Shown here: one piece after another, positions 1 through 36,187 of the stretch
Layout: the number at the start of each line of letters is the position of its first letter
Position numbering within the stretch: the first letter of the stretch is position 1
From: a virus
Taxonomy: Duplodnaviria; Heunggongvirae; Uroviricota; Caudoviricetes
IMG/VR virus record: IMGVR_UViG_2778261630_000008
Span: 1 to 36,187 of that record
DNA: 36,187 nucleotides
Strand: one strand, 5' to 3'
The notes under the pieces: model-generated
Seen by the model: only the letters and a program-made list of their open reading frames with translations
What the model was told of the DNA's origin: nothing
Database searches by the model: none
Translations under genes and position numbers: made by a program

Positions 1-1101
1 AGGCCACGGAACAGGCACACCAACCGGTAATGCAGAGCCTTCTCCCAAACCAAGGTATGTGAGAAGACCAGCTACATCCTTTCCACTCAAATTGGTAAGC
101 GTATTGTCCAGCGGTTGTTTACCTGCCAGCGCATTAAGCATTGTCGTGGCAAAGTTCGGATCATTCCCCAGTGCCGCCGCCAGTTCGTTCAGTGTATCCA
201 GTGCAGCAGGTGCAGAACCCACCATTCCTGCAATCGCCGATTTCACAAAAGCCGTAGTGGCAATCTGTGTATTGTTGACCGACTGCGCCGCCGTGGGGGC
301 TGTTGGCGTTCCGGTGAGTGCCGGACTCGACAACGGTGCTTTTAGTGCCAGCGCATTGTTAATGGTGGTACTGAAATTCGGATCATTGTTAATGGCTGCG
401 GCTATTTCTTTCAGCGTGTCCAGCGTGGCTGGCGCACCATTAATAAGGGCCGTCAGTGCCGCCTGTACAAACGCAGTGGTCGCAACCTGCGTGGTATTAT
501 TCCCCGCCGCTGGCGTTGGCGCTTTGGGGGTTCCGGTAAATGTCGGGCTGGCTTTTGGCGCGTACTGTGAATGCGGGTCCGGTGCGGCAAGATGTTTTGC
601 CATCTGATCATCCGCGTAAACCTTCAGCTCCAGTGCCTTGTCATCCACATACTTGCGGGTTGCCAGCACTACAGCAGGGTCGATTTTCAGGGTGATATTG
701 TCCGTGCTGCTGGTAATCAGCACCATGCGCACGGTCTGAGTGCGCCCGCTACCTTCAGCCAGTTGCGGCTTATAGCTTTCCGGGCAGTTGCCCACGGCAA
801 TCAATGCCCCGGACTCATCAAACAAGCCCACTTCACGTATCCACCAACCGCCCTCGTTTTCAGGGATCACCTGTTCGGCAATAATCTGGCTGCTGTTCTG
901 CGGGTCGATATAAAGCATATTCAGCGCAGCCCGGCGTTTCTCATTTACCAGTGCCGTCTGCTTTGCGTCCGGCGTTGGCAATACTCCACCGCCATCGCCC
1001 ACCGCCATATGGGTAATTTTTAGCGGCACACCGAGCGCGGCGGCGCTGGCAAGTTTCGCCGCGCCAATATCCGTCAGCAGGGTATAAAATTTTGTGCTCA
1101 T
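1..1101 (-). CDS. H: tail fiber protein H, N-terminal part (gene continues beyond position 1)
   Basis: Minus-strand frame opens at ATG 1101..1099 (MSTKFYTLLTDIG...), overlapping the stop of gene I; no stop before position 1, so absent from the ORF track; N-terminus matches my memory of P2 gpH; the plus-strand ORFs here are shadows. Confidence 0.75.
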   Translation of the reverse strand, partial: MSTKFYTLLTDIGAAKLASAAALGVPLKITHMAVGDGGGVLPTPDAKQTALVNEKRRAALNMLYIDPQNSSQIIAEQVIPENEGGWWIREVGLFDESGALIAVGNCPESYKPQLAEGSGRTQTVRMVLITSSTDNITLKIDPAVVLATRKYVDDKALELKVYADDQMAKHLAAPDPHSQYAPKASPTFTGTPKAPTPAAGNNTTQVATTAFVQAALTALINGAPATLDTLKEIAAAINNDPNFSTTINNALALKAPLSSPALTGTPTAPTAAQSVNNTQIATTAFVKSAIAGMVGSAPAALDTLNELAAALGNDPNFATTMLNALAGKQPLDNTLTNLSGKDVAGLLTYLGLGEGSALPVGVPVPWP

Positions 1102-1703
1102 GGATTCACTCTCATTGTGTCAATAACATGGACCGCCCCGCCTTCATGCGCGGTGCCACCGGAAATAATCGTTTCGTTGATATACGGATAGATCGTGATT
1201 TCTTCGCCAAGATAGCTGGCGGCTCCCACCCAATGCGGGCCGCTGGTCTGCAGATTGATGGACATGCCGATCATGTGGCGGCTACATGGTTTGGCATCGC
1301 TTATCAGTCGCTCAAGTTCCAGATAGGTATCTTCAGTGATGCCCTGGTCCTGCACGCCGATATCCAGGCGAAACGTGCCCGGTGTTTCTCCGGTCTGCCA
1401 CCACTCAATAATGCGGATCAGGAATCCGAACGGCTCCACCACCCGCCGCACGGCACTGGTGGTCCCTTTATGCTGATGAATATAAAAAGCATCCTTCACC
1501 ACCTGGCGCTTGACGCTTTCTGTCCAGCCCTCGTCCCAGCGATCCACAGAGAACGCCCAGGCGAGATAAGGCAGGAAACTGACCGGACAGGTTGCCGGAT
1601 TCCACAAGTCACGAAGCGGCACCTGCAGATCAGAAATCCCGCTGCAGGTTTGCGCCAGTCGGCGCTCCAGTGGTGTTGAACCCGGTGGCAGCAGACTATT
1701 CAT
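1098..1703 (-). CDS. I: baseplate/tail assembly protein I
   Basis: 201-aa ORF with WNP.TCP...LPYLAWAFSVDRWDE...GTFRLDIGV motifs recalled from P2 gpI; GGAGG RBS; position between J and H. Confidence 0.85.
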   Translation of the reverse strand: MNSLLPPGSTPLERRLAQTCSGISDLQVPLRDLWNPATCPVSFLPYLAWAFSVDRWDEGWTESVKRQVVKDAFYIHQHKGTTSAVRRVVEPFGFLIRIIEWWQTGETPGTFRLDIGVQDQGITEDTYLELERLISDAKPCSRHMIGMSINLQTSGPHWVGAASYLGEEITIYPYINETIISGGTAHEGGAVHVIDTMRVNP

Positions 1704-2604
1704 CCGTTCCTCCGTTGGTTACGCTCCACTGCGTACATGATGCCGCCTGTGTTTTGTTCAGGACCACATCCGCCAGAGGAGAAGCCAGCTCCACACGCTG
1801 CACCCCCTCAACATGCAGGGCGGCAAAAATGGCGCTACGGCGAATATCCCGACCAAGACGCGTCTGACTGGCGATGTACTTCTGCAGGCTGGCTTTTGCC
1901 GCTGCCATTACCGGCTCTGCTTCCGGTCCAGGATAGAGAAAAATGGTGGCTTCCACGCGATACGGGATGATTTCTGCGCTGCGAACCGTAAGACGGTCAG
2001 CCACCGGGCGGACGTTCTCACTGTTCAGAGCTTTTTCCACCACGTCCAGCAGGTCTTTTTCTGCAGTTCCATCGCCTTCGCGGCTAAGGACAGTCAGCAC
2101 CACCTCTGCAGGTGCCGGGCTGGTTGCACTGGCATCCGCCACCCGACCGTCGGCGCTTCGGGCATGAAATTCATAAGCTGCAGTTGGCCCCGCAACAGAA
2201 AGCCCTTCAAAGGCCGCAGGCACACGCAGGCGCAACGCTTCATCGCTTTCCATCACAGCTGCAACGGGCGGCACAGCATCATTATCAGCAGGCGTCACCG
2301 TCAGGCGTGTCACGTTGTAGTTGGCAGCGAGCTGGTCAAGATCGCCGCCCATCGCGTAAGCCACCATCACCGCCTGCGCGGCTTCGTTAATGCGCTGGCG
2401 CAGAAGCAACTCACGGTAAGCGTTCTCCTGCAACAATTTAGTGGCGGGTTCAGATTCCAGTTCCAGCGTGCGGATCACTGCTTCCTGCTCATCTTTCGGA
2501 TGAAGCGCCACAAATTCTGCCTTGCGTTCGGCAAGCAGCGTCTCAAAGTCCGGCACATCCACAATCTGCGGTGCAGGCAACTGCGAAAGGTCAATCACTG
2601 CCAT
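1696..2604 (-). CDS. J: baseplate assembly protein J
   Basis: Start re-picked at ATG 2604 (MAVIDLSQLP..., AGGAG RBS 6 nt upstream), giving 302 aa as in P2 gpJ; overlaps W and I as in P2. Confidence 0.9.
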   Translation of the reverse strand: MAVIDLSQLPAPQIVDVPDFETLLAERKAEFVALHPKDEQEAVIRTLELESEPATKLLQENAYRELLLRQRINEAAQAVMVAYAMGGDLDQLAANYNVTRLTVTPADNDAVPPVAAVMESDEALRLRVPAAFEGLSVAGPTAAYEFHARSADGRVADASATSPAPAEVVLTVLSREGDGTAEKDLLDVVEKALNSENVRPVADRLTVRSAEIIPYRVEATIFLYPGPEAEPVMAAAKASLQKYIASQTRLGRDIRRSAIFAALHVEGVQRVELASPLADVVLNKTQAASCTQWSVTNGGTDE

Positions 2605-2950
2605 TCTCTGCTCCTGTTGATACGGAAAGGGACACAGGCACACCGTTATTCCGCCGCCCGGTCAGCTCCACCACCATTGAACCGTCAAAATTGCTGTTGA
2701 TGGTGATGGAATCCAGCGTCAACCGTGGCTCCCAGCGACTCAGCGCCACATACACTGCCGACATGACCTGCAGGCGTAATGCCGGATTTTGTGGCTGATC
2801 TATCAGTGCCGACAGCAGGGAACCATATTCCCGGCGGGCAATACGGCTACCCTGCGGTGTCAGCAGAATGTCCCGCACCGACTGGCGCAGATGATCAATA
2901 TCAGTAATGACTTTGCCGCTGGTATTGTTCATCCCGCTATAAAGCGTCAT
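2591..2950 (-). CDS. W: baseplate wedge protein W (gp25-like)
   Basis: 119-aa ORF, GGAGG RBS, start codon overlaps V stop; size and position as P2 gpW. Confidence 0.9.
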   Translation of the reverse strand: MTLYSGMNNTSGKVITDIDHLRQSVRDILLTPQGSRIARREYGSLLSALIDQPQNPALRLQVMSAVYVALSRWEPRLTLDSITINSNFDGSMVVELTGRRNNGVPVSLSVSTGAENGSD

Positions 2951-3525
2951 ACCGGGCCTCCGGTTGTATCGCCGCCTTTCAGGACGCCAGTATGCTGATG
3001 CGCATCAACCACGATCCCGTTAGAACTCATCGCTCCGCCGCCCTGGGTAACGCCACCATTGATCACCACTTCGCTGTTAATGCGCGTGCGGTCAGCCTCC
3101 AGTACAAACTCACTGGTTTTCATGGTGATGTTGTCAGCAGCCTCAATGACCATGGATTTGATGCCCCTGACATACCAGCGCCCGGTGGCGGGTTCGTATT
3201 CAAACCAGCCACCGTCAGGATGTTCTGTCACGCAGGCGTCCGCCGACGTCGACGGTGGTGCGAACTGATTCGAATAGACAGCGGGCAGCGCAAAGGCGGT
3301 TTCCAGATTGCCGCCCAGACTCAGCAGCACCACCTGCTCACCTTCCGATGGTCGCCACCATGTACGGGCATTCCCGGCACGCAGCGTCAGCCAGCTGATC
3401 CAGTTGGTTTCAAGCTCGCCCGTTTTCACCCGGCAAAGCCAGTTTTCCCTGTCCACTTCGGTGACTACCCCTGTGCGGATCAGGTTGGTGATAAGGCGCA
3501 TGATTTCGGTTAATTGTGCGTTCAT
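2947..3525 (-). CDS. V: baseplate spike protein V
   Basis: 192-aa ORF; N-terminus MNAQLTEIMRLITNLIRTG aligns with my memory of P2 gpV; first gene after the S/V intergenic late promoter. Confidence 0.85.
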   Translation of the reverse strand: MNAQLTEIMRLITNLIRTGVVTEVDRENWLCRVKTGELETNWISWLTLRAGNARTWWRPSEGEQVVLLSLGGNLETAFALPAVYSNQFAPPSTSADACVTEHPDGGWFEYEPATGRWYVRGIKSMVIEAADNITMKTSEFVLEADRTRINSEVVINGGVTQGGGAMSSNGIVVDAHQHTGVLKGGDTTGGPV

Positions 3526-3570
3526 AGGGAAAGGTTGCCATCAGGGGAAGAAAGGCGGCAGTGCTGCAAC

Positions 3571-3590
3571 TTGTATCAGTGCTGATACAA
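3571..3590. promoter_or_regulatory. late-promoter activator site (TGT-N12-ACA dyad, Ogr/B/Delta type) upstream of V
   Basis: Perfect 20-bp palindrome TTGTATCAGTGCTGATACAA; TGT 3572..3574, ACA 3587..3589; centre 55 bp upstream of the V start codon. Confidence 0.5.
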
Positions 3591-3593
3591 AGA

Positions 3594-4040
3594 TCACCCC
3601 GCCAGCCATTGCAGAATCATGTCGCGGGTCATTGCCTCAACATCATCATTTACACCCAGAAGGCGACGCTCTGCGTAACGCACCTCCGGTCCCTTACGAC
3701 TGACGCGATCTCGCAGGCCGTAATGGTGAACGCGGGCAATGCGCTGCACCTTGCCTTCAAACTGCACGCTGGCAGAGTCGGTGCTGGCGGCAGTTTTCAG
3801 GTATTTTGTGGTGCGCAGCTTTGCAAACATCTGACGTTTGATGCGCCCCTTCTTGCTGCGTGCTGTTACCCTGCGCGGTTCATAACTGCTGCCATCTGGA
3901 TTGCGCTGCATCCTGATATTCTGCTGCTGTGTCCGGCGCAGTTCCTGCGCCAGCTGGCGCATCATGCGGCTTCTCGTGGCTGGTTCCAGATTCGCCAGCA
4001 AGGCACTCAGCCAGTCGTCCACCTTCTGCAGTTCAGCCAC
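3594..4040 (-). CDS. S: tail completion protein S
   Basis: 148-aa ORF with GTG start overlapping the end of R; size and position as P2 gpS. Confidence 0.8.
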   Translation of the reverse strand: MAELQKVDDWLSALLANLEPATRSRMMRQLAQELRRTQQQNIRMQRNPDGSSYEPRRVTARSKKGRIKRQMFAKLRTTKYLKTAASTDSASVQFEGKVQRIARVHHYGLRDRVSRKGPEVRYAERRLLGVNDDVEAMTRDMILQWLAG

Positions 4041-4464
4041 GTTTCACCGTCCACATTTCTTCAGGTTCATCAGGTTCCGCTATAGCTTCAACACTCGACA
4101 CACTACCGTCAGTGCTGACCAGCACACGCTCCGTCAGTTGCAGGTTCAGGCTGATATCACAGACATCGTTGCGCAGAATATCCACCTCAAAGGTGAATAG
4201 TTTTTCCCGTAACGCCGGGTTATTGATGGCATCGGGCTGGTTATCCCTCAGCCACAGCAAAACCGGGGCCATCAGCAGATTCTGGTCGCCGCTGAAATCC
4301 TCAATCACCGCGTTCAGGGTGTAACGGTACTCCCACGACATGGAGCTGGCCCCCGTGGCAACCAGCGAACCGTTATCCACAAACAGATGCAGTTTGTCCG
4401 GGTTATTGCGGACATAAGGCACCGCTTTATTGAGGGCGTGGCGCAGGGATTGTGGTTTGTTCAC
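4033..4464 (-). CDS. R: tail completion protein R
   Basis: ORF-track start 4485 is TTG; GTG at 4464 has AGGAG 8 nt upstream and gives a product (VNKPQSLRHALNKAV...) that aligns with the P2 gpR N-terminus. Confidence 0.8.
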   Translation of the reverse strand: MNKPQSLRHALNKAVPYVRNNPDKLHLFVDNGSLVATGASSMSWEYRYTLNAVIEDFSGDQNLLMAPVLLWLRDNQPDAINNPALREKLFTFEVDILRNDVCDISLNLQLTERVLVSTDGSVSSVEAIAEPDEPEEMWTVKRG

Positions 4465-4717
4465 TGTTTTGCTCCTGACACGCAATAATCATGTCCACTT
4501 TGTCTGCACAGACCGCCCAGGCGGCCTCCGTTTCATCCAACAACGCGTTCAGATCACCGTTAGTGCGCGGCTCTGCCTGATCCAGCCGACACGGTGTCAC
4601 TCGCGGACAACCACTGACGATAAGCTGCACCTCCGGTGAGCGTCGGACGTTCCCGCAGCCGGATAATGTCAGCAGGCAAAGGAGTATCAGTCCAGCGGCG
4701 TAAATCCTCGTTCTCAC
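4427..4717 (-). CDS. lysC: LysC-type o-spanin (outer-membrane lipoprotein)
   Basis: 96-aa ORF with signal peptide and lipobox (LLCLLTLSGC), embedded out of frame in lysB and running into R as in P2; GTG start. Confidence 0.6.
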   Translation of the reverse strand: MRTRIYAAGLILLCLLTLSGCGNVRRSPEVQLIVSGCPRVTPCRLDQAEPRTNGDLNALLDETEAAWAVCADKVDMIIACQEQNSEQTTIPAPRPQ

Positions 4718-4988
4718 GTTTCAGTTCCTCGATCCGGTGTTGTCGTTGTCTCAGCAGCGCGCTGGTCTGTTCTGCTTCGGCATAGAGCCGCGCCTGCTCC
4801 CGGTTATTGGTTTCAGTCAGAATGGACAGGCTGATAAGCTGGCTGTTGCTCTTTGCCAGTGCCTGGCTTTTGCTCTGCAGCTCGTCTGCCTGCGTGCTAA
4901 TGGTCTGGCTGGCATCAGCCAGCCGCCACGTCTGCCAGCCCAGCGCCGCCAGTAATAACGCCAGCACAACCAGCAGCAACCGGTTCAT
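4560..4988 (-). CDS. lysB: LysB-type i-spanin
   Basis: 142 aa, N-terminal TM helix then coiled-coil-rich periplasmic region; start overlaps lysA stop. Confidence 0.75.
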   Translation of the reverse strand: MNRLLLVVLALLLAALGWQTWRLADASQTISTQADELQSKSQALAKSNSQLISLSILTETNNREQARLYAEAEQTSALLRQRQHRIEELKRENEDLRRWTDTPLPADIIRLRERPTLTGGAAYRQWLSASDTVSAGSGRAAH

Positions 4989-5362
4989 GCTGCTACCTGT
5001 TGCGCCATCTGATTACGGGTGATCCAGAAGGCAATAACGGTCAGTAGATAAAAGACCAGGGTAATAGCCCACCCCGTCCAGGCGAGACTTACAACAATCA
5101 GCAATCGCATCACCCAACTGATAAATACGTTTTCTTTTCGGGTAATTGTCTTCAGTAAAGATGCCCTTAACTCCTGCCAGAGCGGGCCATTCTTAATTAA
5201 CGCAGCCAGTGCTACCGGAATTACCGCCCATGTCAGCAAACAGGCTACCCAAACGCCGGACGCTGCCAGTACCGGAAAAATCCCCTGCGGATACACCATT
5301 GCTGCGATTAACAGCGCCATCCATAACATCAGAAACAGTCCGCTGATTAATTTCTTTTTCAT
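4985..5362 (-). CDS. lysA: LysA-like multi-TM lysis accessory protein
   Basis: Start re-picked at ATG 5362 (MKKKLISGLF..., GGGAG RBS); ~126 aa with four hydrophobic segments; position K-lysA-lysB as in P2. Confidence 0.6.
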   Translation of the reverse strand: MKKKLISGLFLMLWMALLIAAMVYPQGIFPVLAASGVWVACLLTWAVIPVALAALIKNGPLWQELRASLLKTITRKENVFISWVMRLLIVVSLAWTGWAITLVFYLLTVIAFWITRNQMAQQVAA

Positions 5363-5363
5363 T

Positions 5364-5876
5364 TCAGTTTGCTCCCTGTAAACACCAGGCCATCTCCCGC
5401 GCACGGCGGTTATCCAGCCCCTGATTAAACACACCTTTTACATAAACCCAGCGCGGCAACTGTCGGCACGCATCCGCCCAGCGCCGCTGATTGAGCAATT
5501 TCACCAGCGTGGAGCTGCAGGCATTGCCCGTCCCCACGTTGAAGGCAAACGACACCGTAGCGTCATACACCTTCTGTGGTGGCAGTTGCTTCACACACCT
5601 TTCCAGTACCCGCTCCACACGCAGCACGTTGGAGATCAGCCCTTCTGCTGCCTGTCGTTCCGTGATTGTTTTGCCGGGAATGACGCCCGATGTATTACCA
5701 ATGCCGTCGGTCCAGACACCCGCGCTGCACTGATACGGCTGCAGACGACAGCCTTCGTAATCAGCAATCAGTTTCAGCCCCTCCACGGAGGTGTGAAGCT
5801 GCTGAAAACCCGGCAGCGTGGCAGCAATAGCCAGCACGGCCCCGACAAGGCAGCGTTTAACGATTGATGGATTCAT
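5364..5876 (-). CDS. K: endolysin (lysozyme)
   Basis: 170-aa ORF, N-terminal signal-anchor then lysozyme-like domain; position after holin as P2 gpK. Confidence 0.9.
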   Translation of the reverse strand: MNPSIVKRCLVGAVLAIAATLPGFQQLHTSVEGLKLIADYEGCRLQPYQCSAGVWTDGIGNTSGVIPGKTITERQAAEGLISNVLRVERVLERCVKQLPPQKVYDATVSFAFNVGTGNACSSTLVKLLNQRRWADACRQLPRWVYVKGVFNQGLDNRRAREMAWCLQGAN

Positions 5877-6072
5877 AGTCCTCCCGCGAGATCTGCCCGT
5901 CGCGCAGAAGCTGGTAGGATTTGTGTTTGTAGTACCAGTTGATAGCCAGCATCAGTACACCAATCATCAGACCGCCCAGCGTTGAGGCATCCTTGATGGA
6001 CAAATCGCCCAGCCAGGCCAGCACGACGGCGATGCAATACGTGATAAAGGCGCTGATTCGCTCAAGCGTCAT
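5857..6072 (-). CDS. Y: holin
   Basis: 71 aa, two TM helices plus charged C-terminus, immediately upstream of endolysin. Confidence 0.7.
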   Translation of the reverse strand: MTLERISAFITYCIAVVLAWLGDLSIKDASTLGGLMIGVLMLAINWYYKHKSYQLLRDGQISREDYESINR

Positions 6073-6075
6073 AAT

Positions 6076-6279
6076 TCAGTCCCATAGCTGGACGGTCTGC
6101 ACGGTGGTGGTGGTCGGAATGTCCGGCAGCTCCACCTGCAGCCCGTGAGGTAAAAAGGGGCCGTATTCGGCAAGCCCCGGATTTGCCTTCAGTACCTGCT
6201 CCGTGACCCCCTGCGTGCGCCCGTAATGACGCCAGCAAAGCGCGTCCACCGTGTCATACTGATGCGCACGCACTTTCAT
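6076..6279 (-). CDS. X: tail protein X
   Basis: 67 aa, same length as P2 gpX with shared ...YGRT.GV.E.VL.ANPGLAE...LPHG..VELPD... pattern. Confidence 0.85.
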   Translation of the reverse strand: MKVRAHQYDTVDALCWRHYGRTQGVTEQVLKANPGLAEYGPFLPHGLQVELPDIPTTTTVQTVQLWD

Positions 6280-6743
6280 CAGATAAGCTCCACTGTGCAG
6301 TGCGGCGCATCCTGCACTCGGCTGATGGCCCAGCGGGCGTCACGCCACAAATCACCGCTGGCTTCCGCCAGTTCCTCGCCCCGCTTCACACCGGACGCCG
6401 TGGCGTCATAGTCCTGGTATCGTTCGTTGAGCATGGCGCGTGCCCAGCAGTAAACCGCGTTGAAATAGTGCTGAATGCGCTCACTTTTGCCGTCCAGCTG
6501 TTCCGCCGGAACTTCTGCCAGCGAGGCATACCCCAGCATCTGCTGGCGTCTGCGAAACTCATACAGCTCTGCGTTGACCTCCGAAATTGCCGACAGCGCA
6601 ACCTGCTTTAAACGCGGCTGCGTCACCGTGCCGTCAGTGCGCATCACGCTGCGAAACTCCGACAGGTCCACATCAGGCCAGAACGGCGTATTCCTGATGA
6701 TTTCCGCCTGTTCTGGTGCCTGTTCTGGCGCAACAAACTTCAT
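6279..6743 (-). CDS. L: head completion/stabilisation protein L
   Basis: Start re-picked at ATG 6743 (MKFVAPEQ..., AGGAGA RBS 7 nt upstream); stop overlaps X start. Confidence 0.8.
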   Translation of the reverse strand: MKFVAPEQAPEQAEIIRNTPFWPDVDLSEFRSVMRTDGTVTQPRLKQVALSAISEVNAELYEFRRRQQMLGYASLAEVPAEQLDGKSERIQHYFNAVYCWARAMLNERYQDYDATASGVKRGEELAEASGDLWRDARWAISRVQDAPHCTVELI

Positions 6744-6838
6744 GCTGCTTTCTCCTGAAATAGAGGGCGGTGGACGGGGTTTTGATGTGGCAGTGCCTTT
6801 CGCCACCCCGTGCCGCCCGTGCGCGGGGGCACGTTCTG

Positions 6839-7489
6839 TCAGCGGCTGTCATTGCGCAGTCTGCGCTCCAGCTGCTGTTTGTCTTTTTTCACGCCACAGC
6901 GAGGATCGAGCTGTAACGCATGGTTGAGATGATTAAGGGCGGAAGCCGGGTTGCTTTCACTCAGGACAGCGCCAATCGCTTTATGCAGACGCGCCCGTGA
7001 CTGGTCCGGCATATCCAGACCGTCTGTCAGCTCCAGCGTCTGCAGCAACAGATCGGCATCAAAGCCGGTGGCGGCAAGCATTGCGCTCTGCGCCGCGTCT
7101 GCCATTTCCTCTGCCAGCACGGTCTGCACGTTGCGGTTACCCAGCGGCATCACCCAGCCATGACGCAGGGCATGACGCCCGATCTCCAGCGCCCCTGCAT
7201 AATCTCCGGCATCAATGCGCCACAGCATCACGTACATCAGCACGTCATCCTGTTGAGCGCCTCCGGCAGCCAGAACGCCCTCCGCCCAGGCGGCATATTT
7301 CGGCAGCAGCTCCACCTTGATTTCCGCTTTTTTGACCGTGGACTGAACGCCCTTGAGACGGCGGCGGTCTTCCGCCAGTTGCAGCAGCATCAGGTCATAG
7401 CCCGACGCGTGGCGAACACTGCCACCCTCGCGAGCGGCCTGTTCAGCCTGAACGCGCAGGCGATGCTGCCGTGCGGGACTCAGGCTCAT
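6839..7489 (-). CDS. M: terminase endonuclease (small) subunit
   Basis: 216-aa ORF between capsid gene N and L, as in P2. Confidence 0.85.
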   Translation of the reverse strand: MSLSPARQHRLRVQAEQAAREGGSVRHASGYDLMLLQLAEDRRRLKGVQSTVKKAEIKVELLPKYAAWAEGVLAAGGAQQDDVLMYVMLWRIDAGDYAGALEIGRHALRHGWVMPLGNRNVQTVLAEEMADAAQSAMLAATGFDADLLLQTLELTDGLDMPDQSRARLHKAIGAVLSESNPASALNHLNHALQLDPRCGVKKDKQQLERRLRNDSR

Positions 7490-7492
7490 GAA

Positions 7493-8551
7493 TTACGCTC
7501 CGGTTTCTGCTGCGGCGGCGCTGAAGTCACCAATCTGGATGTTTTCCACCAGTGCAGCGCAGCGATAGTCCTCAACCACATAGGCTTCGTTAACGGATTC
7601 AAAATTTTCAATCCGGTCACGTTTCGGGTTGTCGATAACTGAACGGCGGCGGGTATCTTCCTGCCAGTAGATGGACAGGTTATCCAGACGGGTGATCAGC
7701 AGCGCATTCGGCGGGAAGAACGGCGCACGCACCGCCTGCAGGCCACCCATGCGTTTCTGACTGATGATCATATCGGCAGCCAGTTTTTCACTGTTTTCCT
7801 GCTCTTTGTTGACCAGCGGGAAATACTTGTCAGACAGCAGTTCACGACCGCAAATCACCACCAGATCGTCATCGTCCTGGTAGACCACATCGATAAGCTC
7901 ATTGACGGCATCCATCACTACGGCGTCCAGGTTGGCATATTCGCCACCTTTCCCGACTTTCACCGCGCCCGGTGTGGTTTCACCGCCCGTGGTGGTGCTG
8001 CCCATGACGTGATCCGGTGCATCCTCACGGATTTTCTGCAGCCAGCCTTTGTTCACATCCTGCAGCAGCGGGTTTTCGCTACGGTTGGAGGTTTTCGCAC
8101 GCTTCACGCCGTTAAAGCCGATCATGATGCGGTCCAGTGCCTGACGTTTCACGATGGCGTTACGGATACGCACCTGGAAATCCTGAAACTTCGCCCACAG
8201 GTCCAGCTTCGCGTAGGTCAGCACCGTGTCAAAGTTGGTCTGTTCGCATTTGTATTCCACATCGACCATCAGCGTCGGATCGACAGGTTCTCGCTCTTTC
8301 GCGGTGGTATCAGTGGTTCCGGCAATGGTGCTGCCAACACCCAGCCCCAGCAACTGACCAGACTGCTCAGTCACTGGCGTGACGTTAATCAGCGTCAGGA
8401 AAGAGGCGGACTGCTGGATCTGGTCTTCCAGCGTCTGCTGCACGGACGGCTCTACGGTGAACTTGCTGGACAGTTCTTCAACTGCCACACCGTTCAGACG
8501 CGCCAGCTGCTGCAGGTAAGCGTTAAAAGCAAAGCGGGTATTCTTCTTCAT
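7493..8551 (-). CDS. N: major capsid protein
   Basis: 352 aa; size, position and sequence character as P2 gpN. Confidence 0.95.
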   Translation of the reverse strand: MKKNTRFAFNAYLQQLARLNGVAVEELSSKFTVEPSVQQTLEDQIQQSASFLTLINVTPVTEQSGQLLGLGVGSTIAGTTDTTAKEREPVDPTLMVDVEYKCEQTNFDTVLTYAKLDLWAKFQDFQVRIRNAIVKRQALDRIMIGFNGVKRAKTSNRSENPLLQDVNKGWLQKIREDAPDHVMGSTTTGGETTPGAVKVGKGGEYANLDAVVMDAVNELIDVVYQDDDDLVVICGRELLSDKYFPLVNKEQENSEKLAADMIISQKRMGGLQAVRAPFFPPNALLITRLDNLSIYWQEDTRRRSVIDNPKRDRIENFESVNEAYVVEDYRCAALVENIQIGDFSAAAAETGA

Positions 8552-8567
8552 CGGGTTTTGTGCTCCA

Positions 8568-9401
8568 TCAGCAATTGGTCAGAGTGTCAGCGGGGGCGTT
8601 ACCGCCTGTTGCACGCTGGCGGTAGTCCTGGCGGCTGTCTTCATGACTCAGCTTATTCACCAGTTCGTTAAAGGCGGTCTGCTGTGCCTGCAGGGCAGTC
8701 TCCAGCTCAGACAGACGTTCTTCCTGCTCAGACAGGGATTTTTCGGTGCGTGCGCTCAGGTTTTGCTGCTCAGTGGCGACCAGCTCCACGGCCTTATGCA
8801 CATCAGAGAACCGGGCATCGTCGGACTGCTCTTTTTTGGTAAACAGCGCCGTGACACGGGCAAACAGGGACGGTTTGTCCTCCTGGATTTCTTCCAGTTC
8901 GATCACTGTTTCCTCTGCGGCGGTAAAGAGATTGGCGGGATTCTGCTTGCGGTTTGCCAGCGGGTTATGGGCTGCACTGGCGCTGAATGTCAGCATTTCC
9001 GTACCCAAACTGGCAGGGTCATCAGTGGCAGCCAGGCCGACCAGGTAGGCTTTGCCCGTATCAGCGAACTTCGGGCTGACTTCCATAGAGGTGAATAATT
9101 TCTGGCCTTTTTTCACCAATTCCACCAGGGACTCCGTTGGCTCAACGTCGGCATACAGCGCCATCTTGCCTGCCAGCGGGCCTTCCGTGATTTCTTCAGC
9201 AAACAGCGCCGTCACCTTGCCGTAACGGTTAAAGGTGCTGTCCGGGAGATAAGACTTGATGTGCTCAAGGTTAATCAGCGCGGTATACACCGCCGGGTTG
9301 TAGCTGGCTGCCATCTGTTCCAGCCATTCACGCTGGATTTCGCGTCCGTCGGTGGTGGCACCTTCCACCCCGATGCGAAAACGCTTTGCTTTCACTGTCA
9401 T
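8568..9401 (-). CDS. O: capsid scaffolding protein
   Basis: 277 aa with acidic coiled-coil C-terminus; first gene of the leftward O-N-M-L operon. Confidence 0.9.
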   Translation of the reverse strand: MTVKAKRFRIGVEGATTDGREIQREWLEQMAASYNPAVYTALINLEHIKSYLPDSTFNRYGKVTALFAEEITEGPLAGKMALYADVEPTESLVELVKKGQKLFTSMEVSPKFADTGKAYLVGLAATDDPASLGTEMLTFSASAAHNPLANRKQNPANLFTAAEETVIELEEIQEDKPSLFARVTALFTKKEQSDDARFSDVHKAVELVATEQQNLSARTEKSLSEQEERLSELETALQAQQTAFNELVNKLSHEDSRQDYRQRATGGNAPADTLTNC

Positions 9402-9479
9402 GAGCCGTGCTCCGTTAGAAATAACTTACTGGAGCCTTATGGTTGCGGTGATGGGGGCAGTGAAACAATGCGCGGTATT

Positions 9480-9497
9480 TGTACCGACAACCACACA
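9480..9497. promoter_or_regulatory. late-promoter activator site (TGT-N12-ACA) in the O/P divergent region
   Basis: TGT 9480..9482, 12 nt, ACA 9495..9497; centre 55 bp upstream of the P start codon. Confidence 0.5.
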
Positions 9498-9543
9498 AAC
9501 CGCAGGCGGGGAAAGCCTTCATTCAAGGCTGTAGGTTTGTGCC

Positions 9544-11310
9544 ATGAACACCACACTGACACCCGCAGATCTCGATCCCCGTCGGCAGGCCATGCTGCTG
9601 TACTTTCAGGGATACCGCGTAGCCCGCATTGCTGAAATGCTGGGCGAGAAAGTTGCAACCGTTCACAGCTGGAAGAAACGCGACAAGTGGGGTGACTATG
9701 GGCCGCTGGATCAGATGCAGCTCACCACCGCCGCACGTTACTGCCAGCTCATTATGAAGGAGCACAAAGAAGGGAAAGATTTCAAAGAAATTGACCTGCT
9801 GGCGCGCCAGTCGGAGCGCCACGCGCGGATCGGCAAGTTTAACAATGGCGGCAACGAAGCCGACTTAAACCCTAACGTCGCCAACCGCAACAAAGGCCCG
9901 CGCCGTCAGCCGGAAAAGAATGTTTTCACCGATGAACAGATAGAGAAACTGGAAGAAATCTTCCATTCCTCCATGTTCAACTACCAGCGCCACTGGTGGG
10001 AAGCCGGAAAAACCAACCGCATCCGCAACCTGCTGAAGTCACGCCAGATCGGCGCGACCTTTTACTTTGCCCGTGAAGCCCTGATTGACGCCCTGCTTAC
10101 CGGACGTAACCAGATTTTCCTTTCTGCCAGTAAGGCACAGGCTCACGTCTTTAAGCAGTACATCATCGACTTCGCCAAAGAAGTCGAGGTGGAGCTGAAA
10201 GGCGATCCGATGGTGCTTCCTAACGGGGCCACGCTTTACTTCCTCGGTACCAATGCCCGCACGGCGCAGAGTTACCACGGCAACCTGTATCTGGATGAAT
10301 ATTTCTGGATACCGAAATTCCAGGAGTTGCGCAAAGTGGCTTCCGGTATGGCTATTCACAAGAAATGGCGACAAACCTATTTTTCCACGCCATCCAGCCT
10401 GACCCACAGTGCTTATCCGTTCTGGTCCGGTGCGCTGTTCAACCGTGGACGCAACAAAGCTGACAAGGTGGACATCGACCTGTCCCACAGCAATCTGGCC
10501 CCCGGCCTACTGTGCGCAGACGGGCAATACCGCCAGATAGTCACCGTGGAAGATGCGGTGCGCGGCGGCTGTAACCTGTTCGACCTCGACCAGCTGCGCA
10601 TGGAGTACAGCCCGGACGAATACCAGAACCTGCTGATGTGCGAGTTCGTGGACGATCTCGCGTCCGTGTTCCCGCTCAGCGAACTGCAGGCGTGCATGGT
10701 GGACAGCTGGGAAGTCTGGACCGACTTTCATGCACTGGCCCTGCGCCCGTTTGGCTGGCGCGAAGTGTGGATCGGTTATGACCCGGCAAAAGGTACGCAG
10801 AACGGCGACAGTGCCGGATGCGTGGTGGTGGCTCCGCCAGCCGTGCCGGGTGGTAAGTTCCGCATTCTTGAGCGTCACCAGTGGCGCGGGATGGACTTCC
10901 GCGCCCAGGCTGACGCCATCAAAAAACTGACCGAACAGTATAACGTGACCTATATCGGTATCGACTCGACCGGCGTCGGTCACGGGGTTTACGAGAACGT
11001 GAAAGCGTTTTTTCCTGCCGTCAGGGAGTTTGTCTATAACCCCAACGTTAAAAACGCCCTGGTACTCAAGGCCTACGACATTATCAGCCACCGCCGTCTG
11101 GAGTTTGACGCCGGGCACACCGACATTGCGCAGTCATTTATGGCAATCCGTCGCGCTACCACTGCCAGTGGCAACCGCCCGACCTATGAAGCCAGCCGCA
11201 GCGAAGAAGCCAGCCATGCCGATCTGGCCTGGGCAACAATGCACGCACTGTTTAACGAACCGCTGCAGGGCGAGTCCGCCAATACCAGCAATATTGTGGA
11301 GATTTTTTGA
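9544..11310 (+). CDS. P: terminase ATPase (large) subunit
   Basis: 588 aa; divergent from O as in P2; stop overlaps Q start (TGATG). Confidence 0.95.
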   Translation: MNTTLTPADLDPRRQAMLLYFQGYRVARIAEMLGEKVATVHSWKKRDKWGDYGPLDQMQLTTAARYCQLIMKEHKEGKDFKEIDLLARQSERHARIGKFNNGGNEADLNPNVANRNKGPRRQPEKNVFTDEQIEKLEEIFHSSMFNYQRHWWEAGKTNRIRNLLKSRQIGATFYFAREALIDALLTGRNQIFLSASKAQAHVFKQYIIDFAKEVEVELKGDPMVLPNGATLYFLGTNARTAQSYHGNLYLDEYFWIPKFQELRKVASGMAIHKKWRQTYFSTPSSLTHSAYPFWSGALFNRGRNKADKVDIDLSHSNLAPGLLCADGQYRQIVTVEDAVRGGCNLFDLDQLRMEYSPDEYQNLLMCEFVDDLASVFPLSELQACMVDSWEVWTDFHALALRPFGWREVWIGYDPAKGTQNGDSAGCVVVAPPAVPGGKFRILERHQWRGMDFRAQADAIKKLTEQYNVTYIGIDSTGVGHGVYENVKAFFPAVREFVYNPNVKNALVLKAYDIISHRRLEFDAGHTDIAQSFMAIRRATTASGNRPTYEASRSEEASHADLAWATMHALFNEPLQGESANTSNIVEIF

Positions 11311-12344
11311 TGGGAAAGAGTAAGAAGAACCGCGCTGCGTCGACGAAACAGATCCAGAATAAAAGCCAGACTTCAGCCGAAGCATTCAGCTTCGGTGATC
11401 CCGTTCCTGTTCTGGACCGCCGCGAACTGCTGGACTATGTGGAATGCGTACAGATGGATCGTTGGTACGAGCCGCCTGTGAGTTTCGACGGACTGGCGCG
11501 AACCTTCCGCGCCGCCGTGCATCACAGCTCACCGATTGCAGTGAAGTGCAACATTCTGACCAGCACCTACATCCCTCACCCGCTGCTCAGCCAGCAGGCT
11601 TTTTCGCGTTTTGTACAGGACTATCTGGTTTTTGGTAACGCCTACCTGGAGAAACGCACAAACCGCTTCGGTGAAGTTATCGCCCTTGAGCCTGCACTGG
11701 CAAAATACACCCGACGCGGGTTAGACCTTGATACCTACTGGTTTGTGCAATACGGCATGACTACGCAGCCGTATCAGTTCACGAAAGGCAACATTTTTCA
11801 TCTGATGGAACCGGACATCAACCAGGAGATCTACGGCCTGCCTGGTTATCTTTCTGCCATTCCGTCAGCTCTGCTCAACGAGTCCGCCACGCTGTTCCGC
11901 CGCAAGTATTACATTAACGGCAGTCATGCAGGCTTCATCATGTACATGACCGATGCAGCGCAGAACCAGGAGGATGTGAACAACCTCCGCAATGCGATGA
12001 AAAGCGCCAAAGGTCCTGGTAACTTCCGTAACCTGTTTATGTACTCGCCTAACGGTAAAAAGGACGGGCTTCAGATTATCCCGTTGTCAGAAGTGGCGGC
12101 GAAGGATGAGTTCCTGAATATCAAGAACGTGAGCCGGGACGACATGATGGCGGCGCATCGTGTGCCGCCACAAATGATGGGGATAATGCCTAATAATGTC
12201 GGGGGGTTTGGGGATGTGGAGAAGGCCAGTCGCGTATTTGTACGTAATGAATTAACGCCCTTGCAAAAAAGGCTACAAGAGCTGAACGACTGGCTGGGCG
12301 AAGAAGTGATTAAATTTACGCCCTATATTCTTTCAGAAGAATAA
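11310..12344 (+). CDS. Q: portal protein
   Basis: ORF-track start 11307 is TTG; ATG at 11310 gives 344 aa, the P2 gpQ length. Confidence 0.95.
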   Translation: MGKSKKNRAASTKQIQNKSQTSAEAFSFGDPVPVLDRRELLDYVECVQMDRWYEPPVSFDGLARTFRAAVHHSSPIAVKCNILTSTYIPHPLLSQQAFSRFVQDYLVFGNAYLEKRTNRFGEVIALEPALAKYTRRGLDLDTYWFVQYGMTTQPYQFTKGNIFHLMEPDINQEIYGLPGYLSAIPSALLNESATLFRRKYYINGSHAGFIMYMTDAAQNQEDVNNLRNAMKSAKGPGNFRNLFMYSPNGKKDGLQIIPLSEVAAKDEFLNIKNVSRDDMMAAHRVPPQMMGIMPNNVGGFGDVEKASRVFVRNELTPLQKRLQELNDWLGEEVIKFTPYILSEE

Positions 12345-12352
12345 TTCCGAAC

Positions 12353-13051
12353 TTATTTGTTTCTTCTTTGTTCACGCCTTGTCTTGGCTTCGATAAGGCG
12401 TTGAGGTTCAGTGTAAAGCCGTTCTAAAAAAAGATAGGTAAAATCTTCAAGATCCTCAGCAGCAGCTTTATCCAAAATACCTTCATGCGCTCCATCATTT
12501 CCGTCATCTTTAACGCATTCAGCTAGTTCCCTTAAAGCTTCAGGCAGTAGATGATTATCAAATAACCACTCCATTCTTAACCCTAGGCTTCTCCTTATTT
12601 TTTGCGCAGGCCCTTGCTCCCCATCAGGAAGAAGTCCTTTTGTGGCATAATCAAGGCAAAGCCTAAACATGGTTGCTGCTGCATTATAACAACCTATAGC
12701 CAAACATTTCGCCCCTTCCTCATATGCACTATTGATATGCTCAGGTAAGAACTCTGGTGGCTCCTCTACTGCTAAGTCTGCCGGTGATATAGGCCTAACA
12801 ACCTCTGCAACTTCCTTTAAGCCGAATATTCCACTTTCCCAATTATAGCCATCTAAAGTTTTATTTTTCGTTAAAGGTCTGCAAAGAAACATTGTCGTTT
12901 TATGACACTCTCGGCAAACACAATAGACCTCGTACTCGTATGTTTTACCCCCGCCCAATGCATTGTAAACCCTAGTGCAATTCAGCCCATTAACATCAAA
13001 CGCTATTTTTTGTGATCCACATCGTGGACAGTCATCTACTAACATAACCAT
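12353..13051 (-). CDS. cargo protein, 232 aa: N-terminal 4-Cys zinc ribbon plus helical C-terminal domain (possibly DUF4145-like); function unknown
   Basis: ATG 13051 with GGGAGGAG RBS; CPRC...CVCRECH cysteine pairs; more AT-rich than the phage backbone; inserted between the portal stop and cos. Confidence 0.6.
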   Translation of the reverse strand: MVMLVDDCPRCGSQKIAFDVNGLNCTRVYNALGGGKTYEYEVYCVCRECHKTTMFLCRPLTKNKTLDGYNWESGIFGLKEVAEVVRPISPADLAVEEPPEFLPEHINSAYEEGAKCLAIGCYNAAATMFRLCLDYATKGLLPDGEQGPAQKIRRSLGLRMEWLFDNHLLPEALRELAECVKDDGNDGAHEGILDKAAAEDLEDFTYLFLERLYTEPQRLIEAKTRREQRRNK

Positions 13052-13160
13052 GTCAATTACTCCTCCCTATGAAAAAAATGAGTTGAAAAATTGAATATTC
13101 ACGACTTAAAAAGCTAGCCTATTTAACACCATAATTTCATTAATTCAACCATGAGCGCGC

Positions 13161-13180
13161 GCTCGTATCCCCGCCACGCC
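13161..13180. other. cos site of the prophage (186-type variant)
   Basis: Minus-strand GGCGTGGCGGGGATACGAGC shares the first 13 nt with the 186 cohesive end as I recall it; the flanks align base-for-base with the satellite cos region at 27011..27060. Confidence 0.55.
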
Positions 13181-13225
13181 TGCCCGCTTTATGTAGTGGT
13201 TTTCATGCACCTGCATGATCTACGC

Positions 13226-13250
13226 AAAAGCCCGCCAGAACTGGGCGGGC
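13226..13250 (-). terminator. rho-independent terminator downstream of the 433-aa cargo gene
   Basis: GCCCGCC / GGCGGGC stem (13230..13236 with 13244..13250) followed on the minus strand by TTTT. Confidence 0.5.
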
Positions 13251-13475
13251 CTTAGCAAAAACGATCCTCAAACGATCATGCAATATCATGCACTAAAGAC
13301 ATGCACTAACAAGTGAAACTCCGTATCCAAATGACCACTTGCGAAACATTCGAATTAATAAAGCTAAAGATCTGCAGCGCTCGAGATGCGGTCGTTAGTT
13401 TAAGAAGCTTATTAGTGCATTAGAGTTATGAGATCGTTTGACATAGGGGCTCATAAGTGTTGCTACTTCTTATAT

Positions 13476-14777
13476 TTATTCGGTTAAATTTTTCAATGGC
13501 GCACCTGGAAGATGATGATGAACAAACTTACCTTTATATTCAATATGATAGCAAAGTAACATATAGAACAATGTTAGGCATGAGTTATAATTTTTAACAT
13601 TTTCTTGCCAAGAATGTTCTTTAAAATGTTTTGCGTGCGCAGATCTATTTCTTGCTTTATACCAAGTTGTAGCTAACTCTTCTGGAAAAAATCCTTTTTT
13701 TGCCATATTAAAAAGAGTTCCTTTGACCGAGGATCTTCCACCTTTTTCTAGCAATTGAATAATCGAAGATTTAACTCTCTCGTTTATTTCAAGGTTTTCT
13801 ATCACAGGCTTAGACTCACAACATAAACTGGAAAACTCAACATCTTCTATTTTAAAAGTAGAGTAAAATTTATTTATTACACCTTCAATTGAAACAGTTA
13901 GACTGAGAGTTTCATTTTCTAAATCAGATTGATGAGCATTAAATATCTTTCTCCAATAATAGTAAAAGGTTTTATCAGTCTCGAATTTTTTAATGTATGC
14001 TTGCGAAAATTGCACCCATTCATTTAGATAATATGGAGCTCTTTGAGGAATAAAAGTCATCAGCCTCTGTTTTTCTTTATTATCAATATGCTTAAATATC
14101 AATAACCTACTGTCATTCCCTTGCCACAACACTAAAGCAGGATTGAGTAGAACCCCAGATGCAACGGACAATGAATCTAGAATACTTTTAGCATATAAAT
14201 AAGAAAAATCATCATCAGAATCAAGACAAATCCTAGTGTATTTATCCTCTAAAAGAATGCTAACATTTATATTATTCAACGAAAATACGGATCTCGTCCT
14301 ACGCTTCCCTTCCTCACCTAAGTCTTGAAATTCATTACAAGGGATATTAATTTTTTGCGGGATGAAAAATATTACTTTATGTTTTTTAAAATCCCCATCT
14401 ATTTTTCTTTTTATTTCATAAAGCTCACAATCAATGCTTACCCCTTGTTGTGAAGCATTGATATTTACATATGGGTCAACATCTTTTGCTTGCCATAAAT
14501 ACCCATTCAAATCAATCGCATTCATAGAAAAAAGATATTCACTACCGATGATTTCTCCATAATCAAGATGATTATATGTTGGGCATGTGCTAAATTGAGC
14601 ATCAGTTTCTTTATGTAAGAACTTTAGATGAATTTTATTATTTTTATAATAAAAAAATCCAGAACCTGTAAACATTTTTGGATTTTCATTAGTTTGTTGT
14701 GTGAGAGTCACCTCAATTAATTCATGAGTAAATGAACCAGCCAATAGTTCTTCAATTTTTTCTTTAACAATGTTCAC
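13476..14777 (-). CDS. cargo protein, 433 aa, strongly AT-rich; C-terminal HEPN-like R-N-x3-H motif; candidate anti-phage / abortive-infection effector
   Basis: GTG 14777 with AAGGAAGGA RBS; motif WYKARNRSAHAKHF near the C-terminus; sits at the cos-to-gene-A accessory locus (old/tin position of P2); composition contrasts with the backbone. Confidence 0.7.
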   Translation of the reverse strand: MNIVKEKIEELLAGSFTHELIEVTLTQQTNENPKMFTGSGFFYYKNNKIHLKFLHKETDAQFSTCPTYNHLDYGEIIGSEYLFSMNAIDLNGYLWQAKDVDPYVNINASQQGVSIDCELYEIKRKIDGDFKKHKVIFFIPQKINIPCNEFQDLGEEGKRRTRSVFSLNNINVSILLEDKYTRICLDSDDDFSYLYAKSILDSLSVASGVLLNPALVLWQGNDSRLLIFKHIDNKEKQRLMTFIPQRAPYYLNEWVQFSQAYIKKFETDKTFYYYWRKIFNAHQSDLENETLSLTVSIEGVINKFYSTFKIEDVEFSSLCCESKPVIENLEINERVKSSIIQLLEKGGRSSVKGTLFNMAKKGFFPEELATTWYKARNRSAHAKHFKEHSWQENVKNYNSCLTLFYMLLCYHIEYKGKFVHHHLPGAPLKNLTE

Positions 14778-15034
14778 TAACTATCCTTCCTTCATATATA
14801 ATATCAACAATCATCACCACATCTTATATCCACTTTTCCTAAGTTTCAAACTAATCATGTTATAAGGCTCAGTTTGATTTATACATTTTTATTCTCAATT
14901 GAGTTTTAGCAATGCCCGCTTCTAATACACTGCTGATGATCACTTATCAAAGCGATCACGACATCTAACACCTCATTTCACTCGTTGTTCTATTTTATCC
15001 CCATCAGAATGAATCTTCTGGGGAGCAACGTTTC

Positions 15035-15268
15035 TTAATGCAGCCAGCTGTCGTCTTCCCACACCTTCTGCATAATTTTCATCACTTGTTTTCTTTCTTC
15101 ATCCAGTTGCAGTCCGGTTAGTTCCACACCGTTAGAGCTACCTTTGCGAATGCGAATTACCGTTTTGGGATACAGGGGGCGCAGATTGCGGTAAAGCTCG
15201 GATTCAAGGGCGTTCAGGGTAGACTGGCTAATCTTCTGCTCTTTATCGATCATTATTTCAATGCGCAT
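15035..15268 (-). CDS. DinI-family protein
   Basis: ATG 15268 with GAGGTGA RBS; 77 aa (MRIEIMIDK...VWEDDSWLH) resembling DinI as recalled; second gene of a LexA-box operon. Confidence 0.8.
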   Translation of the reverse strand: MRIEIMIDKEQKISQSTLNALESELYRNLRPLYPKTVIRIRKGSSNGVELTGLQLDEERKQVMKIMQKVWEDDSWLH

Positions 15269-15278
15269 AAAAGTCACC

Positions 15279-15467
15279 TCAGCTGATGACATCCATTGAG
15301 CGGTTGTATTCGTGGCTTCTGATTTTTGCCATGAGTTCATCAGTCAATTCAGAAACCCACTGCAGAGCCAGCCCCTTCTCTTCATCACTACACTCACTAG
15401 CCGCTACAAGCTTAAGAAAAAAATCAATGCGCTGGAGCTTCAAAGACTCCAAAAAATAGTCCTGCAT
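15279..15467 (-). CDS. small SOS-operon protein at the Tum (antirepressor) position of 186
   Basis: 62-aa ORF, ATG 15467 with AGGAGGAA RBS, ~40 bp downstream of a LexA box; function inferred from position only. Confidence 0.5.
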   Translation of the reverse strand: MQDYFLESLKLQRIDFFLKLVAASECSDEEKGLALQWVSELTDELMAKIRSHEYNRSMDVIS

Positions 15468-15509
15468 CTTTCCTCCTATAACACCAAAACGATACTGTAT
15501 AGATAACCA

Positions 15510-15525
15510 CTGTTTATATTTACAG
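15510..15525 (-). promoter_or_regulatory. LexA box (CTGT-N8-ACAG)
   Basis: CTGTTTATATTTACAG: exact CTGT, 8 A/T-rich nt, ACAG, upstream of the orf62/DinI-like operon. Confidence 0.65.
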
Positions 15526-15619
15526 CATATAATAATCTTACTGATGTAAAACGTTTTTTTACGTTCATCAGCCTGATATGCCTGGTATTATTAAGAGCAC
15601 GAATTGTTAACCCGCGTAA

Positions 15620-18034
15620 TTAATACAGGTTCCGCCACTTATCATCTTCCTGCAAACGCTGGTTCCGATAGAAGACACGCAGGCCTGCTCCTGACGGAAT
15701 ACTGCCGCCGCGAAGGAGTAAATCGACCTCTTTCTCGCTGCCATCAAATCCTCTGGACTTCAGTTCATAGACGAGCTGCTGTCGCTGATGGTCTGTAATT
15801 CGCTGTTTGTAGTCTTTACGCCGTTTCGGTTTCACCTGGCGTAACCTTGCAGCCAGTTCCCGGCGCTCTTTTTTGCTCATACTGTGCAGGTAATCGTGCA
15901 ACTCCTTGTCATTCATACGGGTAATATCCGTTCTGGAGTCCCCATCAGCTGATTTGTCTTTCCCTTGTTGGTTCAAATTTTCAGCAAGGGGACAGTTATT
16001 GCCACGAGTCCAAGGGGCGCAAGCGCCCTGGTCGGCTGCCGCCTCCTGAACGTCAACGGCCTTACGAACCATTTTCCACTTCACTGCATGAGTGCAGATC
16101 TTGCCCTCTGCAATGGGTGACCAGATGCCATAAATACGAATACCGTGATCGCCATAGGCGGTTGGCTCTTCGTTGATTTCATAAGCGGTTCTGATGAGGT
16201 GATATTTGCGGGGAACCAGTACGCCGCCCTGCTTCATGATGTAGGTGGCAAAACAACCAGCATCAGCAGCAGCCAGGATGGCATCAAGGCGCGGGTTATC
16301 CAGTACCGGCGCACCTGCTTTTTTGTCACCCTGTTGCCTTGCCGCCTGACCAGCCAGCAATCGCAGTTCACGGTAAGCCTGACGCCCCGGAATGCCAAAG
16401 AAGCGGAATTGCTGAACACGATGCAGAGACGCCCAGGCATTAACATATTCAGCGTTATCACGCAGGGATTTACCCGTTTCCTTACTGATCTCGCCAGCCA
16501 GACCACGCCCGTCAATATTCTTACTGATATATTTCGCAATGTAGCTTGTCGGCGTTCCTTTGCGCGGGTTTATCAGCTCAGACTTAAAGCGTGGCCCCGT
16601 GTTATTGCCCAGCTCCTCGCGGTCTTCTCGGATGGCAAACTTACGCAACAATGCAGTAATGGCGCGGCGGTCTTTTTTGCGCATGAAACACAACAGGTGC
16701 CAGTGAACTGTGCCGTCATGATGCGGCTCAGCCACCCGCACGCCATACCAGCGCAACCCGGCTTTGTGCATAGCCTTACGAAATGCAGCAAACATGCCGA
16801 CCAGATAATCGCTGCTTTGTCTTACTGTCGCGTTGGTCCAGGTCGGGTTTGGCCTGCCGTTATTTAGCGTGGAATGGAAACGTGACGGACAGGTGATGGT
16901 GTAGAAAACGGCGCAGTCACCACGCATTTCCGCGATAAGCTCCAGGCCTTTAACACAGGCCATCATCTCGTTGCGGCGATGCGCCGGGTTGCTGCTGCTG
17001 GCGTTTACCACATCCTCCATGTTCAGCGTGTCGCCGTCTTCGTTCACCAGTTCATGAGAACGGAAAAACTCCAGCGACTTACGGCGCTGCTCACGTTTAT
17101 GCATCACGGCTTCATAGCTGACATAGGGAGATGCTTTTTTGCTGACCAGGCAGACAGCACGCAACTGCTCTTCCCGCCATTCGCAACGCATCTTCCATAA
17201 TTTCCGATACCACCAGTCGGCGCACAGCATACGCGCCAGCGAACCCGGAATGAGTTCATAAGGCACAGGTTTGCGGCGGTTTCTTTTCCGGCGGAGTTGC
17301 TCAAACGCAGGCGGTATGACATCCAGTCGCAGGGTTTCTGCAGCCACCTTTTCCCATGTCTTGCGGATTTCTTCTGGCTTAACATCATCGGAGGCGTACA
17401 AATCACCACAAGCGGCATCAAGACACATGCTCATATGCGCAGCGACAAGGGTAGACAGGCGTTTCACCTGATCCTGACTCATTTCAGGCAGGATCAGCAG
17501 ACCGTCCAGCCCTTCATGGCTTGCCATAAAACGAAAAGATGCAGATAGCTGGCTGTCGCGTACATGCTCCAGTCGTTCCAGACATGGCTTAATCGTCTCA
17601 CGCAAATAGCGGGAATAAGCCTTTGGCCTGCCCAGGCTGCTGAAATATTCAATACGTTGCATCAGCGGCTTGCTGATATGGGAAGGCTGGGCGTTGACGT
17701 CAGCCAGAATGACCATATCCGGATTAAAACGCTGCTGCTCATGCGCCAGCTTTGCCCGGCTAATGAGCTTATCCTGCTCCATTTCGCGTTGGACAGGATC
17801 ACGGGATTCATTAAAGAAATAACGCTCCCAGACCTGATCACTCAGTGCCTCGCGGCGCAGTTGTTCCTGCTCGTTATCGGTAGCGTACAGAGTGATCAGG
17901 TTTGAAAGCGCAGAAACCGGCGCAACTTCCGCCGGGTCCAGATAAGGGTTAATGGCCTTTTTCGGGCTGTTCCATGAGAATGCTGCGGCGACCTTGTTAA
18001 AGCCGCTGCAGTTGTTCATATCAGCATGGCTCAT
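15620..18034 (-). CDS. A: replication initiation endonuclease (rolling-circle initiator)
   Basis: 804-aa ORF, convergent with Q across cos as in P2; start overlaps dam stop (ATGA). Confidence 0.95.
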
Positions 18035-18888
18035 GCACGCACTCCGTACACGGCAGAACTATCCACGCCACGCGAAGGATCAAATCCCACCCAGCAGCGC
18101 GGCCCGGAAACAGCGATGATTTCTGTTGCAGATTTACTCTCACCAGCTGCTACACCGATGCTGCGTTTTGCCTTGATGTAGTGGTGAGTAAAATTGCGAT
18201 ACAGCGAACGGATCAGGGATGTATCACTGTTAGAAACAATGACCGGATGTCCTTCTGATGACCGATGTTCAAGAACGGATGCCAGGTGATACTGGTCATC
18301 TTCAGTGAAACCATCAGTGTGATAGCCGGAAAACGTACCGTCATACGGCGGATCGCAATACACCACATCCCCCACCTGCAGCATCGCCAGCGTTTCATCA
18401 AAGCTTGCGCAGATAAACGTTGCACGCTGGGCTTTCTCTGCAAATGCGCGAATTTCTTTTTCAGGGAAATACGGATTTTTATAATTACCGTAGGGAATGT
18501 TGAAATGCCCGCTCTTGTTATAGCGACATAAACCACGGTAACCGTGACGATTGAGATACAGGAAATATACCGCTTTCATGAAATCAGTAATTTCAGTGGA
18601 GTAATTAAACTCCTGCCTTATGTTGTAATAAGCCACCTCCCTGTTTGCGATCTCAAATAAAACTCTGGCGCGAGATATAAACGATTCACAATCAGAGGCA
18701 ACCTTTTTATAGAGGTTGATTAAATCAGGATTAATATCCGCAACCAGATAGCTGGGGTAATCCGTCTCCATCATCACAGCACAGGAACCCGCGAAAGGTT
18801 CAACCAGTCGCGGGCCAGCAGGAAGGTGTTTTTTCAGTTCGGACATAATGGCGGTTTTATTTCCCGCCCATTTCAGGATGGTGCTCAT
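18031..18888 (-). CDS. dam: DNA adenine methyltransferase (Dam-like)
   Basis: Start re-picked at ATG 18888 ([11 protein letters not shown]..., GGAGG RBS); N-terminal AdoMet-binding motif and DPPY catalytic motif. Confidence 0.9.
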
Positions 18889-19112
18889 ACAGCACCTCCG
18901 TTGTAATGTTTGCCTTTCAGCTCTGCGATTTCCTGACAGGTAATGCAAAGCTGCACACCCGGAATGGCACGGCGGCGTGCTGGCGGAATTGGCGCTTCAC
19001 ACTCAACGCAAAGCACGCGGGACACGCCCGGCGTTTTGGCACGGGCAGCACGGATATGACGTTGGCGTTCTTCTTCAACTCGCTGCTGTACGAGATCCAT
19101 TGCATCAGCCAT
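18885..19112 (-). CDS. TraR/DksA-family C4 zinc-finger protein
   Basis: 75 aa with CVEC...CITC four-cysteine motif; early-operon position like P2 orf82. Confidence 0.8.
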   Translation of the reverse strand: MADAMDLVQQRVEEERQRHIRAARAKTPGVSRVLCVECEAPIPPARRRAIPGVQLCITCQEIAELKGKHYNGGAV

Positions 19113-19345
19113 CAGTGGATCTCCTGCGCTTCGTTCTGGATTGCTTCAGCAGTCACACGCAGCAGTTCTGCCGCTTCGACGTGGTTTAGTTGGCGGGATG
19201 TGATATGACACGCCAGGCTATCAAGGCGAGCTGCCATTGCTTCAGCCCTTGCCCGGCGTTCTTCCAGACGAGCCTCTGTCAGTAAAATATTAAGCCCTGC
19301 ATCATCCGGTCCGGTTTTAGTCGTGAGGGTTTCAATATTACGCAT
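19112..19345 (-). CDS. early-operon hypothetical protein
   Basis: ORF-track start is TTG; ATG 19345 has AGGAGA RBS; 77 aa. Confidence 0.55.
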   Translation of the reverse strand: MRNIETLTTKTGPDDAGLNILLTEARLEERRARAEAMAARLDSLACHITSRQLNHVEAAELLRVTAEAIQNEAQEIH

Positions 19346-19412
19346 AATCAATTCTCCTGAATTTAGATAAAGGGATGCCCGGCGGGTTTACGCCATTAAT
19401 TTCATTAGTTGG

Positions 19413-19754
19413 TTAATTCGGCATGGTTAGCCGTCTGGGAAATAAGCTCACCACTGCACGAAAATGATTCATTGCTTTAATCAGCTCCCGCTTTTCGTCA
19501 GTGGTCAGCTCATTAATGCTGATGCTATGACGTTCAGCTGGAATTTTTGCCATAAAGAATATGGCAGCCAGTGCCCGTTTATTTTGTTCATTATTGATAT
19601 CCCGTGGATCACGCATATCTTTAATAAACCGCTCAAGCTCTGACTCAATATTCAGGCCAAAAACTTTCGCCCTTAACTCCGCAATGTGATTAAGTCCATT
19701 CAGGCGTTCACCGGGGCTTAATGGAACAGTTGCTGCAGCGCCATTAATTGCCAT
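19413..19754 (-). CDS. early-operon hypothetical protein
   Basis: 113-aa ORF, ATG start, same orientation as the cII..A operon. Confidence 0.55.
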   Translation of the reverse strand: MAINGAAATVPLSPGERLNGLNHIAELRAKVFGLNIESELERFIKDMRDPRDINNEQNKRALAAIFFMAKIPAERHSISINELTTDEKRELIKAMNHFRAVVSLFPRRLTMPN

Positions 19755-19776
19755 ACTTCATATCCCCCAAACGCAG

Positions 19777-20001
19777 CTATCGTTCTTTGTTCTTACGGTA
19801 ACGCTCAAGAGGAGATACATTTTTTCGTATCGTCTCTTTAACCTGCTCTCCCCGTAAAAACGTCCCATCCTTTAACGTGAAAAAGTAACTGCCATCGCCC
19901 GACAATGACGGATAGCAACAGAGCAAATCATCTTCAGGTACTGAATAACTCTCCCCTCTGTAACGAAACTGATAAACCACTTCACTTTCTGCCCCATACA
20001 T
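19777..20001 (-). CDS. early-operon small ORF (fil/dhr position of 186)
   Basis: 74 aa; ATG 20001 with GGAGAAAG upstream; overlaps another frame. Confidence 0.4.
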   Translation of the reverse strand: MYGAESEVVYQFRYRGESYSVPEDDLLCCYPSLSGDGSYFFTLKDGTFLRGEQVKETIRKNVSPLERYRKNKER

Positions 20002-20168
20002 TTGGACTTTCTCCGTTTCCTCGTGGTCAATTCAGACAGCAATTCATCTTGTGAATGACATGGATGCCAGCGTTTTCCATCCTCACCCGTGATCCAGCCG
20101 TGACCGTAGTGCATTGCCGGGCTTTGTTTTACCAGCAGCGATGCAAATGATGGTTCTTTCGTCAGCAT
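19872..20168 (-). CDS. early-operon small ORF overlapping the previous one
   Basis: ATG 20168 with GAGGTG RBS directly after cII stop; C-terminal half overlaps the 74-aa ORF in another frame, so the true 3' end is uncertain. Confidence 0.3.
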   Translation of the reverse strand: MLTKEPSFASLLVKQSPAMHYGHGWITGEDGKRWHPCHSQDELLSELTTRKRRKSKCMGQKVKWFISFVTEGRVIQYLKMICSVAIRHCRAMAVTFSR

Positions 20169-20175
20169 AAACACC

Positions 20176-20685
20176 TCACAGCAAACCGAATGAAGCACCA
20201 AGGCCAGTCATGGTATCAACTGCACTCGCCATCGCCGGGTTAGCCTGTAAACGGGCCTGCAATGAAACAGCAGCCAGCGCCATCAGTCGTGTTACAGAGT
20301 TAATGCTGCTGATAGCATCACGACGACCTGCACTGGTTTTTACATTGCCAGATACCGCACCTGCAGCAATACGCCCGATCTCTGCGGTTGCACTCATGAC
20401 GTAATGCGGCAGTTTCTCTTTTGCTACCTCATTAATCGGTACACATGGCAGGCAGTGAATCTGTGCCAGAAAACCATCTATCAGCGTTGAATCTTCAGTC
20501 AGATCGGTAAGCAGCCAGATTTCTGGCGCATTGAGCTGATGCGGTTGATCTGGGTTGAGTTTGTTTCGCAGAGTCTGGACATTCATTCCTGCACGTTCTG
20601 CCAGCTTCGCCATATTGTGACGAAGTGCAAAAGCTCTACAGGCTTCATCAAAATGCGGGTGTTTGGAAATCTTATAATCAAACAT
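20176..20685 (-). CDS. cII: CII-type lysogeny establishment regulator (186 CII-like)
   Basis: 169 aa, the 186 CII length; N-terminal HTH; AAGGGGG RBS; follows apl. Confidence 0.85.
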   Translation of the reverse strand: MFDYKISKHPHFDEACRAFALRHNMAKLAERAGMNVQTLRNKLNPDQPHQLNAPEIWLLTDLTEDSTLIDGFLAQIHCLPCVPINEVAKEKLPHYVMSATAEIGRIAAGAVSGNVKTSAGRRDAISSINSVTRLMALAAVSLQARLQANPAMASAVDTMTGLGASFGLL

Positions 20686-20717
20686 GCTACCCCCTTAGAA
20701 AGTTCTCATAATTGAAC

Positions 20718-20960
20718 TTACTTACCAACAATGACGCGGAAGTTGGAATGACCGAGGGATTCACGGACCTGATCGGTTTTGTACATTAAATAACGCAGGC
20801 TTACGCGGCCTTTGTTTTTTTCTTTCTTGACCATGTATTTAGCAAGCTGACCATGGTGAATTTTTTGATACACGGAGCCGCGGGAGATACCTTCCCATTC
20901 CGCGAACTCAGCAGGCGTTGCCATCTCTTTTGGTACACGAATTGAAATATCAGTACTCAT
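20718..20960 (-). CDS. apl: Apl/Cox-type excisionase and lytic repressor
   Basis: 80-aa HTH protein, first gene of the rightward lytic operon, divergent from cI. Confidence 0.8.
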   Translation of the reverse strand: MSTDISIRVPKEMATPAEFAEWEGISRGSVYQKIHHGQLAKYMVKKEKNKGRVSLRYLMYKTDQVRESLGHSNFRVIVGK

Positions 20961-21076
20961 AGTGCAGTATCTCTTAGTTTGGTTTCGTTTTATCTTGTTT
21001 TATGTGGTTTGGTTTTGCTTTTCAAACCATGAATGGATATTAAGATCACTTTTTATATACGTCAAGAGGTTTGATT
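20961..21076. promoter_or_regulatory. immunity switch region (lytic and lysogenic promoters and operators)
   Basis: 110-bp AT-rich intergenic between apl and cI with repeated TTTTGCTTTTC / GTTTTATGTGGTTTGGTTTTG motifs; promoter positions not resolved. Confidence 0.45.
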
Positions 21077-21709
21077 ATGAGTTTAATCAAGGCAGGGAAT
21101 GATAGTGGTGGGCGCGATGCGATTAATAGGCTTATTAAGGCTTACAACTTCAGCTCACGACAGCAGCTCTGCGAACATCTGGAAGTATCAAAAAGCACTA
21201 TGGCTAACAGATACTTAAGGGATAGCTTTCCTGCCGAATGGGTAATCCAATGTGCCCTTGAAACAGGAGCTTCCCTTCTTTGGCTGGCTACTGGTCAAGG
21301 AGATATGTATGCGTGTGAGAACGAAGAAACAAATCTCAAAAATGAACCTCCCGTCACTGTAAGACCACTTTCTAAGATCGTTGCTCCTAGCATCAAACGT
21401 GTTGAACTGAAGAACGGCGAACTGCAGCCAAGTGATGAAATTCTTCTTGATAGCAGCCTGCTCGATGGTGACTCATCCAACGCTTTATTTGTTAAAACAG
21501 CTAATGATAGCTTTGTAGTGGATACGTCTGTTAAACAAGTCAGTAATGGCTTCTGGTTAGTCGATATGGACGGAGTTAAAAGCATCGTCAAAATTGCGCG
21601 CATACCCGGAAACAAAATAGTAGTTAACCAAGATGACACTTCATTTGAATGTTCTGTAGATGATGTGGAAGTCGTAGGACGTGCAGTCAAAGTAATCAAG
21701 AACCTCTAA
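21077..21709 (+). CDS. cI: CI immunity repressor
   Basis: ORF-track start 21071 is TTG; ATG 21077 has AGAGG RBS; N-terminal HTH and C-terminal oligomerisation-like domain; followed by int as in 186. Confidence 0.8.
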   Translation: MSLIKAGNDSGGRDAINRLIKAYNFSSRQQLCEHLEVSKSTMANRYLRDSFPAEWVIQCALETGASLLWLATGQGDMYACENEETNLKNEPPVTVRPLSKIVAPSIKRVELKNGELQPSDEILLDSSLLDGDSSNALFVKTANDSFVVDTSVKQVSNGFWLVDMDGVKSIVKIARIPGNKIVVNQDDTSFECSVDDVEVVGRAVKVIKNL

Positions 21710-21712
21710 CTT

Positions 21713-22753
21713 ATGACCATCAGAAAACAGCCGAACGGAAAATGGTTGTGTGAGTGCTATCCCAATGGACGCAATGGTAAGCGCGTGCGTAAGCAATTTG
21801 CTACCAAAGGCGAAGCCATTGCGTTTGAAAGCTTCACAATGGAAGAAGTGAACAAAAAACCATGGCTAGGGGAAAAGGAAGATCGGCGACATCTATCAGA
21901 ATTAATTGAGCTGTGGTATTCCCTGTATGGTCAAACACTCGCAGACCCCAAGCGCCTCATGGCGAAACTTAGAATTATCTGTAATGGTCTAGGCGATCCC
22001 ATCGCCTCAGAACTGACAGCTGGTGAGTTTACGAAATACCGCGAAGCACGGTTAAAAGGTGAAGTACGAAATGAAGATGGCACGCTTATGTCGCCAGTTA
22101 AGCCCCGCACGGTAAATCTTGAACAGCGCAACCTATCATCTGTTTTTGGTACACTGAAAAAGCTGGGCCACTGGTCAGCCCCCAACCCGCTTGCTGGGCT
22201 GCCAACATTTAAAATTGCTGAGGGTGAATTGGCGTTCCTGACCCCGGAAGAAATTAAACGTCTGCTGGATGCCTGTGCTGATTCTCAAAGCCCCAGTCTG
22301 CTGATGATTGCAAAAATATGCTTGGCCACCGGCGCACGCTGGAGCGAAGCCGAAAACCTACAGAGTCATCAGGTATCAAAATACCGTATCACTTATACCA
22401 AGACTAAAGGAAAGAAAAACCGAACAGTGCCTATTTCAAAGGATTTATATGAAGAACTGCCTAAGAATAGGGGAAAATTATTTACACCTTGTAGGAAAGC
22501 TTTTGAACGTGCGGTAAAACGAGCTGGTATCGAGCTACCAGAAGGGCAATGCACACACGTATTACGACATACATTTGCAAGTCACTTTATGATGAATGGC
22601 GGAAACATACTGGTGCTGCGCGATATTCTGGGCCATGTCGATATAAAAATGACAATGATTTACGCCCACTTCGCTCCCGACCATCTGGAAGATGCTGTAA
22701 CCAAAAATCCTCTTGCTAACCTTGGATGGAGAAAATTAGAAAGTGCTTGTTAA
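21713..22753 (+). CDS. int: tyrosine integrase
   Basis: 346 aa with C-terminal R...H.LRHT...Y catalytic region; 4 bp after cI stop. Confidence 0.9.
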   Translation: MTIRKQPNGKWLCECYPNGRNGKRVRKQFATKGEAIAFESFTMEEVNKKPWLGEKEDRRHLSELIELWYSLYGQTLADPKRLMAKLRIICNGLGDPIASELTAGEFTKYREARLKGEVRNEDGTLMSPVKPRTVNLEQRNLSSVFGTLKKLGHWSAPNPLAGLPTFKIAEGELAFLTPEEIKRLLDACADSQSPSLLMIAKICLATGARWSEAENLQSHQVSKYRITYTKTKGKKNRTVPISKDLYEELPKNRGKLFTPCRKAFERAVKRAGIELPEGQCTHVLRHTFASHFMMNGGNILVLRDILGHVDIKMTMIYAHFAPDHLEDAVTKNPLANLGWRKLESAC

Positions 22754-22859
22754 TAACTATATCCAACAATACCCATGGATATCGTACTTACTTATCATAA
22801 TATATTTTATATATATATGCCTTGAATTATATCTATGCGTATCAAAAAAAGGCTTTAAC

Positions 22860-23789
22860 ATGGATGAAAGGCCATTAACAAGTCAATACTTATTTAAACA
22901 ATCACTTAGGATTCCTGTATTTTCAGCGATATACTTTGGTATATTTTCCTGGCTTGGACATTCCCCTCAATTTGATAGTGAGGGCTTTAATAATTTCATT
23001 GCAATTAGCAAGCTTCCTATCGCCTTACTTTCTTTGTCCATACCATTTGTTGCTGTCGTAGCAAACATACACCGCACAGTTCAAACAAACCGACAAATTG
23101 AGGAAACCAAGCAAAAGAATCTATCTGATAGCTACTATAGCCATCTAAAGTTCGTTACTGATTATTTCACCAATTTACCTAACAAAACCATTAAACGCGA
23201 ACGTCATTATGGTACTAAAGAGATAAGTTATAAAATTAACTACCCAATACATCTATATAGATATATTTTCATAAATAGCTCACCAGAGAAGGGACGGCCT
23301 AAAAATACAGATAAAGAATACATACGTGAAGTAAATAATCACTGGGTTGATATACTAAAAAACCTAGAGAAGATACTTTCATCTAATCGTGGCTCTCAGT
23401 TTGACGAAGTTTTAATCCGTCAAATGCAATCTCTTCATTCAATAGAAAAACACTTATCCGAACTTAATCGAATGCTTTGCCTAACTCCCATGGAGTTAAA
23501 TGAACATGCAACTTTATACTTTGATGGATATGAAATGATTACTAACTTCATGTCCAGCATTGAACTTGGCGATACAATTGAAACCTACTTCAAATTTACC
23601 ATTGATATTCTTGATATTACCGATAATTTCCTTTCATTCAAGGATGATGGCTCGTCTGGGCAAATCATTATACTAGCAAGATTACTGAAAGATAATAATC
23701 CAGCTATCTTTGATGAAATTGTAACAAACAAAGGGAAGGCTCAACCTTCGTTGACCTACAATGGCGACAGATTGGCGACAGAACATTAA
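22860..23789 (+). CDS. cargo protein, 309 aa, AT-rich, two N-terminal TM helices; function unknown
   Basis: ATG 22860 after an AT-rich promoter-like stretch (TATATATATA); hydrophobic segments IPVFSAIYFGIFSWLG and IAISKLPIALLSLSIPFVAVVANI; lies between int and the att core. Confidence 0.6.
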   Translation: MDERPLTSQYLFKQSLRIPVFSAIYFGIFSWLGHSPQFDSEGFNNFIAISKLPIALLSLSIPFVAVVANIHRTVQTNRQIEETKQKNLSDSYYSHLKFVTDYFTNLPNKTIKRERHYGTKEISYKINYPIHLYRYIFINSSPEKGRPKNTDKEYIREVNNHWVDILKNLEKILSSNRGSQFDEVLIRQMQSLHSIEKHLSELNRMLCLTPMELNEHATLYFDGYEMITNFMSSIELGDTIETYFKFTIDILDITDNFLSFKDDGSSGQIIILARLLKDNNPAIFDEIVTNKGKAQPSLTYNGDRLATEH

Positions 23790-23874
23790 AAATGAGTAAA
23801 ACGGACAAACACAAGATAATACTAACTTGATGATTTTAAACGCAAGTTAATGTTTTTGCTATAGTGAAAATGGT

Positions 23875-23919
23875 ATGTAGGAATTTCGGACGCGGGTTCA
23901 ACTCCCGCCAGCTCCACCA
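23875..23919 (+). other. ssrA: tmRNA (ssrA) 3'-terminal 45-nt segment = attachment-site core shared by the prophage and the satellite
   Basis: ATGTAGGAATTTCGGACGCGGGTTCAACTCCCGCCAGCTCCACCA matches the E. coli tmRNA 3' end as I recall it; sequence upstream diverges, so this is not a full tmRNA gene. Confidence 0.8.
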
Positions 23920-23952
23920 CTTGCTCTTCCGGATACGTCCGGAGAAATCCTG

Positions 23953-23988
23953 AAAGCCCACATGGAACAAGCCTTGTGGGCTTTTTTG
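23953..23988 (+). terminator. rho-independent terminator (ssrA-type)
   Basis: GCCCACA / TGTGGGC stem followed by TTTTTT (23982..23987). Confidence 0.65.
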
Positions 23989-24030
23989 TGTCCTCAGTTG
24001 TCCGAGAATATCCCGCTAAATCCAGTGATT

Positions 24031-24083
24031 ATTGGTATACGTTTAGGTATACGGTAAGATGTATACCTAAAAGCGTATACCAA
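24031..24083. repeat. integrase arm-type repeats (GGTATAC-containing, direct and inverted)
   Basis: ATTGGTATACGTTTAGGTATACGG then inverted GATGTATACCT and CGTATACCAA; a near-identical direct copy lies at 34434..34460. Confidence 0.4.
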
Positions 24084-24103
24084 TTCATAAAGGAGCGGCC
24101 AAA

Positions 24104-25297
24104 GTGGCAAGAACGACACGCCCCCTGACCAACACAGAAGTGCTGCGCGCAAAAGCGTTAGAAAAGGATCTTACATTGCATGATGGCGATGGTCTTTTTC
24201 TTCTCGTTAAAACGAACGGTAAGAAGTTATGGCGTTTCCGTTATCAACGTCCGACAACAAAGCAGCGGACAATGATGGGGCTAGGTGCCTTCCCAGCCAT
24301 ATCGCTTGCAGATGCCAGGAGATTAAAAGCTGATTATCTTTCATTATTAGCCAATGGAATTGATCCGCAAATTCAAGCGAAAGTGGCAGAGGAACAGCAA
24401 CAAATCGCGCTTGACAGTATTTTTTCAACAGTCGCCGCTAACTGGTTTCTGCTCAAAAGCAAAAGCGTTACCCCTGATTACGCAAAAGACATTTGGCGTT
24501 CACTTGAGAAAGACGTATTCCCCACTATCGGTGAGATCCCCGTTCAGAAGATCAAAGCCCGAACATTAATTGAAGCTCTTGAGTCCGTCAAAGCTCGAGG
24601 GGCGCTAGAGACCGTTCGTCGACTGGTGCAACGCATTAACGAGATAATGATTTATGCGGTTAACACCGGTTTGATTGATGCAAATCCAGCATCAGGTGTT
24701 GGTATGGCATTTGAGAAACCTAAAAAGAAAAATATGCCAACACTACGCCCAGAGGAATTGCCTAATCTGATGCATTCATTAACAATGTCAAATCTATCTG
24801 TCTCTACTCGATGTCTCATTGAATGGCAACTCCTAACTCTTGTCCGCCCTTCTGAAGCTTCAGGCACTCAATGGGCTGAGATCGATTTAGATGCGAAACT
24901 CTGGATAATTCCAGCTGAAAGAATGAAAGCAAAACGAGAACACATTGTTCCTTTGTCCCCCCAAGCTTTAGACATTTTGAATATAATGAAACCCATCAGT
25001 GCTCATCGTACACATGTTTTTCCTAGCAGGAGTGACCCCTTAAAACCAATGAATAGCCAAACGGCAAATGCCGCATTAAAGCGAATTGGCTTCGCTGGCA
25101 AACTAGTAGCCCATGGTCTACGTTCTATTGCAAGCACCGCCTTAAACGAACGTGGTTACAATCCTGATGTTATAGAAGCAGCTCTTGCTCATAGCGATAA
25201 AAACGAAGTACGTCGCGCTTATAATCGCTCGGTTTATTTAGAAAAACGTAAGCAACTAATGAATGATTGGGGGCAAATTGTGCACCCCCAATCATAA
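24104..25297 (+). CDS. int: P4-family tyrosine integrase (IntA-like)
   Basis: 397 aa, GTG start with AAGGAG RBS; strong resemblance to CP4-57 IntA / P4 Int as recalled; ~185 bp downstream of the ssrA core. Confidence 0.9.
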   Translation: MARTTRPLTNTEVLRAKALEKDLTLHDGDGLFLLVKTNGKKLWRFRYQRPTTKQRTMMGLGAFPAISLADARRLKADYLSLLANGIDPQIQAKVAEEQQQIALDSIFSTVAANWFLLKSKSVTPDYAKDIWRSLEKDVFPTIGEIPVQKIKARTLIEALESVKARGALETVRRLVQRINEIMIYAVNTGLIDANPASGVGMAFEKPKKKNMPTLRPEELPNLMHSLTMSNLSVSTRCLIEWQLLTLVRPSEASGTQWAEIDLDAKLWIIPAERMKAKREHIVPLSPQALDILNIMKPISAHRTHVFPSRSDPLKPMNSQTANAALKRIGFAGKLVAHGLRSIASTALNERGYNPDVIEAALAHSDKNEVRRAYNRSVYLEKRKQLMNDWGQIVHPQS

Positions 25298-25346
25298 AAA
25301 ACGATTTCAGTCCAAGCAACTATTAAAATTCAATAGATTGGGGACT

Positions 25347-26931
25347 TTATGTAGATTTAACATCAAGATGTTCTCCACAGTATCCGATAATTATTTTACG
25401 TTTACTTCTATCAACCCAAAAGTGGATTCTTATAGTTTCAGACTTGGAGCGGGCTGTTCCTATACCAACGTGTTGGAACATCTTTATTTTTTGACCATTA
25501 TAGTCAAACTCTCTCATTTTAGATAATGTAGCAGATCGCTCTACCGTCTCTGATTCATTTGCTGAATAAGCATCACCAAGAATATCTTTGGCCTTATTAT
25601 CTCCATTTTCAAGATACTCAAGAAGATATTCTGTACAAAGTTTATATAATAAATAAATCAATCTATGATTGTGTTTGAATTTCGATGAGTTCCTCGCTGA
25701 AGAAAATGCTGATTTAAGAATCTCAACATTATTAGGGATTAGGATTTCTAATAAACTCAAAACGGACTCAGGGTTTAACCTATTGCTAATTAAAGATATT
25801 ATCTTTTCAACATCAACATCACCATCAGTAGCTTTTCCATGGTATTTCCTAATATCGTATTTTAACCTTTCTAAGTCTACTTCTATTTTATTTTTTTCAA
25901 AGACAACTGCATCATGCTTTGCATCCAATTCCTCAATCCTTTTTAAATAATCAAGCTCTAATTCTTCACTAGCAGCCTTAAACTCCTCAAACTCTAAGAG
26001 GACTTCATCGAGCAAAGCTTCATACTGAGCACCATCTTTTAACTCATTTAATCTCTGCCTAAAAGAAATATTATCATCACGCTGTCTTTTGGCACGAACA
26101 TTAGCTGGTGATAAATGCAACTTTTTATTATAGCCATTAAAAGCATGCGTTATTACTGATAATATATAATTATTAATAGGAACATTACCCGCTTTAATTT
26201 CATCAACTTGCTTCGGGAGAAAAAGTTTTGTTCCTATATACCCTGACTTATTCATTGGGTAAATAATATTTATTGCCCCCCCCCCAAGATGAATAGTGTC
26301 TTCCAAGTAATCGTTCCATTTCCCAAGAGTCCATTTTACCACTTGTTGCAACAACCTGAGCAAGCCCAATAAGTTGCTCCTGTAGTTTTTCAGGTATAAC
26401 AGGAAATCCATCATTACCTTCACTAATAAAAACTAGCGGGTAGGTCCTGTCATCCCTAGAAATTTCATGCATAAGATACTGAAAGTCGCCATACTGACTT
26501 TTAATATAATCCACTTTCTGGCCGATAACATCCAGATCGAATACACAATTCCGTTTCAAATATGATACCAGAGATGGACGAGTAGCAATTGGTTTTGCAT
26601 CAACCATAGTGCTAACATCACTTATTTCTAACAATATAGATATAAACGTGCTTCCTTTTTCACGTCTAATTCCAATTTCTGTAATCCATTGTCTACCGCT
26701 CACATTCCTATCAGGATGAGTGTACATTATGGAATATATTTTAGGTTCCATTCTATCAGCCGTGTAGGTTCTAACATAGGCTCGCTCTAAATTCCAATCA
26801 CGCCGCGAAAGTAGCTCATCTGTTGATAGGCGAATATTAGCAACCCTATTAAGCCAACCACACACAGAACGCACTACGCTAAAAAAACTATCTTCACCGA
26901 TGCAATTAAACGAATTAACATAAACTAACAC
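25347..26931 (-). CDS. satellite hotspot gene, ~528 aa if read through a G10 tract; as written split into 227-aa and 358-aa overlapping frames; function unknown
   Basis: GTG 26931 with AAAGGAGA RBS; frame A (26931..26248) and frame B (26423..25347) overlap by 176 bp with the homopolymer inside the overlap; loss of one G fuses them; AT-rich; between int and cos. Confidence 0.55.
26276..26285. repeat. homopolymeric tract, C10 on plus strand (G10 on coding strand)
   Basis: Ten consecutive C at 26276..26285, at the junction of the two frames of the hotspot gene. Confidence 0.95.
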
Positions 26932-27019
26932 TACAATCTCCTTTCACTCATTTAAAGGGGAGGCTGAAAAGGAGTTATCTTATATACTTTTTGTAAATTA
27001 TTTCAATCTTTTGCGCGCA

Positions 27020-27038
27020 GTGCTTTCCCCGCCTCGCC
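27020..27038. other. cos site of the satellite (P2/P4 type)
   Basis: GTGCTTTCCCCGCCTCGCC is the reverse complement of GGCGAGGCGGGGAAAGCAC, the 19-nt P2/P4 cohesive end as I recall it. Confidence 0.8.
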
Positions 27039-27140
27039 CGCCCGCTTTGCGGGGCGGTTTTAATGCAGTTTCACTGACACGCTCAGGCCGCGCCGGGAAT
27101 GGCGCGGTCTGCAGAAAATGAGGCAGGAAAACGCATGCAA

Positions 27141-27172
27141 AGCCATGCACCTTATCGATGCATGGCTTTTTT
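27141..27172. terminator. stem-loop terminator between cos and psu
   Basis: AGCCATGCA / TGCATGGCT 9-bp stem with T-run on the plus side and A-run on the other; could terminate the sid-delta-psu transcript. Confidence 0.45.
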
Positions 27173-27202
27173 CAGTAAAAACAGGCGGATTTTCGGGGAA
27201 TT

Positions 27203-27775
27203 TTACACAGACTGACGTGATGCCAGTTGCGCACTTTTACGCGAAAAAATCATGTTCTGCGCAGGGGTGAATTTTTCACGGCTGTCATCCACCGAAGCCG
27301 CGTCAGGCCTGAATCCGATGGCCGTTAAAATGTCGCTATCCTGTGCGGAATAATTAATTTTTTCCCCCTTCGCAAGCCAGGACAGAAGGGCTTCACGCAG
27401 GGCATCTGTGGTACGCTGTATGGCACAGTTTCGGGCAATGGCCGTCAGCTCACTGTAGCCCATCAGCTCCGGTGCCAGTGCCGCCGCCAGTGCTGTACCG
27501 TGCTGCTGCATAAAATCATTCAGCCGGTCGCGGATGCTGATGTGCTGAACGGCTTCATGCGAACGAATATAACGACCGGCGGCCTGATTCACCTGCCATT
27601 TTCTGACTTCGATAATATTGCGTAATTCGTCCAGGCGGCTGACGTTTCTGCCTTCTCCTGACAGAAGCCGCAGATATTCCTGTTCGGCCGCTGCCAGCTC
27701 ATTTTTGCGTTGCAGCCATGCTGCTTTGTTATTCTGACAGGTGTCAAAGGCCTGCTGTAAGGCTGTGCTTTCCAT
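27203..27775 (-). CDS. psu: polarity suppression protein Psu (capsid decoration / Rho antagonist)
   Basis: 190 aa, the P4 Psu length; last gene of the sid-delta-psu operon next to cos. Confidence 0.9.
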   Translation of the reverse strand: MESTALQQAFDTCQNNKAAWLQRKNELAAAEQEYLRLLSGEGRNVSRLDELRNIIEVRKWQVNQAAGRYIRSHEAVQHISIRDRLNDFMQQHGTALAAALAPELMGYSELTAIARNCAIQRTTDALREALLSWLAKGEKINYSAQDSDILTAIGFRPDAASVDDSREKFTPAQNMIFSRKSAQLASRQSV

Positions 27776-27848
27776 CGTTATCTCTTTCTCATCATGCTGA
27801 AGAATAAAAATACGGTGTGCGGCGACGGCCGGGGTTAACCGGCAGCCC

Positions 27849-28349
27849 TCATTCCAGACGCAGCGAATATGATTGTGTTTTTAACCGTACTGGCGGCAGT
27901 TCCTGTTTTTCATGCAGGCGTTCTGCCAGTTCGTCCGGCGTGACCGGGCGGACAATGAAGCGGTTGATGGTCTGAAGCGTTTTAAACACCAGACCACAGC
28001 CCGGATCCGTGCACACATAAAAACGCTCGGTGACTTCCTGAGACAGACGCCGCGATGTTCTTGACAGTGCAAGGCCTTTACATCTCCGACAACAATATCC
28101 GGTAACAAGCATTCTTTTCGGGCGTTTCATACTGCCGGAGGCCGACGTCAGTGAATCGAGGTATCTCTGTTTGCCTGAAATGTATTCCATTCCTGAATCT
28201 TTACAGTCAGAGAAAAAGCTTTCACTCGCTTCAAATGTCGCAGAGCAATAAATATTCCGGCACTGTGCAATCATTATCTTGGTGCCATCGTCCATGAAAT
28301 GTGCGCGACGGGTGTGAGCAACATGTCCACACGACGGGCAGTAAATCAT
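27849..28349 (-). CDS. delta: Delta late-gene transactivator (duplicated Ogr-type zinc finger)
   Basis: 166 aa with two CxxC...CxxC units (CPSCGH... and CCRRCKG...); start overlaps sid stop. Confidence 0.9.
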   Translation of the reverse strand: MIYCPSCGHVAHTRRAHFMDDGTKIMIAQCRNIYCSATFEASESFFSDCKDSGMEYISGKQRYLDSLTSASGSMKRPKRMLVTGYCCRRCKGLALSRTSRRLSQEVTERFYVCTDPGCGLVFKTLQTINRFIVRPVTPDELAERLHEKQELPPVRLKTQSYSLRLE

Positions 28350-29080
28350 GACAGCAGTCCTCTGGCCTTAAGCTCTGCTCCCTGCTGGTCTATTTTGTCC
28401 TGCCACACCTTGCGCTGTGCCGGTGTGCCTGCCACCTCATAATCCATGTGCGGGAGTGTTGCCGCTGACAGTCCGGTCAGCCGGAGAACCGGCTCGCCGG
28501 TGAGGCTGATTTGCATCTGTTTTATTTTCTGTTCCAGCGATGATTTCACCTGCTGCATGACAGCTTTATCGGGTGCGACGTAGCCCTGATGGCCGGTGGT
28601 GTTGGCGAGCGGATTTTCCTGTACCAGGATGCTCAGATGCATTGCCCGGACAAGCGCCTCACAGGTTTCATTCAGGGCGTGTTCCAGCTCATTCTCTGCA
28701 TACAGACTCAGAAGGTGATGATGTGCCTTCCGGTAGGCGGTGGCCGTGCTGTCACACGCCCCTTTCAGGCGTTCACGTTCAAAATTCAGCACCACGGCCA
28801 GATTGTCATATTCCTGTACCAGCTCCCGGCGTGCCACGCGCTCAATGTGGCGCTGTTTCAGCTCGTCGCTCAGGACACCTCCGGCTGCACGAAAGGCCGT
28901 GCGCCAGTCGTCAGCGTCGTTTCCGTCGGCCTGCGCCAGCGCATTTTTTTCCTGCTCTGCCCGTTCAATAGCCGTGACGGTCTCATCCATCAGGCGGGCG
29001 TTCTCAAGATGAGCGACTCTGGCCTTTTCCAGTTGTGCCAGCGCGGGTTGCAGATATTCAGGGATGGTGTTGTCAGACAT
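28346..29080 (-). CDS. sid: Sid external scaffold (capsid size determination)
   Basis: ORF-track start 29098 is GTG; ATG 29080 with GAGGAG RBS gives 244 aa, the P4 Sid length. Confidence 0.85.
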   Translation of the reverse strand: MSDNTIPEYLQPALAQLEKARVAHLENARLMDETVTAIERAEQEKNALAQADGNDADDWRTAFRAAGGVLSDELKQRHIERVARRELVQEYDNLAVVLNFERERLKGACDSTATAYRKAHHHLLSLYAENELEHALNETCEALVRAMHLSILVQENPLANTTGHQGYVAPDKAVMQQVKSSLEQKIKQMQISLTGEPVLRLTGLSAATLPHMDYEVAGTPAQRKVWQDKIDQQGAELKARGLLS

Positions 29081-29114
29081 TTTCCGGCTCCTCGTCACTT
29101 CAGGTTAAGAAAAT

Positions 29115-29132
29115 TGTGACGTACACCGGACA
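29115..29132. promoter_or_regulatory. TGT-N12-ACA activator site upstream of sid (Psid-type late promoter)
   Basis: TGT 29115..29117, 12 nt, ACA 29130..29132, just upstream of the sid start. Confidence 0.5.
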
Positions 29133-29249
29133 ACAACACGACGCATTGCAGATGTGCCAGCCCTGACACAGGAGACTCATCCTCAGACCGGCAAGCCAGG
29201 AAAAGGTCGCAGGAAAAACCGGCTTACTGTTTGTTTTTTTATATTTTAC

Positions 29250-29363
29250 TGTTCACCTCTGTTCACCATAAGAAAAAAGATAAGTAATACAGTAAGTTAA
29301 ATGGTGAACAATCGCAGTAATGACTGTTCACCGTCTGTTCACCACTGTTCACCACTGTTCACC
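29250..29363. repeat. iteron cluster (TGTTCACC octamers), ori-like
   Basis: Six direct TGTTCACC copies (29250, 29260, 29325, 29336, 29346, 29356) plus one inverted GGTGAACA (29303); this octamer is the alpha-protein binding repeat of P4 ori/crr as I recall it. Confidence 0.7.
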
Positions 29364-29521
29364 CGTTGATGGGCTTTTTGTGCTGTTTATTACTTTTTAT
29401 TTTTATTAATTCACTGAAATAAATAAGAAAAAACAATTTGTATTTCACTATAATTTTTTCCAGCCCCTTCCAGAGCGTTTTAAAGCTATCTGGCGCTGAT
29501 GTGCAAAAAATACACAGCCAT

Positions 29522-29539
29522 TGTAAGACAGCCTGAACA
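29522..29539. promoter_or_regulatory. TGT-N12-ACA activator site upstream of vis (PLL-type promoter)
   Basis: TGT 29522..29524, 12 nt, ACA 29537..29539; ~110 bp upstream of the vis start. Confidence 0.45.
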
Positions 29540-29641
29540 AATCCCCCCTGTTGCGTCTGCTGAAAATATTCACAAAATAAAGCGCTACCCGAAGCCGGAC
29601 GGACTTATCCGGTGCTGTATGGACATTAACGAGGTAGCCCG

Positions 29642-29908
29642 ATGCAAGCTGTTTTTTCTTCCCCGTCTCCCGCTCCTGTAACGCCACTGATTCCGCTGCC
29701 GGACATCACGCAGGAGCGTTTTTTACGTCTGCCGGAAGTGATGCACCTGTGCGGCCTGTCACGCTCGACCATCTATGAACTCATCCGTAAGGGGGAATTT
29801 CCGCCGCAGGTGAGTCTTGGCGGTAAAAATGTGGCCTGGCTGCACTCTGAAGTCACTGCATGGATGGCCGGGCGCATTGCCGGACGCAAACGGGGGTACG
29901 ACGCATGA
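29642..29908 (+). CDS. vis: Vis / AlpA-family excisionase-type regulator
   Basis: 88 aa, the P4 Vis (orf88) length; AlpA-like HTH ([29 protein letters not shown]); GAGG RBS. Confidence 0.8.
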
Positions 29909-30036
29909 TGATGCCTGTTCTGCAAAAACTCCCTTTTTCTGGCTTGCCTTTTTCCGGCATTTGCGGATATAGTTTTTCCGCTGCCGCAAAATCGGCAGCC
30001 GGGCGTGAGAACCCGTGTAACTCGAAGGCGACATAT

Positions 30037-30058
30037 GACGCGCCATGCGTCTTTTTTT
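30037..30058 (+). terminator. short hairpin with T7 tract (candidate attenuator/terminator in the vis-to-orf66 gap)
   Basis: GACGC / GCGTC 5-bp stem (30037..30051) followed by TTTTTTT (30052..30058); weak stem. Confidence 0.35.
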
Positions 30059-30297
30059 GTGTCGCAATCAACGCCACAGAGCGCCAGATTATGGTGTGGC
30101 GTGTGGTTTGCCGTGCAGGTATGATCCTGTTCGCAATCACATGTTATGCCACTGAGTCAATGGTAGCTCAGGCGGGGCAGCCTCCGGGCTGGCCGGTATT
30201 CTTCGAGGCCGGTATTCTCACCCCCGTCTGGGCTATCGCCATCGAGCGTGAGAACTCCGGCGATAGCAGTTATTTGCTACTCGAAGGAGGCTGCCTT

Positions 30298-30495
30298 ATG
30301 GCTACAACCCTTACCCCCTCACACCCTGAATTTGTCTTTGTGTTTGCCGCTGTCCGTCGCGCAGACCGTCATCCCCGTATCTGCATGCTTCGCACCGTCG
30401 CCGGTGATGAACGCAGTGCCCGCCGTTCCCTTGTCCGTGACTATGTGCTCTCCCTTGCTGCCCGTCTGCCGGTGATGGGGGTGTCCCGTGCGTAA
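30298..30495 (+). CDS. small left-operon protein, 66 aa (kil position of P4?)
   Basis: ATG 30298 preceded by GAAGGAGG; the longer upstream extension of this frame looks non-coding and low-complexity. Confidence 0.4.
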
Positions 30496-30775
30496 TAAAA
30501 AAGCCCCTCAGACCGTCTCAGCGCGTCATGACGCCCGTGAACACCTCAGCATTGAGGCTTACCATAAGCTCAACCGCGCCAGCGCCGTATCCCAGTTTGT
30601 TGGGGGTGATTTGATTCACCGTGAACTCTCCGGCCTGCATCAGCTCTACATTCCGCATATTTTCAGCTACCTGAATGAGGATATTGATTTTGTGCTGAAT
30701 GAGCTGAAAGCCAAAGGCCTGTGCCGTGATTTTCTCGCCCAGCAGAAAGACCGGGGAGACAGGACGCATGTTTGA
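30488..30775 (+). CDS. small left-operon protein, 95 aa (epsilon position of P4?)
   Basis: GTG start overlapping the previous stop; size and order relative to orf151/cnr/alpha match my recollection of P4 epsilon; no sequence-level confirmation. Confidence 0.4.
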
Positions 30776-31223
30776 TTTTCCCCAGCCCGGTGAGATTTAC
30801 CGTTCTGCCGGTTTTCCCGATGTGGCCGTGGTCGGCATTCTGGAAGACGGTATTCCGTGGGAAATGCCGTACCGCTGCCCGGACATTGTCTGGAACCCGT
30901 ACCGCCGTAAATTCAGTATCCTTGTGCGTATCCTCGCTGACGGACGCACCACAGACATCCCGCTGGGGCGTTTTCTGCGGGAATTTACCTGTGACCGTCC
31001 TGACCTGTTTAAACGCAGCCCCGTAAACCGGCATGCGGTACTGAAAGAAATGGCCGGAGACCCGGAATTACAGAAATGGCGGGAGAAATATCTGGATATT
31101 TACCCGCAGGCCCCTGTTCCGGTCAGCCGGGCGGCACCGGTGGCGCGGGAATGGCGGGAAATTCCCCGCACGGAGTCTGACCCGGAAATCACCCCGGATA
31201 ACAGTTACCGCAATTATCTGTAA
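30768..31223 (+). CDS. left-operon protein, 151 aa (P4 orf151-like)
   Basis: ATG 30768 ([12 protein letters not shown]...) with GGAG upstream; length and position equal P4 orf151 as recalled. Confidence 0.55.
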   Translation: MFDFPQPGEIYRSAGFPDVAVVGILEDGIPWEMPYRCPDIVWNPYRRKFSILVRILADGRTTDIPLGRFLREFTCDRPDLFKRSPVNRHAVLKEMAGDPELQKWREKYLDIYPQAPVPVSRAAPVAREWREIPRTESDPEITPDNSYRNYL

Positions 31224-31358
31224 TTAAAAAACGACACCCGAAAAATTAAATGTGCGTATTCGCGCAGGGATACGCACGTCTTCAGGAGACGCAGATATGC
31301 CTTATCAGTTAATGCAACCGGCACGGAATGCAGTCATCTGTCACAGGGAGGAAAACAA

Positions 31359-31679
31359 ATGAAAACACCCTTACCGCCCGTCTTACGCGCTGCCCTTTAC
31401 CGTCGCGCTGTCGCCTGTGCCTGGCTGACCGTGTGCGAACGTCAGCACCGCTACCCGCATCTCACCCTTGAGTCACTGGAGGCGGCCATCGCCGCTGAGC
31501 TGGAAGGCTTTTATCTGCGCCAGCACGGTGAGGAAAAAGGGCGTCAGATAGCCTGTGCCCTGCTGGAAGATTTAATGGAATCCGGCCCCCTGAAGGCCGC
31601 GCCGTCGCTGTCCTTTCTCGGGCTGGTTGTGATGGATGAACTCTGTGCCCGTCACATAAAAGCGCCGGTACTGCACTGA
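31359..31679 (+). CDS. left-operon protein, 106 aa (P4 Cnr/orf106-like)
   Basis: ATG with GGGAGGAAAA RBS; 106 aa immediately upstream of alpha. Confidence 0.55.
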
Positions 31680-31693
31680 AGGAGAACAACACC

Positions 31694-34027
31694 ATGAAAA
31701 TGAACGTAACCGCCACCGTCAGCCATGCGCTCGGCCACTGGCCGCGTATTCTCCCGGCGCTGGGGATTCAGGTGCTGAAAAACCGTCATCAGCCCTGTCC
31801 GGTCTGTGGCGGGAGTGACCGCTTCCGTTTTGATGACAGGGAGGGGCGCGGCACCTGGTACTGCAATCAGTGTGGTGCCGGTGACGGCCTGAAACTGGTT
31901 GAAAAGGTGTTTGGTGTTTCCCCGTCCGACGCGGCCGCAAAGGTGGCTGCCGTGACCGGCAGCCTGCCCCCGGCTGACCCGGCAGTGACGACCGCCGCCG
32001 GTGCTGAAACAGACGCTGCCCGGAAGAACGCCGCCGCACTGGCACAAACCCTGATGGCGAAAACCCGTCCCGGAACCGGTAACGCCTACCTGACCCGCAA
32101 GGGCTTTCCCGGCCGGGAATGCCGGATGCTGACCGGCACACACAGAGCCGGTGGCGTGAGCTGGCGCGCCGGTGACCTTGTGGTGCCACTGTATGACGAC
32201 AGCGGCGAACTGGTTAACCTTCAGTTAATCAGCGCTAACGGCCGTAAGCGCACCCTGAAAGGCGGACAGGTCAGGGGCACCTGTCACACCCTTGAAGGAC
32301 AGAATCAGGCCGGAAAACGTCTGTGGATAGCGGAGGGATACGCGACCGCACTTACCGTGCATCACCTGACCGGTGAAACGGTGATGGTGGCGCTTTCTTC
32401 CGTGAACCTCCTTTCTCTGGCCAGCCTTGCCCGGCAGAAGCATCCGGCCTGTCATATTGTCCTTGCTGCTGACCGTGACCTCAGCGGTGACGGCCAGACA
32501 AAAGCCGCCGCAGCCGCAGATGCGTGTGAAGGTGTTGTTGCCCTGCCGCCGGTCTTCGGTGACTGGAATGATGCCTTCACGCAGTACGGCGGGGAAGCCA
32601 CCCGTAAGGCCATTTATGATGCCATCCGGCCACCGGCTGAAAGCCCGTTCGACACCATGAGCGAAGCGGAGTTTTCCGCCATGAGTACCAGCGAAAAGGC
32701 CATGCGTATCTATGAGCATTACGGCGAGGCGCTCGCGGTCGATGCCAACGGCCAGCTTCTGTCCCGCTATGAAAATGGTGTCTGGAAGGTGCTGCCGCCA
32801 CAGGACTTTGCCCGGGATGTGGCCGGGCTGTTTCAGCGTCTGCGCGCGCCGTTCTCCTCCGGGAAGGTGGCCTCCGTGGTGGACACCCTGAAGCTGATTA
32901 TTCCGCAGCAGGAAGCCCCCTCCCGCCGCCTGATTGGCTTTCGTAACGGCGTGCTCGACACGCAGAGCGGCACGTTCCACCCGCACAGTCCGTCACACTG
33001 GATGCGCACCCTGTGCGATGTGGATTTCACCCCGCCGGTGGAAGGGGAAACGCTGGAAACCCACGCCCCCGCGTTCTGGCGCTGGCTTGACCGTGCCGCC
33101 GGTGGTCGTGCGGAAAAACGCGACGTGATTCTGGCCGCACTGTTTATGGTGCTGGCAAACCGCTACGACTGGCAGCTCTTTCTGGAGGTGACCGGCCCCG
33201 GCGGCAGCGGCAAAAGTATCATGGCCGAAATAGCCACCCTGCTGGCCGGTGAGGATAACGCCACGTCGGCCACCATCGAGACGCTGGAATCCCCGCGTGA
33301 ACGTGCCGCGTTAACTGGCTTCTCACTGATACGCCTGCCGGACCAGGAAAAATGGAGCGGCGACGGTGCCGGACTCAAGGCCATCACCGGCGGCGATGCG
33401 GTGTCCGTTGACCCGAAATACCGGGATGCATACTCCACGCATATCCCGGCGGTAATTCTGGCCGTGAACAATAACCCGATGCGCTTCACCGACCGCAGCG
33501 GCGGCGTGTCACGCCGGCGGGTGATTATTCACTTCCCGGAACAGATAGCCCCGCAGGAGCGCGACCCGCAGCTTAAGGACAAAATCACCCGCGAGCTGGC
33601 GGTCATCGTGCGTCACCTGATGCAGAAGTTCAGCGACCCGATGCTCGCCCGGTCACTGCTTCAGTCCCAGCAGAACTCAGACGAGGCGCTGAACATCAAA
33701 CGGGATGCCGACCCGACGTTTGATTTTATCGGCTATCTGGAAACCCTGCCGCAGACCAGCGGCATGTATATGGGGAACGCCAGTATCATCCCGCGCAATT
33801 ACCGTAAATACCTCTATCACGCCTATCTGGCCTACATGGAGGCAAACGGCTACCGGAATGTACTCAGTCTGAAAATGTTCGGGCTGGGGCTGCCGGTGAT
33901 GCTGAAGGAATACGGACTGAATTACGAGAAGCGCCATACCAAACAGGGGATACAGACCAACCTGACGCTGAAAGAGGAAAGCTACGGCGACTGGCTGCCA
34001 AAATGTGACGACCCTGCAACAACCTGA
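31694..34027 (+). CDS. alpha: alpha primase-helicase (zinc-binding N-terminus, primase, SF3-type helicase, iteron-binding C-terminus)
   Basis: 777 aa, the P4 alpha length; CPVCGG...CNQCG zinc motif at the N-terminus, Walker A GPGGSGKS mid-protein; GGAGAA RBS. Confidence 0.95.
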   Translation: MKMNVTATVSHALGHWPRILPALGIQVLKNRHQPCPVCGGSDRFRFDDREGRGTWYCNQCGAGDGLKLVEKVFGVSPSDAAAKVAAVTGSLPPADPAVTTAAGAETDAARKNAAALAQTLMAKTRPGTGNAYLTRKGFPGRECRMLTGTHRAGGVSWRAGDLVVPLYDDSGELVNLQLISANGRKRTLKGGQVRGTCHTLEGQNQAGKRLWIAEGYATALTVHHLTGETVMVALSSVNLLSLASLARQKHPACHIVLAADRDLSGDGQTKAAAAADACEGVVALPPVFGDWNDAFTQYGGEATRKAIYDAIRPPAESPFDTMSEAEFSAMSTSEKAMRIYEHYGEALAVDANGQLLSRYENGVWKVLPPQDFARDVAGLFQRLRAPFSSGKVASVVDTLKLIIPQQEAPSRRLIGFRNGVLDTQSGTFHPHSPSHWMRTLCDVDFTPPVEGETLETHAPAFWRWLDRAAGGRAEKRDVILAALFMVLANRYDWQLFLEVTGPGGSGKSIMAEIATLLAGEDNATSATIETLESPRERAALTGFSLIRLPDQEKWSGDGAGLKAITGGDAVSVDPKYRDAYSTHIPAVILAVNNNPMRFTDRSGGVSRRRVIIHFPEQIAPQERDPQLKDKITRELAVIVRHLMQKFSDPMLARSLLQSQQNSDEALNIKRDADPTFDFIGYLETLPQTSGMYMGNASIIPRNYRKYLYHAYLAYMEANGYRNVLSLKMFGLGLPVMLKEYGLNYEKRHTKQGIQTNLTLKEESYGDWLPKCDDPATT

Positions 34028-34034
34028 CCCACCT

Positions 34035-34059
34035 GACCGGCATCTGCCGGTCTTTTTTT
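34035..34059 (+). terminator. rho-independent terminator of the alpha operon
   Basis: GACCGGC / GCCGGTC stem with ATCT loop followed by TTTTTTT (34053..34059), 8 bp after the alpha stop. Confidence 0.7.
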
Positions 34060-34074
34060 ATCCCTGAATTCCCC

Positions 34075-34375
34075 GAAGGTGAACAATCCACTGTTCACCC
34101 TTCACCGTATATTCACCCGTTATCACACTGAAATTAAAAGAGAAAAATGAAAGGTGAACAGTGTGAACAATCAAATCAAAAAAAACTTTTTTCTCCCTGT
34201 GTGATTTCAGTGCGGGGGATTAATCACCGGTATGAGTCACACCGGCAGAATGCCGGAGGTGAAGAATCGAATGTTCACCCTTCACCCATTATTAACCACC
34301 TATCACTCTGAAATAAAAGGAGAAAATCAAAGGGTGAACAGTGTGAACAGTTCTTTCGAAAAAAAATTTTTTTCC
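34075..34375. repeat. crr-like region: two ~120-bp direct repeats, each carrying GGTGAACA/TGTTCACC octamers
   Basis: Unit 1 ~34075..34195 and unit 2 ~34255..34375, period 180 bp, near-identical; about 4.9 kb from the other iteron cluster, matching the P4 ori/crr arrangement as recalled. Confidence 0.75.
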
Positions 34376-34433
34376 TGTACGATATAGCATCAATCCAAGT
34401 AAAAATGCGCTTTCATTTCACATTAACTTACAG

Positions 34434-34460
34434 CCATTGGTATACGATTAGGTATACGCA
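34434..34460. repeat. arm-type repeat copy at the satellite right end
   Basis: CATTGGTATACGATTAGGTATACGCAC, direct copy of 24031..24053. Confidence 0.4.
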
Positions 34461-34511
34461 CAAAAACTGAATTAAACAAAATCGTTAAAAATCAAAGCAA
34501 TATAATATTTA

Positions 34512-34531
34512 TTCAAACTCCGCCAGCCTCA
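34512..34531. other. degenerate copy of the ssrA 3' core (candidate attR of the satellite)
   Basis: TTCAAACTCCGCCAGCCTCA versus TTCAACTCCCGCCAGCTCCA in the 23875..23919 core; roughly 19 of 23 positions match when two indels are allowed; arm-type repeat ~50 bp to its left. Confidence 0.35.
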
Positions 34532-34654
34532 TGATTGGACGGTGTAAGGACTACACCAACAAAAACAGGAAGTTATAAGTCTCAGCAGGACACCGACCAG
34601 ACGGTGAGGAGACAAAAAAGGATACGCAACGGAGTCGCGACTCCCTATGACATT

Positions 34655-34680
34655 AAAGCCCGCTGATGCGGGCTTTTTTA
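34655..34680. terminator. bidirectional-looking terminator in host intergenic DNA
   Basis: AAAGCCCGC-TGAT-GCGGGCTTTTTT hairpin. Confidence 0.5.
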
Positions 34681-35110
34681 TTGGTCCTGACCCGCCCTGA
34701 ATAGAATTCATCCAATTACAGTCCAGACATATACAGTATCCCTCAGCTCAGTATCAGCTTCTCGACAAATGGTCACTGTTATTTACCCGTTGCCAGAAAG
34801 AGAATAATTTGCTCCCATAGCCAGCCTTCCCGGAATCTGTATATTCATTAATATTGTTATCGATTCCATCAAGTAACATAGGTTGGATGCGATTGATCTT
34901 ACTCACATTAGTCGACACGGAACTCAGTAAGTTGAACTCTGAAAAAGCAGTTTAAATAGCATTTAAACAAATGCCACCAGTTCGAAAAAGAGTATAAGCA
35001 CACTTAATATATTGTTTTAATTATTCATTTCCTTTCAACCCAATTCTTATCCCTCACATTATTTGTTATTAATTTGTTGTTTTTGATCACAATAAGAAAA
35101 CAATATGTAA

Positions 35111-36187
<1,077 letters not shown>

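Follow-up and report, generated by a model that had tools for sequence, protein, structure and literature searches.

Between positions 30298 and 31679 of a 36,187-nucleotide viral DNA stretch (the window, which is the whole of IMG/VR record IMGVR_UViG_2778261630_000008), short open reading frames stand in series ahead of a large alpha-like gene, beside a P2-family prophage. The locus raises two questions: whether these genes are the early operon of a P4-type satellite, and whether one of their products could awaken the prophage next door. Very probably, 30298-31679 holds the coding sequences nearest the promoter of a left (early/replication) operon, and this operon belongs to a P4-type satellite prophage (approximately 23875-34528) that appears intact and is integrated at the 3′ end of ssrA; the neighbour, with its 186-type switch and no C-type repressor, is not expected to be derepressed by epsilon, and the adjacency of the two is best explained by a shared ssrA attachment site. 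The system is already known, a textbook left operon of P4 carried by a mosaic element of a common kind; at the level of sequence, the element is P4 apart from integrase, cargo and immunity specificity.

The initial annotation described ORFs of 66, 95, 151 and 106 aa in series before a 777-aa alpha gene and, from their lengths, assigned all but the first to P4 genes. All of the ORFs are present where it placed them, except that the first is 65 aa long (a one-residue miscount), and the assignments were right: in a megablast search of the phage collection, 29400-34100 is 97.0% identical in DNA to P4 (X51522/NC_001609) with 100% query coverage, and pairwise alignments of the proteins of the operon and of Vis, Sid, delta and Psu gave 97-100% identity per gene. 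The pairwise comparison with P4 proteins that the annotation had proposed thus yielded matches from 63/65 for kil to 106/106 for cnr, an outcome that excludes a lack of similarity. Coincidence of ORF lengths in the absence of homology can be dismissed outright, since the operon is 97% identical to P4 in nucleotide sequence from end to end and its proteins are nearly the same as those of P4.

The genes of the operon all lie on the plus strand. The first, kil (30298-30495), encodes 65 aa in 198 nt including the stop codon and is 63/65 identical to the P4 frame 8365-8168. The second, epsilon (30488-30775), starts with GTG and encodes 95 aa, 94 of them identical to P4 epsilon with R36Q the sole change; its match to the Pfam 'Derepression protein family' (PF25738, E 7.7e-51) covers residues 1-95 on a profile of 95 positions, which places it in the family and bears out the earlier reading of the 95-aa product as epsilon-like. 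The third, orf151 (30768-31223), encodes 151 aa from an ATG (the mechanical ORF from a GTG has 165 aa), is 147/151 identical to P4 ORF151 and matches phrog_10748 in PHROG, and the Pfam search returned no family for it. The copy-number regulator cnr, or ORF106 (31359-31679), is identical to that of P4 in all 106 residues and belongs to Pfam DUF5375 (E 2.9e-63). It is followed by the primase-helicase gene alpha (31694-34027; 777 aa, 767/776 identical to P4 alpha), in which Pfam recognizes Zn-ribbon, Toprim, D5_N and Pox_D5 domains. The overlaps of 8 nt between kil and epsilon and again between epsilon and orf151 are exactly those of the P4 annotation, and the gene order is that of P4: [PLL] vis, PLE, seqA leader, CI RNA, seqC/kil, epsilon, orf151, cnr, alpha, crr.

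The start of the operon affects its annotation. The kil ORF begins at an internal ATG, nested inside a 211-aa mechanical ORF, and matches the NCBIfam model NF033153 (phage_ICD_like, E 1.6e-21) over residues 12-59 of its 65; it sits directly 3′ of the C4-type RNA described below, as an Icd-like or P4 kil gene does. The name kil and the length of 65 aa, which accord with the Icd-like match, we take to be those of the P4 gene. In the near-identical element of Escherichia coli PapRG-06-5 (9020-9610 of locus L005) and in that of E. coli HS4, RefSeq records a 196-aa 'Icd-like' coding sequence, the counterpart of which here is 29905-30495. Promoter PLE, the leader with seqA and the CI RNA all fall inside this ORF, whose last 65 codons (kil) are the only part that the Icd-like model matches. 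The 196-aa coding sequence is probably an over-extended gene call, and the first translated gene should be annotated as the 65-aa kil, not as the longer ORF that pipelines draw through the promoter and the immunity RNA.

The region between vis and kil has the elements of an RNA immunity switch. The sole sigma-70-like site that a promoter scan detected in 29100-31800 lies at 29944-29973 on the plus strand (TTGCCT, 18-nt spacer, TATAGT), where the sequence is identical to that of P4; it is presumably PLE, a name taken over from the P4 literature. Rfam matches to C4, c4-a1b1 and isrK were all above gathering score and in the expected order. The leader RNA (29967-30057, plus strand), delimited by Rfam and a terminator scan, includes an a1/b1-type target element (c4-a1b1 at 29967-30019, 50.4 bits) and an IsrK-like element with terminator (isrK at 29980-30057, 70.7 bits); its seqA target ACTCGAAGG is at 30020-30028, and its terminator hairpin at 30037-30051 precedes a T run. 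The CI RNA, the immunity factor, is a full-length match to the C4 antisense RNA family at 30156-30243 on the plus strand (RF01695, 74.3 bits, gathering score 45), and alignment to P4 places its seqB loop, UAUUCUUCGAG, at 30197-30207. The seqC target (30279-30290, plus strand) overlaps the Shine-Dalgarno sequence of kil (ACTCGAAGGAGG), with 30279-30287 being the target stretch compared with P4. Loop sequence UCUUCGAG is complementary to CUCGAAGG of either target, counting one G-U pair, as in the RNA immunity of P4.

In P4 lysogens, the partners of CI RNA are seqA (upstream of CI) and seqC (downstream); pairing brings transcription to a premature end and so keeps the replication genes off (PMC4825925). 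By analogy with the P4 literature, a constitutive PLE transcript of the resident prophage would be processed here to CI RNA, and the seqB loop would pair with both targets on transcripts still being made, so that these terminate prematurely, leaving kil, epsilon, orf151, cnr and alpha silent. When the upstream promoter PLL is fired by Cox/Ogr-type activators of a helper or by the element's own delta, or shortly after infection, transcripts would be expected to read through, and vis, epsilon, cnr and alpha would then be made.

The specificity of the switch is where the operon departs from P4. Divergence is concentrated in 30042-30232, which is 79-87% identical to P4 versus 97-100% elsewhere. 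The CI loop is UAUUCUUCGAG here versus UAUCCUGUGAA in P4, and seqA and seqC are both ACUCGAAGG here versus AUUCACAGG in P4. Four loop positions differ, three of which are matched by compensatory changes in seqA and seqC alike; the P4 loop would mismatch the targets of this element at those three positions, and the two elements do not share the seqB, seqA and seqC sequences that homoimmunity entails. This comparison was made directly, base by base, and RNAduplex predictions on broader CI and target segments were set aside because stem sequences dominate their energies. Since loop and target substitutions co-vary, the immunity specificity should differ from that of P4, and the system should be intact but heteroimmune to it. 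Immunity is said to have changed in the same way, through co-varying seqB, seqA and seqC, in phiR73 and other heteroimmune P4-like elements.

The late genes and cis-acting sites also follow P4. Upstream of the early operon, as had been noted at the outset, are an 88-aa vis and ORFs of 244, 166 and 190 aa corresponding to sid, delta and psu, all near-identical to their P4 counterparts. The vis gene (29642-29908, plus strand), encoding an AlpA-type regulator and excisionase, is 86/88 identical to P4 ORF88 (Pfam Phage_AlpA). The other three are on the minus strand: sid, for capsid size determination (28346-29080; 244 aa from an ATG, 250 aa mechanically; 240/244 identical), delta, the late-gene transactivator (27849-28349; 162/166 identical, with two stretches matching Pfam Ogr_Delta), and psu (27203-27775; 187/190 identical, Pfam Psu E 2.9e-88). 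The cos site (27020-27038, minus strand) has the 19-nt cohesive end GGCGAGGCGGGGAAAGCAC, identical to those of P4 and P2, for which no chance matches are expected, and flanks that match P2 cos; it lies beside the int-psu hotspot, between the cargo gene and psu, as it does in P4-like satellites. The crr region (34073-34372) consists of two 120-bp direct repeats 180 bp apart, 95-96% identical to P4 crr. The ori region (29248-29363) contains TGTTCACC-type (type 1) repeats that line up with those annotated at the P4 ori. At 29442-29541, unrelated sequence (a 100-nt block with 72% identity) stands in place of the P4 stretch with three 10-bp 'ori type 2' repeats, and the flanking type 1 repeats are retained on either side.

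Seven core components define P4-like satellites according to de Sousa & Rocha: integrase, psu, delta, sid, alpA (vis), epsilon (ash) and alpha (PMC8628076). All seven are co-localised at full length in 24104-34027. The integrase is the one that differs most: the tyrosine integrase encoded at 24104-25297 on the plus strand (Pfam Arm-DNA-bind_3, Phage_int_M and Phage_integrase) is of the CP4-57 IntA type, 61% identical to IntA of E. coli K-12 versus 38% to P4 Int. P4 integrates at a tRNA-Leu gene, whereas the element here is at ssrA. A tRNA attachment site was considered and rejected, as ARAGORN found none; nor did it detect a whole tmRNA in the window. The site is instead the 3′ end of the tmRNA gene ssrA (23875-23919, plus strand, ending in CCA), identical to the annotated ssrA end of PapRG-06-5, in which the same element, at 99.1% identity, directly follows the annotated ssrA. 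The P4-like element has its attL side in this fragment, which is also where the P2-like prophage has its right junction. At the other end, a degenerate attR core-like remnant was read from the sequence at 34516-34528 on the plus strand (AACTCCGCCAGCC versus AACTCCCGCCAGC in ssrA), and two E. coli genomes that carry the element have kept this remnant at its right end. Beyond the satellite (34680-35210) the window runs on into csiD/glaH, which starts at 35210; this flank differs from that of the E. coli genomes examined, which carry ypjA there.

In the int-psu hotspot, the gop/beta/cII genes of P4 are replaced by a gene for an HEC-07-like candidate defence protein (25347-26931, minus strand). 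It gave matches to HEC-07 in PADLOC, with E 4.3e-29 for the intact 527-aa version of PapRG-06-5, and is split here into ORFs of 358 and 227 aa by one extra C in a homopolymer at 26276-26285 (C10 versus C9 in the alignment to PapRG-06-5). The extra base could be a sequencing error, the mark of a pseudogene or phase variation.

The frameshifted cargo gene, the degenerate attR core and the occupation of the CP4-57 site by an element with a CP4-57-like integrase could together be read as signs of a decaying cryptic P4 remnant, comparable to CP4-57 of K-12, in which the left operon no longer functions. Such decay is highly improbable and was rejected, as core genes and cis sites are all intact: the seven P4 core genes and also kil, orf151 and cnr are full length and 97-100% identical to P4, cos is exact, repeats occur at ori and crr, and the CI RNA is complementary to seqA and seqC alike. 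CP4-57 itself resembles the element in its integration at the 3′ end of ssrA, its IntA-type integrase and its AlpA/vis-type regulator, but has intA, yfjH, alpA and yfjI over the first 7.5 kb examined, where psu-delta-sid follows the integrase here. CP4-57 is not known to carry any of the P4 late and replication modules (sid, delta, psu and alpha among them), whereas the element here keeps them all. A further parallel is the retronphage phiR73, which has P4 architecture with cargo and an integration site different from those of the present element.

An intact satellite with an intact epsilon gene leads to the second question, which depends on the neighbour. Approximately 24 kb of P2-family prophage lies to the left of the ssrA fragment within the window (1-23919), with approximately 95% DNA identity to Elveevirus Cartapus, and this prophage is evidently also integrated in ssrA. 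Its immunity repressor (21071-21709, plus strand; 212 aa) is of the 186 CI type, with Phage_CI_repr (E 8e-33) and Phage_CI_C (E 1e-40) domains and 32% identity to 186 CI (E 1e-35), whereas its best correspondence to P2 C has E 0.19, which is not significant. No homologue of P2 C was found in the window, tblastn of P2 C against the whole of it giving only E values above 3, and so the neighbour shows no C-family repressor of about 99 aa such as an epsilon-sensitive helper would have. The remainder of the switch is also that of 186: besides the two-domain CI (N-terminal HTH, C-terminal oligomerisation) there are a CII with 70% identity to its 186 counterpart, an excisionase resembling Apl and a DinI/Tum-like protein (15035-15340, minus strand; 40% identical to 186 Tum, E 6.5e-22; Pfam DinI). 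Upstream of a small ORF and the DinI/Tum-like gene is a LexA box (15510-15525, minus strand; CTGTTTATATTTACAG), the only CTGT-N8-ACAG in the window; this consensus box suggests LexA control of the Tum-like gene and SOS induction in the manner of 186. The neighbour shares with coliphage 186 this arrangement, including the LexA-boxed gene, and an Int that is 55% identical, but differs in its diverged CI, in its location at ssrA instead of ileY and in being an Elveevirus, not an Eganvirus.

Epsilon (E) is an anti-repressor that binds the 99-aa C repressor of P2; a single substitution in C, T67I (sos), abolishes the interaction, and P2-family phages have repressors of two kinds, the C and 186 CI families, without sequence similarity to each other (PMC2995052). 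Where it is made, epsilon would be predicted to bind P2 C and so derepress a P2 prophage. The logic resembles that of phage P1 immI (c4 RNA, icd, ant), in which a C4-family antisense RNA is likewise followed by an Icd-like small lethal protein and then an anti-repressor, except that P4 epsilon targets the repressor of its helper and not its own. P4 reportedly can use 186 as a helper and does not derepress a 186 prophage; no statement on whether P4 derepresses 186 was found in the open-access literature.

The initial annotation supposed that epsilon could actively derepress the neighbouring prophage, which would make the tandem a functional unit of satellite and helper induction. In its favour, epsilon is intact and nearly identical to a proven P2 derepressor, the neighbour is itself a P2-family phage (Peduoviridae) whose cos is homologous, and the tandem recurs in E. 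coli HS4. This proposal found no support and is considered very unlikely. Because the neighbour's repressor is a 186-type CI and no C-type repressor is present in the window, epsilon is not expected to derepress it and, on the evidence of the repressor sequences, probably cannot; the two families share no similarity (PMC2995052). Moreover, epsilon lies downstream of the satellite's own CI RNA/seqA/seqC switch, which is intact, and therefore the resident prophage should not make epsilon if its terminator acts as in P4 (PMC4825925). Epsilon and cos of the satellite match P2 itself and not the neighbour, the capsid and terminase proteins of which are 40-63% identical to those of P2 and the cos overhang of which differs at 5/19 bases, and the P4-like element of PapRG-06-5 resides at ssrA with no phage beside it.

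That C and CI lack sequence similarity does not prove that epsilon fails to bind CI. It is less likely still that 186-type CI repressors are also inactivated by epsilon, matched though it is to P2, or by a different product of the left operon such as orf151; if they were, the recurrent ssrA tandem would be a co-inherited, functionally coupled unit of helper and satellite and not an accident of a shared site. The window shows just the approximately 24 kb of this one neighbour, and a second, C-type P2 prophage could conceivably be present elsewhere in the host genome. The general correction is that derepression should not be read from the presence of an epsilon gene beside a P2-family prophage: repressors in this family of phages are of two unrelated types (C and 186 CI), and the neighbour here carries the type that epsilon is not known to bind.

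Induction of the neighbour through LexA and its Tum-like protein is more likely. After SOS induction it may be usable as a helper, by a route that would involve delta/Ogr-type late transactivation. The neighbour's cos (13150-13215) is homologous to the cos of P2 and P4 (27005-27085 in the satellite), and identity to the P2 proteins is 40-63% for its portal, terminase, scaffold and capsid proteins (59% for gpN). The satellite cos is identical to that of P2 and the neighbour's has diverged; therefore, judging from these sequences, packaging compatibility between the two is uncertain.

In the arrangement itself, an Elveevirus-like prophage (1-23919) and a P4-like satellite (23875-34528) share one ssrA site and lie head to tail. 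In HS4, ssrA is likewise occupied by this tandem of P2-like and P4-like elements, with different cargo genes. Since the satellite is alone at ssrA in PapRG-06-5, the adjacency follows from the shared attachment site, and the use of ssrA by both elements explains it best. According to PMC9122126, 26-44% of E. coli genomes or isolates carry P4-like satellites, and an earlier study recorded a P4-like element lying near a large prophage (PMC8628076).

The neighbour has cargo of its own, in low-GC (32-44%) genes at 12353-14777 and 22743-23789. Beside its cos are genes for a DUF4145 protein with a weak match to PD-T7-4 and for an unannotated 433-aa protein, and after its int is a gene for a 348-aa protein with a weak match to a 2TM effector; these low-GC regions are likely to be defence hotspots of the P2 type.

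Follow-up and report, generated by a model that had tools for sequence, protein, structure and literature searches.

When an integrated element ends in an imperfect copy of its target gene, is the imperfection a sign of decay or the element's own sequence? This question is raised by positions 34434-34531 of the DNA analyzed here, an IMG/VR virus record of 36,187 nucleotides that we call the window throughout, and in which a P4-like satellite reaches its right end. A first-pass annotation of the window had read this segment as the right boundary of the satellite, marked by an arm-type repeat and a decayed att core, and had suggested that the satellite may be old or partly immobilized. According to our analysis, a P4-like satellite of ~10.6 kb is very likely integrated at the 3' terminus of ssrA, the tmRNA gene, has its right attachment site (attR) at 34434-34531 and operates by the mechanism set out below. 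The boundary, the architecture of the repeats, the series of junction alleles and the intact genes, all of which support this reading, were observed directly. From left to right, the segment holds two 12-bp arm-type sites, a 52-bp spacer, TTCAAACT, the core CCGCCAGC and the remains of the displaced ssrA end. As such, this right attachment site is an ordinary feature of a P4-like satellite at a tmRNA gene.

Host DNA resumes directly to the right of the satellite core

The right end of the satellite was placed by comparison with island-free genomes. In E. coli ATCC 25922 and TUM13881, both island-free, the order is smpB, ssrA, the flank seen in the window and then glaH (the glutarate dioxygenase gene), and ssrA, ending in CCACCA, is joined straight to ATCATGATTGG. 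Alignment of this empty site (...GTTCAACTCCCGCCAGCTCCACCA|ATCATGATTGGACGG) with the window (...AATATTTATTCAAACTCCGCCAGCC|TCATGATTGGACGG) shows that host DNA resumes at 34529, which confirms the place of the boundary given in the first-pass annotation. The right end of the satellite can thus be given to the nucleotide: sequence is satellite-specific to 34519, the core shared with ssrA occupies 34520-34527 and host DNA runs from 34529. Alignment with an intact junction identifies the single C between them, at 34528 (+ strand), as the remainder of the displaced host end TCCACCA.

The DNA at 34529-34682 (+ strand) is native host sequence from downstream of ssrA, with which it is contiguous in island-free strains. 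This trailer includes the original ssrA terminator (34655-34676) and is kept in genomes where ypjA, not glaH, comes next. In the window glaH starts at 35210, and related genomes are annotated with the same glaH flank. That ~150 bp past the junction are host DNA matters for annotating the variable region between ssrA and glaH.

Megablast found the satellite region in 116 complete E. coli genomes, and in several of them homology continues to window position 34678. Taken at face value, this could mean that the satellite itself reaches ~34678 and that the ssrA-like sequence at 34512-34528 is internal to it, as the matches H2-H8 follow the window unbroken from 23875 to 34678 and have unrelated DNA (ypjA) beyond. 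We consider this extended satellite most improbable, since 34529-34682 stands directly after ssrA in the island-free ATCC 25922 and TUM13881 and closes with a terminator that fits the native one of ssrA. Furthermore, a query spanning 34400-35250 is covered to at least 80% in ~1100 genomes and, among the matches listed, the alignments start at 34512-34531. The ypjA-to-ygaQ block represents a distinct indel at a position further to the right. A satellite boundary at 34678, where the megablast homology stops, was ruled out by the empty-site alignment.

A P2/186-like prophage and the satellite lie in tandem at ssrA

Positions 1 to ~23874 of the window are a P2/186-like prophage, recognized by its GPA replication protein, gpP-type terminase and 186-type CI repressor, with its integrase gene at 21713-22753. 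The prophage lies directly to the left of the P4-like satellite and both occupy the ssrA site, so that it is a potential helper for the adjoining satellite. A similar prophage-satellite junction was found at query coverage of at least 80% in 29 of 5426 complete E. coli genomes, these loci being known by coverage alone. In tandem arrays at tRNA and tmRNA genes (Williams 2003, cited in PMC10107115; Islander, PMC4383910), elements stand in series with a gene fragment at each junction. The arrangement in the window is the same in kind, and it pairs a P2/186-like potential helper with a P4-like satellite.

The two elements meet at 23875-23919 (+ strand), which, as alignment with ssrA of ATCC 25922 showed, matches the final 45 nt of the E. 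coli gene exactly, with CCGCCAGC at 23905-23912 and TCCACCA at 23913-23919. This fragment doubles as the displaced fragment (attR) of the prophage and the left attachment site of the satellite, and homology with genomes that have ssrA plus the satellite begins at 23875. ARAGORN found no complete tmRNA gene in the window; the ssrA-like core is therefore a fragment only, and the live gene lies beyond the left window end.

The satellite core supplies an identical 3' end for the tmRNA gene, which is thereby restored at attL: intact ssrA is followed by satellite sequence in strains PapRG-06-5 (L001), HCM-26C-1 (L002) and MCJCHV-1 (L127) and in the loci L125 and L126. Just past the ssrA end, the satellite carries a terminator hairpin (23953-23989, + strand; terminator-like site at 23969-23983), and the same hairpin sequence directly follows the intact ssrA in L001 and L002. 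Where the P2-like prophage is absent, the satellite hairpin stands in for the native ssrA terminator. In MCJCHV-1 (L127 784-792), the 9 nt after the CCA of ssrA at the left attachment site read AATCATGAT, which resembles the host trailer, compared to CTTGCTCTT in the other copies; because of this patch, the repeat flanking the MCJCHV-1 copy is ~23 bp rather than 15.

Two regions of the P2-like prophage hold genes of uncertain role. A 348-aa ORF (22743-23789, + strand) with no Pfam match overlaps the end of the P2-like integrase gene by 11 nt and sits between that gene and the right att fragment of the prophage, an unusual gene position; it may be cargo. On the minus strand, 12353-14777 contains two ORFs between the portal/terminase genes and gene A, one of 433 aa with no Pfam match and the other of 232 aa with DUF4145. 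P2-like phages often have accessory or defence genes between portal/terminase and gene A.

Arm-type repeats flank the core on both sides

The motif GGTATACG occurs five times in the window, at 24034 (+), 24046 (+), 24074 (-), 34439 (+) and 34451 (+), compared to 0.39 copies expected; none of 100 shuffled sequences reached five. Because GTATAC is palindromic, the strand of each copy is defined by its outer bases only. Positions 24031-24053 and 34436-34458 agree at 22 of 23 positions, and each consists of two tandem 12-bp units. The 24-bp copy of the upstream arm repeat reported by the first-pass annotation at 34434-34460 is therefore correct to within 2 nt, the units at 34436-34459 repeating 24031-24054.

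The left set, the P' arm (24031-24084, + strand), contains the two tandem units ATTGGTATACGT and TTAGGTATACGG followed by two inverted copies, one at 24060-24067 matching 7 of 8 positions and one exact at 24074-24081. The P' arm ends 20 bp ahead of the integrase start codon, and its exact copies are conserved in six related satellites. By analogy with other integrase systems, its units are presumed to be arm-type binding sites of the integrase. The P' arm probably overlaps the int promoter; in P4, the P' arm sites overlap the int promoter.

The right set, the P arm (34436-34459, + strand), was delimited by repeat search and alignments and comprises the tandem units ATTGGTATACGA and TTAGGTATACGC. 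It is identical in the window, in L001, L125, L126 and L127, in L006 (an IMG/VR prophage region) and in strain YZ22MPE54 (L124), and both of its GGTATACG copies are also present in L002 and L046. These units are likewise presumed, on the model of related integrases, to be the arm-type binding sites of the right attachment site.

Just ahead of the arm repeats, GTTGTCCG and AAATCC were noticed by eye both in P4 (L128, 3966-3995) and in the window (24000-24030). These sequences, common to the P' arms of P4 and the satellite, could be binding sites for the excisionase Vis; the Vis proteins are 98% identical although the integrases are only 36% identical.

The right core combines satellite sequence with a shortened ssrA end

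An ssrA-like sequence, TTCAAACTCCGCCAGCC, was found at 34512-34528, 52 bp to the right of the arm units, in agreement with the degenerate ssrA-core-like sequence that had been noted ~50 bp from the arm repeat. The earlier reading of a perfect 45-mer as the left core also stands, given the exact match of 23875-23919 to the ssrA 3' end. Its count of several mismatches and indels in the right core holds only in part: the changes to the left of CCGCCAGC are the satellite's own, whereas to the right of CCGCCAGC 7 nt have indeed been lost.

In a gapped alignment with ssrA, ATTCAAACT shows one extra A and lacks one C. Comparison of copies showed that TTCAAACT (34512-34519, + strand) belongs to the satellite itself and imperfectly mimics the T-loop region of ssrA. 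The sequence to the left of CCGCCAGC is identical in seven copies, namely the window, L001, L006, L124, L125, L126 and L127. Two of these, L006 and L127, keep an undamaged junction with the same satellite side, and TTCAAACT is also the same in the tandem array L046. Since ATTCAAACT is present in copies with a pristine junction (L127 and L006), it is the attP sequence of the satellite, not a product of decay. The island-side half of an att core can be misread as decay, and caution is needed on this point.

The 8-mer CCGCCAGC (34520-34527, + strand) is the only exact sequence common to the left and right attachment sites in the window, and it is the putative crossover (overlap) region. In the reconstructed satellite attP, exact identity with ssrA is a 15-bp block, CCGCCAGCTCCACCA. 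To the right of the shared 8-mer, the junction in the window reads CCGCCAGC-C-TCATG, compared to CCGCCAGC-TCCACCA-ATCATG when intact; TCCAC and then AA are missing, which bears out the earlier claim of sequence loss at this junction and sets it at a net 7 nt. T357, the base that adjoins the shared 8-bp core on its right, is the first one lost, so the displaced ssrA 3' fragment at the satellite attR is without U357.

Junction deletions form a series that starts at T357

Junctions were typed in 5426 complete E. coli genomes with 40-mer queries in which the satellite side is joined to the native trailer. The intact junction was found in 60 genomes, the 1-nt deletion in 47, the 4-nt deletion in 58, the 5-nt deletion in 46 and the 7-nt deletion, the allele of the window, in a single one; these counts refer to genomes, many of them clonal, and not to independent events. 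Together, the typed alleles explain 212 of the 228 genomes in which the satellite arm is joined to the trailer. Among the satellite copies that we compared, every deletion starts at the T after CCGCCAGC; L125 has lost 1 nt, L126 has lost 4 nt, L001 lacks 5 nt, and the longest gap, of 7 nt, is shared by L124 and the window. The 7-nt allele is the most eroded one encountered.

Intact junctions were seen in different settings. L006 reads TATTCAAACT-CCGCCAGC-TCCACCA-ATCATGATTGG, that is, the satellite side, the full ssrA end and the native trailer. MCJCHV-1 (L127), whose integrase is 88% identical to that of the window, has the intact junction TATTCAAACT-CCGCCAGC-TCCACCA-ATCATG. In L046, the same satellite side and ssrA end lead into a second island that brings its own terminator and an integrase of 409 aa, forming a tandem array.

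YZ22MPE54 (L124), the sole genome with the 7-nt allele among the 5426, differs from the window in integrase, cargo and right flank. The 7-nt allele occurs on two trailer haplotypes (window 34528-34560 versus L124) and next to different satellite variants, with glaH on the right flank in the window and ypjA in L124. Either recurrent deletion or recombination within the 150-bp trailer would account for this.

The 5-nt deletion is also present at an unrelated small island in E. coli W224N. This island of ~4 kb at ssrA (L004, 1-2521) differs in its integrase and has three genes, including a STAS-like one, and its right end carries a longer ssrA-like block (GGACTCGGGTTCAACTCCCGCCAGC) yet the same 5-nt lesion.

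The same lesion forms have been reported where islands with a P4-type integrase occupy ssrA in E. coli, Salmonella, Yersinia, Vibrio and Shewanella, where they appear as CGCCAGC-CCACCA, CGCCAGC-----CA and CCCCAGC----CCA (Onodera et al. 2022, PMC10107115, Table 1); that study credits many of its listed islands to Williams 2003. Deletions of 1, 4 or 5 nt anchored at T357 are thus already published for such islands, and the 7 nt missing in the window belong to the same series. The allele counts for one satellite family are a modest addition that leaves current understanding unchanged.

The satellite has a P4-like gene backbone and attachment-site geometry

The integrase gene (24104-25297, + strand) encodes a 397-aa tyrosine recombinase with an N-terminal arm-DNA-binding domain; Pfam detected Arm-DNA-bind_3 (2e-22), Phage_int_M and Phage_integrase, and the protein is 100% identical to WP_047657977 of L001. 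Hence a P4-type tyrosine integrase with an arm-DNA-binding domain is encoded next to the att site. An 88-aa Vis/AlpA-family excisionase and regulator (Pfam Phage_AlpA) is encoded at 29642-29908 (+ strand), and the alpha primase-helicase, with Pfam primase-helicase domains, at 31694-34027. Pfam also finds Psu and Ogr_Delta in the satellite, and Sid and epsilon are assigned from gene position and the RefSeq annotation of L001 and L002 alone. Rfam matches to c4-a1b1, isrK and C4 antisense RNA at 29967-30243 (+ strand) mark the immunity region, which, judged by gene order, corresponds to the cI RNA locus of P4. The last replication element before the att arm is a crr-like region (34073-34372, + strand) with two 120-bp direct repeats (34073-34192 and 34253-34372) at 180-bp spacing. 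The satellite thus has the complete P4-like backbone of psu, delta, sid, vis, epsilon, alpha primase, cI-type RNA and crr/ori repeats.

Between int and psu, a satellite cargo gene is split into two overlapping ORFs (25347-26931, - strand), neither of which has a Pfam match. The tract at ~26276-26285 holds 10 C in the window versus 9 C in PapRG-06-5 (L001), where there is a single 527-aa gene; in HCM-26C-1 (L002) the tract length equals that of the window. The C10 tract could reflect a frameshift, phase variation or a homopolymer sequencing error.

The satellite shares with P4 both the gene order and the backbone of psu, delta, sid, alpha, ori and cI-RNA. Its Vis is 98% identical to the annotated P4 excisionase (the ORF88 product), whereas the two integrases share only 36% identity over 402 aa (E 5e-81). 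The annotated attP of P4 (NC_001609) consists of crr with 2 x 120 bp at 180-bp spacing, two 12-bp arm repeats, 53 bp and a 20-bp core ending in CCA; beyond the core come 112 bp, another pair of arm repeats and, at the start codon of int, an inverted copy. The order in the satellite is the same, its first spacer measuring 52 bp when counted to TTCAAACT or 55 bp when counted to the equivalent 20-nt block, and its second 111 bp; the core is therefore flanked left and right by repeated arm sequences at distances like those in P4 (52-55 and 111 bp versus 53 and 112 bp). This comparison rests on annotated coordinates and spacing, as P4 attP and the reconstructed attP of the satellite aligned too poorly in a global alignment.

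The two elements differ in their target, leuX for P4 and ssrA for the satellite, in the length of exact target identity (20 bp versus the 15 bp of CCGCCAGCTCCACCA) and in the arm motif (GGGGGCAT versus GGTATACG). In CP4-57 of E. coli K-12 and in the second island of L046, whose integrase is 49% identical to that of the satellite, the arm motif is GGGACC. Across these elements, the arm motif varies with the integrase while the geometry remains constant.

A counterpart at the same target site is CP4-57 (IntA/AlpA; L129), whose attR reads AATTCAGACT-CCGCCAGC-(T missing)-CCACCAATCATG, with an island-side core nearly identical to that of the satellite. Like the satellite, CP4-57 and CP4So are islands at ssrA with a P4-type integrase, an AlpA-family excisionase and an ssrA end lesioned from T357. 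CP4-57, however, is a cryptic prophage of 22 kb, whereas the satellite is complete and P4-like; the arm motif of CP4-57 is GGGACCAA instead of GGTATACG, and its lesion spans 1 nt instead of 7.

Lesioned right ends and the mobility of the satellite

Excision of CP4-57 leaves ssrA without T357, upon which tmRNA is inactive and ribosome rescue switches to ArfA (PMC10107115), and an equivalent event, the excision of CP4So, was confirmed by sequencing (Zeng et al. 2016, PMC5148205). The CP4-57 products keep the wild-type T-loop and gain the T357 deletion, which places the exchange inside CCGCCAGC for that island. We found ssrA without T357 joined to the trailer in the laboratory strain DTU-1. In addition, the wild isolate WB61 (L132, NZ_CP020025.1 3383466-3383833) has no island at ssrA, and its ssrA is 5 nt short and annotated with 359 nt. 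Judging from its sequence, the WB61 gene looks like a natural excision scar, with an inactive tmRNA predicted. These products show that a damaged right end remains able to recombine, at least in the case of the 1-nt and 5-nt alleles.

Free forms of the satellite were sought with the pattern CAAACTCCGCCAGCTCCACCA, the sequence expected for the satellite side joined to an undamaged ssrA end. This exact-pattern scan gave no attP form in IMG/VR, metagenome contigs or GTDB genomes; nearly all of its 118 matches belong to an unrelated Clostridium-like gene or to chance, and the relevant ones are L006 (intact attR) and L046 (tandem array). The reconstructed 353-nt attP gave partial matches only, none of them contiguous, in phage records. 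Mobility of the satellite family is suggested by its occurrence in different contexts rather than by a direct junction.

One could argue from these data that the right att site has decayed so far that the satellite is old and incapable of excision. The allele of the window is the most eroded of its series, at a net 7 nt and in 1 of 5426 complete genomes; all host-side bases flanking the core are changed, an attP form was absent from the searches of IMG/VR, the metagenome collection and phage records, and a satellite cargo gene is frameshifted in its C10 tract. The 7-nt allele alters core-adjacent bases more than the alleles known to excise, and it could be recombination-defective. Nevertheless, we hold such terminal decay to be rather unlikely. 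The 8-bp shared core, both sets of arms, int and vis are intact, the mismatches to the left of the core are native satellite sequence, islands with a 1-nt deletion excise experimentally (PMC10107115, PMC5148205) and a natural scar with a 5-nt deletion exists in WB61. As T357-deleted islands such as CP4-57 excise, the 7-nt deletion alone does not establish immobilization, and the suggestion that the satellite is partly immobilized is unsupported.

A related issue is whether the deletions are neutral. They might be made by the integrase, if it cleaves or rejoins incorrectly where the overlap ends on the right, or be selected as an addiction-like lock acting via tmRNA inactivation. Four alleles share one starting point, the T that adjoins the 8-bp core, in a setting where the flanking 300 bp show only scattered substitutions; ~72% of the typed junctions in the satellite family are lesioned; the 7-nt allele is found on two different trailer haplotypes (window and L124); and the same series recurs in Salmonella, Yersinia, Vibrio and Shewanella (PMC10107115, Table 1). 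On the other hand, the 4-, 5- and 7-nt deletions may represent stepwise erosion in one lineage, spread by homologous recombination, and the same lesions are seen at islands with other types of integrase (W224N; PMC10107115, Table 1), as would fit an inherited, old host-side allele. Survivorship alone, with excisable copies being lost, would also enrich for lesioned copies. We therefore regard an integrase-made or selected origin as doubtful; if it were true, gaining a P2-like helper at the same site would free the satellite from the penalty.

Proposed excision mechanism and its consequence in the window

We return to the reading of 34434-34531 as the attR of a P4-like satellite. By analogy with P4-type systems, the N-terminal domain of the integrase would bind the arm repeats on both sides, Vis/AlpA would direct excision, and strand exchange would take place inside CCGCCAGC, so that integrase binding, the exact crossover point and excision competence are the predicted elements of this explanation. 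DNA to the right of the crossover would remain chromosomal after excision. The predicted junction of the attP circle is ...TATTCAAACT-CCGCCAGC-TCCACCA-CTTGCTCTTCC..., and the predicted chromosomal scar is ...GGGTTCAACTC-CCGCCAGC-C-TCATGATTGG....

Since DNA to the right of the crossover would stay behind, excision would join the damaged 3' end to whichever copy of ssrA is on the left. In the window, the left recombination partner is not a live ssrA gene, it is the 45-nt fragment behind the P2/186-like prophage, and the prophage supplies a working ssrA 3' end further left, outside the window. With a dead fragment as its left partner, excision of the satellite alone should spare tmRNA and cost the cell nothing. 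A tmRNA switch of the CP4-57 kind is probably uncoupled in this genome, as the P2-like prophage separates the satellite from the live ssrA. The junction thus belongs to a lesion series with a known consequence, tmRNA inactivation on excision, which the neighbouring P2-like prophage would buffer here. The satellite with a lesioned junction is also found without the P2-like prophage, in PapRG-06-5 (L001), and the simplest order of events is therefore that the satellite arrived first and the prophage later.
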